The notes under the pieces were generated by a model that saw nothing but the letters and a program-made list of their open reading frames with translations, ran no database searches and was not told the DNA's origin. Source: Strigamia acuminata (Eukaryota). From it: a stretch of 64,000 nucleotides of DNA. The stretch lies in NCBI GenBank assembly GCA_949358305.1, contig OX442314.1, positions 25,668,001 through 25,732,000 of the forward strand, written 5' to 3'. How positions within the stretch are numbered: position 1 is the first letter of the stretch; each line of letters begins with the position of its first letter. Both the position numbers and the translations under genes were made by a program. Shown piece by piece: positions 1 through 64,000 of this stretch.

Positions 1-407
1 ATTCGGTTCAACCTTCTTAAAACACGTGTTTGTTCCAGCAAATCGTCTTCTTTAGATCTCTGAACGGTCCACTTGTTTTATCGTTGTCTCCGAACGTTTC
101 CGTCACAAAAGCAATTGTCTTCTCGTTTTATACTTCAATCGTTTCGTCTACTTATTCGTCTTTAGTTCGCATGAATTTGTTGTATCCCACTTCTGATGTA
201 AACTATCTTAAATCTAAGAGTAGCTGACTTGAAAATAACATAACATGCACGCTGCTTAGTTTAAATTCAAGATCTTTATTCTAATTTCAACACGAAAAGA
301 AACGCTCCTATTGGCTAATTACAAATACGTTATCAAGACCTTTTCGTCTCGATCCCTTTCTCGTTCTCGTGTTCGTTTCGTGTTTCTCGGAAACCCGAAA
401 GTTCACA
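1..407 (-). mobile_element. 5' end of a decayed mdg3-like Ty3/Gypsy element: LTR 197-407, PBS 184-196
   Basis: Minus strand TGTGAACT...AGTTTACA (211 bp, inverted termini) is followed directly by TCAGAAGTGGGAT, the complement of tRNA-Leu lacking its 3' five bases, as known for mdg3. Confidence 0.75.
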
Positions 408-702
408 GAATGCTAAAAACAATGACGGCTATTCGTTTCAGAATTTCATAAAGGGGTAAATAAATTTTTTTAAATACTTTACGACCGCAAACATTCGATT
501 GAATAGCATAAATAGTTTTTGCTTGAGTTTGTGATATTTCTCATTTTTCTCACAAAAAATAAATTCGTACAAAAATTAAACCAATGTAATTTTATAAGTT
601 CAACCATCAACTATATCAGTTATTGATAAAATCATAAAAGCAATTACCGATAACACACAGCCTTAGGCAGCCAGACTACAATATCTCACTGATGATATAA
701 GA

Positions 703-3700
703 ATGGAACCAAAAAGTTACACAAACATCATGTTTGAATACTATCAAAGCATTATTTTGATAGCAATCATAACTATATTGCTATATTTAAAACCACGAAA
801 AAATTTACCACCGGGACCATGCGGATTGCCAATAGTTGGATATCTCCCATTCTTAAAACAACCGTCTTATAAAGCGGTCACGAAATTGGGAAAAAAGTAT
901 GGAAATGTCGTTAGGTAAATATTAGCAAATAAAAATTTATTAGGAACTTTTTAAAAATATTTGTATAGTTTCTATTTAGGGAATGTGTTGGTGATTGTGT
1001 TGAATGATTACAATGCCATCAAAGAAGCTTTCGTAAAGCAGGGAAACATATTTTCTGGGAAACCCAAAGTTCATATTTTTCGTTTTAGTAAAACTGCTAA
1101 GGGTAATATTTTGTGTTGACTTTCTGCACAGTTGATTTTATAATTTTGGTTTCAGGTCTAATGAATGCAGAAGGTGAAACAGCGAGTCAGCATCGACGTT
1201 TCATTCTTTCAAGTTTCAGAGAAGTTGGAATGGGTAAAACGAGTCTCGAGCCACAATTAATGGTACATGTTTACATAAAACATTTTCTACTTATGAAACA
1301 GTCAAATTTGAAATCACCAATCACGTGTCAAAAAAATATGAAATTGTGAACTTTATCAAGTCATCAGATTAGCAAACAGGAGTATCTACGATAATTGATT
1401 TTACTTTCAAAACAAGGCGAATAAACTACACTTTAGATTTTTCAATGACGTACTTGCTGCCCTCAAATTGCTTGTTTAAACATAGTAACTTGTAACCCTC
1501 CCCGTTAAAGCTGAAGATCTGTCTTGATGAAAGTAGTAACATTTGTGTGGTAATGTTTGCATACCCTGAATTAAAATTGAAGTAGTTTGATGACTGGTGA
1601 TTTGAATACGGCATTCAATTCAGATAGCACATATAGGTTTGCCAGAGAAACCTGATGCTTTTAAAATTTTCGGGTACCCGTTCCAACAGCGAATCATCTA
1701 AGGGCGAATTTCCAAAATTTGCCATTGGAAAGCTATTTTAACGTATCCAATGGCGAATCTGGGAAAATTCGCCATTGGAAACGTATATATTGAAATTCGC
1801 CATTGGAAACGTTAATTGCGTTTCCAATGGCGAATCTGTGGGCGTCATCTACCACGACTTCCAATTCATGTCGCCCTAGATGTGCGCCTCTGTGGCTAAT
1901 TTCTACCAATTCGCCATTAGAAAGGTCCAAATACGTTCCCAATGGCGAATTGGGAGAAATTTGCCATTGAGACTGCTTTTGGACAGAATAAGATCGAAAT
2001 TCGCCATTCGTCCGAATGGCCAGATTCACCGTTAGGCGATTCGTCGTTGGAACGGCACCCCAAATTTTCATTTGAAACTAAAACCATTATACGGAGTTTG
2101 AAATGCCATTCTTATATCTGCAAAATTATATCACTCGGATGCTTTCCTTGTGAGCCAGAGACCTGAAAATTTTTATATGCTTATTTCTAAGCCACCATTT
2201 TGACTAGAGTAGTCATTGTTAGGGGAAGCAATACCTCAACCAACGCCATTTTAGACATAATGGTTCTAGTTTCAAATAAAAATTTGAAATAGTTACAGAA
2301 TACCGGTATTATATTTTCAAAATCATCAGGTCTCTTTGGCTCGCCCTGGATCTGGAATTAATTTTAAAATTAATTTTAGGTCGAAATTAAATGTTTTTTG
2401 AATGAAATCAGAAAGGAAAATGGAAAGCCAATGGATTTGGAGCACACCTTACATGCAAGCATCTCAAACGTAATAGCAATGTTTGAATTTGGAAATCGAT
2501 TTGAATACTCTGACAAAGAATTTAGGCAGCTAATAAAAATAGTTTCAAATAATGGGACATTCCTTAGTGCTTTGTCAAAACATATATTCCTTCCTTGGAT
2601 AAAATATATCCCATTTACAGGCATGTCTGCAGGATTTCAAAAACTAAAGTATTTATTCTTTAACATCATTCATCCCGTGTTGTACAGACATAGATCATCA
2701 AAAGTATAACTTGTGTTTTATATTTTAAGAGATGCTAGAATATTTATGGCAAAGTTCTTTCCTAATAAATTGCAACAACATGAAAAGAGCTATGTTGAAG
2801 GAAGCAGGACAAATTACATTGATGCTTATCTCACCGAAAGAAATTCTATCATAAAAAAAACAGGCTCTGAAGGATATTTTAGTAGTAAGTCTAAAACGAG
2901 TAATACCTTGTTCGCACAAGAAAGTTTGGGCTAGCCCAAAGTTTAAATCTGGTTCTGGCCTGATATTGGCTTAAAAAGTCAGGCTAGAGCGTTCGCACCA
3001 AAAAGCAAAAAGCCACATAACTTATCTAGGCTAGCATGCAGCCAATAGACAATCAACTGACCATGTTACGCCCAGAATTATGGGAAGTGACCTTAGCAGT
3101 TATCTAGTTCTTTGGCAATTATCTAGTTCACAAGACAGGATTAGAATTATCTAGTTTAAAAATTTTTAAACTAGATAATTTTAGGCTAGATGCGTTTTAG
3201 GCTAGATTTAAACTTTGGGCTAGCCCAAACTTTATGGTGCGAACAAGATACCGGGTGGCCCACACAAAACTGGCCCAACAATACAAGGAGGGTTACGAAG
3301 TGCCATCAAATCTGAAAAATTCGGACAAAAATTGATGCAAAATGCAAATATCTCGAGAACGAAAGCTCGGATCGTCAAAAACTAAATTAGTTAATGGGAA
3401 ATAGAAATTTGCAAATGGGACAAAGTTTCAGAATACAGTGACTCAAAAAATTGTTCACATGTTTGTGGTAGTATCTTTAATTGGCAAAAAAAAGATATAT
3501 AACGATTCTCACATGGAAGAACGACGCTTTTTCAGTCATATCTTTTTTGTTTTTTGAAATTTTTAAAAATTATTTACTTTTTCTGAAAGATCATGAGCTA
3601 TTTGTGTTAAAATTTAAAATATTTTCTTTCTGAGAAATCGTTATATATCCTTTTTTTGCCAAATAAAGGTACTACCACAAACATGTAAACAATTTTTTGA

Positions 3701-4546
3701 GTCACTGTAGCTCTAATGTTTTCTCTTGGTGAATAAGTGACTATTTTTCATATCTTGTTTTCAGAGGAAGAACTGTTATTTAATTTGAGAGTTCTGTTTG
3801 CTGCTGGTATAGGACCAACAACTGGATCTTTACTTTGGAGCATTTTTTACATCCTGAAATATCCACAAATGGGGAACAAAATATTACAAGAAATTAACGA
3901 CGTTATAGGTCAGCATAGAGATCCAAGTTACAATGATAAAAGCAAGATGCCTTATACAGAAGCTTTTACGCTGGAAGTTCACAGGCACAGTTTATTATTT
4001 CCATTCTCTCTTGTTCACAGGTTTGGAAATAGAAATAGAAGAGCGGGGATTGCCTATAATTCTATATTTATGTGTAAAATTCATTGTCTGACATAGCAAT
4101 ATGGAAGAAACCAGTCTTTACGGATTCACCATTCCGAAAGGCTCTTACGTGGTAGGAAATCTGTGGGCAGTACATAACGACAAGAATCTGTGGAAAAATC
4201 CTGGTGAATTTAATCCAGAAAGATTTATTAATGGGCAAGGAAAAGTCGAAAAACCAGAACACCTCATTCCTTTTTCCATAGGTAAAGTGAGAAAGAGTTT
4301 TAAAAATCTCATCCTAAAAATCAAATCATATGTTTGTCTAATATCTCAATTTTTTCTTATATTAAAATAGGCAAACGAAACTGTATTGGAGAGTCCCTAG
4401 CAAATATGCAATTTTTTCTTTATTTAACAACATTGCTGCAAACTTTTCGTATAAAACTGCCACAAGGAGAAACATTATCAACTGGTGCTGAAGGTAGAAA
4501 TGGGCAGTTTCCGAAAAGCTTCAAAATTTGTGCGATAACAAAGTAG
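703..4546 (+). CDS. Cytochrome P450, CYP2 clan (CYP-A), 8 exons, about 497 aa; atypical I-helix
   Basis: Exons 703-914, 969-1102, 1156-1262, 2380-2648, 2730-2884, 3765-4020, 4097-4281, 4371-4546 (GT-AG, sum 1494 nt). N-terminal anchor, PPGP, EVHR, PERF and [10 protein letters not shown] heme motif present. Confidence 0.93.
1672..2061. mobile_element. MITE-like element in CYP-A intron 3
   Basis: Imperfect TIRs (CCGTTCCAACagCGAATC / GATTCGtcGTTGGAACGG), many internal TTCGCCATTGG/CCAATGGCGAA repeats, candidate 8-bp TSD AAATTTTC. Confidence 0.75.
2904..3250. mobile_element. MITE in CYP-A intron 5
   Basis: About 45-bp TIRs: CTTGTTCGCAC..AAAGTTTGGGCTAGCCCAAAGTTTAAATCT and its reverse complement. 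Confidence 0.8.
3436..3707. mobile_element. Tc1/mariner-type MITE in CYP-A intron 5
   Basis: About 70-bp TIRs beginning CAGTGACTCAAAAAATTGTT, with TA on both flanks. Confidence 0.88.
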
Positions 4547-5139
4547 AGAATTTAATTCATTAACTTTTAAATGTTGAAAAACTTGACGTAATTTCCCTGT
4601 TTTAAGTATTAAATCTATTAGTAAAGTATGTAGAAAAAATTATCCACCCAATAAAAACCTGGAATTATTAGCCAATAATTATTTTCATTTCAGAACAATA
4701 TTTTTGGCAGTTTAGATAAATAGCAAAAAAAGAAAATTATATTGTAGGATGGAAAACAAATTACAAATACAGTAACATGTGTCGCGCTTGGTCTGTCAGT
4801 TTTTTTTGGGTTGACGTTCACACTCAGAATCTAAGAGTTGAGGCTCGGTCGAGAGCTGAGTGAGAAGTGATTATGTAAAGTTAAATTGCCCAGAAAAAAA
4901 CGTTTAGTGGACGTATATGCTCGAAACGTCCAAGCCCTTCCGGGTGATGTATTAGGGGCCGAAATACACAATGTCCAACAAAACCAAAACAAATTCGTGT
5001 GATATAATATGCGAAATGTCATTTCAATGTCATTTAATGAGTCCAAACATCAGTTATTGATAAGATAAACTATAAACCAACTTAACCGATAACAGCATAA
5101 GACAGTCACAGTCACATAGAACATCTTACTACTATAAGT

Positions 5140-7696
5140 ATGGAACTAAAAAAATTCACAGACATCATGTTTGAATACTATCAAAGCATTATTTTGATAG
5201 CAATCATAACTATATTGCTATATTTAAAACCAAGAAAAAATTTACCACCGGGACCATGGGGATTGCCAATAGTTGGATATCTCCCATTCTTAAAACAACC
5301 GCCTTATAAAGCAGTCACGAAATTGGGAGAAAAGTATGGAAATGTCATTAGGTATGTATTAAATCCCAAACACAAAATGTCATTATTATTATTATTTTTT
5401 ACTATTTGTTTAGTTTTTACTTTGGGAATATATTGGTGATAGTGTTGGGTGATTATAACGTTATCAAAGAAGCTTTTGTGAAGCAAGGAAACATATTTTC
5501 TGGGAAACCCAATTTTAATCCTTTTCGTTTCACTAAAACAGCTAAAGGTAATGGTTTACTTGATTACTTAATGTTATGTTGGTTTTATGATCGTGGTTTC
5601 AGGTCTTATGGTGGCAGAAGGCGAAACAGCGAACCAGCACCGACGCTTCATTCTTTCATGTTTCAAAGATTTTGGAATGGGTAAAACCAGTCTCGAGCCA
5701 CAAATAATGGTACATGTTTGCATATACCACTTTTTGCTTATGAAACAATGAAATTTGAAATCACCAATCACCTGCCAAAATAAAATTAAATTGCGGACTT
5801 TATCAAATAATCAGACTAGTGTAACAAGGATGTTGTGATAACTACACTCCTTTCTATCATAGTCAGATCTTTGAACACTCTGAGATGCTGTGTCCGCATT
5901 TCTGGTTTTTTATTCATTTATGCATTTCAAGAAAATGCATTTGTGATTCAGTTCTGCATTTAAAATAATGCAACACGGAAATCCCTTACTACTTACTTCA
6001 CCTTTTTCTTGATTTTCGTTCTGACGCCAAGAAATTAGCGGGTGCTTGTTTCTGGCCGAGAAAAGTAGCCAAACCGATCAAAGACGAGCTCAGGAATCGG
6101 TTTCTGCATTCAAAAGTTGCATAGCATGCACCGTTTGGGAGATATGGCAAAAACCAAGTTTTTCGCCTGTAACTTTACAACGGTACACGATATGAATAAA
6201 TGGATTTCAGAAATGATTCCTCAGCTCATTTCCGATCGGATAGGCTTGTTTTCCCAGTCAGAAACGACCTGCAACTTTCTAGATATCGCATCTGGAACTG
6301 ATTTTAAAATAAATTTTAGGAAGAAATTAAATGTTTTTTGGATGAAATCAGAAAAGAGAATGGAAAACCTATGGATTTGAGACATTCATTACACGCAAGC
6401 ATCTCAAACGTAATAGCAATGTTTGAATTTGGAAAACGATTTGGATACTCGGACAAAGAATTTAGCCGGTCAATAAAAATAATAACAAATACAGGGCAAT
6501 TCCTTGGAGCTATGACAAGACAGACATTTCTCCCTTGGATAAAATATATTCCACTTCCAGGCATGACTGCAGCATTTCAAACCCTAAAGTACTTAATATC
6601 ACGCATCCTCACTGCTGACTGCTGATGATCTTCAAAATTGTTACTTTAAAGTAGTTCGCGAATATTAATGACGAACTTCTTTTCTGAAAAACTGCAACAA
6701 AATGAAAACAACTATGTGGAAGGAAGCAGGACACATTACATTGATGCTTTTCTCACTGAAAGAAATTCTATCATCAAAAAAACAGGCTCCGAAGCAAATT
6801 TTAGTAGTAAGTCTGAAACGAGTAATGGGAAATCAAAATGTGGAAATGGGAAATATCTCGTAATCTTTTCTCATCAGGGATAAATAACTATTTTACATTT
6901 CTTATTTTCAGAGGAAGAACTATTAGCTAATTTAAGAGTTCTGTTTGCTGCTGGCACGGACACAACTACTGCAGTTTTACTTTGGAGCGTTCTTTACTTC
7001 TTGAAATATCCAGAAATGGGAATCAGAGTGTTACAAGAAATTAACGACGTTATTGGTCAAAACAGAGATCCAACTTTCAATGACAAGACCAATATGCCTT
7101 ATACGGATGCTTTTATGCTAGAAGTTCACAGGCACAGTTCATTACTTCCATTTTCGCTTGTTCACGGGTATGTATAAAGAAATATAATGTTGTCCTTACC
7201 AAATATAACCGAATTTCATTATAATTCTATTTATTTATATCTAATATCCATTATCTGACAAAGCAATATGGAAGAAACCACTCTAAACGGATACACTATT
7301 CCAAAAGGCTCTTACATAGTAGGAAATCTGTGGGCAGTACACCACGACAAGAATCTGTGGGAAAATCCTGATGAGTTTAATCCAGAACGATTCATCAATG
7401 AACATGGAAAAGTGGAAAAACCGGAATATTTAATTCCTTTTTCAATCGGTAAACTTCGATAATCTACAGTTCTAAGCAATATTAATTGAAAATCACAAGT
7501 GTTTGCTATTTTAACAATAGGTAAACGAAATTGCATTGGAGAAGCCTTAGCAAATACGACATATTTCCTCTATTTCACAACATTACTTCAACATTTTGAA
7601 ATCAAACTTCCAGAAGGAAAAACAGTATCAATGGAGAATCAACTTGGGATTATAAGATTGCCTGAACCGTTCAATATTCGTATGATAACAAAGTAG
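5140..7696 (+). CDS. Cytochrome P450, CYP2 clan (CYP-B), 8 exons, about 497 aa
   Basis: Exons 5140-5351, 5414-5547, 5603-5709, 6320-6588, 6652-6806, 6912-7167, 7264-7448, 7521-7696, the same lengths as [28 protein letters not shown]. Confidence 0.93.
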
Positions 7697-8452
7697 TAAC
7701 CTTACAATAAACAGTACACCCCTTCAATACCTCAAATGAACCTCCGAACAAAGCTCACATTCATACAACAGACATGTAAACATAATAAACATAACAGTAA
7801 ACATAATAAATCATCTGATAACACGAGAATTTTGTGTAAAATCCTGTGCTGACTGTAGTGGAACGATAAAAACAGCACGACCTTTGGATCGTCGTATTCA
7901 AGGTCTCTCTTAGTCACGAATTTCATAGTTGTATCAAATGATGTTTTCATTATGACTCAAAATGTTGAATTAATATTTCATTATCTTTGTAACACAAGGA
8001 GGTCATCATCCTATTAACAAATAGTTCTAATACTCATGTTGAGTTAATTCTTTATTGAATGTCACCTGGTGTAAAACATGTAACACAGTTGCAGTGTTTT
8101 ATTAAAGGCGCCAACTTTTTCCAATATTTTTTCATTTTTTATTTTAAAATACTCATACGCACTGATCACGTTAAATTAAGATAGAATTACGTTTTATGTT
8201 TTGTGTTTTGGATTTGCACTAAATTGTCTCACCAAATCCCTAATTCTAATTTTCGTTCGCTCAAATTAATTAATTTTAGTAAGTGCGTACTAAAAAATCC
8301 CAACAAAGCGCCAACCATTTAATCTAATCATTCAAGTCTCATATACCAAGGTCAAAAGCAAATGGCCATCATATCTATTTTTTTAAATATCGTCGTATAT
8401 AAAGGATTATCATTATCAACATCAACCTTTTTAGCACATAACTGCAATGACA

Positions 8453-11400
8453 ATGGAACTAACAAATTTCAACAATATCATTTACGAATACAGCCAAATT
8501 ATAACTGGGCTGACAATCATCATTACTGCGTTGCTGTACTTGAAACCACGTAAAAATTTGCCGCCAGGACCGTGGAGCTTGCCGATAGTAGGTTATCTTC
8601 CATTCTTGAAAAAACCGCCTCACTTAGGAATTACTGAGTTAGGAAAGAAGTATGGCAGTGTCATGAGGTAAATTTTATACTAAAAATTAACATTTTGTTA
8701 AATAAATATTTTGTTATCGTAGCTTTTACTTAGGGAGTGTGTTGGTCATAACATTGTGTGATTATAAAGCCATTAAAGAAGCATTTGTAAAGAAAGGAAA
8801 TATTTTTTCTGCGAAACCAAAAGCCAATGTTTTTAAATTTAGTTCCAACGACAAAGGTAGAAATCCTTTTCTTATTTTCTATATCAATTATGCTGATATT
8901 TTAAAATCTGTGTGTTCATTTTATGATATTTTTAGGTCTTTTGATGTCCGACGGCGAAATAGCCAGTCAACATCGTCGGTTTATTCTTTCAAGTTTCAGA
9001 GATTTTGGAATGGGGAAAACCAGTCTCGAGCCACAATTAATGGTACTTGTTGCATTTTCGGCTCTTAAGGTGGAAACACAAGGGAGCGAGTAAAATTTAA
9101 AAGCTTGCTTTTACTTGAAAAAGCAACTAAAATCTCGCCCGCTTGAGCAAACACCAACTTGCGTTTTTATTCAAAGCTTTGTTTTGAAGCGAGCTTGTAC
9201 TCACTGTACCCGCTCCAGGTTCAAGCTTGCTGGTGTTTTGGTCATGTGACTTTGACAGCCAATCAGAATCGTGAAAAAATTGTTGTACACACATTCGTGA
9301 TTCGGCTATCAGTTCAACTGTAATAGATAAAAAAAATCATATTTACCACATAAAACAAATGTTTAATAAATATTGCAGCTAGAAATCAAGTACTTTATGG
9401 ATGAAATCAGAAAAGAAAATGGAAAAGCTATAGATTTGCAACCACTGTTACGCACAAGTGTGTCAAATGTAATATCTATGCTTGAATTTGGGAAGCGATT
9501 TGAATACTCAGATGAAGAATTTATTCGCCTTAGAAAATTGGTAACAGACAACGCACAATTTAATGGATCTTTGGCAATACGTGTATTCCTTCCATGGATA
9601 AAATATATCCCCTTCAGTGACAAATTTATAGGATTTCACAAGACGAAGTAAGCTACTTTTGACTCCCAAAGACTAAAAGCCCTTCCTTGAATATTTTCTT
9701 TCTGAAATATTTACCATTTCAATTGTATTGTTTCTCATTTTCGGGCAATATTTCTAGGCGAGCTATTAGGTTAAAGAAACTACTGCCCCCAAATTTCTAG
9801 TTGGAAAAATACGAAACAGCTCTAACTCCATGAAGTAGAATTTAAAAATCTTTGGTTGACCTAAAGCAGCATTTCGCAAGCCGGTTTTTGGAGCTTCTAT
9901 ATTTCTAACATGTCTAACATGGGCCCGTCACTCACAGGGCGGTTAGCCCGTGAGTGATGTGGTCGGTTGGCATATGACATTCTGATGTGGTACTTACCTA
10001 CAGCCCATGTAGCTGCTCAAGAAGGTTGCAACAAGGACATCTCCCTGTCACTGAGCGTCACAGTGGTGAATGGGAGAAAAGCAGAGTCAACTCGGGCACT
10101 GCACTGCCCAGGCTGGCTACGGGACCTCACTAGCACACGTCCTCACCCGGTGCTGTCCAAACTCTCTCTCCCACACCACTCAGCTCCCTCCTTCCCCACT
10201 GGGTCAGTCTACCCTGCAAGAGGGGTGACCAGGGGCTAGAGAGCAGTGTGTGGAGTGACGTGGGTCACTGTGGATGGCCAGACAGTCACAAATTTGTTCC
10301 CATAGCTCAACCTATCCAGATTTCCCGATACTTAATTTGTTCTCAGTCCAGCCCTGGCTGTAGTTGTAAATAAAATCGACTGTACAGGGTGAGTCAAAAC
10401 TGTGGTTCCATCAAAATAATTTGGATACGGTTGAAGGGAGAAATTCTAAAATTTTCATGCAATATAAATCAAGTGTGCTCTTTTCAATGAACTTAATTTC
10501 AATACTAAATAAAGTGTGCTCTACAACTTTTCAATTGGAAATTTTGTCTTAGCTTCGATGGTTTCCAAGATATAGTAATAACGTGACCCTGAAAAAACAT
10601 TTCAAGGTCTTTGAAATGAAGTTCATTGGAAAGAGCATACTTGAAAATTTCTGAATTTTTCATTCAACCCTATCCAAATTATTTCCATTAACCACCCTGT
10701 ATCGGCCATATACTAGTACTCTCCATTACAGTATAAAGTGAAACATATACTGCAGCCACTACAGCACTGTCCTGCCAATGCCAACAGAGTAAATTTCCAA
10801 AAGTTCTCCAATTTGTCTTATCTTTCCTTACTTCTAACTCGAAACATTTTTTATTTATAGAGAAGGTGTAAAAGTTGTTAAAAACTTTTTCTACAAAAAA
10901 GTACTACAACATGAAAGAAACTATACCGAAGGAAGCCGAACGCATTTTATTGATGCTTCTATTACCGAAAGAAATTCTACCATAAGAAAAACAGGTTCAG
11001 AAGGATGTTTTTCTAGTAAGTCAAATTCAAACTAAATCAAACAGCAATAGCTACGGGCGCAATTAAAGGCCTAAGTAAAAATCACTCGTTACGGTAGGCG
11101 TACTAAGCCTAACACTGCCTGGGAGCGATCACTATGCGAATATCAGTGTCACTTGTGTTAAAATTGATCACTAAAATAAAGATCCTTTACCTGACCGGAT
11201 GAAACAGACATTAAGTCAACTTGTGTCAACTTGTGCTCGCTTCCAATTGTCGTCTGTGGAGCTAATGCCTGCTCAGGCATATTCTATACACACAATTGTT
11301 TAAATTAATAGATTGAATTACCTTTTCAGAAGATGAACTTGTTGGAAATCTAAGGGCTTTGTTTGGTGCTGGCACTGAAACTACGACTTCTCTTCTACTC

Positions 11401-12370
11401 TGGAGTATTCTTTACATCCTAAAATATCCAGAAATAAGAAAAAAGGTTTTACAAGAAAATAACGATGTTATTGGTCATAGCAGAGATCCTACTTTCAGTG
11501 ACAAAAACAACATGCCGTATACTAGTGCGTATCTGTTAGAGGTCCACAGACACGCATCAATAGTTCCATTCACTCTTGTTCACAGGTATGTAAAATCTAA
11601 TTTAATTTAGTGTTTACTATAATTAATTTACTTAAATAGCAACATGGAAGAAACCAATGTTTCTGGATTCACTGTTCCAAAACACTCTTACGTAATAGGA
11701 AATTTATGGGCAGTACATCATGACAAAGATTTGTGGGAAAACCCTGATGAATTCAATCCCGATAGATTCTTGAATGAGCAAGGAGAAGTTCAAAAATCAG
11801 AATATCTTATTCCCTTTTCTATAGGTAAAATTTTGTTTTGGTTGGATTTTCGTGACTTAATATATAGTGAGAAGTTGTCAGAAGTAATATACCAGGGGGG
11901 GGGGGATAATAGTCAGGATAATAAGGTCAGCACGAATCTTCTTAATTATCAAGTAATTAGATGAATGCACTACTGGATTGCGCACTGCAAATGGCGTCCA
12001 GTTTGTGAGACGACGCATTGTTGAGGCGAAGTGACGTCATAAATGCTCTCCAACTTCCTGTTTCGCGTCTTACTCCACCAATTTCAATCCAACTTGATAT
12101 CGCAATTTTTTCCATCGCAAATCCGGTCATCGCAAATTTGGACCTCGCCCATATAAACAATTTAATATTCCTTTTATTCTTTTTGATTTATTTTAAACAG
12201 GTAAACGAAACTGCATTGGCGAGTCTCTAGCAAATACTCAAAATTTCCTATACTTTACAACATTACTTCAAAATTTCAAGATAAGACTCCCAAAAGGAAA
12301 TACTGTGTCGATGGACTTTCAATTTGGGGTTGCATTGAGTCCCAAACCATTCAAAATTTGTATGACCTAA
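8453..12370 (+). CDS. Cytochrome P450, CYP2 clan (CYP-C), 8 exons, about 496 aa
   Basis: Exons 8453-8667, 8723-8856, 8936-9042, 9379-9647, 10861-11015, 11330-11585, 11640-11824, 12201-12370. [24 protein letters not shown]. Alternative ATG at 8447. Confidence 0.9.
10385..10699. mobile_element. Tc1/mariner-type MITE in CYP-C intron 4
   Basis: TA|CAGGGTG...CACCCTG|TA with subterminal inverted repeats AATAATTTGGATAcGGTTGAA / TTCAACCcTATCCAAATTATT. Confidence 0.8.
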
Positions 12371-12420
12371 AAGCAGAGCAACAATTTTACAATCAATAAA
12401 ATCATTTATTTACTAAGCTA

Positions 12421-12865
12421 TACTCTTTCCACACTCAAAATACCCCCCTGGAAGTTTGGCTCCCATTGGCCAAGCCATTTCACTTGTGTACTGATACAAA
12501 AAGAAGACCCAAAACACCAGAAATGCATTACACAGACATACAGATGTAAATACAAATACAGACATTGCAATCGATTTCCCATTGTTTGGAAATTGTTTGC
12601 TCTCCAGACATAGCAAGCAATAAAATTAAAATAAATGCATTTTATTTAAAAACAACATAAAATTTTATTTTCAAATTAGAAAATATATTTTATTACACAA
12701 TAACATTAAATGTAGATCATTTTTTCCATTATTATTCAGGAAAAGACTCAAAATCAAAGGGAACTACTTTTCCTCATAGCAGTAGTTCAACTGCAGTTCT
12801 GAGTGATCAGATTAGGCCAATGGGAGCCAAGCTTCCAGGGGGGTATTTCGAGTGTGGAAAGAGTA
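12421..12865. mobile_element. MITE downstream of CYP-C
   Basis: About 50-bp TIRs TACTCTTTCCACACTCaAAATACCCCCCTGGAAGtTTGGCTCCCATTGGCC, TA flanks. Confidence 0.85.
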
Positions 12866-13189
12866 TAGTCAACGTGGATTCTCATTATCATTAATAATCT
12901 TAGGCTTTGCACAGGATAATACAACTGCCTTGTCCCATTTGCTTCAAAAATATATTGTAATTATATAATCTTTTGCATTGAAATTAATAACCACGGATTT
13001 TAGACCTACAAAGACAATTGATCGTTGCACGCTGATCTAATATCTTTAGTTAATAATTGATAGGCATGAATACACAATAACCCTTTGTTTTATTTTTCTT
13101 TAAATTGAGAAAAGAAATTAATACGACCCATAATTTATCATCAAGCAAGACAAACATAACATGTCAACATCTATCAACTGACCATAATT

Positions 13190-13256
13190 ATGGACTTAAC
13201 AAATTTTACCAATATTCTGTTTGAACACTACCAGACCATTATTCTGATAGCAATTA
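13190..13256 (+). pseudogene. CYP-D-like 5' fragment (upstream region from about 12995 plus the first 22 codons) cut by a Copia insertion
   Basis: MDLTNFTNILFEHYQTIILIAI is nearly identical to the CYP-D start at 15658. The upstream region is also duplicated. Confidence 0.85.
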
Positions 13257-15080
13257 TGATGGAACAATGTTTTTACAAATTAACAATATATCTTTCTGTT
13301 GCTATGTAACTAAATGTTATCAATAAAAATGAAGATGAATGTGTGAATGTTCCCAAGTCTCCATTGCATGTTGGACTCTTCATAGGTTAAGAGCCCGAAC
13401 ACAAATTTCTTATGTTGGATATGGACTGTTTTTTGGCTAAATAATTAACTTACAGTACATATTGTGAGCAAGGTTGGAAATCTAAAGTTTTCATACAGTT
13501 TTAAATGTTCCATAAGAGTTAGGCCCTGAATTGTTTGGGTAATAAGCCTCATCCTGAACTGATAAAGTGATAAACCTCATACTCATTGCAAACCCAGAAC
13601 CAAGGTGTTTTGGCAGAGTTGAAAGTCCAATTAAAGACCGACTTGGCAAGAATCCAAATAAAATCTAGCAAGACAATTTTGGAATATATTGGGCGCACTA
13701 CAGCAGTAGCTCAGGAGCTCCAACCAATGGTAGTAGTAACTGTTATACCAGAACTTTGCTCACACATCCTGAAAGGATTGACTGCGGATTATATTAATTT
13801 TGCACGCAGCTGTGATGTGCTGGGGGTAAAAAAAAATAACAATTCAAGTCTTGAAATGTGCCTTATTGGCTGAGGACACAAAAAAGCCACAACAGCCAAC
13901 TTCAAATTTGGAGAACGCCAATTGGATACGAGGTGCAACCTCCTCTCAACGGGGCAAGGGTGACAGATCAGCCGGAGGTCAAACCCAACTCAAATGTTGA
14001 AATTGTGGGATCCCAGGCCATAGACAAGCGAAGTGTTGCTGCCCCCCAGCAGAGCCAAGACATTCAACCACTAACATCCGCAAACGTTGGGTCCCCAGAG
14101 GATGTGGATTATCTGGACCATCCACATCCAGGCAAGTAATAGATGTGGAGGATCAAATACCACAGTTCGCTCTTGTTGCAACGGACAGTAACCCTGCTCA
14201 AGTAGACAGGGAGAACAAACTTTTAATAGATCGAGAACAATTTGACCCTTGCATATGGTAAGACTTCACACAAGAGTGGAAACAGGAGTTTATTTACAAC
14301 ATTGGATAACTCATTCCCCAAGGTGGTTTCATTGGCTGATGGCAAAGATTAAAGCATCAGGAACTTGTGTAATGATGCTGAATATTTAGTTTGGTGATCA
14401 AGCCAGAGTACTCAAGTTGGAAGATACCTATTATGTGCCTGATTTGAGTGGTAATCTGCTATCAATTACCAGAATGACTGATTTGGGATATAAAGTGGCA
14501 TTTACCGCCAGTGGTTATACAGTTTCTACGATTGACAACGTGCAAGTGTTCCAAGCTTAATCCCATAGATGATTACAAACAAGAAACCTGAATGCACCTG
14601 CAATGGAGAAAAAAGCAGTAGTGATGGCTATTCAATCACAACCTCCATTGGCACCGCAGGTTGGCACACATAAACAATCGTGTCTTAAAAGATTTAATAA
14701 AGAAAAAGATGGTGATAGAGATGACAATTGACAAAGTTCATAAATGGAAATTGTGTGAGGAATGTGTGACAGCAAAGCACACCAGAAGCCAGTTTTTGCC
14801 TGCACCCTCAATCGGAGCCATGGGCCGCTACAGATGCTTCACGTAGAGCTTTGTTGTCTGATGCCACACCCTTCAATTGGAAGATCAGATTATATCATAT
14901 CTTCATGATCACAGATGACTACTCAAGGTGTTTATTCCCTCGTTTATTGTTGTCAAAGGTTGAGACTTCGCTAGTTTTTGAACAATTCATAGGTACACAC
15001 CAAAATAAGTTTGAAGCTTAAGTCAAGATGGTCCACTCAGATAATGGGACTGAATTTTAGAATCAGCAGCTCGGGGCAAT
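13257..15080 (+). mobile_element. Decayed, 3'-truncated Ty1/Copia retrotransposon
   Basis: Short TG..CA LTR 13257-13382, then GGTTAAGAGCCC (degenerate Copia PBS GGTTATGGGCCC). Broken zinc knuckle (C*NCGIPGHRQAKC), GAG-pre-integrase WHRRLAHIN...CEEC, integrase TDDYSR and HSDNGTEF; many stops and frameshifts. Confidence 0.85.
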
Positions 15081-15233
15081 TGTAGTTGGCACCAGTCGCC
15101 TCTATCCATTGCTGGTGCTGGTTTACATTCCCGCCAAAGTAGACTGTCCTCTTAAGACATAGTTCTAAGTAAAAAAAATAATTAAAAAGTGGGTAACCTT
15201 GGATTTTAGACCTAAAAAACATTGTTACGTTGC

Positions 15234-15307
15234 CAGGGCCGTTTCGACCTATGAGGCAAAGAGGCGGCCGCCTCAGGCGGCACACTGACAGGGACGGCAA
15301 TTTTGGC

Positions 15308-15350
<43 letters not shown>

Positions 15351-15467
15351 AAAAATATTTTCGAACGTATTCAGAAATAGGTTTTTTTGGGGGGGGGGGG
15401 AGGGGGGGGGGGTGGGCGGCATTTTTAATGCTCGCCTCACCACAGATATTTACTAGGAACGGCCCTG
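15234..15467. mobile_element. hAT-type MITE upstream of CYP-D
   Basis: TIR CAGGGCCGTT/AACGGCCCTG with a perfect 8-bp TSD TACGTTGC (15226-15233, 15468-15475). Absent from the paralogous upstream region near 13020. Confidence 0.9.
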
Positions 15468-15657
15468 TACGTTGCATAATAAAAACAATATCCTGTTGCA
15501 CACTAATCTAATATCTCCAGTTACTGTAATAATTGATAGCTATGAATACATGATAACTTAATTTTTTTTAAATTAAGAAAAATATTTAATATGACCAGGA
15601 ATTTATCATCAAGCAAGACAAACATAACAAGTCCACATCTATCAACTGACCATAATT

Positions 15658-16225
15658 ATGGACTTAACAATTTTCACCAATATTCTGTTTGAACACTACC
15701 AGACCATTATTCTGATTGCAATTATAACTACAATTCTATATTTTAAACCTCGAAAAAATTTACCATCAGGACCATGGGGATTGCCCATAGTAGGATATCT
15801 TCCTTTCTTGAAACAACCGGCTCATATAGGTCTCACAGAATTAGGAAAGAAATATGGTAATGTCATGAGGTAAACTTTAAATAAAATAAACCTTAACATT
15901 AAATAAACTTTTTAAAAAAAAATTTATTTGCAGTTATTACTCAGGGAGTGAGTTGGTGATAGTGTTGGGTGATTATAGCGCCATGAAAGAAGCATTTGTG
16001 AAGCAAGGAAATATATTTTCCGGAAAACCAAAAGCCAATGCTTTTCGATTCAATAAAACTGATAAAGGTGCAATTCTAGAATAAGCTTACTGAGTGATTA
16101 ACATGATTACGGTTTCAGGTATTATGATGGCAGAAGGCGAAATAGCAAGTCAACACCGTCGATTTATTGTATCAAGTCTAAGAGATTTTGGAATGGGGAC
16201 AACTAGTTTCGAGTCACGAATAATG
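15658..16225 (+). pseudogene. CYP-D copy 1, truncated after exon 3
   Basis: Exons 15658-15869, 15934-16067, 16119-16225. Intron 3 is replaced at 16443 by the LTR block and no exon 4 follows. Confidence 0.88.
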
Positions 16226-16442
16226 GTATTGACCTGTTGCCTCTACTTTAAAGAAACTTTGAAGTTTCGTAGCAATTAATTCAAAAATTTGATCAAAAAC
16301 AAACCTGGGTAATGCAAGATTCGAGGCACCTCTCAGTAAAAAAGAAAAAAGAAAAAGACGTGATAATTACCAAGTAAAGCCTCCTGATTCCGAAAATGAC
16401 ATTTAAAAGTGTCGGAAATGGTGGCTGTGCTCCCGCCATTGC

Positions 16443-18355
16443 TATGACGGTTTACAATGGCTATAAATGCCTATTTTCTATCAAGAAAGCGCTGTTGCGC
16501 CAATATGATGGTATTTTTACAATATTCTGTGTAAAACTGATAAATGTCTAGAATAAAGTCATTTATGATGTTTCAAATACAAAGATGTTCGTTTATTAAG
16601 AATAAACACTAATTTCCACATGATACTAAAGTATCACGGCATAATTACGAAGATTCGTCTGCTAAAACCCGCATTTGTCAATGCTCCATATTGCCACTAG
16701 ATGGCGCGATCGCAATTAGCGATAAATTCGAATACGAACTTGAAAACCTCATGATTAAATATAAACGTATATTTAATCAAGTGAATAAATTGTGTTAAAT
16801 ATTAATATAAATATATATTAAGTATCTGACATTGTTAAATACAATGTAACTTCCATTTCTGCGGGACAGAATGTTTAGCGATCAATCGGTCAACCGATCA
16901 ATCTGATTGGTGGAACCCATTTCCGGTCCTGGGTATCCAGTTCCGGTTGTAACAAGGATTAGCATAATTTGCATAAATGCTCCTCCGTATCCACTTCCGG
17001 TGATACGGGATTGGAGGGATTCGTGGAACCCATGTTCCAATTGGATGACTGGATTAATCCTTAAATCCAGTCAGGTTATATAAACCCAAACAATCGGCCA
17101 TTCCGCAGCTCTGTTTGATTATTTCTGTTTGGTATTGTTACTTAAGAAGTATGATTCGTTGTTCACGTAAAAAACCTTTTGGTTCTTTGTTGATTTATTC
17201 GCAAAGAACCGTTGCATGATTCTACAGAATCATGCCACCGCCGGCAATTGAAGTCGAAGTGCTGGGATTATTATGTTGCATAAATGTTACAGTCTACGGT
17301 TGCGACGCCGAAGGAGAACCCGCCGTTGTGCAATTCAGTATCCTCCGGACAGGACCAAGTTGTCTTTTTCGGTATGAACGTATTCCGTTACCACGAGTAG
17401 CATCGGTATTGTTGAGAATCGGTTCCTTCACCTGATGGTGCCAAAGCAGTCTGTTTTACAGTAACCACGAGTAGCACCAAGTGTTTGGCAAGCTGATTCT
17501 CATGGTATTCGATGCCAAAGCAGTCGGTCTATTATTAGTACCGCGAGAGATAAAACTGCTGTGCGGAGCCGCGAGCTATCGACCCCTGTGTACGTGGTAC
17601 CGTCAACCACTCGATGGACGACCGTGCTGCGACGCCGGGGACGCTTGATACCGTTCTGCATGGCAAGGCGTATATTCTAATCGATGGCAATTGTGTGTTG
17701 CGACGGGAAGCTTAATCTTCATTTTATTTATAACAGCAAAACTTAAACTCGACAACCAGTTGGACCAAAATCAAGTCAGAAGACTTAATCTCATATTGAA
17801 CTCAATATAACCGATAAGTTGACGACAACTTATTCCCGAAATATCTAAATAAGAATTCACAACGATATGAATTAAATATAATTCATAAGTGGAATATTGA
17901 TAAGTAAATGAATACATTTACTTACACCAATATCCTCCCAAAGTTGTGGCGGTGCAGACAAAGTCAACCGCAATGCTCAGATCATTCGATTTATCGACGT
18001 GCGATAGTTTACACAGCGAACCAAGGAAACCAGCGAAGCCGTATCGGACTCCAGGACACAGCCATCCGGCTTAAGATGACATCTATAATCAGGTCGAGCG
18101 ATGGGGAAACCGCTCCCATATTCCAGACCCGTAGTGATATTATTCTAGGGCCAGTTGGCCAATTCTTTGTATAGTTTAATAGCTGATTTAACTTGCCAAA
18201 TGTCGGCATTAGTCCTATGTATAATTTAGCCTTGATATTATTGTTTACCAACAATAAACTGTCTTGTATTTATCTCGTATTGTATTCACTGTTTATTTAT
18301 TGCGATCTCTTCCCGGTACCATTGTTAAATGGGAGTTGTGGTCGTCACCGTCACA
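16443..18355 (+). repeat. LTR 1 of the non-autonomous element (lacks the initial TG)
   Basis: Starts TATGACGG, ends CCGTCACA, followed by CG and the PBS. AATAAA near 18254. Confidence 0.85.
16693..16707 (+). promoter_or_regulatory. CTCF-type motif in LTR (also 24207-24221)
   Basis: GCCACTAGATGGCGC matches the bilaterian CTCF consensus. Binding is untested. Confidence 0.6.
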
Positions 18356-18960
18356 CGTGGAGGTCCCACCGAGATTAGGTTGCAATTAAATTCGATTGAA
18401 TTGCAACAGTGAATATTGGAGATAAATATTTAACTAAAAGATTTAAGTTAAAAATAGACAGATTAAATTTTCAGTTTATATTTCCATGTGAAGAAGTTAA
18501 ACTGATGAAATAGAAATACGTAGTAGATTTTCCTTCATTATTTTCGTTTGAAGATTTTAGGGATTTCAAAGACTACCACCTAATCTCACACGTGGAGGTC
18601 CCACCGAGATTAGGTTGCAATTAAATTCGATAGAATTGTAAAAGTGAATTTTGAGATAAATATTTAACTAAAAGATTTAGTTAAAAAACAGACAAGTTTC
18701 AAACCATGTTTATTTTCTTGAGAAACACCAAAACAGTCCTTTAACTAGGAATTTCGGAAGTTATAGACCTATCACACGATCACTGAAATAGGTTGCAAAT
18801 TAATTCGATCGAATTGCAAAAGCGAATCTTGAATCCGATATTAACTAAAAAATTTTAGTTAAAACAGACAAATAGATTTTCAGTTTATATTTTCATGTGA
18901 AAAGTTAAACTGACGAAATGGAAACGTTTAGTGAACTCTCTTTACTATTTTCGTTCGACA
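18351..18960 (+). repeat. 235-bp PBS-bearing tandem repeat: two PBS copies plus one degenerate unit
   Basis: TCACACG-PBS-TAGGTTGCAATTAAATTCGAT at 18351 and 18586. The degenerate unit at about 18772 lacks the PBS core. Confidence 0.9.
18358..18375 (+). other. Primer-binding site, tRNA-Gln (repeated at 18593, 25871, 26106, 26341)
   Basis: TGGAGGTCCCACCGAGAT is the 18-nt complement of the tRNA-Gln 3' end. Confidence 0.9.
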
Positions 18961-21530
18961 ATTTAAGGAATACGAAGTATTTTAAATAAGAAATCAAAAA
19001 AGTTTCGAGTGAAATAAGAATACAGATATTTTTTTCGAAGTTTGTTTTATTTCGAAAAGCTAAAAACATACAAGTTTAGAAGGCGGACTTCTTACGAATT
19101 TATCTTTCCACCTGAAAAGTTAAAACGAAGAAAACACCGCAACTATTTGGAAATATTTACAAGAAATTAAGTTTCTTGTAACTGTACGTCGACACCGATA
19201 GCCAGCGACCACGCGCCATAGCAATACGCGTCGATCTCCGTATCAAACGCAGCAGGGAAGCTACTCAAACCTTCAACGCAAGGTGCGAACGAATGCTTGG
19301 AAATTATGGCGGACAACAGATAAAAGACAGCGGAGAAATGTTACAGAAGGTTCGTAGAGATTTATTTAAGTGTCGCGAACTAATTTTTCCACTGCCATCG
19401 GTACCAAAGATAATTTAGTTGTTGGAGAAAAACAACACACTCCATTTCGCAGAAAAGATTTGCAAATCGAAATGAATATTACCTTTATTTGAAGGAATTA
19501 ACTATTTTCACAAAAAGTACATTTTTTCCTTCGGGACAATGGAAATTAAGAAAATATAAAATGGCGGCGAATGAAGTTGCCGACCACATAGAATAGTATT
19601 TTTTACATTGAAAGTTACGAATCACGATAAACGCTTTCCCTCGGAAAAGTAAAAGGATTTCATTCAATCTTTCCTTTCGGAAATTTAACAGTGTTTTAAG
19701 TTTCCAACGATATTTGGGTCTCCCAAATTTTGAGAATTTCTAAATGAAATTTAGCTGTTTGAAAAACAACGAATATTTTTAGTAATCTAATCGGACATTT
19801 TCCCACATGATTTCTTAAAACCGGAATAACAAATCCATTTGTGGCTATGAACTTTGCCACATGAAATATTTACGGAGCGAATATTTTTTAATTGGATTGA
19901 AGCTTTAAAATCAGATAGCTGATTTAAACGAAGAAAATAAGTTTCAAAGTAATTATTTTTCTTTCGGAAAAATCAAATAAATCACCGCTGATGAAAAGTT
20001 GTATTTTTCCATTCGAAAAAACTAAGAATTGCACAAGATTTATCTTCTATTTTGAACATAGATTTTATTCGGAAAAGGAAAGATTCTAGATACATTATTT
20101 TTCTCTAAAAATTAAGAATTTAGTCAATTTTCCTAAAGGTTAATGGAATGTCATCATATATTTCGTTCGTAATTTACGTGTTAAAGTTTAATCAGAAAAA
20201 CGATTGAATATGTTTTATTTGCGATAAGTAAAAGAAAGGTTCTTTAAAAATGGAATTTCGATGCAAATCCCACAGTAAAGGGAATGTTATGTGTGAGCAA
20301 TTAACGAAAAGTTGGAATAACTTCATTTTATTTCATTCAAAAGTAGTTGTGAAAAATCAATTTCAAATATTTTTCAAAGAAAAATTATTTTTATCGGAAA
20401 AAAGTAATTTACATGTCCTCGCGCGGACCGAGTAGTAAACTGCTTAATTGTGACATCGATACTGTTATTGTGTCACGTGTTATACGGAATTCCAAACCAG
20501 TGAATTACGAATTTTGGCGCGATAGGAATAGAAGTTTGACAGTGAAAGTTCTCCAGATTTGTCTTTTCATTTGAAAAGTTCAAATTGAGGAAATGCTGCA
20601 GCAGATGAAGGTATTTACGACAATTGAGATTTAAATATTCTTTCATTCAAAAGATAAAAGATCTCTGCAAAAACATCTCGTTATTAGAGATAAGGGGGAC
20701 GAAAATTATTAAAACGAATAATCAAAGACACGTCCTTCGTAAATATCGCAAAGGAATAACTAATTGTGAAAACAATTGTCCGCTCAGGAAAAGTGGAATT
20801 TAGCTAGATATTTTCTTTCGAAAAATCAAAGCAATTGTCATCAAAAAAGAAAGATTTGATGAATAATTTTTACCCAAAAGTCTAAAGGATTGTCGAATAG
20901 TTTTCTCCCGAAAAACAAGTACACATTTGTACCAATAACTTTATCGTTTAAAGTAAAATTTCGAATATTTTCTTTTGGAAGATTAGAGAATTAGATAATT
21001 TTTCTCGCAAAACAAATTTAAAGAATTTTAACGAATTTTTATTTGTTAAAAAAATTTGTTAAAAAAGGGGGAGATGGATGGTGAAAATTTATTTTTTCAC
21101 ACTCGAAAAATGGAATTTAAACCCGAAAAAGTAAAGACTTGGTCAAATTATTCTTCCTATTGGAAATGAATACACAATGTTGGGAATCGAAAATAGATTT
21201 CAATTACAAAGGAATGATTATTTGAACGATAATTGAATAAGAATAAGAAAAATTGAGAGTTTGAGAAAACTTTATTAAAGTTGTGGTTGTAACGATATCA
21301 CACACTAACGGAATAATTAAAAGAAAAATATTTTTTGAAGAAAAGTTATTTAATTATTTGGATTGGTAAAAATCCCAAAGTTCAAGAAGATTGAAGTAAG
21401 TTTATTTTATTTTCATTTGAAAAATACAATATTTTACGAATGTCTTCCCGAAGGAATTTTATTTTATCGGTAAAATTGAATCTCGAAGGGAACGGACTTA
21501 GTAGAGAACTACTAAATAGATGTAACGTCC

Positions 21531-21670
21531 TTTATACCATTGGCCGACACTAACATCCGCCAATCAGAAGTTGGGAGATCTAGGGATCCCCAGCCCCCTG
21601 CTATTAAAGGAGGACCAGATCAGATACTGATCATTCGCATCCAGACCAGACCAGAAGACGTGTTCCAGAG
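21531..21670 (+). promoter_or_regulatory. Putative internal Pol II promoter for the orphan ORF (also about 29281-29420)
   Basis: ATTGG/CCAAT boxes at 21539 and 21560, TATTAAA at 21602, Inr-like TCATTC at 21631 (A is 31 nt after the TATA start). GC-richer island about 250 bp before the ATG. Confidence 0.55.
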
Positions 21671-21879
21671 TCATCTTGACCACGCCGTCCCGATTTCAGT
21701 CACGATTCGAATTTTGTGTGCCGTGTAACCTGCAAAAGCTAACACGTGTCAAACAAACGCGAAGTTTAATTTTATTTTGTCAAAAGTAAAGTTTAGAAGT
21801 GTTTCTTGTTGAAAAGTGTATTATATTCGTCTTCTTTATAAATTAAAGAATTAAAATCGTCAGATTTTGAATTTTTTTT

Positions 21880-23361
21880 ATGGCTCAAAAACCATTGAAT
21901 ATGATCGATCCAAAAGGAAATAATAAGCAGACAAACTTAAATTTAAGTTCTGTACCACTTGGCGATCAAACAGAAAAGATTCCCGATCATTTTACTCTGT
22001 ATTGTAATCGTCATGGACTGGATAAAACCAAGTTTAAAAATATAATCGAAGCTTCAGACTATGTAAAAGCTAGGAACTGGCGAGATCGTACCCAATCTCA
22101 ATCTTCACATCAAGATCCAGTACGGAATCCACAAACATACAGCCGAAACTTAGTGAATCAAGATTCTCATACTATGTTTCAAACATCCAGTAGGGGATCT
22201 AAGTTAGAAAAGTTTAAACCACCTAATTCGGTAGATAAGGGGGAAGAGAATTATAAACCTAATAATTCTCATCCAGAGAGTTCGTTAACTAACCAGTCGG
22301 TTGTTCAGAACAAATTAAAACTCGTTTACAATCGAGATCAGCTAATTTCAGTTCGATATGCTAATCCAGCTGAAGCACAACGATATGTGGCTAGCCTTAA
22401 TCTGTCGATTAACCTACCGCTATCAAAAGAATTGGGAACCGTAAACAAAAGTTTTGGGCCACCAATATCAACGCAAAGGAAAGATATTCGGACTCCAAAC
22501 AAACATTTGCAGTCAAATAACGTACAACAACGTGCCCGATCGCCGATCACAAACTCATGTTTGCGGACGTATGATTTGTCTACCAAGAAGAGTCCCCAGC
22601 CAAGACAATTCTACCTAACGCCCATTTCAAATCGAAAAAAAGTCAAGCAAACTTTTCCCTTGAAAAAGTATTACCAACACGATAATGAGAATGATTTTAA
22701 ACCTAAAAAAGAAAGTTTTTTGACTAACCCACGGGAGATCCGGTATCAATTCGAACAGTATTGTAAACAATACCAGTTAAATTCAGCTGAATTTAAAAAT
22801 ATAAACGAAGCGCAACAATTCGTATTTCGAAATCAATACCGTAACCAACGACTAAAACCCGTCCCAGTCGTCAATCTGACGGAGATACAACAATTTGCGT
22901 CTGGAAAGCAACCCTGCAATATCCAGAATAATTCATCTCAACGAGAGGAATTAAGAACTTCAAAAAAGCGTTTTCGGTCACCAAGTCCAGCTGGTGATGA
23001 AGAAACTTCAAATACAAACCAACATGTTCAAAAACTGACTGAAAACCCAGGTTTCCAATCATCAGTTCCACGACTTAGAGTCAAATATAGATCCCCTCGT
23101 TTGTTGCGGGATTTCACAATTCCAAATATGGGTCCTTTCCACGTATGGTTTTCCAATGAGGGTCCCATTCATGTATGGTTTTCCAGAGATGACCTAAAAC
23201 AAAAAGTTGGGTCGTCACGGTCATTTACACTGCCAAGTCAGTACACTGTATGTAACTGCCCAAAGGAAAAACGTCGAAAGAAATCAGTACAGCAGGCTGA
23301 GAGATCTCGGAAATTCGCAAATATGCGAGCTCAATATTTAGCAAAGAATCATGTTGATTAA
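21880..23361 (+). CDS. Orphan 493-aa basic, K/N/Q/S-rich protein carried by the non-autonomous LTR element
   Basis: Long ATG ORF in very AT-rich surroundings, open in both units. No gag, protease, RT, integrase or env motifs recognised. Confidence 0.75.
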   Translation: MAQKPLNMIDPKGNNKQTNLNLSSVPLGDQTEKIPDHFTLYCNRHGLDKTKFKNIIEASDYVKARNWRDRTQSQSSHQDPVRNPQTYSRNLVNQDSHTMFQTSSRGSKLEKFKPPNSVDKGEENYKPNNSHPESSLTNQSVVQNKLKLVYNRDQLISVRYANPAEAQRYVASLNLSINLPLSKELGTVNKSFGPPISTQRKDIRTPNKHLQSNNVQQRARSPITNSCLRTYDLSTKKSPQPRQFYLTPISNRKKVKQTFPLKKYYQHDNENDFKPKKESFLTNPREIRYQFEQYCKQYQLNSAEFKNINEAQQFVFRNQYRNQRLKPVPVVNLTEIQQFASGKQPCNIQNNSSQREELRTSKKRFRSPSPAGDEETSNTNQHVQKLTENPGFQSSVPRLRVKYRSPRLLRDFTIPNMGPFHVWFSNEGPIHVWFSRDDLKQKVGSSRSFTLPSQYTVCNCPKEKRRKKSVQQAERSRKFANMRAQYLAKNHVD

Positions 23362-23954
23362 CATGATATGATACACAAAGATTCCCCGATTATAGTGTAA
23401 ACAGAAAATCCTCTTCTAAAAATCATGACCTCTCTTCTAAAGAAAAGGGGGACAAAATATAAAGTTAAAATTAACAATTCTCGAAAAGTAATATTACAGT
23501 ATTAAAAGACAACTAGTTTAAATTAAAATTAGTCAATTGTACAAAGAATACCAAGTGACTCCGGTCATGACAATTAAGGGGGACATTTTGATTCTTAAAT
23601 TGTCAACTCTTATCATCTAAAAGCTATTTATTGTATATTTATAGCGATACATCTGACTAGGCATATGAAATAAATATTTTGTGATAACACAAATGATGAT
23701 TTTATGTATGACGAAAGTTTCTTCAAAAAGAAGACTTGGAAATAAATTCTGGACTTGAATTTAGGCTATTAGAAAAGATTATTTCGGCAGAAAATCAGAA
23801 CTTAGATAATTCAAGTTAGTTTATGTAAACTCAAATTCGAAATTGGAAGTCACGGTATCTCCAAGATACATCAAGTCCGAAAATAGCATTTATGCTAATT
23901 AGGAGAATAACGAAAACTCTATAAAATATTATATAGTTGTGTTATTAAGGGGGA

Positions 23955-25868
23955 TGTATGACGGTTTACAATGGCTATAAATGCCTATTTTCTATCAAGA
24001 AAGCGCTGTTGCGCCAATATGATGGTATTTTTACAATATTCTGTGTAAAACTGATAAATGTCTAGAATAAAGTCATTTATGATGTTTCAAATACAAAGAT
24101 GTTCGTTTATTAAGAATAAACACTAATTTCCACATGATACTAAAGTATCACGGCATAATTACGAAGATTCGTCTGCTAAAACCCGCATTTGTCAATGCTC
24201 CATATTGCCACTAGATGGCGCGATCGCAATTAGCGATAAATTCGAATACGAACTTGAAAACCTCATGATTAAATATAAACGTATATTTAATCAAGTGAAT
24301 AAATTGTGTTAAATATTAATATAAATATATATTAAGTATCTGACATTGTTAAATACAATGTAACTTCCATTTCTGCGGGACAGAATGTTTAGCGATCAAT
24401 CGGTCAACCGATCAATCTGATTGGTGGAACCCATTTCCGGTCCTGGGTATCCAGTTCCGGTTGTAACAAGGATTAGCATAATTTGCATAAATGCTCCTCC
24501 GTATCCACTTCCGGTGATACGGGATTGGAGGGATTCGTGGAACCCATGTTCCAATTGGATGACTGGATTAATCCTTAAATCCAGTCAGGTTATATAAACC
24601 CAAACAATCGGCCATTCCGCAGCTCTGTTTGATTATTTCTGTTTGGTATTGTTACTTAAGAAGTATGATTCGTTGTTCACGTAAAAAACCTTTTGGTTCT
24701 TTGTTGATTTATTCGCAAAGAACCGTTGCATGATTCTACAGAATCATGCCACCGCCGGCAATTGAAGTCGAAGTGCTGGGATTATTATGTTGCATAAATG
24801 TTACAGTCTACGGTTGCGACGCCGAAGGAGAACCCGCCGTTGTGCAATTCAGTATCCTCCGGACAGGACCAAGTTGTCTTTTTCGGTATGAACGTATTCC
24901 GTTACCACGAGTAGCATCGGTATTGTTGAGAATCGGTTCCTTCACCTGATGGTGCCAAAGCAGTCTGTTTTACAGTAACCACGAGTAGCACCAAGTGTTT
25001 GGCAAGCTGATTCTCATGGTATTCGATGCCAAAGCAGTCGGTCTATTATTAGTACCGCGAGAGATAAAACTGCTGTGCGGAGCCGCGAGCTATCGACCCC
25101 TGTGTACGTGGTACCGTCAACCACTCGATGGACGACCGTGCTGCGACGCCGGGGACGCTTGATACCGTTCTGCATGGCAAGGCGTATATTCTAATCGATG
25201 GCAATTGTGTGTTGCGACGGGAAGCTTAATCTTCATTTTATTTATAACAGAAAAACTTAAACTCGACAACCAGTTGGACCAAAATCAAGTCAGAAGACTT
25301 AATCTCATATTGAACTCAATATAACCGATAAGTTGACGACAACTTATTCCCGAAATATCTAAATAAGAATTCACAACGATATGAATTAAATATAATTCAT
25401 AAGTGGAATATTGATAAGTAAATGAATACATTTACTTACACCAATATCCTCCCAAAGTTGTGGCGGTGCAGACAAAGTCAACCGCAATGCTCAGATCATT
25501 CGATTTATCGACGTGCGATAGTTTACACAGCGAACCAAGGAAACCAGCGAAGCCGTATCGGACTCCAGGACACAGCCATCCGGCTTAAGATGACATCTAC
25601 AATCAGGTCGAGCGATGGGGAAACCGCTCCCATATTCCAGACCCGTAGTGATATTATTCTAGGGCCAGTTGGCCAATTCTTTGTATAGTTTAATAGCTGA
25701 TTTAACTTGCCAAATGTCGGCATTAGTCCTATGTATAATTTAGCTCATCCATATTGTTTGCCAACAATAAACTGTCTTGTATTTATCTCGTATTGTATTC
25801 ACTGTTTATTTATTGCGATCTCTTCCCGGTACCATTGTTAAATGGGAGTTGTGGTCGTCACCGTCACA
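23955..25868 (+). repeat. LTR 2 (shared central LTR, 1914 bp)
   Basis: Preceded by PPT AAGGGGGA. TGTATGACGG...CCGTCACA imperfect inverted termini, followed by CG and PBS-Gln. Confidence 0.88.
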
Positions 25869-26710
25869 CGTGGAGGTCCCACCGAGATTAGGTTGCAATT
25901 AAATTCGATTGAATTGCAACAGTGAATATTGGAGATAAATATTTAACTAAAAGATTTAAGTTAAAAATAGACAGATTAAATTTTCAGTTTATATTTCCAT
26001 GTGAAGAAGTTAAACTGATGAAATAGAAATACGTAGTAGATTTTCCTTCATTATTTTCGTTTGAAGATTTTAGGGATTTCAAAGACTACCACCTAATCTC
26101 ACACGTGGAGGTCCCACCGAGATTAGGTTGCAATTAAATTCGATTGAATTGCAACAGTGAATATTGGAGATAAATATTTAACTAAAAGATTTAAGTTAAA
26201 AATAGACAGATTAAATTTTCAGTTTATATTTCCATGTGAAGAAGTTAAACTGATGAAATAGAAATACGTAGTAGATTTTCCTTCATTATTTTCGTTTGAA
26301 GATTTTAGGGATTTCAAAGACTACCACCTAATCTCACACGTGGAGGTCCCACCGAGATTAGGTTGCAATTAAATTCGATAGAATTGTAAAAGTGAATTTT
26401 GAGATAAATATTTAACTAAAAGATTTAGTTAAAAAACAGACAAGTTTCAAACCATGTTTATTTTCTTGAGAAACACCAAAACAGTCCTTTAACTAGGAAT
26501 TTCGGAAGTTATAGACCTATCACACGATCACTGAAATAGGTTGCAAATTAATTCGATCGAATTGCAAAAGCGAATCTTGAATCCGATATTAACTAAAAAA
26601 TTTTAGTTAAAACAGACAAATAGATTTTCAGTTTATATTTTCATGTGAAAAGTTAAACTGACGAAATGGAAACGTTTAGTGAACTCTCTTTACTATTTTC
26701 GTTCGACAAT
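25864..26710 (+). repeat. 235-bp PBS-bearing tandem repeat: three PBS copies plus one degenerate unit
   Basis: PBS at 25871, 26106 and 26341 (period 235). The extra unit explains the offset shift from 7514 to 7749. Confidence 0.92.
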
Positions 26711-29628
26711 TTAAGGAATACGAAGTATTTTAAATAAGAAATCAAAAAAGTTTCGAGTGAAATAAGAATACAGATATTTTTTTTCGAAGTTTGTTTTATT
26801 TCGAAAAGCTAAAAACATACAAGTTTAGAAGGCGGACTTCTTACGAATTTATCTTTCCACCTGAAAAGTTAAAACGAAGAAAACACCGCAACTATTTGGA
26901 AATATTTACAAGAAATTAAGTTTCTTGTAACTGTACGTCGACACCGATAGCCAGCGACCACGCGCCATAGCAATACGCGTCGATCTCCGTATCAAACGCA
27001 GCAGGGAAGCTACTCAAACCTTCAACGCAAGGTGCGAACGAATGCTTGGAAATTATGGCGGACAACAGATAAAAGACAGCGGAGAAATGTTACAGAAGGT
27101 TCGTAGAGATTTATTTAAGTGTCGCGAACTAATTTTTCCACTGCCATCGGTACCAAAGATAATTTAGTTGTTGGAGAAAAACAACACACTCCATTTCGCA
27201 GAAAAGATTTGCAAATCGAAATGAATATTACCTTTATTTGAAGGAATTAACTATTTTCACAAAAAGTACATTTTTTCCTTCGGGACAATGGAAATTAAGA
27301 AAATATAAAATGGCGGCGAATGAAGTTGCCGACCACGTAGAATAGTATTTTTTACATTGAAAGTTACGAATCACGATAAACGCTTTCCCTCGGAAAAGTA
27401 AAAGGATTTCATTCAATCTTTCCTTTCGGAAATTTAACAGTGTTTTAAGTTTCCAACGATATTTGGGTCTCCCAAATTTTGAGAATTTCTAAATGAAATT
27501 TAGCTGTTTGAAAAACAACGAATATTTTTAGTAATCTAATCGGACATTTTCCCACATGATTTCTTAAAACCGGAATAACAAATCCATTTGTGGCTATGAA
27601 CTTTGCCACATGAAATATTTACGGAGCGAATATTTTTTGATTGGATTGAAGCTTTAAAATCAGATAGCTGATTTAAACGAAGAAAATAAGTTTCAAAGTA
27701 ATTATTTTTCTTTCGGAAAAATCAAATAAATCACCGCTGATGAAAAGTTGTATTTTTCCATTCGAAAAAACTAAGAATTGCACAAGATTTATCTTCTATT
27801 TTGAACATAGATTTTATTCGGAAAAGGAAAGATTCTAGATACATTATTTTTCTCTAAAAATTAAGAATTTAGTCAATTTTCCTAAAGGTTAATGGAATGT
27901 CATCATATATTTCGTTCGTAATTTACGTGTTAAAGTTTAATCAGAAAAACGATTGAATATGTTTTATTTGCGATAAGTAAAAGAAAGGTTCTTTAAAAAT
28001 GGAATTTCGATGCAAATCCCACAGTAAAGGGAATGTTATGTGTGAGCAATTAACGAAAAGTTGGAATAACTTCATTTTATTTCATTCAAAAGTAGTTGTG
28101 AAAAATCAATTTCAAATATTTTTCAAAGAAAAATTATTTTTATCGGAAAAAAGTAATTTACATGTCCTCGCGCGGACCGAGTAGTAAACTGCTTAATTGT
28201 GACATCGATACTGTTATTGTGTCACGTGTTATACGGAATTCCAAACCAGTGAATTACGAATTTTGGCGCGATAGGAATAGAAGTTTGACAGTGAAAGTTC
28301 TCCAGATTTGCCTTTTCATTTGAAAAGTTCAAATTGAGGAAATGCTGCAGCAGATGAAGGTATTTACGACAATTGAGATTTAAATATTCTTTCATTCAAA
28401 AGATAAAAGATCTCTGCAAAAACATCTCGTTATTAGAGATAAGGGGGACGAAAATTATTAAAACGAATAATCAAAGACACGTCCTTCGTAAATATCGCAA
28501 AGGAATAACTAATTGTGAAAACAATTGTCCGCTCAGGAAAAGTGGAATTTAGCTAGATATTTTCTTTCGAAAAATCAAAGCAATTGTCATCAAAAAAGAA
28601 AGATTTGATGAATAATTTTTACCCAAAAGTCTAAAGGATTGTCGAATAGTTTTCTCCCGAAAAACAAGTACACATTTGTACCAATAACTTTATCGTTTAA
28701 AGTAAAATTTCGAATATTTTCTTTTGGAAGATTAGAGAATTAGATAATTTTTCTCGCAAAACAAATTTAAAGAATTTTAACGAATTTTTATTTGTTAAAA
28801 AAATTTGTTAAAAAAGGGGGAGATGGATGGTGAAAATTTATTTTTTTCACACTCGAAAAATGGAATTTAAACCCGAAAAAGTAAAGACTTGGTCAAATTA
28901 TTCTTCCTATTGGAAATGAATACACAATGTTGGGAATCGAAAATAGATTTCAATTACAAAGGAATGATTATTTGAACGATAATTGAATAAGAATAAGAAA
29001 AATTGAGAGTTTGAGAAAACTTTATTAAAGTTGTGGTTGTAACGATATCACACACTAACGGAATAATTAAAAGAAAAATATTTTTTGAAGAAAAGTTATT
29101 TAATTATTTGGATTGGTAAAAATCCCAAAGTTCAAGAAGATTGAAGTAAGTTTATTTTATTTTCATTTGAAAAATACAATATTTTACGAATGTCTTCCCG
29201 AAGGAATTTTATTTTATCGGTAAAATTGAATCTCGAAGGGAACGGACTTAGTAGAGAACTACTAAATAGATGTAACGTCCTTTATACCATTGGCCGACAC
29301 TAACATCCGCCAATCAGAAGTTGGGAGATCTAGGGATCCCCAGCCCCCTGCTATTAAAGGAGGACCAGATCAGATACTGATCATTCGCATCCAGACCAGA
29401 CCAGAAGACGTGTTCCAGAGTCATCTTGACCACGCCGTCCCGATTTCAGTCACGATTCGAATTTTGTGTGCCGTGTAACCTGCAAAAGCTAACACGTGTC
29501 AAACAAACGCGAAGTTTAATTTTATTTTGTCAAAAGTAAAGTTTAGAAGTGTTTCTTGTTGAAAAGTGTATTATATTCGTCTTCTTTATAAATTAAAGAA
29601 TTAAAATCGTCAGATTTTGAATTTTTTT

Positions 29629-31110
29629 ATGGCTCAAAAACCATTGAATATGATCGATCCAAAAGGAAATAATAAGCAGACAAACTTAAATTTAAGTTCT
29701 GTACCACTTGGCGATCAAACAGAAAAGATTCCCGATCATTTTACTCTGTATTGTAATCGTCATGGACTGGATAAAACCAAGTTTAAAAATATAATCGAAG
29801 CTTCAGACTATGTAAAAGCTAGGAACTGGCGAGATCGTACCCAATCTCAATCTTCACATCAAGATCCAGTACGGAATCCACAAACATACAGCCGAAACTT
29901 AGTGAATCAAGATTCTCATACTATGTTTCAAACATCCAGTAGGGGATCTAAGTTAGAAAAGTTTAAACCACCTAATTCGGTAGATAAGGGGGAAGAGAAT
30001 TATAAACCTAATAATTCTCGTCCAGAGAGTTCGTTAACTAACCAGTCGGTTGTTCAGAACAAATTAAAACTCGTTTACAATCGAGATCAGCTAATTTCAG
30101 TTCGATATGCTAATCCAGCTGAAGCACAACGATATGTGGCTAGCCTTAATCTGTCGATTAACCTACCGCTATCAAAAGAATTGGGAACCGTAAACAAAAG
30201 TTTTGGGCCACCAATATCAACGCAAAGGAAAGATATTCGGACTCCAAACAAACATTTGCAGTCAAATAACGTACAACAACGTGCCCGATCGCCGATCACA
30301 AACTCATGTTTGCGGACGTATGATTTGTCTACCAAGAAGAGTCCCCAGCCAAGACAATTCTACCTAACGCCCATTTCAAATCGAAAAAAGGTCAAGCAAA
30401 CTTTTCCCTTGAAAAAGTATTACCAACACGATAATGAGAATGATTTTAAACCTAAAAAAGAAAGTTTTTTGACTAACCCACGGGAGATCCGGTATCAATT
30501 CGAACAGTATTGTAAACAATACCAGTTAAATTCAGCTGAATTTAAAAATATAAACGAAGCGCAACAATTCGTATTTCGAAATCAATACCGTAACCAACGA
30601 CTAAAACCCGTCCCAGTCGTCAATCTGACGGAGATACAACAATTTGCGTCTGGAAAGCAACCCTGCAATATCCAGAATAATTCATCTCAACGAGAGGAAT
30701 TAAGAACTTCAAAAAAGCGTTTTCGGTCACCAAGTCCAGCTGGTGATGAAGAAACTTCAAGTACAAACCAACATGTTCAAAAACTGACTGAAAACCCAGG
30801 TTTCCAATCATCAGTTCCACGACTTAGAGTCAAATATAGATCCCCTCGTTTGTTGCGGGATTTCACAATTCCAAATATGGGTCCTTTCCACGTATGGTTT
30901 TCCAATGAGGGTCCCATTCATGTATGGTTTTCCAGAGATGACCTAAAACAAAAAGTTGGGTCGTCACGGTCATTTACACTGCCAAGTGAGTACACTGTGT
31001 GTAACTGCCCAAAGAAAAAACGTCGAAAGAAATCAGTACAGCAGGCTGAGAGATCTCGGAAATTTGCAAATATGCGAGCTCAATATTTAGCAAAGAATCA
31101 TGTTGATTAA
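29629..31110 (+). CDS. Second copy of the orphan 493-aa protein
   Basis: ATG at 29629. Differs from copy 1 by H/R, N/S, Q/E, E/K and a few synonymous changes. Confidence 0.75.
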   Translation: MAQKPLNMIDPKGNNKQTNLNLSSVPLGDQTEKIPDHFTLYCNRHGLDKTKFKNIIEASDYVKARNWRDRTQSQSSHQDPVRNPQTYSRNLVNQDSHTMFQTSSRGSKLEKFKPPNSVDKGEENYKPNNSRPESSLTNQSVVQNKLKLVYNRDQLISVRYANPAEAQRYVASLNLSINLPLSKELGTVNKSFGPPISTQRKDIRTPNKHLQSNNVQQRARSPITNSCLRTYDLSTKKSPQPRQFYLTPISNRKKVKQTFPLKKYYQHDNENDFKPKKESFLTNPREIRYQFEQYCKQYQLNSAEFKNINEAQQFVFRNQYRNQRLKPVPVVNLTEIQQFASGKQPCNIQNNSSQREELRTSKKRFRSPSPAGDEETSSTNQHVQKLTENPGFQSSVPRLRVKYRSPRLLRDFTIPNMGPFHVWFSNEGPIHVWFSRDDLKQKVGSSRSFTLPSEYTVCNCPKKKRRKKSVQQAERSRKFANMRAQYLAKNHVD

Positions 31111-32659
31111 CATGATATGATACACAAAGATTCCCCGATTATAGTGTAAACAGAAAATCCTCTTCTAAAAATCATGACCTCTCTTCTAAAGAAAAGGGGG
31201 ACAAAATATAAAAGTTAGAATTAACAAAATTTTGAAAAGTAATGCTACATTATTAAGACAACTAGTTTAATTAAATTAGTCAATTGTACAAAGAATACCA
31301 AGTGACTCCGGTCATGACAATTAAGGGGGACAATTATGATTTCTTAATTGTCAACTCTTATCATCTAAAAGCTATTTATTGTATATTTATAGCGATACAT
31401 CTGACTAGGCATATGAAATAAATATTTTGTGATAACACAAATGATGATTTTATGTATGACGAAAAAAGCTTAACTGGTTCGGGGCCGATGGAATGGTCCC
31501 GGAGGCTATTTAAGACGTAATCCTGAGGGGGGGTGTCAAATGCCTTTGACACATCAGTTTTAGCCAGATTGAGTGTGTTAGCTTGATCACATGAGTGAGT
31601 GATGTAAAGGTACAGGGAAACGAAACTTTAGCATTGAAGCATTATTGTGTCGTACTATAACATGTTATAGTTATGACTTGATTCGTCAACAGTTGTGCTC
31701 GCCAAGATTTTTTGAAAAATAGTGATTGTCTACCTCTTTACATAGCTCCATTACGCCTTTTTTTAAGGGCCTTGGAGACCCATACATCCAATTTAGAAAA
31801 GTTTCCTGGGATATAGACGGTCTCAAATCTGTTTTAGTTTTTAATTTTATCTCATTCTGTTTACAAGTTATGAGATATATTGTAAATTGTCACTTTTTGG
31901 AGTTTTTAATTTTTTTCTCTTTAACTATTCATTTTTTTCCAAAAAACTTTTAACGAAATGATAGCTCTAATAATCCTTTAAATCCTCCTAAAACCATTTT
32001 TACTTGTGAGAAATAGTTTCTGAGAAATTTCAAATATTAAAAGTTTCAAAAATAGGAATATGCCATTTTTTTGGCAAGGAGTTGTATATTTTTATAATAT
32101 AAAATTTTAATTTTAATTTTAATGTTTTTTTATATGGATTATAATTACGAACTAATTATAATTAAACTATAATGATCAAAGAATCAATAAATTGAAACTA
32201 TTAAAGCCAGATTGTAATTAGCGTTATTTGTGCCACGAAAATAATTCACCTGCATTAGAATTAAGTACAGTAATTAAAATATTCAGCTATAAATGTCGGT
32301 AGTCAAAAGTTGCGTGTCATTCAGTTCCATCTTGACAATTCATCATCAATGCTCCTGAATAACTTTGGTAAGCATAAATAGTCATGTCTAGTATTATTTT
32401 ATTTTAGGCCTACTCTGATTTCTTTTAAATTCTATTACTGCGTTAACTTTTTAGTGTAAAAAAACAAACCTTTGATACACGTTTTCAAAAGAGCGTACTT
32501 ACATCAGACTTTATTGATTTTTTGCATTAGAATTAGAAAGAGTCCAACAATCTCAAATTTTATTTTATTTTTTAAATTTAAAAACAAAAAAAGCAAAAAG
32601 TGACTGGTTAATAAAGCCGTTAGTTAGTTAGGACATAGAGTAAAGACAGTAAGAGCTGT

Positions 32660-34130
32660 CACTCTCTGTGGGGCCTTTGAAACATTTTACTCCGTTGGGA
32701 CATTCTGTTGACAAATTTCCTGGTTCGTGACACTTAAAACATTTCAGCTCGTTTGTACAATCCGCTCTTTGGTGTTTTTCCTCGCCACATTTGAAGCATT
32801 TCAATCCTGCGTCGTATCCTTTGCCAGTTGGCTTTGCTGCAAGCGTCTTCCCTTTCGTCTAGAATAACGCGCTTTTTATCCGATCTTCAACTTCTTGCAT
32901 CGTCTCGACTATCTCGCTGATGTGTTGGTATTTTTGAAAATACATCGGTGTCGCTGCTGTCTTAATTTTCAGTCTATATACAGTAACTCTTCGCATCTTT
33001 GATTGTCATTCCCAAGTTTTCGCATGTCGCCCATTTTCGTCGCAAATAAGTCTCGGCGGCTTCGTCGTTCGTTTGCCGTGCTTGTAATAAGCGTTCCCTA
33101 TCTTTATACGTAAGTTGTCGTTCTGGAAAGTTTTTCTTCAACTCATTCGCCCATTCGTCAAACTTCCGTATCGTCGTTCCTGTGTTATCGTGCCATACTT
33201 TCGCCGGTCTGTCTAATGCCGCTGCCGCTGTCGTCACTTTGGTCATGTTCGTCCACTTATAATTATAATCTTATGCGTATTCATGAACGTTTCCCAACCA
33301 TTGAGTCGTCGTACGTAGCTCGTTCCGGTCGCCCGAAAATCGTGGTAATTTTGGCGCGTTCTTGACTTCTTTCGGCTCTTTTTGCATCAGCTGTTTAAAG
33401 ATCGCCGCCATTTGTTCCGTACTAAACATCCCGTTCGCTGGTTGTCCGTTTACTGCGCGTCTTTCGACGTCGTTTTGTTCTTTGATCGATTCGTTATTGA
33501 CTTCTTCATCTTCTTCTTCATATTCTTCTTCGACTCCCATTTCCGCACGTAACGTTTGTTGCAACAGATACTGCATTTGAAACTTTAACTTCGGTGACAC
33601 AATATTACGCGCAAGTAATAGTGGCTTAATCTCTTTTACTCTCAACTTATTCCATTCAGCATCGGTTGAAAGTTCTCCACGTCGGATCTTTGCTACGATT
33701 GCTTCTCTTCCGGCCACCTCGTAATTCGGTTCAACCTTCTTAAAACACGTGTTTGTTCCAGCAAATCGTCTTCTTTAGATCTCTGAACGGTCCACTTGTT
33801 TTATCGTTGTCTCCGAACGTTTCCGTCACAAAAGCAATTGTCTTCTCGTTTTATACTTCAATCGTTTCGTCTACTTATTCGTCTTTAGTTCGCATGAATT
33901 TGTTGTATCCCACTTCTGATGTAAACTATCTTAAATCTAAGAGTAGCTGACTTGAAAATAACATAACATGCACGCTGCTTAGTTTAAATTCAAGATCTTT
34001 ATTCTAATTTCAACACGAAAAGAAACGCTCCTATTGGCTAATTACAAATACGTTATCAAGACCTTTTCGTCTCGATCCCTTTCTCGTTCTCGTGTTCGTT
34101 TCGTGTTTCTCGGAAACCCGAAAGTTCACA
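32660..34130 (-). mobile_element. Decayed mdg3-like Ty3/Gypsy remnant: LTR 33920-34130, PBS-Leu 33907-33919, interrupted gag
   Basis: gag-like fragments 33271-33717 (LPRFSG..QWL) and 32974-33246. Two zinc knuckles, CFKCGEEKHQRADC and CFKCHEPGNLSTEC, at about 32700-32800. In-frame stops; no pol. Confidence 0.8.
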
Positions 34131-34425
34131 GAATGCTAAAAACAATGACGGCTATTCGTTTCAGAATTTCATAAAGGGGTAAATAAATTTTTTTAAATAC
34201 TTTACGACCGCAAACATTCGATTGAATAGCATAAATAGTTTTTGCTTGAGTTTGTGATATTTCTCATTTTTCTCACAAAAAATAAATTCGTACAAAAATT
34301 AAACCAATGTAATTTTATAAGTTCAACCATCAACTATATCAGTTATTGATAAAATCATAAAAGCAATTACCGATAACACACAGCCTTAGGCAGCCAGACT
34401 ACAATATCTCACTGATGATATAAGA

Positions 34426-37400
34426 ATGGAACCAAAAAGTTACACAAACATCATGTTTGAATACTATCAAAGCATTATTTTGATAGCAATCATAACTATA
34501 TTGCTATATTTAAAACCACGAAAAAATTTACCACCGGGACCATGCGGATTGCCAATAGTTGGATATCTCCCATTCTTAAAACAACCGTCTTATAAAGCGG
34601 TCACGAAATTGGGAAAAAAGTATGGAAATGTCGTTAGGTAAATATTAGCAAATAAAAATTTATTAGGAACTTTTTAAAAATATTTGTATAGTTTCTATTT
34701 AGGGAATGTGTTGGTGATTGTGTTGAATGATTACAATGCCATCAAAGAAGCTTTCGTAAAGCAGGGAAACATATTTTCTGGGAAACCCAAAGTTCATATT
34801 TTTCGTTTTAGTAAAACTGCTAAGGGTAATATTTTGTGTTGACTTTCTGCACAGTTGATTTTATAATTTTGGTTTCAGGTCTAATGAATGCAGAAGGTGA
34901 AACAGCGAGTCAGCATCGACGTTTCATTCTTTCAAGTTTCAGAGAAGTTGGAATGGGTAAAACGAGTCTCGAGCCACAATTAATGGTACATGTTTACATA
35001 AAACATTTTCTACTTATGAAACAGTCAAATTTGAAATCACCAATCACGTGTCAAAAAAATATGAAATTGTGAACTTTATCAAGTCATCAGATTAGCAAAC
35101 AGGAGTATCTACGATAATTGATTTTACTTTCAAAACAAGGCGAATAAACTACACTTTAGATTTTTCAATGACGTACTTGCTGCCCTCAAATTGCTTGTTT
35201 AAACATAGTAACTTGTAACCCTCCCCGTTAAAGCTGAAGATCTGTCTTGATGAAAGTAGTAACATTTGTGTGGTAATGTTTGCATACCCTGAATTAAAAT
35301 TGAAGTAGTTTGATGACTGGTGATTTGAATACGGCATTCAATTCAGATAGCACATATAGGTTTGCCAGAGAAACCTGATGCTTTTAAAATTTTCGGGTAC
35401 CCGTTCCAACAGCGAATCATCTAAGGGCGAATTTCCAAAATTTGCCATTGGAAAGCTATTTTAACGTATCCAATGGCGAATCTGGGAAAATTCGCCATTG
35501 GAAACGTATATATTGAAATTCGCCATTGGAAACGTTAATTGCGTTTCCAATGGCGAATCTGTGGGCGTCATCTACCACGACTTCCAATTCATGTCGCCCT
35601 AGATGTGCGCCTCTGTGGCTAATTTCTACCAATTCGCCATTAGAAAGGTCCAAATACGTTCCCAATGGCGAATTGGGAGAAATTTGCCATTGAGACTGCT
35701 TTTGGACAGAATAAGATCGAAATTCGCCATTCGTCCGAATGGCCAGATTCACCGTTAGGCGATTCGTCGTTGGAACGGCACCCCAAATTTTCATTTGAAA
35801 CTAAAACCATTATACGGAGTTTGAAATGCCATTCTTATATCTGCAAAATTATATCACTCGGATGCTTTCCTTGTGAGCCAGAGACCTGAAAATTTTTATA
35901 TGCTTATTTCTAAGCCACCATTTTGACTAGAGTAGTCATTGTTAGGGGAAGCAATACCTCAACCAACGCCATTTTAGACATAATGGTTCTAGTTTCAAAT
36001 AAAAATTTGAAATAGTTACAGAATACCGGTATTATATTTTCAAAATCATCAGGTCTCTTTGGCTCGCCCTGGATCTGGAATTAATTTTAAAATTAATTTT
36101 AGGTCGAAATTAAATGTTTTTTGAATGAAATCAGAAAGGAAAATGGAAAGCCAATGGATTTGGAGCACACCTTACATGCAAGCATCTCAAACGTAATAGC
36201 AATGTTTGAATTTGGAAATCGATTTGAATACTCTGACAAAGAATTTAGGCAGCTAATAAAAATAGTTTCAAATAATGGGACATTCCTTAGTGCTTTGTCA
36301 AAACATATATTCCTTCCTTGGATAAAATATATCCCATTTACAGGCATGTCTGCAGGATTTCAAAAACTAAAGTATTTATTCTTTAACATCATTCATCCCG
36401 TGTTGTACAGACATAGATCATCAAAAGTATAACTTGTGTTTTATATTTTAAGAGATGCTAGAATATTTATGGCAAAGTTCTTTCCTAATAAATTGCAACA
36501 ACATGAAAAGAGCTATGTTGAAGGAAGCAGGACAAATTACATTGATGCTTATCTCACCGAAAGAAATTCTATCATAAAAAAAACAGGCTCTGAAGGATAT
36601 TTTAGTAGTAAGTCTAAAACGAGTAATACCTTGTTCGCACAAGAAAGTTTGGGCTAGCCCAAAGTTTAAATCTGGTTCTGGCCTGATATTGGCTTAAAAA
36701 GTCAGGCTAGAGCGTTCGCACCAAAAAGCAAAAAGCCACATAACTTATCTAGGCTAGCATGCAGCCAATAGACAATCAACTGACCATGTTACGCCCAGAA
36801 TTATGGGAAGTGACCTTAGCAGTTATCTAGTTCTTTGGCAATTATCTAGTTCACAAGACAGGATTAGAATTATCTAGTTTAAAAATTTTTAAACTAGATA
36901 ATTTTAGGCTAGATGCGTTTTAGGCTAGATTTAAACTTTGGGCTAGCCCAAACTTTATGGTGCGAACAAGATACCGGGTGGCCCACACAAAACTGGCCCA
37001 ACAATACAAGGAGGGTTACGAAGTGCCATCAAATCTGAAAAATTCGGACAAAAATTGATGCAAAATGCAAATATCTCGAGAACGAAAGCTCGGATCGTCA
37101 AAAACTAAATTAGTTAATGGGAAATAGAAATTTGCAAATGGGACAAAGTTTCAGAATACAGTGACTCAAAAAATTGTTCACATGTTTGTGGTAGTATCTT
37201 TAATTGGCAAAAAAAAGATATATAACGATTCTCACATGGAAGAACGACGCTTTTTCAGTCATATCTTTTTTGTTTTTTGAAATTTTTAAAAATTATTTAC
37301 TTTTTCTGAAAGATCATGAGCTATTTGTGTTAAAATTTAAAATATTTTCTTTCTGAGAAATCGTTATATATCCTTTTTTTGCCAAATAAAGGTACTACCA

Positions 37401-38269
37401 CAAACATGTAAACAATTTTTTGAGTCACTGTAGCTCTAATGTTTTCTCTTGGTGAATAAGTGACTATTTTTCATATCTTGTTTTCAGAGGAAGAACTGTT
37501 ATTTAATTTGAGAGTTCTGTTTGCTGCTGGTATAGGACCAACAACTGGATCTTTACTTTGGAGCATTTTTTACATCCTGAAATATCCACAAATGGGGAAC
37601 AAAATATTACAAGAAATTAACGACGTTATAGGTCAGCATAGAGATCCAAGTTACAATGATAAAAGCAAGATGCCTTATACAGAAGCTTTTACGCTGGAAG
37701 TTCACAGGCACAGTTTATTATTTCCATTCTCTCTTGTTCACAGGTTTGGAAATAGAAATAGAAGAGCGGGGATTGCCTATAATTCTATATTTATGTGTAA
37801 AATTCATTGTCTGACATAGCAATATGGAAGAAACCAGTCTTTACGGATTCACCATTCCGAAAGGCTCTTACGTGGTAGGAAATCTGTGGGCAGTACATAA
37901 CGACAAGAATCTGTGGAAAAATCCTGGTGAATTTAATCCAGAAAGATTTATTAATGGGCAAGGAAAAGTCGAAAAACCAGAACACCTCATTCCTTTTTCC
38001 ATAGGTAAAGTGAGAAAGAGTTTTAAAAATCTCATCCTAAAAATCAAATCATATGTTTGTCTAATATCTCAATTTTTTCTTATATTAAAATAGGCAAACG
38101 AAACTGTATTGGAGAGTCCCTAGCAAATATGCAATTTTTTCTTTATTTAACAACATTGCTGCAAACTTTTCGTATAAAACTGCCACAAGGAGAAACATTA
38201 TCAACTGGTGCTGAAGGTAGAAATGGGCAGTTTCCGAAAAGCTTCAAAATTTGTGCGATAACAAAGTAG
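34426..38269 (+). CDS. CYP-A, duplicate copy
   Basis: Same exons as 703-4546 at +33723. Confidence 0.92.
35395..35784. mobile_element. Duplicate of MITE 1672-2061
   Basis: Offset +33723. Confidence 0.75.
36627..36973. mobile_element. Duplicate of MITE 2904-3250
   Basis: Offset +33723. Confidence 0.8.
37159..37430. mobile_element. Duplicate of Tc1/mariner MITE 3436-3707
   Basis: Offset +33723. Confidence 0.88.
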
Positions 38270-38862
38270 AGAATTTAATTCATTAACTTTTAAATGTTGA
38301 AAAACTTGACGTAATTTCCCTGTTTTAAGTATTAAATCTATTAGTAAAGTATGTAGAAAAAATTATCCACCCAATAAAAACCTGGAATTATTAGCCAATA
38401 ATTATTTTCATTTCAGAACAATATTTTTGGCAGTTTAGATAAATAGCAAAAAAAGAAAATTATATTGTAGGATGGAAAACAAATTACAAATACAGTAACA
38501 TGTGTCGCGCTTGGTCTGTCAGTTTTTTTTGGGTTGACGTTCACACTCAGAATCTAAGAGTTGAGGCTCGGTCGAGAGCTGAGTGAGAAGTGATTATGTA
38601 AAGTTAAATTGCCCAGAAAAAAACGTTTAGTGGACGTATATGCTCGAAACGTCCAAGCCCTTCCGGGTGATGTATTAGGGGCCGAAATACACAATGTCCA
38701 ACAAAACCAAAACAAATTCGTGTGATATAATATGCGAAATGTCATTTCAATGTCATTTAATGAGTCCAAACATCAGTTATTGATAAGATAAACTATAAAC
38801 CAACTTAACCGATAACAGCATAAGACAGTCACAGTCACATAGAACATCTTACTACTATAAGT

Positions 38863-41419
38863 ATGGAACTAAAAAAATTCACAGACATCATGTTTGAATA
38901 CTATCAAAGCATTATTTTGATAGCAATCATAACTATATTGCTATATTTAAAACCAAGAAAAAATTTACCACCGGGACCATGGGGATTGCCAATAGTTGGA
39001 TATCTCCCATTCTTAAAACAACCGCCTTATAAAGCAGTCACGAAATTGGGAGAAAAGTATGGAAATGTCATTAGGTATGTATTAAATCCCAAACACAAAA
39101 TGTCATTATTATTATTATTTTTTACTATTTGTTTAGTTTTTACTTTGGGAATATATTGGTGATAGTGTTGGGTGATTATAACGTTATCAAAGAAGCTTTT
39201 GTGAAGCAAGGAAACATATTTTCTGGGAAACCCAATTTTAATCCTTTTCGTTTCACTAAAACAGCTAAAGGTAATGGTTTACTTGATTACTTAATGTTAT
39301 GTTGGTTTTATGATCGTGGTTTCAGGTCTTATGGTGGCAGAAGGCGAAACAGCGAACCAGCACCGACGCTTCATTCTTTCATGTTTCAAAGATTTTGGAA
39401 TGGGTAAAACCAGTCTCGAGCCACAAATAATGGTACATGTTTGCATATACCACTTTTTGCTTATGAAACAATGAAATTTGAAATCACCAATCACCTGCCA
39501 AAATAAAATTAAATTGCGGACTTTATCAAATAATCAGACTAGTGTAACAAGGATGTTGTGATAACTACACTCCTTTCTATCATAGTCAGATCTTTGAACA
39601 CTCTGAGATGCTGTGTCCGCATTTCTGGTTTTTTATTCATTTATGCATTTCAAGAAAATGCATTTGTGATTCAGTTCTGCATTTAAAATAATGCAACACG
39701 GAAATCCCTTACTACTTACTTCACCTTTTTCTTGATTTTCGTTCTGACGCCAAGAAATTAGCGGGTGCTTGTTTCTGGCCGAGAAAAGTAGCCAAACCGA
39801 TCAAAGACGAGCTCAGGAATCGGTTTCTGCATTCAAAAGTTGCATAGCATGCACCGTTTGGGAGATATGGCAAAAACCAAGTTTTTCGCCTGTAACTTTA
39901 CAACGGTACACGATATGAATAAATGGATTTCAGAAATGATTCCTCAGCTCATTTCCGATCGGATAGGCTTGTTTTCCCAGTCAGAAACGACCTGCAACTT
40001 TCTAGATATCGCATCTGGAACTGATTTTAAAATAAATTTTAGGAAGAAATTAAATGTTTTTTGGATGAAATCAGAAAAGAGAATGGAAAACCTATGGATT
40101 TGAGACATTCATTACACGCAAGCATCTCAAACGTAATAGCAATGTTTGAATTTGGAAAACGATTTGGATACTCGGACAAAGAATTTAGCCGGTCAATAAA
40201 AATAATAACAAATACAGGGCAATTCCTTGGAGCTATGACAAGACAGACATTTCTCCCTTGGATAAAATATATTCCACTTCCAGGCATGACTGCAGCATTT
40301 CAAACCCTAAAGTACTTAATATCACGCATCCTCACTGCTGACTGCTGATGATCTTCAAAATTGTTACTTTAAAGTAGTTCGCGAATATTAATGACGAACT
40401 TCTTTTCTGAAAAACTGCAACAAAATGAAAACAACTATGTGGAAGGAAGCAGGACACATTACATTGATGCTTTTCTCACTGAAAGAAATTCTATCATCAA
40501 AAAAACAGGCTCCGAAGCAAATTTTAGTAGTAAGTCTGAAACGAGTAATGGGAAATCAAAATGTGGAAATGGGAAATATCTCGTAATCTTTTCTCATCAG
40601 GGATAAATAACTATTTTACATTTCTTATTTTCAGAGGAAGAACTATTAGCTAATTTAAGAGTTCTGTTTGCTGCTGGCACGGACACAACTACTGCAGTTT
40701 TACTTTGGAGCGTTCTTTACTTCTTGAAATATCCAGAAATGGGAATCAGAGTGTTACAAGAAATTAACGACGTTATTGGTCAAAACAGAGATCCAACTTT
40801 CAATGACAAGACCAATATGCCTTATACGGATGCTTTTATGCTAGAAGTTCACAGGCACAGTTCATTACTTCCATTTTCGCTTGTTCACGGGTATGTATAA
40901 AGAAATATAATGTTGTCCTTACCAAATATAACCGAATTTCATTATAATTCTATTTATTTATATCTAATATCCATTATCTGACAAAGCAATATGGAAGAAA
41001 CCACTCTAAACGGATACACTATTCCAAAAGGCTCTTACATAGTAGGAAATCTGTGGGCAGTACACCACGACAAGAATCTGTGGGAAAATCCTGATGAGTT
41101 TAATCCAGAACGATTCATCAATGAACATGGAAAAGTGGAAAAACCGGAATATTTAATTCCTTTTTCAATCGGTAAACTTCGATAATCTACAGTTCTAAGC
41201 AATATTAATTGAAAATCACAAGTGTTTGCTATTTTAACAATAGGTAAACGAAATTGCATTGGAGAAGCCTTAGCAAATACGACATATTTCCTCTATTTCA
41301 CAACATTACTTCAACATTTTGAAATCAAACTTCCAGAAGGAAAAACAGTATCAATGGAGAATCAACTTGGGATTATAAGATTGCCTGAACCGTTCAATAT
41401 TCGTATGATAACAAAGTAG
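38863..41419 (+). CDS. CYP-B, duplicate copy
   Basis: Same exons as 5140-7696 at +33723. Confidence 0.92.
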
Positions 41420-42272
41420 TAACCTTACAATAAACAGTACACCCCTTCAATACCTCAAATGAACCTCCGAACAAAGCTCACATTCATACAACAGACATGT
41501 AAACATAATAAACATAACAGTAAACATAATAAATCATCTGATAACACGAGAATTTTGTGTAAAATCCTGTGCTGACTGTAGTGGAACGATAAAAACAGCA
41601 CGACCTTTGGATCGTCGTATTCAAGGTCTCTCTTAGTCACGAATTTCATAGTTGTATCAAATGATGTTTTCATTATGACTCAAAATGTTGAATTAATATT
41701 TCATTATCTTTGTAACACAAGGAGGTCATCATCCTATTAACAAATAGTTCTAATACTCATGTTGAGTTAATTCTTTATTGAATGTCACCTGGTGTAAAAC
41801 ATGTAACACAGTTGCAGTGTTTTATTAAAGGCGCCAACTTTTTCCAATATTTTTTCATTTTTTATTTTAAAATACTCATACGCACTGATCACGTTAAATT
41901 AAGATAGAATTACGTTTTATGTTTTGTGTTTTGGATTTGCACTAAATTGTCTCACCAAATCCCTAATTCTAATTTTCGTTCGCTCAAATTAATTAATTTT
42001 AGTAAGTGCGTACTAAAAAATCCCAACAAAGCGCCAACCATTTAATCTAATCATTCAAGTCTCATATACCAAGGTCAAAAGCAAATGGCCATCATATCTA
42101 TTTTTTTAAATATCGTCGTATATAAAGGATTATCATTATCAACATCAACCTTTTTAGCACATAACTGCAATGACAATGGAACTAACAAATTTCAACAATA
42201 TCATTTACGAATACAGCCAAATTATAACTGGGCTGACAATCATCATTACTGCGTTGCTGTACTTGAAACCAC

Positions 42273-43093
42273 TGTGGTGACCCAGTTGGATAAGTGTCCC
42301 CCCAGGGCGGATACTTGTCCTATGAGTCACTATGATTAAAGAGTCGTTCCCCCCCGAGTTGGCTCCACCTCCCCATGGCAGGTGTGTGCCCCGAGGGGGA
42401 GGAAGCGGCTGGTGGTCAGCCCCCATTGGTTGATCGCCGGCCCTTCACCCCACTGCATAAAAGGCTGTGTTTCCCGCCTAAAGACAGAACTTACACAAAC
42501 GACACCAAGAACACAGCAACTACCTCACCGTCAGGCCAACTTCAACTACAAGTTAGGATTGATCGAGGATCGCTGAGTAAAGTGCAAACTGTAACTCTCA
42601 CGAAGTCACTTGCGAGCTATTCCTGCGAAAGCACGAGAATAGCCCTTGTGAAATCACCCAGAATAATCGCCCAGACGATTATTCGCCGAAGTAAGTGTCC
42701 GAGTGCTTTGTAGGGAACCCCAAAGTTCCTAGACGAGGCCTCTGCGACGCTAAACCAAAACCTAGACAACAGGCACGGATAGAAGACTCGAAAGAGCATT
42801 CCACCGCGTCCGTGAAGACGAATCCGTGACGAATTAACGACAACTCGAGACGCCGCCTTTGTTCCGCCGACCACGCGGAATCGACGACGCCATCTTGAGA
42901 AATCCTTTGTTCGACGCTGACCACGTCGACTCTAGAATTATTACTGAGTGTATTTTAAAGGCATAAAGCCTGGTGAATAAATTACCTGTTTATTTACATA
43001 CATTTAGTATTCATTTGGGTATTTGCATAATTGATCACAGGTAAAGTATTACACGTTAGCGCTATTTAAACCTATACCAAGTAGGACGCGACA
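42273..43093 (+). repeat. 5' LTR
   Basis: TGTGGTGACC...GGACGCGACA; no differences from 54323-55143 noticed. Confidence 0.97.
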
Positions 43094-43095
43094 CG

Positions 43096-43113
43096 TGGGG
43101 GCCCGTCCGGGAT
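43096..43113 (+). other. Primer-binding site, tRNA-Pro
   Basis: TGGGGGCCCGTCCGGGAT, one mismatch from canonical PBS-Pro TGGGGGCTCGTCCGGGAT. Confidence 0.9.
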
Positions 43114-43187
43114 TTAGAAATAAATCTCAAATCTGAACTTGTGATCTCTCAATAAGATAACCCAAACCGTAGAATTACCGAAAGAAA

Positions 43188-46100
43188 ATGTCAGACAAAG
43201 ATGAGCAATCCACGTCTGACACCGAGCAGAGAATGCCCGAGAAGGGAAAAAGGACCTCCGACTACCACCTAAGGTCGGATGGTCCCGTCCCTGAAATGTC
43301 CGCAAAGGCGAAAGCCCGAGCGAATAAAAGGAGAGCGAAGGCGCAGAAAGAGGAGCAAGCTGCATCGCTCGCGGCCCTAGACGGGCCAGAGCGAGAGCGG
43401 GTTCCCTTGAATATGCAACCCTTCGAAGATACCGATCCGGAAGCCATAGAAAATCGAGAAGAAATTCGCGAGGTATCACCAGGACGAGTATCGATATTGA
43501 TGACCGAGGAGACGGATGAAGCTCCGAAAAGAACGGTCACGATCGGCACAGACCCATCGCCACCAACGGCTCAGACGTCCGTAAAACAAACCCCACGGAA
43601 AAACGACGGCGGGACCCCGATAACCCCCCGAGTTACGGCGAGTCCTGCAGTTGTTTCCTTCGAAGTATCTCACCTAATTCGGTTGACGCAGCAAGCTGCC
43701 CAGCTAAAAGCGATGATAGACATTCCAGTAGGAACGTCAGTCTGGGAATCGATTACCCTACTCACTGACGCTATCTGTGCGGCACAAGCCCCGACGCCGG
43801 TCGCAAGACCAGCAGCGGAGACGCCCATGCCCCAGGTAACGCCCAGTGACACCGGAGGTTTCGCGCCAGACCCCAACCGAACACTTCACGAATCCAGAGA
43901 GAAGGCCCGCGAGGAAGCCAGACAAGAAGCGACTAGTCGCCAACGAAGGCTGAGCGCAGAGCGGCGAGAACTCTGGAAGGAAGAGGAAGAAAGGGAGCAA
44001 CGCGAGAGAAGAACCACCGAGAGAACAGAGAAACTGGTCCAAAAAATGAGGGAAGAACGAGAAGCTAAAATTCGAAAAGAATGGAACGCAACAGTAGAAG
44101 GGCGACATCGAGAAGCTCAAGAGTACGAGGACCAATTTCAAGCGCTAATAGCTCAAAGAAAAACAGAAAAACTACAAATGTTGCGAAAAGAGGCCATTCT
44201 ACAACATCAGAAATGGGAAGAACAACATCGCGAGAGGTTGAGAGAAGAGGAAGCCAGAAAAGGAAAAGAACAGTTTCTGAAAGAGAAAGAAGAGTGGGAT
44301 CGAGTCAGATGGACCGAAGAGTACAAAGCGAAGAAACAAGCTATAATAGATGAGCAAAAAAGATGGGAAGCCGAAAACTGGGAGAAGGAGACAGAAAAGT
44401 TCCAGAAAGAGTACGCACAAGACGTCTCGGACAGGAAGAAAAATGAAGAAAACCTGAAACGGAAACCAGAACCCCCCAGCGGCTCTGATACCGACACAGG
44501 AGAAGGTGCAACAAAGCCGGCAAAAACGGCGAAAAGGGGGAAATCTCAAAAGAGAGACGAGTCGGTCCCAAAAACAAAGGGCCGTCACCCCTCAAAAAGA
44601 TCCGAGACGGGAGCAGCCATCGACGCGTTACTCGAAAAGAAAAACGCAAATAAAAATCGGGAACGCCCCGAAAGCGAGGAAAACAGATGGCATTCTTTTT
44701 ACGAGAACAACGACGGAGGGGAGCCGCCGCCATCCGGAGGCTCGAAACAGAAGAAGGCTGGCGGAGAGACCCCACCGAGAGGGCCGAGGTTTCACCCCCA
44801 AGGAGATCCCTCCGAGCCCTCCGATTCGTCGGACGACGACCATCCGAGTCGACCGTCTACAGGGAGGAGTCAAGAAGACAGCGATGGGCACCGGTCGAAC
44901 CGGCCGAATGCTTCAGACCGCTCCTCCCGGAGCTCCAACCCTCGTTCGGAGGAAGGGAACTTTCAGGACTCATCTGGCCGACATTACACGATGTCTGAGC
45001 TAGGCCGAGCCCTGCTGAACTCTTTCAGAAGAGAAGGAATAGATCTAGGCCATCCAGGCGACGAACATAATCGCGCCGGAGAGAGGGTTAAGCGCAAATA
45101 TGGCGTACGAAACGAACCAAGCAGCGAAGCCACGGGTAACATCCGTTGGCAACACTACATACAAACACGATTCGACGGTTCGTGGAAGGCCGGAGACCGC
45201 TTCCTAGACGAAGTAATGCGTATCAAGAAAGCGACAAAAGCCACCGTCGCCGACATGCTAACCCACGGTCTAGTGGAGCTAACCACGGGGTCAGCTCGAG
45301 AATGGTATCAGGGACTGAAAAACCCAACCTGGGACGATTTTCTCGTCCGTTTCGATCTCCGATACGGCGAGACTCCAGACGAGATCAGTAACAAATTACG
45401 TGGTCTACGGCAAGCCCCAGGAGAAACATTAGCCGACTACGACGCCCGAGCGAAACTCCTGTTTGCAAGAGCGCCGTACGAAATAAACCCCGCTGGTTTT
45501 ACGATGATCTTTTACGGAGGATTATCGGCCCACTCGCAAAGAATTCTGCTAGACATGCGTGCACCTCGCACTGGCGATTACCAAGATGTCAGTAACTATC
45601 TTCTAACAAACACGTTAGAAATAGAACAGCGGTATTACGCCACTCTGCCCCCGGAGGAAGCTGACGCACACGAGAAACGGTTGCAGACGAGTGCCGAACG
45701 TCACAAGACCTCAGAAAAATTAATGAGGCCAAGTGAATATTTGAGCGGCATAATGAGTCTCACCGAAGCATCCTTCGGACGAATGCTGACGCCTAAAGCA
45801 GGCAGTATTCTTCCAGCCAACCCGATAGCTGCCCCAAAGAAAGCACCGGCAGCAACGGCGATGCAGGTGACCTCGACGGACTCCACCCAGATGGAGAAAG
45901 TCGAAGAGACAACACCTCTCGCCACGGCTAAAGAAGAGGAGCCAGCATCAAGCGACGAGGAAGCCCTAAATGAGCACCTCGAAAACTTGTCGACGGGATG
46001 CGACGATCAAGGTCCCTATTTGCACCATGCACACCGGGCCTTAGCAATCGCACAATTCAGAGCACACGTGCAGGCAACAAAAGCGAGAGGGGCATTGGGA

Positions 46101-46328
46101 GGAAAAAGACGATTCCCGACGCCCTTCGTCCCGAAAAAACCGGGATTCACTCCCACAGGGGATAAAAGTAACATCAAATGTTACAGCTGCGGAGAATACG
46201 GTCACTACTCCGACAAATGCGAAAAAACCGTCAAAGAAAAAGGCATCATGCAAACCTTGATGAAAATGATGATGGAGTTAAATACTAATCTAGCAAAAAA
46301 CTCCCAAGCGCAGGCGTCGCCGAAATAA
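43188..46328 (+). CDS. gag: Gag polyprotein, 1046 aa, with long charged N-terminal extension
   Basis: First ORF after the PBS. Capsid-like region (AREWY..WDDF..F..RY..LRQ..GE) and CCHC knuckle CYSCGEYGHYSDKC. Confidence 0.92.
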   Translation: MSDKDEQSTSDTEQRMPEKGKRTSDYHLRSDGPVPEMSAKAKARANKRRAKAQKEEQAASLAALDGPERERVPLNMQPFEDTDPEAIENREEIREVSPGRVSILMTEETDEAPKRTVTIGTDPSPPTAQTSVKQTPRKNDGGTPITPRVTASPAVVSFEVSHLIRLTQQAAQLKAMIDIPVGTSVWESITLLTDAICAAQAPTPVARPAAETPMPQVTPSDTGGFAPDPNRTLHESREKAREEARQEATSRQRRLSAERRELWKEEEEREQRERRTTERTEKLVQKMREEREAKIRKEWNATVEGRHREAQEYEDQFQALIAQRKTEKLQMLRKEAILQHQKWEEQHRERLREEEARKGKEQFLKEKEEWDRVRWTEEYKAKKQAIIDEQKRWEAENWEKETEKFQKEYAQDVSDRKKNEENLKRKPEPPSGSDTDTGEGATKPAKTAKRGKSQKRDESVPKTKGRHPSKRSETGAAIDALLEKKNANKNRERPESEENRWHSFYENNDGGEPPPSGGSKQKKAGGETPPRGPRFHPQGDPSEPSDSSDDDHPSRPSTGRSQEDSDGHRSNRPNASDRSSRSSNPRSEEGNFQDSSGRHYTMSELGRALLNSFRREGIDLGHPGDEHNRAGERVKRKYGVRNEPSSEATGNIRWQHYIQTRFDGSWKAGDRFLDEVMRIKKATKATVADMLTHGLVELTTGSAREWYQGLKNPTWDDFLVRFDLRYGETPDEISNKLRGLRQAPGETLADYDARAKLLFARAPYEINPAGFTMIFYGGLSAHSQRILLDMRAPRTGDYQDVSNYLLTNTLEIEQRYYATLPPEEADAHEKRLQTSAERHKTSEKLMRPSEYLSGIMSLTEASFGRMLTPKAGSILPANPIAAPKKAPAATAMQVTSTDSTQMEKVEETTPLATAKEEEPASSDEEALNEHLENLSTGCDDQGPYLHHAHRALAIAQFRAHVQATKARGALGGKRRFPTPFVPKKPGFTPTGDKSNIKCYSCGEYGHYSDKCEKTVKEKGIMQTLMKMMMELNTNLAKNSQAQASPK

Positions 46329-49300
46329 ATTCAGCTTCGTCTGCGCCAGCCGCGGAAATTAAAAAGAAGAAATATCACACTGGACCCGCAGGTCATGCCT
46401 TGGCAGAAGCACAGATCAAAGATCGCATGCAGACCATTCCGAAGAAGGAAGAAACAGTGACGCTGACAAGTATGCAAGTGAGAACGAAGCCGGAGGTCGA
46501 CATAGATTGGACGGACCTCCCGTTCAATCTGGAGGTTGAGCCCCAAACATTACGCGTTTTTCACTGCAATGTCACGAAAACACATTGCGAAACTCTGTGT
46601 ATGCTGCCAGTGGAGATCGAAAACCAAAAATTGTTCGGTCTGCTGGATTCAGGAGCAGATCGTTCATTCATATCCGAAGATATAGTAAAGGACTTGGATA
46701 TTGAAAAAAAGGTGGCACAAGTGAACGCGAACGTAGAATTGCTCACCGCCAACGGCTACGTCAAGCCGAGGGGCGTAGTTCGCATCATGATCGACTGGAA
46801 AGGGGGGAACCTGTCCCACCCCTTCATAGTCTTGCCATCCCACGACAAAGTATTCCTCTTAGGGATGGATATCATGGCAAAACTGAAAATTCAGCCAAAC
46901 CCGATAACCCGTTCATGGAACTGGATAAGTCCCGAGGGAGAACGGCCAGTCCCCGTAGTTCCCCAAAAATTACTGGACGAAGCCAAGGACAAAGAGGAAT
47001 ACGGAAGAGGATTGCGAAAATTCGTCCAAGATTACGATTTCGCAGCCTTCACTCTGGAATTACAGAGGAGTAACGTCGTGGACACACTGGTCGAGGAGGC
47101 AGCACTGCGTGTTGACGAGGCATCGCTACTAAGGCGAGTGCTTCGAAAACATGAAAGAATTCTGACCAAGACACCTGGTCGAACGACGGAAGCAACCCAC
47201 GAAATAGTCTTAACCACAGACAAGCCGATTCGAGTGCCTTACAAGGGGATGAACCCCCAGAAAAGAGACATTGTGACGCAGATGTGCCAAGACATGCTCG
47301 ACAAGGGCATAGTAACTCAAGCGCTGGGCGAATACGCGATGCGGATCGTCCTGGTAATGCGTCCAGGCTCGGAACCTCGACTATGCATTGATTATCGCCC
47401 CCTGAATGCGATAACAGTTATAGACCCGATTCAGATGCCATCTATAGACTCGATCCTCCGGGAACTGAGCCCGTTCAAGTGGGTAACCACGATGGATCTG
47501 TCAAAGGGGTATTGGCAAGTGGAGCTAAAACCCGAAGACAAACTAAAAACGGCTTTCTACTCCCCGATAGGAAGATTAATGTTCAACGTGATGCCGTTCG
47601 GGCTTGTAAACGCCCCGAGCACGTTCCAGAAATTGATCGAAAGCGTGTTGGGAGATATGCTTCACGACTTCGTGTGGGCGTATCTCGACGACATAATAAT
47701 AACGTCGGACACATTCGAAGAGCATATAGACCACATCGACAGAGTGGTCTCTCGCCTAGCCAAGGCGGGACTCCACATCCATCCAGGGAAGAGCAAGTTT
47801 TGCAGAAAAGAGCTTGCCTTCCTAGGATATCGAATAGGAGTCGAGGGAATCGCGATTGACCCCGAAAAAGTCAAAGCAATAAACGGATTCCCCGCCCCCG
47901 AAGATATAAAAGGTGTCCAGAGATTCATGGGCATGGTCAATTTCTTCGGCCGACTACTCTCTGGTCTGGCTGAAGTGGCCGCGCCTATAACGGATCTCTT
48001 ACGAACGGATAAAGAGTTTGAGTGGACGGTCCAGTGCGAGGCCGCATTTAGCACTATCAAGCAAATGCTGGCTGACGTCGAAAAGATGCCATTGCCGGAC
48101 CTAAACCGACCGTTCGTGTTGCACACCGACGCGAGTAAAATCGGACTGGGTGCAGCCCTTCTGCAGACCCACGTGTACAACGGAATCTCGCAAGAAGTAC
48201 CCTGTATGTTTATAAGCAGAAAAATACAGGGCGCGGAGAAAAATTATACGGCAACGGAACTAGAATGCCTAGCCGTAATTTGGGCAGTTCGGAAATTTCG
48301 CGACTATCTGGAGTACACGAACTTCGAGGTTCAGACAGATCACCAGGCACTAAGCTGGTTGATGAAGCTCAAGGAACCCTCCGGCCGACTCGCACGATGG
48401 CAACTGGAGTTAATGGCGTGCGATATAACAATTACGTACCGCCCCGGGAAGTACAATCATGTGGCCGACGCCCTCTCGAGAGCCCCAGCCTCTGACCCCC
48501 AGGGACCAGACGACGACGGCGAGGACGACACCCACCTCTTGTACTGCCCGACTCCACGGAGAATATGGCGTTTGCGAAAGGCGAACGAGCTACCAGTGAT
48601 GGAGCCTGAAGATAGAACGTTTTGTGGTTTTTGGACTCGAACATACCAGCCAGCTGGGACAAACAATTCAACATCCGAAATTCAATCTCCGCCCCCCGGA
48701 GAAACCCACAAAACACTACTACGCGCCTTCACAGCAAAAATTGAAGAAAAAACACAATACGCTCCACCCACGAGACGTGAGTTCGTCGAACACCAGGCAG
48801 CAGACACAAAATGTCAAATTATAACGCAATATTTGCTGAACGGCGAATTTCCGGAAGGGATGACAAACCCACACCGCCGGAAACAGTTCGTCAAAGAAGC
48901 AACAAGCTACCTCATAGATGATGAACTCCTGGTAAAATACCACCCGACGTTTCAAGATGACCTCAGCGGAGCGGGAAACTCGGTTAAAGTGGTCGTGCCG
49001 GCATCGCTGCACACCCGACTGTTGTGGCTGATGCACGGACACCCGCTCGCCAGCCATTCTGGCGTGGCGAGGACCCTTTATCGAGTAAAACAACTTTTCT
49101 TCTGGCCGGGCGCGCGGCAAAAGATAACGAAATTTATCCGACACTGCCCCCGGTGCCAAGCGTGCAGACCGCGAGATAAAGTGGCCAGAAACGCCATGTC
49201 TCTCGGACCCTACGCACCGTTTGACTGCTTAAGCATAGACTTGATGGGCCCCAAGCCCACAACGGGAAACAAGAACATGTATATTCTCGTAATTATGGAC

Positions 49301-50431
49301 GTGGCCACCCGATGGCCGGAGCTGTACGCCCTCGCGAAGCCCTCGGCTGAAAACATAGTCGAGTGCCTTTACGACGTGGCAATGCGATTTGGGTTTCCCA
49401 GAAAACTCATTTCGGATAACGGCCCCCAATTCCGATCGAGAATATATAAGGACTTCTGTAGAAAATTTAAAATGGATGCATCAAACACCTCCACGTATAA
49501 TCCTCAGACAAACCCAGTCGTGAGATTAAATAAAGACATAAAATATGCGCTGACAGTATTCACCGATATTCACAATCGATGGGACGAATACCTGCGAGAA
49601 ATCGCTTTCAGCATTCGCTCAACCGTGTCAAGAACACGCGAATTCTCACCGGCGTACCTCAACTTCGCCCGCGAATTAAGGATGCCATGGGACCCACGCG
49701 TTGCCGAAGCTGTTAACGTATTAGACCCATCGAGCCCACACGAGTACGTGTGCCGGTTGGAACAGACTATATCCGACACATACCAGCATATGATGGCGCA
49801 TATTTTCAACATGAGAGAAAGAATCGCAGATAAAGAAGGCGATCTCGCTTTCGCGAACTTTAAAGTGAATGATCTAGTGTGGAAGGAGGCACACACGTTG
49901 TCCAATGCAGCGAGGGGCATCGCCGCAGGTTTAGCCGACAAGAGGGACGGTCCCTATGTAATTGTGGCCGAACACGGCGGCAACGCATACCAACTACGCC
50001 GCTTAGAGGACAACAAAAATTTTCAGTCGATACATGGCCGAGATTTAAGGCCATATCTGCCAGAATTTCCACAGGAAATTTGGCTGGAAGGTCAGACACA
50101 CAGCGGCCAAGGGGGCACCGTGGTCGACACGTTCCAAAAAACAAATGAAGCTGAAAATATAGCGGAGAACGAGGATGAATTCTTCGACGCCGAATCCCCA
50201 GCCGACGAGGCTCCAGCTCAGCCGGAGCAAGCAATTTCGGAGAGGGAGGAAGCAGAAGAATGTACTTCTGAAATGGAAAATAAAAAAATTAATAATGAGA
50301 AAAATGCCAACACATCGGAGATGAACGAGCAAGTAGAGTCACGATCTACGAGCACGTCGAAAATCAACCTTCGACCACGACGAAGCAATAATCCGTTCAT
50401 TCGGGACGGCAAAGTCGTGGGGAAGAACTAA
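46295..50431 (+). CDS. pol: Pol polyprotein (protease, RT, RNase H, integrase), via -1 frameshift
   Basis: LLDSGA, YLDDII, LHTDAS, H..H..CPRC, SIDLMGP/ISDNG, GPY. The -1 frame is open from the slippery site A AAA AAC at 46295-46301. Confidence 0.96.
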   Translation, partial: KKLPSAGVAEINSASSAPAAEIKKKKYHTGPAGHALAEAQIKDRMQTIPKKEETVTLTSMQVRTKPEVDIDWTDLPFNLEVEPQTLRVFHCNVTKTHCETLCMLPVEIENQKLFGLLDSGADRSFISEDIVKDLDIEKKVAQVNANVELLTANGYVKPRGVVRIMIDWKGGNLSHPFIVLPSHDKVFLLGMDIMAKLKIQPNPITRSWNWISPEGERPVPVVPQKLLDEAKDKEEYGRGLRKFVQDYDFAAFTLELQRSNVVDTLVEEAALRVDEASLLRRVLRKHERILTKTPGRTTEATHEIVLTTDKPIRVPYKGMNPQKRDIVTQMCQDMLDKGIVTQALGEYAMRIVLVMRPGSEPRLCIDYRPLNAITVIDPIQMPSIDSILRELSPFKWVTTMDLSKGYWQVELKPEDKLKTAFYSPIGRLMFNVMPFGLVNAPSTFQKLIESVLGDMLHDFVWAYLDDIIITSDTFEEHIDHIDRVVSRLAKAGLHIHPGKSKFCRKELAFLGYRIGVEGIAIDPEKVKAINGFPAPEDIKGVQRFMGMVNFFGRLLSGLAEVAAPITDLLRTDKEFEWTVQCEAAFSTIKQMLADVEKMPLPDLNRPFVLHTDASKIGLGAALLQTHVYNGISQEVPCMFISRKIQGAEKNYTATELECLAVIWAVRKFRDYLEYTNFEVQTDHQALSWLMKLKEPSGRLARWQLELMACDITITYRPGKYNHVADALSRAPASDPQGPDDDGEDDTHLLYCPTPRRIWRLRKANELPVMEPEDRTFCGFWTRTYQPAGTNNSTSEIQSPPPGETHKTLLRAFTAKIEEKTQYAPPTRREFVEHQAADTKCQIITQYLLNGEFPEGMTNPHRRKQFVKEATSYLIDDELLVKYHPTFQDDLSGAGNSVKVVVPASLHTRLLWLMHGHPLASHSGVARTLYRVKQLFFWPGARQKITKFIRHCPRCQACRPRDKVARNAMSLGPYAPFDCLSIDLMGPKPTTGNKNMYILVIMDVATRWPELYALAKPSAENIVECLYDVAMRFGFPRKLISDNGPQFRSRIYKDFCRKFKMDASNTSTYNPQTNPVVRLNKDIKYALTVFTDIHNRWDEYLREIAFSIRSTVSRTREFSPAYLNFARELRMPWDPRVAEAVNVLDPSSPHEYVCRLEQTISDTYQHMMAHIFNMRERIADKEGDLAFANFKVNDLVWKEAHTLSNAARGIAAGLADKRDGPYVIVAEHGGNAYQLRRLEDNKNFQSIHGRDLRPYLPEFPQEIWLEGQTHSGQGGTVVDTFQKTNEAENIAENEDEFFDAESPADEAPAQPEQAISEREEAEECTSEMENKKINNEKNANTSEMNEQVESRSTSTSKINLRPRRSNNPFIRDGKVVGKN

Positions 50432-50811
50432 AAATAAAAGAAAATGTGATAACATGGAGCGGAGGCCTTGTAAAATAAAAAGATTTACTTACGAGAGCTG
50501 CTGCACATGTTGAAACGCGAAAATTTGGCTAAGTCCAAACTTCGCAACGAATTGTCGCAGTCACCACTAACAGACGAGAAGTTATGACGTATCGGGCGAC
50601 CACGTGACAATGAAACCACGCGGTCGACCCCGTAGCGTCATTGCCAGCACGGCGGATCTCGCAAAATACGAGACGCGTTCGAGACCCACAATTCTCAGCG
50701 TCGATAGGCCCAGTTTCCGACTGTTTTTAACACGACGAGACGTGTTTTTGCTTCTCCCCCAAAGAGAAAGACAAAGACCTCTCAAACAAAACTTCATTTT
50801 CCTAAATTGAA

Positions 50812-53800
50812 ATGGCCGATCGACGCAACCCACGATTAGAGCCGAGCGCATCGTCGAGAGACGAGAGCGACGGCCTAATCGTAAATGCAGAAGACGATGA
50901 GAATTGGGACGAACAACCGCCGTTGCAGGTAAATTAGTGTGATTTCCCCAGAGAAATCACATAATTCTTTGAATCTGTTGCATCCAACCCAGATTGGAGC
51001 GTGACTTGTGACTGATATATTTCTTTCTGTTTTATTGTTGATTTAAGGCTGGCTAAAAACCCGAGAGTGGACCCAGATTCACCTCGGAGTCAAGGCCGCC
51101 AAAAAACTAGAACAAAGGAAGTGTTCGCGGAATGGCGTCGTGGCAAACCAAAACCAAAACTAAAGGTTTTCTTTCTTTTAAAATTAAACATCGTAATAAA
51201 TTAAAATACGATTAGAGTTAAAATAAAAAGTTTAACGTAATATTAAGAATTTAACGATCGGTTTTGCCTGCGACCCCTTCCTAAAAAGCGGATCACCTGA
51301 GTTCAAAGGTAGTGTTGGATCAGCGCTACGACGGCGGAGATCATCGCAGAACTGCGAAACAAGAAAATAAGACCGACGGCCGCAACAAAAGAAAGGAGTT
51401 GCTGCCACCGTCGATCTTGAGCATATTTCTGATCCCCATCGTTAAACTGGGATTTATTATATTAATCTTGTGATCTAAAATTATTCAGGTCGACCCGCTA
51501 GAATCGTGGGACGCCCTGCCTTCGACGGTGTCAACCGCCAACAACATCTTTCGCGGAGCCCTGCCGATTTACCTGCGGCAGGCCTATCCTGCAGAGACCA
51601 GCGCCTGGAAAATCCGATTGATGTACTCCAGGACCCTCGAGGAAAAATTCGAGCGATCGAAAACGCTGGTCGAGTGCATGACGAAGGAGATGAGGGAGCG
51701 AGTGGGGCCGCGGATCCCACCCGATGCGGATCCGCCGAGCCCCGTTTACTCCGGGTACCTGGAAGAGGCTTACCCAGGCACGGTGGCCGAGCTGCACACC
51801 TCCCATAGGTGGAGCGAGGCCCCGACCTTGGCAGCCCGCCAGAGAATAGTGGACGACGAGATCAAACGCTTAAAGCGCACCGAGACTCACGGAGTAACCC
51901 GAGTTCTCGAGAGAAACGGTTTCTCCCCCGAAGAAATCCGTAGATGGCTTCGCGACATCGAAGAAGATCATCTGACACCCAGATGGATACCGCCGGCGAA
52001 TTTTACGGCCACGCAGTCTGAGATGTGGCAGTTATACCACGCTGGTATCCTGGGAAGTCGCCGCCATCACAGAAGATCGAAGCGTCCGGCGGAGTCCGCC
52101 CCACGCGGACCCGCACGAAGAAGACAGGCCGTCTCCCCAATAGAGGCCGGCCCGTCAACGAGCCGCGACTACCGCAGCCGCTCGAGCAGCTCCAGTTCCC
52201 GAACTCGAGTTGTCGTGCGCTCGGAGTGTCGCCGAGTAGTAACGCTCGAGCCTGCCTCGCCAGACGACGCGCGGGCTGAGCGAACAGTCGAATCTTCCGC
52301 CCACTGGGCTGCGAGGACCGAGACACACCAAGATCGAGGAAAGAAAAGATCCTCGTTGTTCATGGCGATTACCACACAGTCGTCAGATCAATCCTCGTCG
52401 CGACGAACCGTCTCATCACACCAGAGACCGAATTCTCCGACGGACGTCCCCCAGAGGACGGCCCAACGAAGATCCGTCGCAGCCAGCACCCGGAGGAATC
52501 GAAAGCGCAAAGTACGTCAGAAGTTGCGAGCACAATCCCTGATAGCTAAGGGATTAGAGAAGGAGCGAGAGATGGCCGCCGCGAAACGGTCCGAACCCCA
52601 GAGTCTCGGACCCACGGCTGGACCGTCCAGGCGCCAAGCAGAGATTGATTTGGGAGAGTTGACGGAAGAGCAAATGTCCCCAGATGAGTCGGACAAAGAT
52701 GGGCCGGTTACAAAACAGGATCTGGCCGTAGCATTGAAGAACGCCTTCCGAGGATACGCGGCCAACCGGCCGTCGGGCTCAACACCGGCTGTGCCCACCG
52801 CGCTTGTGCCCCCACAAGTGCAATCGCGATGGCCGCCACTCCTCGAGGGTACAAACCCAGCCGTGACCGCTTGGACCCCTCCCCGGATGATTCCGGTGGG
52901 GGATCCAGCTCCGAAGCGGGTCAGATACGATAATCTACCCGGGCTGGGCCGTCCACCGTCACCCCCAACGCCACGAGTGTGTCGACCTTATCGCAACGCC
53001 GAATGGTACGCCCAGCGAGAGATGGACGCTCGATGCCGGCGTGAAGCGGCCTATCCCCCACTCAGCGAGCTACAAGAATATCTGGCCGAATACGAGAACC
53101 CCGCGATTGCCGAGTTGGCCATACGACAGGCCGACGCCGCCCAAACCCACCACATCAATTGGGCGATCGAACAGATGCGGACGCTGTCACAACAATTCAG
53201 TGGCAATCCGGACCGCGCTCACCCCTGCCATCGGAGCAGTTTGAATTTGGCAGTGACGAACGTCATGGCCCAGCTGCTGTCCCTGGGCGTCTTCTTGGAC
53301 AGTCGGCAGGCTATGGCGGCCTGGACAATCGTCGACCGTGAGGGAGTTCACCTTCCTCGGGCGTTGTACCAGGTATGGGCCGGATGGACTCCTGAGCCCG
53401 CCTCGCTGCGCTTCGACCTGGCCAGGAATACGGAGAACCCAGGCCTGCAGTTTTCGAAGATGCGTTCGTTGGCATTCCGCTACCGGAACCCCGGAGTCCA
53501 CCCTTCCTTGTTGCGAACAATTCGGGAGGCTCCGGAGATACCGGGAACGACAGCGAGCCTCCCACAGGCCATCGAGACCGCCCCCCCAGAGGCGGCGGTC
53601 CAACCATACATACCGACCCCAAAGCCGGTATTCCCGAAGGAGAAGCGACATGCGAATCGACCCATATTGATTCCGAAGCGTTCCAAGCGAGGACCCCGAA
53701 CTCCTCCGCTGCCCTCTCCTTCACCACCAGCGGCAGGGCTGGCCGCTCTCTCTGCAGAGCCGGCTACGCCACCGTTGGAGAGCCCAATGGAGATTCCGCT

Positions 53801-54275
53801 CCCACCATCGCCTCCGCCGCCCCCAGCAGCGCAGCTTTATTTGAGGCTGGGAGTGGAATACCCCTTCCTTCAGATGTCGGAGTTCACGCGACAACGCATC
53901 ATTGACTCCGACGATCACGGCGAATCAATCCTCAAATGGCTAAACAGAGAAGCCCGATCCACCATGGACGCCGTCTTCCATCGCCGTATCCTACGGGCCC
54001 ACAGGAAACCCGGATCGAGCGCCGAGTCGCGAAGGATCCGACTCGTCCCCGATCGATTCCCCGCGTCTACCCGGATTTGGATCCATGAGCGTACGGGGTT
54101 GGTTGGCGAGCCAGCCGGCAGTCACCCGCAGTACTTCATCAACGAGCGACAAAATCCTGCGGATCTGACAACCTCTCTGCCCCCGGATTTACCACCGCCG
54201 CCACCGGCAGTGCCACCCGTGATCCTCCGCCCATGCAGAGGAGTGCTGCCGGCTCTTCGCAGAGGAGAGCGATGA
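50812..54275 (+). CDS. Third gene of the Gypsy element, unknown function; predicted join(50812-50928, 51489-54275), about 967 aa
   Basis: 928-codon open frame with a stop at 51471 and no nearby ATG, preceded by acceptor TTATTCAG|G. An upstream 39-codon ATG exon ends CAG|GTAAAT. Both junctions are phase 0. Confidence 0.7.
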
Positions 54276-54310
54276 GAAAATTGAGATCGCTCCGATCCGA
54301 GATCGAAGCT

Positions 54311-54320
54311 GGAGGAGGGA
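54311..54320 (+). other. Polypurine tract
   Basis: GGAGGAGGGA two nt before the 3' LTR. Confidence 0.85.
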
Positions 54321-54322
54321 CG

Positions 54323-55143
54323 TGTGGTGACCCAGTTGGATAAGTGTCCCCCCAGGGCGGATACTTGTCCTATGAGTCACTATGATTAAAGAGTCGTTCC
54401 CCCCCGAGTTGGCTCCACCTCCCCATGGCAGGTGTGTGCCCCGAGGGGGAGGAAGCGGCTGGTGGTCAGCCCCCATTGGTTGATCGCCGGCCCTTCACCC
54501 CACTGCATAAAAGGCTGTGTTTCCCGCCTAAAGACAGAACTTACACAAACGACACCAAGAACACAGCAACTACCTCACCGTCAGGCCAACTTCAACTACA
54601 AGTTAGGATTGATCGAGGATCGCTGAGTAAAGTGCAAACTGTAACTCTCACGAAGTCACTTGCGAGCTATTCCTGCGAAAGCACGAGAATAGCCCTTGTG
54701 AAATCACCCAGAATAATCGCCCAGACGATTATTCGCCGAAGTAAGTGTCCGAGTGCTTTGTAGGGAACCCCAAAGTTCCTAGACGAGGCCTCTGCGACGC
54801 TAAACCAAAACCTAGACAACAGGCACGGATAGAAGACTCGAAAGAGCATTCCACCGCGTCCGTGAAGACGAATCCGTGACGAATTAACGACAACTCGAGA
54901 CGCCGCCTTTGTTCCGCCGACCACGCGGAATCGACGACGCCATCTTGAGAAATCCTTTGTTCGACGCTGACCACGTCGACTCTAGAATTATTACTGAGTG
55001 TATTTTAAAGGCATAAAGCCTGGTGAATAAATTACCTGTTTATTTACATACATTTAGTATTCATTTGGGTATTTGCATAATTGATCACAGGTAAAGTATT
55101 ACACGTTAGCGCTATTTAAACCTATACCAAGTAGGACGCGACA
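54323..55143 (+). repeat. 3' LTR
   Basis: Direct repeat of 42273-43093. Confidence 0.97.
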
Positions 55144-56982
55144 CCACGTAAAAATTTGCCGCCAGGACCGTGGAGCTTGCCGATAGTAGGTTATCTTCCA
55201 TTCTTGAAAAAACCGCCTCACTTAGGAATTACTGAGTTAGGAAAGAAGTATGGCAGTGTCATGAGGTAAATTTTATACTAAAAATTAACATTTTGTTAAA
55301 TAAATATTTTGTTATCGTAGCTTTTACTTAGGGAGTGTGTTGGTCATAACATTGTGTGATTATAAAGCCATTAAAGAAGCATTTGTAAAGAAAGGAAATA
55401 TTTTTTCTGCGAAACCAAAAGCCAATGTTTTTAAATTTAGTTCCAACGACAAAGGTAGAAATCCTTTTCTTATTTTCTATATCAATTATGCTGATATTTT
55501 AAAATCTGTGTGTTCATTTTATGATATTTTTAGGTCTTTTGATGTCCGACGGCGAAATAGCCAGTCAACATCGTCGGTTTATTCTTTCAAGTTTCAGAGA
55601 TTTTGGAATGGGGAAAACCAGTCTCGAGCCACAATTAATGGTACTTGTTGCATTTTCGGCTCTTAAGGTGGAAACACAAGGGAGCGAGTAAAATTTAAAA
55701 GCTTGCTTTTACTTGAAAAAGCAACTAAAATCTCGCCCGCTTGAGCAAACACCAACTTGCGTTTTTATTCAAAGCTTTGTTTTGAAGCGAGCTTGTACTC
55801 ACTGTACCCGCTCCAGGTTCAAGCTTGCTGGTGTTTTGGTCATGTGACTTTGACAGCCAATCAGAATCGTGAAAAAATTGTTGTACACACATTCGTGATT
55901 CGGCTATCAGTTCAACTGTAATAGATAAAAAAAATCATATTTACCACATAAAACAAATGTTTAATAAATATTGCAGCTAGAAATCAAGTACTTTATGGAT
56001 GAAATCAGAAAAGAAAATGGAAAAGCTATAGATTTGCAACCACTGTTACGCACAAGTGTGTCAAATGTAATATCTATGCTTGAATTTGGGAAGCGATTTG
56101 AATACTCAGATGAAGAATTTATTCGCCTTAGAAAATTGGTAACAGACAACGCACAATTTAATGGATCTTTGGCAATACGTGTATTCCTTCCATGGATAAA
56201 ATATATCCCCTTCAGTGACAAATTTATAGGATTTCACAAGACGAAGTAAGCTACTTTTGACTCCCAAAGACTAAAAGCCCTTCCTTGAATATTTTCTTTC
56301 TGAAATATTTACCATTTCAATTGTATTGTTTCTCATTTTCGGGCAATATTTCTAGGCGAGCTATTAGGTTAAAGAAACTACTGCCCCCAAATTTCTAGTT
56401 GGAAAAATACGAAACAGCTCTAACTCCATGAAGTAGAATTTAAAAATCTTTGGTTGACCTAAAGCAGCATTTCGCAAGCCGGTTTTTGGAGCTTCTATAT
56501 TTCTAACATGTCTAACATGGGCCCGTCACTCACAGGGCGGTTAGCCCGTGAGTGATGTGGTCGGTTGGCATATGACATTCTGATGTGGTACTTACCTACA
56601 GCCCATGTAGCTGCTCAAGAAGGTTGCAACAAGGACATCTCCCTGTCACTGAGCGTCACAGTGGTGAATGGGAGAAAAGCAGAGTCAACTCGGGCACTGC
56701 ACTGCCCAGGCTGGCTACGGGACCTCACTAGCACACGTCCTCACCCGGTGCTGTCCAAACTCTCTCTCCCACACCACTCAGCTCCCTCCTTCCCCACTGG
56801 GTCAGTCTACCCTGCAAGAGGGGTGACCAGGGGCTAGAGAGCAGTGTGTGGAGTGACGTGGGTCACTGTGGATGGCCAGACAGTCACAAATTTGTTCCCA
56901 TAGCTCAACCTATCCAGATTTCCCGATACTTAATTTGTTCTCAGTCCAGCCCTGGCTGTAGTTGTAAATAAAATCGACTGTA

Positions 56983-57297
56983 CAGGGTGAGTCAAAACTG
57001 TGGTTCCATCAAAATAATTTGGATACGGTTGAAGGGAGAAATTCTAAAATTTTCATGCAATATAAATCAAGTGTGCTCTTTTCAATGAACTTAATTTCAA
57101 TACTAAATAAAGTGTGCTCTACAACTTTTCAATTGGAAATTTTGTCTTAGCTTCGATGGTTTCCAAGATATAGTAATAACGTGACCCTGAAAAAACATTT
57201 CAAGGTCTTTGAAATGAAGTTCATTGGAAAGAGCATACTTGAAAATTTCTGAATTTTTCATTCAACCCTATCCAAATTATTTCCATTAACCACCCTG
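56983..57297. mobile_element. Duplicate of MITE 10385-10699
   Basis: Offset +46598. Confidence 0.8.
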
Positions 57298-59018
57298 TAT
57301 CGGCCATATACTAGTACTCTCCATTACAGTATAAAGTGAAACATATACTGCAGCCACTACAGCACTGTCCTGCCAATGCCAACAGAGTAAATTTCCAAAA
57401 GTTCTCCAATTTGTCTTATCTTTCCTTACTTCTAACTCGAAACATTTTTTATTTATAGAGAAGGTGTAAAAGTTGTTAAAAACTTTTTCTACAAAAAAGT
57501 ACTACAACATGAAAGAAACTATACCGAAGGAAGCCGAACGCATTTTATTGATGCTTCTATTACCGAAAGAAATTCTACCATAAGAAAAACAGGTTCAGAA
57601 GGATGTTTTTCTAGTAAGTCAAATTCAAACTAAATCAAACAGCAATAGCTACGGGCGCAATTAAAGGCCTAAGTAAAAATCACTCGTTACGGTAGGCGTA
57701 CTAAGCCTAACACTGCCTGGGAGCGATCACTATGCGAATATCAGTGTCACTTGTGTTAAAATTGATCACTAAAATAAAGATCCTTTACCTGACCGGATGA
57801 AACAGACATTAAGTCAACTTGTGTCAACTTGTGCTCGCTTCCAATTGTCGTCTGTGGAGCTAATGCCTGCTCAGGCATATTCTATACACACAATTGTTTA
57901 AATTAATAGATTGAATTACCTTTTCAGAAGATGAACTTGTTGGAAATCTAAGGGCTTTGTTTGGTGCTGGCACTGAAACTACGACTTCTCTTCTACTCTG
58001 GAGTATTCTTTACATCCTAAAATATCCAGAAATAAGAAAAAAGGTTTTACAAGAAAATAACGATGTTATTGGTCATAGCAGAGATCCTACTTTCAGTGAC
58101 AAAAACAACATGCCGTATACTAGTGCGTATCTGTTAGAGGTCCACAGACACGCATCAATAGTTCCATTCACTCTTGTTCACAGGTATGTAAAATCTAATT
58201 TAATTTAGTGTTTACTATAATTAATTTACTTAAATAGCAACATGGAAGAAACCAATGTTTCTGGATTCACTGTTCCAAAACACTCTTACGTAATAGGAAA
58301 TTTATGGGCAGTACATCATGACAAAGATTTGTGGGAAAACCCTGATGAATTCAATCCCGATAGATTCTTGAATGAGCAAGGAGAAGTTCAAAAATCAGAA
58401 TATCTTATTCCCTTTTCTATAGGTAAAATTTTGTTTTGGTTGGATTTTCGTGACTTAATATATAGTGAGAAGTTGTCAGAAGTAATATACCAGGGGGGGG
58501 GGGATAATAGTCAGGATAATAAGGTCAGCACGAATCTTCTTAATTATCAAGTAATTAGATGAATGCACTACTGGATTGCGCACTGCAAATGGCGTCCAGT
58601 TTGTGAGACGACGCATTGTTGAGGCGAAGTGACGTCATAAATGCTCTCCAACTTCCTGTTTCGCGTCTTACTCCACCAATTTCAATCCAACTTGATATCG
58701 CAATTTTTTCCATCGCAAATCCGGTCATCGCAAATTTGGACCTCGCCCATATAAACAATTTAATATTCCTTTTATTCTTTTTGATTTATTTTAAACAGGT
58801 AAACGAAACTGCATTGGCGAGTCTCTAGCAAATACTCAAAATTTCCTATACTTTACAACATTACTTCAAAATTTCAAGATAAGACTCCCAAAAGGAAATA
58901 CTGTGTCGATGGACTTTCAATTTGGGGTTGCATTGAGTCCCAAACCATTCAAAATTTGTATGACCTAAAAGCAGAGCAACAATTTTACAATCAATAAAAT
59001 CATTTATTTACTAAGCTA

Positions 59019-59463
59019 TACTCTTTCCACACTCAAAATACCCCCCTGGAAGTTTGGCTCCCATTGGCCAAGCCATTTCACTTGTGTACTGATACAAAAA
59101 GAAGACCCAAAACACCAGAAATGCATTACACAGACATACAGATGTAAATACAAATACAGACATTGCAATCGATTTCCCATTGTTTGGAAATTGTTTGCTC
59201 TCCAGACATAGCAAGCAATAAAATTAAAATAAATGCATTTTATTTAAAAACAACATAAAATTTTATTTTCAAATTAGAAAATATATTTTATTACACAATA
59301 ACATTAAATGTAGATCATTTTTTCCATTATTATTCAGGAAAAGACTCAAAATCAAAGGGAACTACTTTTCCTCATAGCAGTAGTTCAACTGCAGTTCTGA
59401 GTGATCAGATTAGGCCAATGGGAGCCAAGCTTCCAGGGGGGTATTTCGAGTGTGGAAAGAGTA
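59019..59463. mobile_element. Duplicate of MITE 12421-12865
   Basis: Offset +46598. Confidence 0.85.
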
Positions 59464-59787
59464 TAGTCAACGTGGATTCTCATTATCATTAATAATCTTA
59501 GGCTTTGCACAGGATAATACAACTGCCTTGTCCCATTTGCTTCAAAAATATATTGTAATTATATAATCTTTTGCATTGAAATTAATAACCACGGATTTTA
59601 GACCTACAAAGACAATTGATCGTTGCACGCTGATCTAATATCTTTAGTTAATAATTGATAGGCATGAATACACAATAACCCTTTGTTTTATTTTTCTTTA
59701 AATTGAGAAAAGAAATTAATACGACCCATAATTTATCATCAAGCAAGACAAACATAACATGTCAACATCTATCAACTGACCATAATT

Positions 59788-61678
59788 ATGGACTTAACAA
59801 ATTTTACCAATATTCTGTTTGAACACTACCAGACCATTATTCTGATAGCAATTATGATGGAACAATGTTTTTACAAATTAACAATATATCTTTCTGTTGC
59901 TATGTAACTAAATGTTATCAATAAAAATGAAGATGAATGTGTGAATGTTCCCAAGTCTCCATTGCATGTTGGACTCTTCATAGGTTAAGAGCCCGAACAC
60001 AAATTTCTTATGTTGGATATGGACTGTTTTTTGGCTAAATAATTAACTTACAGTACATATTGTGAGCAAGGTTGGAAATCTAAAGTTTTCATACAGTTTT
60101 AAATGTTCCATAAGAGTTAGGCCCTGAATTGTTTGGGTAATAAGCCTCATCCTGAACTGATAAAGTGATAAACCTCATACTCATTGCAAACCCAGAACCA
60201 AGGTGTTTTGGCAGAGTTGAAAGTCCAATTAAAGACCGACTTGGCAAGAATCCAAATAAAATCTAGCAAGACAATTTTGGAATATATTGGGCGCACTACA
60301 GCAGTAGCTCAGGAGCTCCAACCAATGGTAGTAGTAACTGTTATACCAGAACTTTGCTCACACATCCTGAAAGGATTGACTGCGGATTATATTAATTTTG
60401 CACGCAGCTGTGATGTGCTGGGGGTAAAAAAAAATAACAATTCAAGTCTTGAAATGTGCCTTATTGGCTGAGGACACAAAAAAGCCACAACAGCCAACTT
60501 CAAATTTGGAGAACGCCAATTGGATACGAGGTGCAACCTCCTCTCAACGGGGCAAGGGTGACAGATCAGCCGGAGGTCAAACCCAACTCAAATGTTGAAA
60601 TTGTGGGATCCCAGGCCATAGACAAGCGAAGTGTTGCTGCCCCCCAGCAGAGCCAAGACATTCAACCACTAACATCCGCAAACGTTGGGTCCCCAGAGGA
60701 TGTGGATTATCTGGACCATCCACATCCAGGCAAGTAATAGATGTGGAGGATCAAATACCACAGTTCGCTCTTGTTGCAACGGACAGTAACCCTGCTCAAG
60801 TAGACAGGGAGAACAAACTTTTAATAGATCGAGAACAATTTGACCCTTGCATATGGTAAGACTTCACACAAGAGTGGAAACAGGAGTTTATTTACAACAT
60901 TGGATAACTCATTCCCCAAGGTGGTTTCATTGGCTGATGGCAAAGATTAAAGCATCAGGAACTTGTGTAATGATGCTGAATATTTAGTTTGGTGATCAAG
61001 CCAGAGTACTCAAGTTGGAAGATACCTATTATGTGCCTGATTTGAGTGGTAATCTGCTATCAATTACCAGAATGACTGATTTGGGATATAAAGTGGCATT
61101 TACCGCCAGTGGTTATACAGTTTCTACGATTGACAACGTGCAAGTGTTCCAAGCTTAATCCCATAGATGATTACAAACAAGAAACCTGAATGCACCTGCA
61201 ATGGAGAAAAAAGCAGTAGTGATGGCTATTCAATCACAACCTCCATTGGCACCGCAGGTTGGCACACATAAACAATCGTGTCTTAAAAGATTTAATAAAG
61301 AAAAAGATGGTGATAGAGATGACAATTGACAAAGTTCATAAATGGAAATTGTGTGAGGAATGTGTGACAGCAAAGCACACCAGAAGCCAGTTTTTGCCTG
61401 CACCCTCAATCGGAGCCATGGGCCGCTACAGATGCTTCACGTAGAGCTTTGTTGTCTGATGCCACACCCTTCAATTGGAAGATCAGATTATATCATATCT
61501 TCATGATCACAGATGACTACTCAAGGTGTTTATTCCCTCGTTTATTGTTGTCAAAGGTTGAGACTTCGCTAGTTTTTGAACAATTCATAGGTACACACCA
61601 AAATAAGTTTGAAGCTTAAGTCAAGATGGTCCACTCAGATAATGGGACTGAATTTTAGAATCAGCAGCTCGGGGCAAT
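59788..61678 (+). mobile_element. Duplicate of the CYP-D-like 5' fragment (59788-59854) and decayed Copia (59855-61678)
   Basis: Offset +46598. Confidence 0.85.
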
Positions 61679-61831
61679 TGTAGTTGGCACCAGTCGCCTC
61701 TATCCATTGCTGGTGCTGGTTTACATTCCCGCCAAAGTAGACTGTCCTCTTAAGACATAGTTCTAAGTAAAAAAAATAATTAAAAAGTGGGTAACCTTGG
61801 ATTTTAGACCTAAAAAACATTGTTACGTTGC

Positions 61832-61905
61832 CAGGGCCGTTTCGACCTATGAGGCAAAGAGGCGGCCGCCTCAGGCGGCACACTGACAGGGACGGCAATT
61901 TTGGC

Positions 61906-61948
<43 letters not shown>

Positions 61949-62066
61949 AAAAATATTTTCGAACGTATTCAGAAATAGGTTTTTTTGGGGGGGGGGGGGA
62001 GGGGGGGGGGGTGGGCGGCATTTTTAATGCTCGCCTCACCACAGATATTTACTAGGAACGGCCCTG
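61832..62066. mobile_element. Duplicate of the hAT MITE
   Basis: Same TIR and TSD TACGTTGC. Confidence 0.9.
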
Positions 62067-62256
62067 TACGTTGCATAATAAAAACAATATCCTGTTGCAC
62101 ACTAATCTAATATCTCCAGTTACTGTAATAATTGATAGCTATGAATACATGATAACTTAATTTTTTTTAAATTAAGAAAAATATTTAATATGACCAGGAA
62201 TTTATCATCAAGCAAGACAAACATAACAAGTCCACATCTATCAACTGACCATAATT

Positions 62257-63817
62257 ATGGACTTAACAATTTTCACCAATATTCTGTTTGAACACTACCA
62301 GACCATTATTCTGATTGCAATTATAACTACAATTCTATATTTTAAACCTCGAAAAAATTTACCATCAGGACCATGGGGATTGCCCATAGTAGGATATCTT
62401 CCTTTCTTGAAACAACCGGCTCATATAGGTCTCACAGAATTAGGAAAGAAATATGGTAATGTCATGAGGTAAACTTTAAATAAAATAAACCTTAACATTA
62501 AATAAACTTTTTAAAAAAAAATTTATTTGCAGTTATTACTCAGGGAGTGAGTTGGTGATAGTGTTGGGTGATTATAGCGCCATGAAAGAAGCATTTGTGA
62601 AGCAAGGAAATATATTTTCCGGAAAACCAAAAGCCAATGCTTTTCGATTCAATAAAACTGATAAAGGTGCAATTCTAGAATAAGCTTACTGAGTGATTAA
62701 CATGATTACGGTTTCAGGTATTATGATGGCAGAAGGCGAAATAGCAAGTCAACACCGTCGATTTATTGTATCAAGTCTAAGAGATTTTGGAATGGGGACA
62801 ACTAGTTTCGAGTCACGAATAATGGTATTGACCTGTTGCCTCTACTTTAAAGAAACTTTGAAGTTTCGTAGCAATTAATTCAAAAATTTGATCAAAAACA
62901 AACCTGGGTAATGCAAGATTCGAGGCACCTCTCAGTAAAAAAGAAAAAAGAAAAAGACGTGATAATTACCAAGTAAAGCCTCCTGATTCCGAAAATGACA
63001 TTTAAAAGTGTCGGAAATGGTGGCTGTGCTCCCGCCATTGCTCAGGTTTACATTATTTAAATTTTAACAGCGCTGCCGCTTTAAGTGAAAATGGCGGCCA
63101 CACTGCCACTTGGCTGATGCAGACCAGATGACCAGATAACTTAATTTACGACACTTTGGAGTGTCATTTTTGGAATCAGCATACTTTAATTGTTAAGTAA
63201 CCAAATTTTGGACCCATTCTGAAGCGGGCCTAATTCTAAAGTACTGTATATCTGTAATCGCTACTGCGCCAAAAGAAATTTCATTTCAGAGATAAAGTAA
63301 CTTTTGGGTACCTTGACATCTTTTACTAAGATTGAGTGGACCAGAATGAATAAAATTTAGCGCTTGATTATTTTGTCTCACATCTGAACATACAAATTGT
63401 TGTTACGCTTCTGAAACTTTTAGTTGGCATTTCTTTGGTGACAAAACAGCTTGCATTCAAGCTGGTGTTGAGTGATTTGATTGTTTCAACTGCAGTTTCA
63501 ATTCTCAATTTTCAAATATTTTGTTCTAATTTTTAAATTAACTTACAGAAAGAAATTAAGAAGTTCTTGGATGTACTCAGTAAAGAAAATGGAAAGGCTG
63601 TATACATTCAAACTGCACTACATTTAAGTGTATCAAATGTAATAGTACAGTTTGAATTCGGAAAGATATTTGGACACGATGACAAAGAATTTATGCAGCT
63701 GCAAGATATAATCAGAAATAACGCAAAATTCAATGGGGTTACTGCAATGCGCATTTTCTTTCCTTGGATCAAATATATCCCTTTTACTAATGAATATACA
63801 GGATTTCAGAAAACAAA
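62257..63817 (+). CDS. CYP-D copy 2, exons 1-4; probably continues beyond the window
   Basis: Exons 62257-62468, 62533-62666, 62718-62824, 63549-63817; lengths match the paralogs. Confidence 0.88.
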
Positions 63818-64000
63818 GTAAGCCAGAAAATACTCAATTGGGATTCCGATTAAGCCTAGGTTATTCCCAACCGTACGGTATGGTTCAAAAATATATTTTA
63901 CAATATCATTGCTTTTCACTTCATGCATTTTGGGAATTAAGTATTGTATTATTTGAACATTAAATAATGTATTTCATAATATAATTTAAAAAATGCATTT

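Follow-up and report, generated by a model that had tools for sequence, protein, structure and literature searches.

A Dispersed Non-Autonomous LTR Retroelement Family with a Single Orphan Open Reading Frame in Strigamia acuminata

Organization of the Locus

The window analysed here is a 64,000-nucleotide stretch of the Strigamia acuminata genome (contig OX442314.1, positions 25,668,001 to 25,732,000), and the parts of the element given below with coordinates lie on its plus strand. Positions 16443-31464, described in the first-pass annotation as one large LTR element, hold a tandem LTR-interior-LTR-interior piece with non-canonical ends, although the unit itself has the anatomy of an LTR element: an LTR of 1,914 bp, a primer binding site (PBS) for tRNA-Gln, an interior of 5.6 kb, a polypurine tract (PPT) and the next LTR. 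From LTR to LTR the unit measures 9.4 kb, above the 4 kb that LARDs exceed.

The second LTR (LTR2, 23955..25868) is complete, with 1,914 bp, TG..CA ends and the termini TGTATGACGG and CCGTCACA. The first (LTR1, 16443..18355) lacks the TG..CA ends because it starts 2 nt short of the LTR terminus, on the inner side. A TATA-like sequence at 17077 and AATAAA at 18253 are present in LTR1, the predicted R region of which comprises about 1.15 kb. The two LTRs differ in 9 of 1,915 alignment columns (99.5% identity). The 18-nt PBS (18358..18375) starts 2 nt 3' of LTR1 and is exactly complementary to the 3' end of tRNA-Gln(TTG); in four of the six viral loci that contain its 15-nt core, this core exactly forms the 3' end of a tRNA-Gln(TTG) identified by ARAGORN. 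The 8-nt PPT (23947..23954) abuts LTR2, and further PPT-like tracts are at 23445 and 23576. Near-identical LTRs with TG..CA ends, a PBS after the 5' LTR and a PPT before the 3' LTR are features by which non-autonomous LTR elements are recognized, and all cis signals were located in the order initially described.

The first interior comprises 5,599 bp. The second (25869..31464) is 99.4% identical to it and ends about 240 bp short of the expected start of a third LTR, being cut directly 3' of a cryptic copy of the LTR-start motif. There is no target site duplication (TSD) at the locus, as is evident from the empty site at 63042. As assembled, the locus coincides with the breakpoint of a tandemly duplicated P450 cluster, between blocks of 100% identity over 8,549 bp and 99.975% identity over 7,903 bp. 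Both of its ends are inside the same 10-nt motif, with microhomology of 1 and 3 nt, and a fresh Gypsy insertion, its LTRs identical and its TSD 4 bp long, sets the two host copies apart. Integrase did not produce the window copy, which is either a two-unit piece at the duplication breakpoint or an assembly misjoin.

Interior and Predicted Internal Promoter

A 235-bp tandem unit contains the LTR end, the PBS and, at 18379-18406, a hairpin (z -3.1). In copy 1 of the element (18351..18971) two repeats of this PBS-bearing unit are well preserved, in copy 2 three, and a degenerate repeat is present in addition. Positions 18700..21480 are an AT-rich, non-coding region with palindromic TTTC-N3-7-GAAA motifs. 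Against 2.6 expected, 16 such motifs were found, and none of 200 shuffles reached 16. The host flank, too, is enriched in this motif (17 versus 6.7 expected). Folding of the motif array is no better in the sense (mean z -0.88) than in the antisense direction (-0.85). A STAT-type TTC-N3-GAA array was considered and dismissed, as this motif is not enriched (2 versus 2.3 expected). Of the AT-rich decayed repeats described earlier, the AT-richness holds, but the interior is not devoid of features.

Nine stop-masked frames of the interior matched no Pfam family, and comparison with Gypsy and BEL profiles yielded no domain at E<1, while a control pol scored 1,073 bits. No functional reverse transcriptase, RNase H, integrase or protease was detected, which agrees with the initial view that the 5.6-kb interior is free of retroelement coding sequence, and the proposed HMMER-type check left no trace of gag or pol. 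An Rfam search over the whole unit gave no match at E<=1, the PBS yielding only chance rows; matches from a prokaryote genome scan were likewise attributed to chance.

Upstream of the single open reading frame (ORF), motif matches delimit a predicted internal promoter (21539..21638), with CCAAT-type boxes at 21539 and 21560, the TATA-like octamer TATTAAAG at 21602 and an Inr-like TCATT at 21631. It is separated from the ORF by an ATG-free leader of 248 nt, and the ORF is predicted to be expressed from it. The ORF had been called self-promoted; its TATA and Inr motifs are indeed in place, but the promoter is a motif-level prediction, and the same octamer is present also at 21273. The possibility that this region is a captured small LTR was rejected, as it has no second copy, polyA signal, PBS or TSD. 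No RNA data set was among those listed as containing the element. X6 yielded a spliced P450 contig and, over the element, only short, diverged scraps, which are neutral on expression.

The Orphan ORF and Its Predicted Product

The ORF of 493 aa (21880..23361) is intact, as previously annotated, and so is its second copy (29629..31110), which differs from it by four missense and three silent changes. When the interior was shuffled 200 times, stop-free frames reached 161 codons at most. With an intact ORF of 493 codons the element departs from the strict definition of LARDs, the interior of which is non-coding.

The predicted protein is basic (pI 10.1), with no transmembrane segment, no CCHC knuckle and a maximum hydropathy of 0.75. 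It is predicted to be mostly disordered, with no long helical block; in a single-sequence model, short helices are separated by long polar linkers. Three predicted helix-loop-helix repeats (about aa 37-66, 146-172 and 290-319) have identical hydrophobic core positions. The internal repeat score of 82 (41.6 +/- 7.1 in shuffled sequences) was reached in none of 500 shuffles, and the helix-loop-helix fold of the module was predicted with pLDDT 81. Compared at the three codon positions, repeats 1 and 3 share 16/18/13 of 27 letters, which is no more than a slight signal at the protein level.

No significant Pfam match to the protein was found, and homologues were absent among proteins of near and shorter lengths and among 1.84 billion representatives. 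Two attempts at an Atlas search gave no usable match, and no viral locus matched. The best match of the repeat profile to PDB sequences had an E value of 0.84, and against 120 Gypsy pol proteins, seven BEL frames and the window the profile retrieved only itself. The module had no Foldseek match, and its best VIA match (Z 4.2, rmsd 3.2, 40 aligned) was to unrelated small helical domains. Its topology resembles that of the SAP/LEM (helix-extended-helix) domain, and a likeness to RNase H1 hybrid-binding domains was also considered; the fold search was uninformative, and neither likeness was supported.

The lack of CCHC, of Pfam matches and of a long helical block, together with the hydropathy maximum and the pI, speaks for an accessory gene rather than Gag, one likely retained from an autonomous ancestor. 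The predicted protein probably serves its element as a helper in the nucleus.

Copy Number and Dispersal

Copy number was estimated, as a rough measure, from the depth of contigs in two DNA runs of one study (X1 and X2) and in a run of another study (X3). Six single interior contigs of X1 (241-560 nt) had depths of 8,982-11,413 with 0-1 other letters, versus 101 for the flank contig; the ratio of 89-113 corresponds to about 90-110 near-identical copies. Positional depths in X2 gave values of 62-78 (about 60-80 copies), and the ORF has 2.8-4.4 close copies in X3 (about 3-4). The joint of PPT, TG and LTR reached a depth of 6,000 in X1 and 14,031 in X2. Five contigs of X1, five of X2 and eight of X3 run out of the LTR into unlike flanks at precisely its 3' end (18355), with a flank consensus agreement of 0.48-0.54 at these loose ends; dispersal is thus seen in all three DNA runs, at the LTR 3' end only. 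Because of this depth and these junctions, we conclude that the sequence belongs to a dispersed, recently amplified, non-autonomous LTR family. The first-pass annotation had named the absence of other copies with LTR-defined ends as refuting. That check did not refute it, and its central claim is supported: an LTR retroelement that is non-autonomous, depends on a helper and carries a single orphan ORF.

In X1 the ORF is preserved: the contig over 21685-22245 has no other letter, and that over 22301-22780 has one. Contigs of X3 are 2% diverged in the ORF and still in frame, and an N-terminal deletion variant found there also keeps the frame. Within the ORF, one single-copy contig of X2 has 17 other letters and two gaps. 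Among the 13 ORF variants listed (40 of 369 rows), eight are missense and five silent, and no clear purifying selection is apparent among them. As the burst is young, the intactness of the ORF may be explained by descent alone. With about 100 copies of about 9.4 kb the family would amount to nearly 1 Mb, although annotation that relies on domains does not reveal it. Close-copy number differs an estimated 20-30-fold between the two studies, and the family seems to be amplifying now.

Possible Helper and Origin

Since an estimated 100 near-identical, scattered copies exist with no detectable replication genes, the family likely borrows the machinery of another element. The same PBS occurs in BEL/Pao elements of other organisms (five of the seven metagenome loci scanned with Pfam, from 15 fetched), so the helper need not be Gypsy; beyond the PBS, these elements have no similarity to the family. 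No autonomous partner was seen within the 64-kb window. The two Gypsy-type elements of the window have no DNA or protein similarity to the family, the only common feature being a 2-nt CG spacer before the PBS. The neighbouring Gypsy, the PBS of which differs, was therefore rejected as a demonstrable helper. Its pol has matches of 30-44% in arachnids and fish. The leading candidate for the origin is a known Gypsy reduced by deletion, the accessory gene of which would be the ORF, since the autonomous Gypsy of the window carries an unclassified third frame of 933 aa 3' of pol.

Interpretation and Alternative Explanations

The order of cis signals, the lack of detectable gag and pol, the homogeneous high depth, the junctions at LTR ends and the intact ORF are the observations on which we base the explanation that we hold to be the probable one, with considerable reserve: a high-copy, dispersed LTR family copied in trans by an autonomous, tRNA-Gln-primed element, in which the ORF is a retained accessory gene with a predicted internal promoter. 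By analogy with the standard LTR cycle, a transcript would start in the 5' LTR, end at the polyA signal of the 3' one and be packaged by helper Gag, with tRNA-Gln and the PPT serving as primers. The integrase of the helper, presumably a BEL/Pao or Gypsy element, would then insert the copy. Tentatively, and with more doubt than confidence, we suggest that the three repeats of the protein may bind the TTTC-N-GAAA array of its own element, as DNA or RNA, and thereby raise transcription, export or escape from silencing; such binding would explain why a non-autonomous element retained one gene. The fullest form of this proposal seems rather unlikely: an animal satellite retroelement that has shed gag and pol entirely and out-replicates its helper through one nuclear protein, which would be self-promoted, kept by selection, a member of a new family and able to bind a repeated motif of the element's interior, with about 100 copies in one population versus a handful in another.

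In the same family the ORF might be a mere passenger, captured with its promoter from a mobile element, a virus or the host, and of no help to the element. This we find unlikely. It would fit the young and homogeneous burst, the lack of clear purifying selection among the 13 variants listed, and the lower summed depth of the ORF (215-450) than of the 5' interior (580-1,250) in X3, as if some relatives lacked the ORF or carried a diverged one. However, the frame is conserved in the two copies of the window, in the majority of X1, in the diverged X3 contigs and even in the deletion variant, the hydrophobic core is common to all three repeats, and no donor was found among the 1.84 billion representatives. 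A strongly diverged Gag preceded by a long 5' leader full of repeats, forming its own particle and borrowing only Pol in the manner of TR-GAG or BHIKHARI, is less probable still. The ORF is in sense orientation and the sole one between PBS and PPT, and the single ORF of BHIKHARI was, as reported, of unknown nature until structure prediction gave Gag (PMC12067270). At pLDDT 41, the full-length model of the protein is too poor to argue against a capsid fold. The absence of CCHC and of any Gypsy/BEL profile or Pfam Gag match, the short predicted helices with long polar linkers, and the position of the ORF 3.5 kb 3' of the PBS, behind promoter-like motifs, all point away from Gag. That there is no retroelement at all, but a local segmental or satellite-type repeat mimicking LTR signals, is barely credible: while the locus has no TSD and non-canonical ends, the PBS is exact over 18 nt, the PPT abuts the LTR, the termini are inverted, and junctions of LTR ends with many unlike flanks in three runs contradict it.

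A separate question is whether the family is real but its arrangement in the window an assembly error, in which a high-copy repeat led to the wrong joining of two haplotypes; this we consider doubtful. In its favour, the flanking blocks are 100% and 99.975% identical, the flank contig of X1 and X2 passes through 16443 and does not enter the element, and the letters of copy 1 at 22641 are missing in X1, X2 and X3. On the other hand, the left end lies no more than 2 nt from the LTR terminus, the end motif and microhomology fit DNA-end capture better than an overlap join, and the fresh Gypsy insertion distinguishes the host copies. A misjoin would have no bearing on a real insertion in the P450 cluster and is compatible with the explanation of a family copied in trans. 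If the junctions are real, the element marks a duplication breakpoint in a P450 detoxification cluster.

Comparison with Known Systems

Animals are known to have non-autonomous LTR families that are non-coding or encode Gag alone, and the initial statement that the design was not recognised from described animal families was overstated, since Culex families, BHIKHARI and ENS-1 are comparable, although the ORF of the latter two is Gag. Thirty-eight non-coding, master-less LTR families with tandem repeats are described in Culex, two of them with a Gln PBS (PMC3286476); tandem LTR-interior-LTR arrays are common among non-autonomous families. Like cqUNK of Culex quinquefasciatus (PMC3286476) and plant LARDs (PMC13570524), the present family has LTRs, PBS, PPT, a multi-kb interior with internal repeats, no gag or pol and no identified master. 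It differs in having an intact 493-aa ORF, whereas no coding potential is ascribed to cqUNK and LARDs in these reports, and in its LTRs of 1.9 kb, versus 176-931 bp in the rows listed for cqUNK (PMC3286476). The short TRIMs Helenus and Ajax (PMC10886601) were rejected as not comparable.

Zebrafish BHIKHARI-1/-2, chicken ENS-1/ERNI (PMC12067270) and plant TR-GAG (PMC13570524) are likewise described as recently active, non-autonomous elements with one long ORF, which in these sources is Gag with a capsid domain. Here, in contrast, nothing typical of Gag was detected, and the ORF lies in the 3' half behind promoter-like motifs. Also comparable are maize Grande, the gene23 of which has its own promoter (PMC7264820), and Retand with its extra 3' ORFs, some families of which are non-autonomous (PMC11963269); accessory genes in the 3' interior with their own promoter, a nuclear product and nearby repeats are reported for both. 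The likeness consists in the 3'-interior ORF with repeats nearby, the promoter and the nuclear product being predicted in our case. Grande and Retand are, according to the same accounts, plant Gypsy elements with mostly antisense ORFs that contain domains such as TRP28 and normally stand beside gag-pol, while the ORF described here is in sense orientation, from an animal, with no family match and no gag-pol.

Among animals, the ORF3s of bdelloid rotifer LTR elements are family-specific, and the non-autonomous TelKA2n retains its ORF3 (PMC5408684), while CERV of Caenorhabditis elegans Cer1 is an orphan nuclear accessory protein that controls the export of genomic RNA (PMC10309623). As in our family, these are animal LTR elements with a family-specific accessory gene. 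Those genes are reported as spliced and as residing in autonomous elements or in deletion derivatives with gag/pol remnants, unlike the present family, where no such remnants were found. An animal LTR family with an accessory gene only was not found in the literature covered, which comprised mostly the main texts of open publications. LTR retrotransposons often carry accessory genes, most of which lack an explanation. In the present family the sole gene left seems to be of this kind, and the role of an accessory ORF for its element thereby becomes separable from gag and pol, and testable.

Structure of the element

Comparison of the window with itself (16443-18694 recurs at 23957-26208, and 18351-23716 at 26099-31464) reveals that the insert 16443-31464 is laid out as LTR-interior-LTR-interior. 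The second LTR (LTR2, 23955-25868) is 1,914 bp long, is bounded by TG..CA with termini that form an imperfect inverted repeat, and differs from LTR1 (16443-18355) in 9 of 1,915 columns. Each LTR is followed by a CG spacer and an 18-nt primer-binding site (PBS), the 15-nt core of which coincides exactly with the 3' end of a tRNA-Gln(TTG) gene in four of the six viral loci containing it, and an 8-nt purine tract directly adjoins LTR2. The interior of 5,599 bp has a single ORF of 493 codons, undamaged in both copies (21880-23361 and 29629-31110), while the longest ORF in 200 shuffles of the interior has at most 161 codons. Since LTRs, PBS, purine tract and ORF were all found, the anatomy proposed in the first-pass annotation is real, apart from LTR1, which starts 2 nt inside the LTR terminus.

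The interior also contains a 235-bp repeated unit composed of LTR end, PBS and hairpin (z of the first hairpin is -3.1; the other two are not significant) and, in 2.8 kb, 16 TTTC-N3-7-GAAA motifs (2.6 expected; reached in 0 of 200 shuffles). These motifs are enriched in the host flank as well, at about one sixth of the interior's density, and their array folds equally on the sense and antisense strands; it may consist of DNA-binding sites or form short RNA hairpins. Within the LTR, 17100-18280 is predicted to be R, about 1.15 kb long and internally repeated, and summed contig depth is far greater over it than over U3. Each LTR could yield a predicted self-contained non-coding RNA of 1.2 kb; the 5' polyA signal of the predicted R would need bypassing. 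Copy 1 shows a private G-to-A bias, with A at 19588, 19890, 22271, 22641 and 23012, where copy 2 and the majority sequence of the runs have G.

That the interior lacks retroelement coding sequence, as initially claimed, was upheld by two types of search. Nine stop-masked frames of the LTR, 5' interior and 3' UTR gave no Pfam family at E<=1, whereas a decayed gag fragment to the right of the element was recognized as zf-CCHC (E 0.0002). Profiles of Gypsy (drawn from 60 out of 120 pol homologues) and BEL/Pao (7 frames) gave no domain with E <1 in the element and nothing better than the reversed control, with 1,073 bits for the pol of the neighbouring autonomous Gypsy. No DNA or protein similarity of the element to that Gypsy or to the gag-like fragment was found. 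The fragment (32700-34000, minus strand) has a zinc knuckle and comes from a third, unrelated LTR element.

Copy number and genomic position

The unit is contained in three DNA sequencing runs from two studies. In X1, six single interior contigs (241-560 nt, 0-1 other letters) have depths of 8,982-11,413, 89-113 times that of the flank contig (101); positional depths in X2, from the same study, give 62-78, and close ORF contigs in X3, from the other study, 2.8-4.4, all of these ratios being rough copy estimates. Summed depth in X3 is greater over the 5' interior, and therefore diverged relatives may be present in that run. The joint of purine tract, TG and LTR has a depth of 6,000 in X1 and 14,031 in X2. 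When the 3' end of the LTR was probed with a short stretch of sequence, contigs in all three runs (5, 5 and 8 in X1, X2 and X3) were seen to depart from the LTR precisely at 18355, with flanks unlike one another (agreement 0.48-0.54), so copies with LTR-defined 3' ends exist elsewhere, in line with the mobility first ascribed to the element. These data describe a young family, dispersed and high in copy number, with LTR-defined ends seen at the 3' side.

Within the window a P450 cluster is duplicated in tandem (1-8549 = 33724-42272; 8542-16443 = 55140-63042), and the element lies at the junction. The duplicates (1-16443 and 33724-63042) are near-identical, differing by the Gypsy insertion and the element, which truncates the P450 gene 15650-16226 within an intron. 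Comparison with the empty site at 63042 gives no target-site duplication (TSD) for the element at this locus; its left end has 1 nt in common with the host and its right end 3 nt in common with unrelated DNA. Both insert ends (16443 and 31455-31464) fall inside the LTR-start motif, and the full 10-mer of this motif, LTR2 aside, occurs once per interior, the second interior ending right after it. A candidate source of both ends is a circular intermediate that would have been opened at this motif. Tandem arrays are common among non-autonomous families (PMC13570524). The two interiors are unlike in PBS-unit number and in a cluster of differences at 23460-23597, and thus represent distinct family members. 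The flank contig of both X1 and X2 continues across 16443 and does not enter the element; the arrangement is either private to the assembled animal, element DNA presumably having been caught at a break, or an assembly misjoin.

The orphan ORF and the element's probable helper

Upstream of the ORF, two CCAAT-type boxes are followed by TATTAAAG, with an Inr-like motif 29 nt on and then a 248-nt leader without ATG (2.8 expected). These signals constitute a putative internal promoter; the TATTAAAG octamer has a second occurrence at 21273.

No homologue of the ORF was found in Pfam, 1.84 billion representatives, Atlas or viral contigs, nor in a 5.8-billion collection at near and shorter lengths. 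The predicted protein is basic (pI 10.1) and polar, with short basic clusters including KRRKK. Its internal repeat score of 82 (shuffles 41.6 +/- 7.1; 0 of 500 reach it) and second repeat pair (54 vs. 31.0; reached by 2 of 500) reflect an old internal duplication. Three copies of a module of about 30 aa keep the same core residues; a model from three rows predicts helix-loop-helix (pLDDT 81), and a fold search with it gave no informative match (best Z 4.2). Modelled as a whole, the protein gives an unreliable structure (pLDDT 41).

Replication of the element very probably depends on a helper which, following the standard LTR cycle, would supply packaging, reverse transcription and integration in trans. 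A metagenome scan for the LTR end with the same PBS gave 15 loci, none like the element beyond the junction; of seven scanned with Pfam, five are BEL/Pao and two without family, therefore this PBS does not imply Gypsy. Seven metagenome loci (L001, L007, L010, L008, L002, L011 and L013) have an LTR-end-like ACA and the same Gln PBS with no Gypsy pol match in translated search, and possibly belong to other non-autonomous or unclassified families. The neighbouring Gypsy (42273-55144) is intact, with identical 822-bp LTRs, a 4-bp TSD, gag of 1,045 aa and pol of 1,380 aa; its CG spacer is identical to that of the element and its PBS, presumably of tRNA-Pro type, is unlike. After pol it has an unclassified third frame of 933 aa (51474-54275), which looks spliced to upstream exons (50800-51480).

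This third frame indicates that accessory genes are present in LTR elements of this host, and a retained accessory gene is the origin of the ORF that we somewhat favour. A mere passenger is rather unlikely: the frame is preserved in both window copies, the X1 majority and an X3 deletion variant. The 13 ORF variants listed, in 40 of 369 rows, are 8 missense and 5 silent and give no clear sign of selection. A diverged Gag appears improbable; the protein is basic, and its sequence has no CCHC knuckle and no transmembrane segment. The ORF could tentatively be assigned a nuclear protein that would bind the element's own motif array and promote transcription or export, by analogy with Grande gene23 (PMC7264820) and Cer1 CERV (PMC10309623).

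Comparison with known elements

An animal family whose only gene is self-promoted and non-Gag was not found in the literature searched, Repbase and Dfam being outside its scope. In rotifer TelKA2n, ORF3 is kept alongside gag/pol remnants (PMC5408684). BHIKHARI and ENS-1 (PMC12067270) have one ORF, like the element, in which no Gag was detected. The element works like the Culex master-less families (PMC3286476), but these are non-coding. It also works like a LARD, but not with the strictly non-coding interior of LARDs, in place of which the element has a 493-codon ORF.

Follow-up and report, generated by a model that had tools for sequence, protein, structure and literature searches.

By the textbook rule, a long terminal repeat (LTR) element carries one primer site, and genomes with two sites are, to our knowledge, known mainly as engineered vectors. 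Retroviral vectors engineered to carry a second primer site are reported by Voronin and Pathak (2004), under a title announcing frequent initiation at both; with two sites on one RNA, the options are the same as here, namely priming at both and the loss or gain of the spacer in strand transfer. Gypsy-type elements have tandem repeats in their untranslated leaders, the number of which varies between copies, and we know of none with a primer site and LTR end inside the repeat, whereas both are included in the leader repeat described here. A literature search, with most subscription papers outside its reach, returned no report of natural multiple primer sites.

Elements in the TRIM/LARD range and tandem forms with a shared LTR, as described in PMC13570524 and PMC11899658, resemble the present element in having LTRs, a primer site and a polypurine tract without gag-pol, and in their LTR-internal-LTR-internal tandem; repeated primer sites are unmentioned in the text examined from these two papers. 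Our element differs from them in its animal host, its 1.9-kb LTRs, an intact orphan open reading frame (ORF) and a leader repeat containing the whole primer site. In HIV-1 of the MAL type, according to PMC3185550, part of the primer site is duplicated (23 nt) downstream of it, and a U5-leader helix 1 flanks the working site and is described as recognised by reverse transcriptase. The likeness lies in the flanking U5-leader helix and in the fact that active lineages tolerate additional, naturally occurring primer-site sequence downstream of the working site; here, in contrast, whole 18-mers with an LTR-end 7-mer occur in units of 186-235 nt that vary in number and bring their own masking strand.

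The window, a stretch of 64,000 nucleotides from contig OX442314.1 of Strigamia acuminata, contains two LTRs of about 1.9 kb that belong to a non-autonomous LTR retrotransposon dimer on the forward strand (as are all features below) in DNA of about 75% A+T. These long direct repeats match at 99.2%, with 9 differing columns in the alignment. LTR 1 (16443..18355, 1913 nt, 3' end CCGTCACA) is missing its first two bases, TG, whereas LTR 2 (23955..25868, 1914 nt), common to both internal regions, has both TG...CA ends and is directly preceded on its 5' side by a polypurine tract (23944..23954). The second internal region (25869..31464) is cut off before its polypurine tract, with no third LTR; the layout in the window is two LTRs and two internal regions, where a shared-LTR tandem has three LTRs and two internal regions. 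Because the internal regions differ at 31 columns, in addition to the 9 LTR columns, they look like two parent copies. Both outer ends of the dimer are cut in the window, and host flanks unlike each other begin behind position 18355 in three public runs (5, 5 and 8 contigs, which agree at about 0.5), which points to dispersed insertions.

The element is a non-autonomous LTR retrotransposon without copying enzymes of its own: no gag-pol was detected in it by Pfam on its ORF or by tblastn with the gag, pol and ORF3 of the neighbouring gypsy. Counted from its first ATG, the ORF has 493 codons and is intact in both internal copies (21880..23361 and 29629..31110). It matched no Pfam family, and no relatives were found in a search of 5.8 billion proteins (near lengths only), among 1.84 billion representatives, or in an Atlas search by features. 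A LARD in the strict sense has a long internal region without any ORF, an assignment that the intact frames exclude. The neighbouring gypsy is not supported as a helper, since DNA similarity is absent and its primer site is different. The window contains no tRNA gene, an Rfam search of positions 16000-34000 came back empty even with E allowed up to 1, and exact-pattern scans of viral contigs and metagenome contigs returned zero matches.

The primer-site 18-mer matches the 3' end of tRNA-Gln(UUG); the same 18-mer is a tRNA-Gln3 (UUG) primer site in PMC1592299, and PMC3564811 labels it a threonine site. The scan returned exactly five copies with 0 mismatches, at 18358, 18593, 25871, 26106 and 26341, against a chance expectation of 0.01, and no others at up to 3 mismatches. 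This bears out the claim, made in an earlier sequence-only reading, of two perfect sites behind LTR 1 and three behind LTR 2. Site 1 (18358..18375), 2 nt behind the LTR, is likely the working site; site 2 (18593..18610) is an inner site with 12 of its 18 bases predicted to be paired. The 7-mer TCACA-CG precedes each of the five sites and likewise stands at the start of the degenerate units (18772 and 26520), and every unit retains a CA followed by 2 nt ahead of the site. Old primer sites inside the LTR were considered separately and rejected, as 58 of 200 shuffles matched the best score.

The leader order is A-B-C behind LTR 1 and A-A-B-C behind LTR 2. Unit A of element 1 (18351..18585, 235 nt) comprises the LTR-end 7-mer, the primer site, leader hairpins and a masking tail; element 2 carries two copies (25864..26098 and 26099..26333, with sites at 25871 and 26106), and all three copies are identical. 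Unit B (18586..18771, 186 nt) has a head 92% like A and a shortened, diverged middle. Unit C (18772..18971, about 200 nt, 78% like A) has lost the primer-site core and kept the flanking stem and leader hairpins, and is the degenerate unit without a core that had already been noticed. In element 2, B and C together occupy 26334..26719, with B at 26334..26519 (site at 26341) and C from 26520. A possible fourth unit, much decayed, aligns locally and weakly to A at 19063..19134 (8 of 200 shuffles score equally). Decay rises with distance from the LTR, from the identical A copies through the head of B and unit C to this faint fourth unit.

The sequence-only reading had described a repeating 235-bp unit, each copy rebuilding the LTR end plus primer site. 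The array is real and the 7-mer and site do recur, but only A measures 235 bp, C lacks a site, and the LTR-shared piece of unit A is merely 7 nt, the remainder aligning no better than shuffles (145 of 200 equal). Two other derivations were rejected: the unit tail as a shortened U5 copy, its alignment not exceeding shuffles and the sharing being limited to the 7-mer plus a short strand that can pair, and a repeated module of polypurine tract plus LTR start, equalled in score by 115 of 200 shuffles. The 18-mer is, as had been observed, exact where the unit has diverged, but this carries little weight: A and B differ at 8 of 111 columns, an exact 18-mer has a chance probability of P ~0.26, and special conservation of the 18-mer over its flanks is unsupported by this comparison. 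The identity of A and B covers 46 nt (7 before the site, the 18 of the site, 21 after it) and, continuing 21 nt beyond the site, is a block rather than the 18-mer alone. The piece kept in A, B and C is the 10-mer immediately behind the site.

Folding predicts different surroundings for the first and the inner sites. The first site would lie within a 10-bp U5-leader stem, in which the U5 strand 18299..18308 pairs with 18377-18386 around the site (pair probabilities 0.73-1.0); the stem persists when both sites are forced open, and is predicted to outlast tRNA binding. The inner sites lack such a stem in the predictions. The end of unit A would instead close each of them into a local hairpin, on RNA as well as on minus-strand DNA. 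The masking tail (18578..18587) is the exact reverse complement of 18606-18615, a stretch made up of the inner site's final 5 nt and the 5 nt that follow; it pairs with a probability of 0.94-0.97, and 11 of 5000 shuffled tails reached 10 bp. The predicted cost of opening is 10.2 kcal/mol for site 1 against 14.8-15.5 kcal/mol for site 2 in six of eight folding settings, 8.2-9.9 against 13.8-14.8 kcal/mol in the other two, and 1.9 against 8.7 on minus-strand DNA. Against masking, the middle site of element 2 costs only 11.8 kcal/mol at a pair span limit of 150, and a tRNA-site duplex (-37.3 kcal/mol) greatly exceeds the hairpin in stability, which would leave only a kinetic form of masking.

Single contigs from public runs of two studies span two primer sites, and a contig of run X1 covering 18368-18615 matches unit A with 0 differences and crosses 18590 unbroken (run X6, with only five short LTR-like pieces, was left out). 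In X1, the depth of the unit A contig was 11413, compared with 9191-9524 in three neighbouring contigs, a ratio of 1.20-1.24 that places the mean number of A units above one; the copy-number variation first proposed for the array holds up. The inner site is altered in four of the seven contig types among those listed, as it is in unit C. It is intact in the deepest X1 type, and two diverged X3 types, one with 28 substitutions in 242 nt and the other, over about 130 nt, with 10 substitutions plus 17 gap letters, have no listed change in the covered part of it, which makes two-site leaders old and family-wide. In contrast to the two-site vectors, the present element has an inner site that folding predicts to be closed, and no integration was seen at the inner end, no loose end lying behind 18590 (the CA before the inner site) among the 18 of 73 loose ends listed; with 5-8 visible host junctions per run, a minority of insertions ending there would escape notice.

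Our preferred explanation, held with moderate confidence, is that the leader is a tandem module containing the tRNA-Gln site, in which priming is likely confined to the first copy, those further in are probably passengers kept masked, and growth proceeds by template switching or unequal crossover. A minus strand ending at the first site would re-anneal, on a co-packaged RNA, to the head of an inner unit, where 46 nt are identical, creating a new A copy and refreshing the site of the newest inner unit; older units would be pushed outwards and lose their site there. Unequal crossover within the same 46-nt block would give the same product, so that the two routes look alike in the sequence data used. 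The persistence of two-site leaders would then be explained by the hairpin, which would keep inner sites from priming freely and restrict wrong annealing during the second strand transfer. Among the origins suggested from the sequence, a by-product of strand transfer fits best.

A second, tentative possibility is that selection acts on the repeated leader structure itself: a packaging or dimerization module, multiplied for better packaging by a helper and amplified by a primer-site ratchet, with an anti-primer-site strand evolved to silence the accompanying sites. Units A, B and C all retain hairpins behind the site (z -2.6, -1.1 and -1.4), even where the site is lost, and inside such a hairpin is a 14-nt self-complementary motif (18389..18402) that emerged from the palindrome scan and the folds and may be a dimerization signal. 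This palindrome has one G.U pair in A, is perfect in C (18802-18815) and is broken in B. The pair in question covaries: the G.U of A is replaced by G-C in unit C and, through 18394 G>A, by A-U in related contigs of three runs. It would close a 2-nt loop within one strand, which fits a duplex of two molecules. Window-type A also has one extra base in both tail and leader relative to the pair formed by the B tail and C head. However, the covariation is limited to one pair and the compensation to one indel, the palindrome does not survive in B, and such hairpins arise easily in DNA so rich in A+T. If this possibility were true, the anti-primer-site strand would be a natural switch for the number of primer sites per RNA, and opened sites could be tRNA-fragment sinks.

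It is unlikely that the inner sites are functional, binding extra tRNA-Gln or reverse transcriptase or soaking up 3' tRNA fragments, and so giving a parasite an edge. The strength of the tRNA duplex relative to the hairpin, the average unit A count and the CA plus 2 nt ahead of every site would agree with function, as would the intact inner site of the deepest X1 type and the unaltered X3 types, which also run counter to our preferred explanation. However, folding predicts inner sites that open less readily than site 1 and lack a U5-leader stem, most listed types carry alterations there, no inner-end junction was among the loose ends listed, and the exactness of the 18-mer in B is within chance; the earlier suggestions of primer or enzyme capture and tRNA-fragment decoys find little support. 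That the third site is a local assembly or replication stutter of one copy, an outcome that had been named as fatal to the array, is very improbable: the two A copies of element 2 are identical, the A-A junction cannot be bridged by contigs and the window may itself derive from run X1, but the depth of unit A in that run is beyond what one stuttered copy gives, two parent copies are likely, and the two-site state occurs within single contigs of two studies.

A young, apparently abundant natural family with two or three sites, in variable number and with a predicted masking strand, provides a direct test of primer-site choice, of the U5-leader stem as the mark of a working site in a retrotransposon, and of the idea that reverse transcription is what expands leader repeats at the primer site. 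Should the inner sites prove to be mere passengers, the family would be a tidy case of tolerated duplication.

The primer-binding site (PBS) 18-mer occurs exactly five times in the window, where 0.01 occurrences are expected by chance. A window scan confirmed as perfect the two copies behind LTR 1 (18358, 18593) and the three behind LTR 2 (25871, 26106, 26341) proposed by the sequence-only reading, and no additional match was found within the window at up to three mismatches. Identical letters are given for the tRNA-Gln3 (anticodon UUG) site in an excerpt of PMC1592299 and for the murine leukemia virus site, although assigned to threonine, in an excerpt of PMC3564811. The leader repeats follow the order A-B-C behind LTR 1 (A 18351-18585, B 18586-18771, C 18772-18971) and A-A-B-C behind LTR 2; no difference separates the three A copies, nor the two B copies across the 189 nt compared. 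The 235-nt repeat length first proposed applies to A but not to B (186 nt), and the LTR end thought to be rebuilt in each unit is a 7-nt piece that extends no further. Unit C, 78% similar to A, is the degenerate unit without a PBS core that had been described, and a possible fourth unit is faint, its alignment score being matched by 8 of 200 shuffles. A and B share a 46-nt identical block, with 8 differences in 111 columns; the 18-mer is exact in both despite their divergence, as had been remarked, but this has a probability of about 0.26 by chance.

Self-comparison delimited LTR 1 (16443-18355) and LTR 2 (23955-25868), each followed by an internal region; the first of these leads into a polypurine tract, and the second ends abruptly at 31464. 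Nine columns distinguish the two LTRs and 31 the internal regions, concentrated toward the 3' end; from these differences, the dimer looks as if it derives from two parent copies. Gag-pol is absent, and the sole ORF (493 codons) had no family and no relative in Pfam and protein-database searches; it is open in both copies (21880-23361 and 29629-31110), 7 substitutions apart, and the 350 nt preceding it begin like an LTR (TGTAAC) and contain a TATA-like motif, so that an internal promoter may lie there. Polypurine-tract-like motifs occur in the internal region at 20692, 21065, 22237, 23445, 23573 and 23944, one matching the real tract over 11 identical nt. Both outer breaks of the dimer (16443; 31453-31464) fall at the 9-mer that begins the LTR: the left end lacks the first TG, and the right end lies 3 nt past an internal copy of the 9-mer, with another copy at 23705.

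The dimer lies where two near-identical tandem copies of a CYP2-like P450 gene cluster meet (1-16443 and 33724-63042; 99.98-100% identity, with two differences across 7.9 kb and none across 8.5 kb); the duplication is very young and element-associated. Judged by its genes, the host is probably an animal. The junction also holds a piece of another retroelement; at 32631-33774, gag-like frames on the minus strand, broken and carrying zinc-knuckle-like motifs, belong to another retroelement and extend into the duplicated segment. A 56-nt inverted repeat pair (16364-16419 and 63144-63199; 80% alike) flanks the left break point in the uninterrupted copy. An intact-looking gypsy element (42273-55144), found in the second copy of the duplication only, has identical 822-nt LTRs, a 4-nt target duplication, gag (1051 codons), pol (1380 codons), a third ORF (933 codons) without a Pfam match, and a single primer site, which we take to resemble tRNA-Pro, preceded by the same CA-CG spacing as the dimer's. 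Its best named matches are only about 30-44% identical, and its proteins found no match in 16443-33800.

Folding predicts a 10-bp stem flanking site 1 (18358-18375, 2 nt behind LTR 1), between U5 18299-18308 and leader 18377-18386 (pair probabilities 0.73-1.0), which persists when the site is forced open; a comparable HIV-1 helix is described as RT-recognised in an excerpt of PMC3185550. Unit A closes with a stretch (18578-18587) that is exactly reverse-complementary to the inner site's last 5 nt and the next 5 nt, a complementarity achieved by 11 of 5000 shuffled tails. This tail hairpin is predicted to close site 2, the first inner site (18593-18610), with pairing of 0.94-0.97 and 12 of 18 site bases paired, in a region (18570-18700) with a folding z of -3.2; with site 2 forced open, little of it is left (0.19-0.29). 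Computed RNA opening costs for site 2 versus site 1 are 14.8-15.5 versus 10.2 kcal/mol in six of eight settings and 13.8-14.8 versus 8.2-9.9 kcal/mol in the other two, which had the least 5' context; on minus-strand DNA they are 8.7 versus 1.9 kcal/mol. Against masking, the tRNA-site duplex is computed to be worth -37.3 kcal/mol, and opening the middle site of element 2 takes only 11.8 kcal/mol under a short pair span.

During reverse transcription the minus strand terminates at the working site, which is re-copied from the tRNA every cycle. The strand's end could re-anneal to the identical head of an inner unit on the other co-packaged RNA, which would copy one extra A and give precisely A-A-B-C; unequal crossover within the 46-nt block would produce the same junction. 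Mis-annealing at the second strand transfer would lose one unit, and with the masking hairpin in place both priming at inner sites and the loss of units would be slower. Such steps would account, without selection on the extra sites, for units that are identical next to the LTR, inner sites that are fresh and decay that increases outward, and we lean towards the inner sites being passengers in a ratcheting leader repeat. That the repeat is a selected packaging module with silenced primer sites appears unlikely. Around unit C a shorter version of the stem is predicted to remain though the site is lost, and a 14-nt palindrome (18389-18402) has one variable pair: G.U in A, mismatched in B, G-C in C and A-U in related contigs.

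The element is present, as contigs only, in three public runs from two studies (X1, possibly the window's source, X2 and X3), and the comparison covers 40 of 49 substitutions, 12 of 30 indels, 18 of 73 loose ends and 24 of 750 pieces. At least seven of the contig types listed reach an inner site, which is intact in one of seven (the window type, X1); two X3 types have no listed change in the part covered, the depth-132 type reaching the site's end and the depth-672 type its first 7 nt. The site is altered in the other four: an X2 type (depth 2273) diverges after 12 nt, two X3 types lack the core, with loose ends behind 18578 and 18592, and one has a substitution at 18594. Mutation of the inner copies, which the sequence-only reading had named as grounds for refutation, is thus partly borne out, although types of low depth could be copies long dead; site 1 has no change among those listed. 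Priming at an inner site would extend the LTR to the CA at 18590, with host flank from there. In each of the three runs, contigs continue behind 18355 into unlike flanks (5, 5 and 8 contigs among those listed); no such flank occurs behind 18590 among the 18 of 73 loose ends listed, and an X1 contig runs through 18590 without a break. A minority of insertions ending at 18590 would escape, with so few junctions visible, and the inner sites are rather improbable as working extra primer sites.

Local assembly or replication stutter is very improbable as the source of the third site. A single X1 contig (18368-18615, no differences) joins the end of site 1 to all of site 2. This unit A contig has a depth of 11413, which is 1.20-1.24 times that of its three neighbours (9191, 9524 and 9496) and which we read as a mean of more than one unit A per element, although depth is not a copy number and truncated copies or an A-sharing subfamily could also raise it. 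A 242-nt X3 contig, from the other study, carries 28 substitutions and 12 gap letters and connects one site with the beginning of the following one; because this diverged contig links two sites, the two-site leader is, by sequence comparison, old and common to subfamilies. Window-type internal contigs (18666-19020) have depths of about 9500 in X1 and about 160-260 in X3, where a different subfamily (depth 672) is deeper, which hints that the subfamily that expanded was not the same in every sample. The PBS array is real and modestly variable in number.

The element is placed among the non-autonomous LTR retrotransposons, in which tandem arrangements are common according to excerpts of PMC13570524 and PMC11899658. 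A literature search of incomplete coverage found no report of natural whole-PBS arrays; the nearest natural parallel found is the 23-nt partial PBS duplication of HIV-1 MAL (excerpt of PMC3185550), whereas here whole sites are arrayed. The present case adds cross-subfamily evidence and a predicted masking strand.

Follow-up and report, generated by a model that had tools for sequence, protein, structure and literature searches.

The window, a stretch of 64,000 nt from the genome of Strigamia acuminata, contains a Ty3/Gypsy element on the forward strand (42273–55143) that consists of an LTR pair, gag, pol and a third open reading frame, here called ORF3; an AT-rich cluster of P450 genes flanks the element. 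Comparison of the window with itself reveals an exact repeat of 822 nt (42273–43094 equals 54323–55144), one base of which is coincidental, so the LTRs measure 821 nt: the 5′ LTR (TG...CA) occupies 42273–43093 and the 3′ LTR, of the same sequence, 54323–55143. Within the 5′ LTR are a TATA-like site at 42456, donors at 42691 and 43041 and an AATAAA at 42976; no ATG occurs from 42378 to 43187. The likely tRNA-Pro primer-binding site lies at 43096–43113, and beyond its first 8 nt we take it to match tRNA-Pro. Those first 8 nt are the same as in the tRNA-Pro primer-binding site given for Cer1 in PMC3315495; the Osvaldo-like elements of Culex, unlike this element, prime with tRNA-Lys (PMC3286476). 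A purine-rich tract (54305–54322) precedes the 3′ LTR. gag (43188–46328) encodes a C-terminal CCHC knuckle and shares its last 40 nt with pol (46289–50431), a slippery heptamer lying at 46295; Pfam matches in pol follow the order PR-RT-RNaseH-INT. The LTR pair with its target-site duplication of 4 bp (42269–42272 on the left, 55144–55147 on the right), the primer-binding site, the purine-rich tract and the order of domains are those of the Metaviridae.

The insertion is very recent or polymorphic. Positions 1–16443 of the window are duplicated at 33724–63042 with 99.98–100% identity, and the element is found in the second copy only: the first shows an empty site near 8542–8549, with the 4 bp in single copy. 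The closest RT relatives of the element are ~45% identical. An RT phylogeny, suggested along with the original prediction for this locus, was computed with FastTree from 116 sequences (of 120 matches plus the window; rows with fewer than 230 aligned residues were dropped). It makes the element sister to the protein P0050 (support 0.988) within a clade of 10 that includes tick-derived sequences (support 0.715, which is weak), but the reference set was one without named elements and the tree assigns no named Gypsy lineage (Osvaldo, Mag, mdg3, errantivirus or others).

The main exon of ORF3 (51489–54275, forward strand) lies in the env position, between pol and the 3′ LTR. Its frame runs for 933 codons from stop to stop (51474–54275), of which 928 are counted from 51489, and is shut upstream by a TGA at 51471–51473, as originally predicted. 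When this stretch was shuffled 1000 times, the longest open frame reached 370 codons at most, with a median of 174; in the real sequence, the other five frames contain 13–26 stops. GC content is 61%, against 50–52% in gag and pol. The encoded protein begins with a conserved N domain (about residues 4–113), continues through a basic low-complexity linker to a conserved helical middle domain (about residues 525–644), and ends with a Pro-rich stretch followed by a C-terminal part that is not common to its one homolog, P0121 (below).

The view that this protein is not an envelope is borne out. A hydropathy scan (not a dedicated predictor) found no hydrophobic window near the N-terminus of ORF3; the first-exon peptide, in which 11 of 39 residues are D or E, does not have the character of a signal peptide. 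The best 19-residue Kyte–Doolittle window (1.65) corresponds to a single marginal helix within the conserved middle domain, and the five top windows all fall at residues 583–605, none near the C-terminus. There are six scattered Cys, one N-glycosylation sequon and four RX[KR]R sites. The basic runs reported earlier (RRNRKRK, PKRVR and PKRSK) are all present and, judged by such motifs only, the protein is probably nuclear; two loose regular-expression matches resemble export signals. AlphaFold returned a model with helices only and long disordered Pro/Ser-rich regions (mean pLDDT 41). ORF3 is a third, non-env gene of a recently inserted Ty3/Gypsy retrotransposon, and very probably a functional one.

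A full HMMER search of 1,835,955,588 representative proteins with ORF3 gave a single match: P0121, a JGI/IMG protein of 525 residues from a contig of 2921 nt (E 6.3e-8). The two align in two collinear segments, at query residues 6–108 (31/104 identical) and 525–644 (27/120), and in both proteins the linker between these segments is basic. The score of the middle-domain alignment was reached by none of 500 shuffles, and this segment is not the best stretch, the one that retrieved P0121; residues 775–900 of ORF3 are without counterpart (473 of 500 shuffles were as good). The best hydropathy window of P0121 is 1.33. Its model, built from three alignment rows, has a mean pLDDT of 54, with a helical domain at ~315–441 reaching 65–86. 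Structure prediction thus yielded helical models, but of low confidence and with no convincing known fold: neither model contains strands, and the C-terminal part of ORF3 is at pLDDT <50.

Searches for families and folds returned no known env or accessory family in Pfam, PDB sequences or folds. Even with E values up to 1 admitted, neither the whole of ORF3 nor any of three parts of it matched a Pfam family, GDSL and DEDDy domains included, and a PDB sequence search with ORF3 gave no match. Foldseek with the P0121 model against PDB and BFVD found nothing at E 0.001, and the VIA fold search a best Z of 6.3 and none of at least 8; both effectively cover residues 335–443 of that model. Homology to F or gB fusogens was likewise absent from the Pfam, PDB-sequence and fold matches, the models being of low confidence. 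A word-based protein search with ORF3 found none among 7987 candidates (lengths 513–1633 only), the search with profile A2 (7996 candidates) returned P0121 alone, viral contigs held nothing matching ORF3, profile A2 or pol, and the ESM Atlas no usable match for the ORF3 middle domain or P0121. The DNA of P0121 itself was sought and not found. As to relatives that keep ORF3, P0121 is a single distant homolog, but 80 metagenome Gypsy loci gave none (best tblastn E 0.19, best HMM E 0.4); the integrases of these loci are only 25–33% identical, so close relatives of the element are not covered by that search. In the literature we found no description of this element or protein, though published element tables, such as those of PMC13524379, may include relatives. 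Together, ORF3 and P0121 make up a protein family that matches nothing in Pfam, in PDB or among the viral folds searched.

The candidate first coding exon (50812–50928; 117 nt, 39 codons) encodes an acidic peptide, MADRR...PPLQ, and ends at the element's best donor (CAG/GTAAAT). The predicted GT-AG intron (50929–51488, 560 nt) ends with TTCAG/GT; phase is 0 on both sides, and the frame continues into ORF3 just as had been proposed. The earlier description of the intron as AT-rich applies to its spacers (22–36% GC), but not to the whole, which has 39% GC and includes two islands of ~50% GC. Splice models were trained on 19 donors and 20 acceptors of the flanking host P450 genes, in which 12 of 18 donor-acceptor intervals are 51–96 nt and six are 323–1117 nt, some of which may span an unmapped exon. 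The donor at 50929 ranks first among 477 GT in the element by the host-trained model and first among 472 by U1 match. The acceptor at 51488 ranks first among 900 AG in the pooled model, with a score <2 in the unsmoothed position-specific model (host 7.4–17.2); a competing acceptor at 51047 is second in both.

The best argument for the intron comes, in our view, from P0121. In the main exon no in-frame ATG occurs until residue 45, and 11 of the 31 identities in the N domain precede it: residues 1–44 score 57 against P0121, compared with 27.8 ± 4.1 for shuffles (0/500 as good), this piece being part of the stretch that retrieved P0121. With conservation ahead of the first ATG, translation must begin upstream of the TGA at 51471, and splicing solves that. 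We therefore consider splicing into 51488 likely. In the alternative, translation starts at the ATG at 51621, either on an RNA made from an internal promoter or through internal entry of ribosomes in a structured region. Stretch 50432–51488 could then be a promoter-proximal or entry element, and AATAAA motifs at 50433 and 50474 could terminate a gag-pol transcript. This alternative nevertheless discards the conserved residues 1–44 and offers no account of the donor and acceptor that rank highest, and we regard it as very improbable.

As to what is joined to 51488, the exon at 50812 is somewhat favored over gag. An in-frame, phase-0 donor at 43836 in gag would join Gag residues 1–216 to ORF3; it has 7/9 matches to the U1 consensus, but falls outside the top 15 of 477 in the host-trained model. 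P0121 carries a short acidic leader, 49 residues from its first Met to the domain as against 39+5 in ORF3, a similarity of length and charge that favors the exon at 50812; in sequence, the leader and the exon-1 peptide are not alike (308/500 shuffles as good). For the 5′ end of such a message, the original prediction had named the LTR donors 42691 and 43041 and an acceptor at 50764. Both donors have 7/9 matches to the U1 consensus and the AG exists, but the latter is weak (score −8.6, host range −2.8 to 8.2; rank 184/900). Of the proposed splices, the one from LTR to leader is thus the least secure, and the message may instead arise at an internal promoter lying upstream of exon 1 and still lose the intron.

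Variation among copies was taken from contigs of two runs of one study, which cover introns evenly, as DNA would. Contigs matching the stretch number 3077 and 10982 in the two runs and include many intermediate variants, as expected of a multi-copy family; contig depth does not give copy number. Contigs with a depth of ~14,600 cross both the donor (50827–51032) and the acceptor (51408–51521) unspliced. The intron is therefore a trait of the family that survives reverse transcription, in agreement with the original prediction, and genomic RNA must escape this splice. No GT..AG joint occurs among 15 of the 23 joints found nor at the one in 50432–51950, contigs being able to show presence and not absence.

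Indels are unevenly distributed. Among 12 of the 14 indel entries in 50432–51950, which fall at 11 places, six places are in the leader, five in the intron and none in the 579 nt of coding sequence (P 0.005 if independent, 0.06–0.09 when treated as 5–6 clusters), a bias weakened by the fact that AT-rich runs pick up indels more easily. Across the element, none of 12 of the 27 indel entries shifts the frame of gag, pol or ORF3, and a 3-nt indel at 54274 keeps the stop at the same codon. Substitutions were counted from 40 of 330 places across the element plus 14 in 50432–51950: among these, synonymous changes make up 5/8 in ORF3, 1/2 in exon 1, 17/19 in pol and 5/11 in gag. For ORF3 and exon 1 jointly the synonymous excess is weak (p 0.11; about one third expected for transitions).

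A reading of ORF3 as a passenger acquired from a host or virus, with at most a minor function, is consistent with its 61% GC, with the non-significant synonymous excess and with the possibility that P0121 lies outside any retrotransposon. Against this stand the frameshift-free indels listed for ORF3, beside flanking non-coding parts that carry many indels, the 2.8-kb open frame, the intron kept through retrotransposition and the lack of a cellular family or fold match; this reading is quite improbable.

The non-coding leader between pol and exon 1 (50432–50811, forward strand) is predicted to be strongly structured and is rich in indels near the weak acceptor at 50764. When the element is cut into 21 tiles of 560 nt, tile 50369–50928 ranks first, with a folding excess of −52.9 kcal/mol over block shuffles, and the intron tile fourth (−30.7 kcal/mol). 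The intron (560 nt) has a fold z of −5.1 against dinucleotide shuffles and about −4.9 against block shuffles (0/40 at each of two block sizes); it is predicted to form a three-domain structure whose stems take in parts of the competing acceptor tract and of two internal donors. In 120-nt windows it is unremarkable (mean z −0.59), all 21 element tiles fold better than shuffles, and 4 of 25 host tiles equal it. The intron accordingly lies inside a predicted structured RNA of 1.1 kb, though the entire element folds well. The 18 places that vary in non-coding sequence are unpaired at a higher rate (0.56) than background (0.36; p 0.02, base-matched 0.009), these places being clustered rather than independent and several leader variants falling in predicted stems. 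A model of whether loss of the upstream leader frees the donor at 50929 compares unpaired probabilities of 0.32 and 0.36–0.50. An Rfam search gave two weak matches only, both below gathering scores.

A transcript with near-ideal splice sites whose full-length form must reach the cytoplasm creates a need for export control. We tentatively propose, as the most plausible of the explanations considered yet possible rather than probable, that ORF3 is a nuclear factor of the Rev/CERV kind that exports unspliced genomic RNA. Default splicing would remove two introns, one reaching from an LTR donor to near 50764 and the other running from 50929 to 51488, and the product would be an ORF3 protein of ~967 residues; if the gag donor 43836 were joined to 51488 instead, a Gag-ORF3 fusion would result. 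Nuclear import and RNA binding would fall to the basic runs, and self-association or the binding of a host factor to the two conserved helical domains. ORF3 would bind the RNA 50432–51488, which is mostly missing from its own mature mRNA, and its binding would let gag-pol/genomic RNA leave the nucleus unspliced. The links from ORF3 to this RNA and from ORF3 to export are functional steps that we infer from the anatomy. In its fullest form, the proposal amounts to an independent invention, in a non-nematode animal Gypsy lineage, of a Rev/RRE-type system: a new two-domain family, made from the default-spliced message, that binds a ~1-kb RNA over its own first exon and intron and switches expression from spliced to genomic RNA. 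This specific version we consider rather unlikely.

HIV-1 Rev is far smaller than ORF3, and homology to it was neither found nor expected. What might be shared with Rev and its response element is the logic: a protein from spliced RNA that binds structured RNA and brings about export of the unspliced form (PMC10309623). The closer comparison is with CERV of Cer1, a Ty3/Gypsy element of C. elegans: CERV is made from a spliced mRNA, is nuclear and is required for export of genomic RNA (PMC10309623). Like CERV, ORF3 would be a large orphan protein with a basic nuclear-localisation motif and structured domains on flexible linkers, its splicing being predicted; as in Cer1, consensus splice sites must apparently be skipped by genomic RNA, and the primer site appears to be for tRNA-Pro (PMC3315495). 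CERV has 517 residues from five exons partly common with gag and contains a G-protein-like domain as well as a Cys loop; no obvious homologs of it are reported beyond nematodes (PMC10309623). ORF3, unlike CERV, is a separate frame of 928 codons after pol, predicted to be helical and poor in Cys. Its middle domain has one Cys, not conserved in P0121, and the invariant Cys loop of CERV is absent; ORF3 may therefore work like CERV without being one. No CERV occurs among the matches of the HMMER and word-based protein searches with ORF3. Counting against an export role for ORF3, the structured RNA of the element could recruit host NXF1 directly, as the RNA of Mason-Pfizer monkey virus does without a viral protein (PMC10309623).

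The original prediction did not consider export; it proposed a nuclear accessory protein, for example one that counters silencing or transactivates. The nuclear part is consistent with the basic motifs, which recur in the P0121 linker, but no specific sign of either activity was found. A nuclear regulator of chromatin or transcription that targets the LTR would account for the basic runs in ORF3 and P0121 and for the long disordered Pro/Ser-rich regions; the GENE23 product of Grande is nuclear, regulatory roles have been proposed for plant additional ORFs (PMC7264820), and the many variant contigs in both runs indicate that the family has amplified. It has against it that ORF3 matches no family known to bind DNA or chromatin, that its six Cys are scattered and form no conserved Cys/His cluster, and that the structured block beside the splice sites is left unexplained. 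We regard such a regulator as somewhat unlikely; export would fit the anatomy somewhat better.

The in-frame donor at 43836 opens another route, in which a Gag(1–216)-ORF3 fusion would act as a Gag-associated RNA chaperone or scaffold for capsid assembly, trafficking or nuclear entry, and export would be left to RNA structure and host factors alone. The phase and U1 match of this donor, the basic, disordered linker of ORF3 and the N-terminus that CERV has in common with Gag (PMC10309623) agree with it; but the donor's rank is low in the host-trained model, the exon at 50812 ends in a stronger donor and begins with an ATG in favorable context, and P0121 has its own short leader rather than Gag. 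We consider this unlikely. That ORF3 is a diverged env, or some other fusogen used in spreading between cells, is scarcely credible, despite the env position, likely expression by splicing and four RX[KR]R sites, since a signal peptide and C-terminal membrane helix are lacking, Cys (six) and sequons (one) are few, the best P0121 window is 1.33, and errantivirus env ectodomains are flanked by a signal peptide and a membrane helix or by two membrane helices (PMC13524379).

Non-env third ORFs have already been described in rotifers (PMC5408684) and plants (PMC7264820). LTR retrotransposons of bdelloid rotifers likewise carry such an ORF after pol, typically expressed from spliced messages, but theirs encode GDSL esterases, DEDDy exonucleases, coiled-coil or membrane proteins, whereas ORF3 here belongs to no Pfam family and, unlike them, has a predicted intron within its own coding sequence (PMC5408684). 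Among plant additional ORFs, GENE23 of Grande is a conserved orphan between pol and the 3′ LTR; one such protein is nuclear, and a role resembling that of retroviral accessory proteins has been proposed (PMC7264820). These ORFs are mostly antisense with their own promoter, whereas ORF3 is animal, on the sense strand and predicted to be spliced. The env genes of errantiviruses (F-type and HSV gB-type) have the same position, but ORF3 is without signal peptide, membrane anchor or Cys-rich ectodomain (PMC13524379). What sets the present element apart is its protein family, together with the predicted intron that interrupts the coding sequence and the predicted structured RNA next to it. How RNA with good splice sites is exported is known for few LTR retrotransposons, and apart from CERV our literature search found no export protein encoded by a Gypsy element. 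The element offers a testable second candidate, in which the family is young, the splice sites are clear, the candidate RNA element has defined limits and two domains are conserved. Should ORF3 turn out to have another job, it still forms with P0121 a protein family that matches nothing in the databases searched.

Two islands within the intron were considered as coding exons and rejected. The first, 51048–51165, is open for 39 codons in one frame, yet out of frame with exon 1, and all 19 host donors score higher than its own (4.8); the second carries 1-nt indels among copies. The intron may hold a non-coding or poison cassette. A divergent contig matches 51286–51397 at ~90%, similarity in one contig starts at 51484, five bases ahead of the main exon, and loose contig ends at 51160, 51286, 51446 and 51484 coincide with the edges of the AT-rich spacers.

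Gag of the Ty3/Gypsy element is unusually long, at 1046 residues counted from the first methionine, and a long charged, coiled-coil-like stretch in its N-terminal half (43173–45000) precedes the capsid-like part. In the integrase of the element copy in the window (48929–50080), the last of the three acidic residues that make up the catalytic triad is missing; the residue is present in all three aligned relatives. Because of this absence the copy may rely on other copies for integration.

The LTR contains a donor at 42691 together with acceptor-like sites at 42960, 43007 and 43040, the last of which (43040/43041) is readable both ways: as acceptor and as donor. Given this combination of sites, the LTR may have an intron of its own. 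In ORF3, the third gene of the element, a 10-bp hairpin (50937–50962; predicted pairing probability 0.89–0.97) begins 8 nt past donor 50929, the 5′ splice site of the predicted intron. It could be that the predicted hairpin tunes use of this donor.

Three Gypsy loci from metagenomes have in common an ORF of 157–190 codons immediately after the integrase (L002, 4822–5293; L005, 2437–3001; L008, 2482–3052). These ORFs are 31–50% identical; they differ from, and are unrelated to, ORF3 of the Strigamia acuminata element. Unassigned ORFs are likewise located after the integrase in L004 and L006.

Elsewhere in the window are weak gag-like fragments of other retrotransposons, both below the Pfam cut-off, at 13574–13873 (E 0.004) and, on the minus strand, 32974–33774 (E 0.008). 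A tandem duplication with a unit of 7.5–7.7 kb and 99% identity (16443–31464) carries a 496-codon ORF (21871–23361 and 29605–31110), for which a Pfam search returned no match above cut-off. Self-comparison revealed two copies of a 16.4-kb P450-cluster stretch (1–16443 and 33724–63042; 99.98–100% identity), with the Gypsy element in the second only; the repeat is either a duplication of very recent date or the result of an assembly that placed two haplotypes one after the other. Long P450 introns contain strong inverted repeats (1600–2159, 3000–3700 and 5735–6359), which are likely small non-autonomous DNA transposons.
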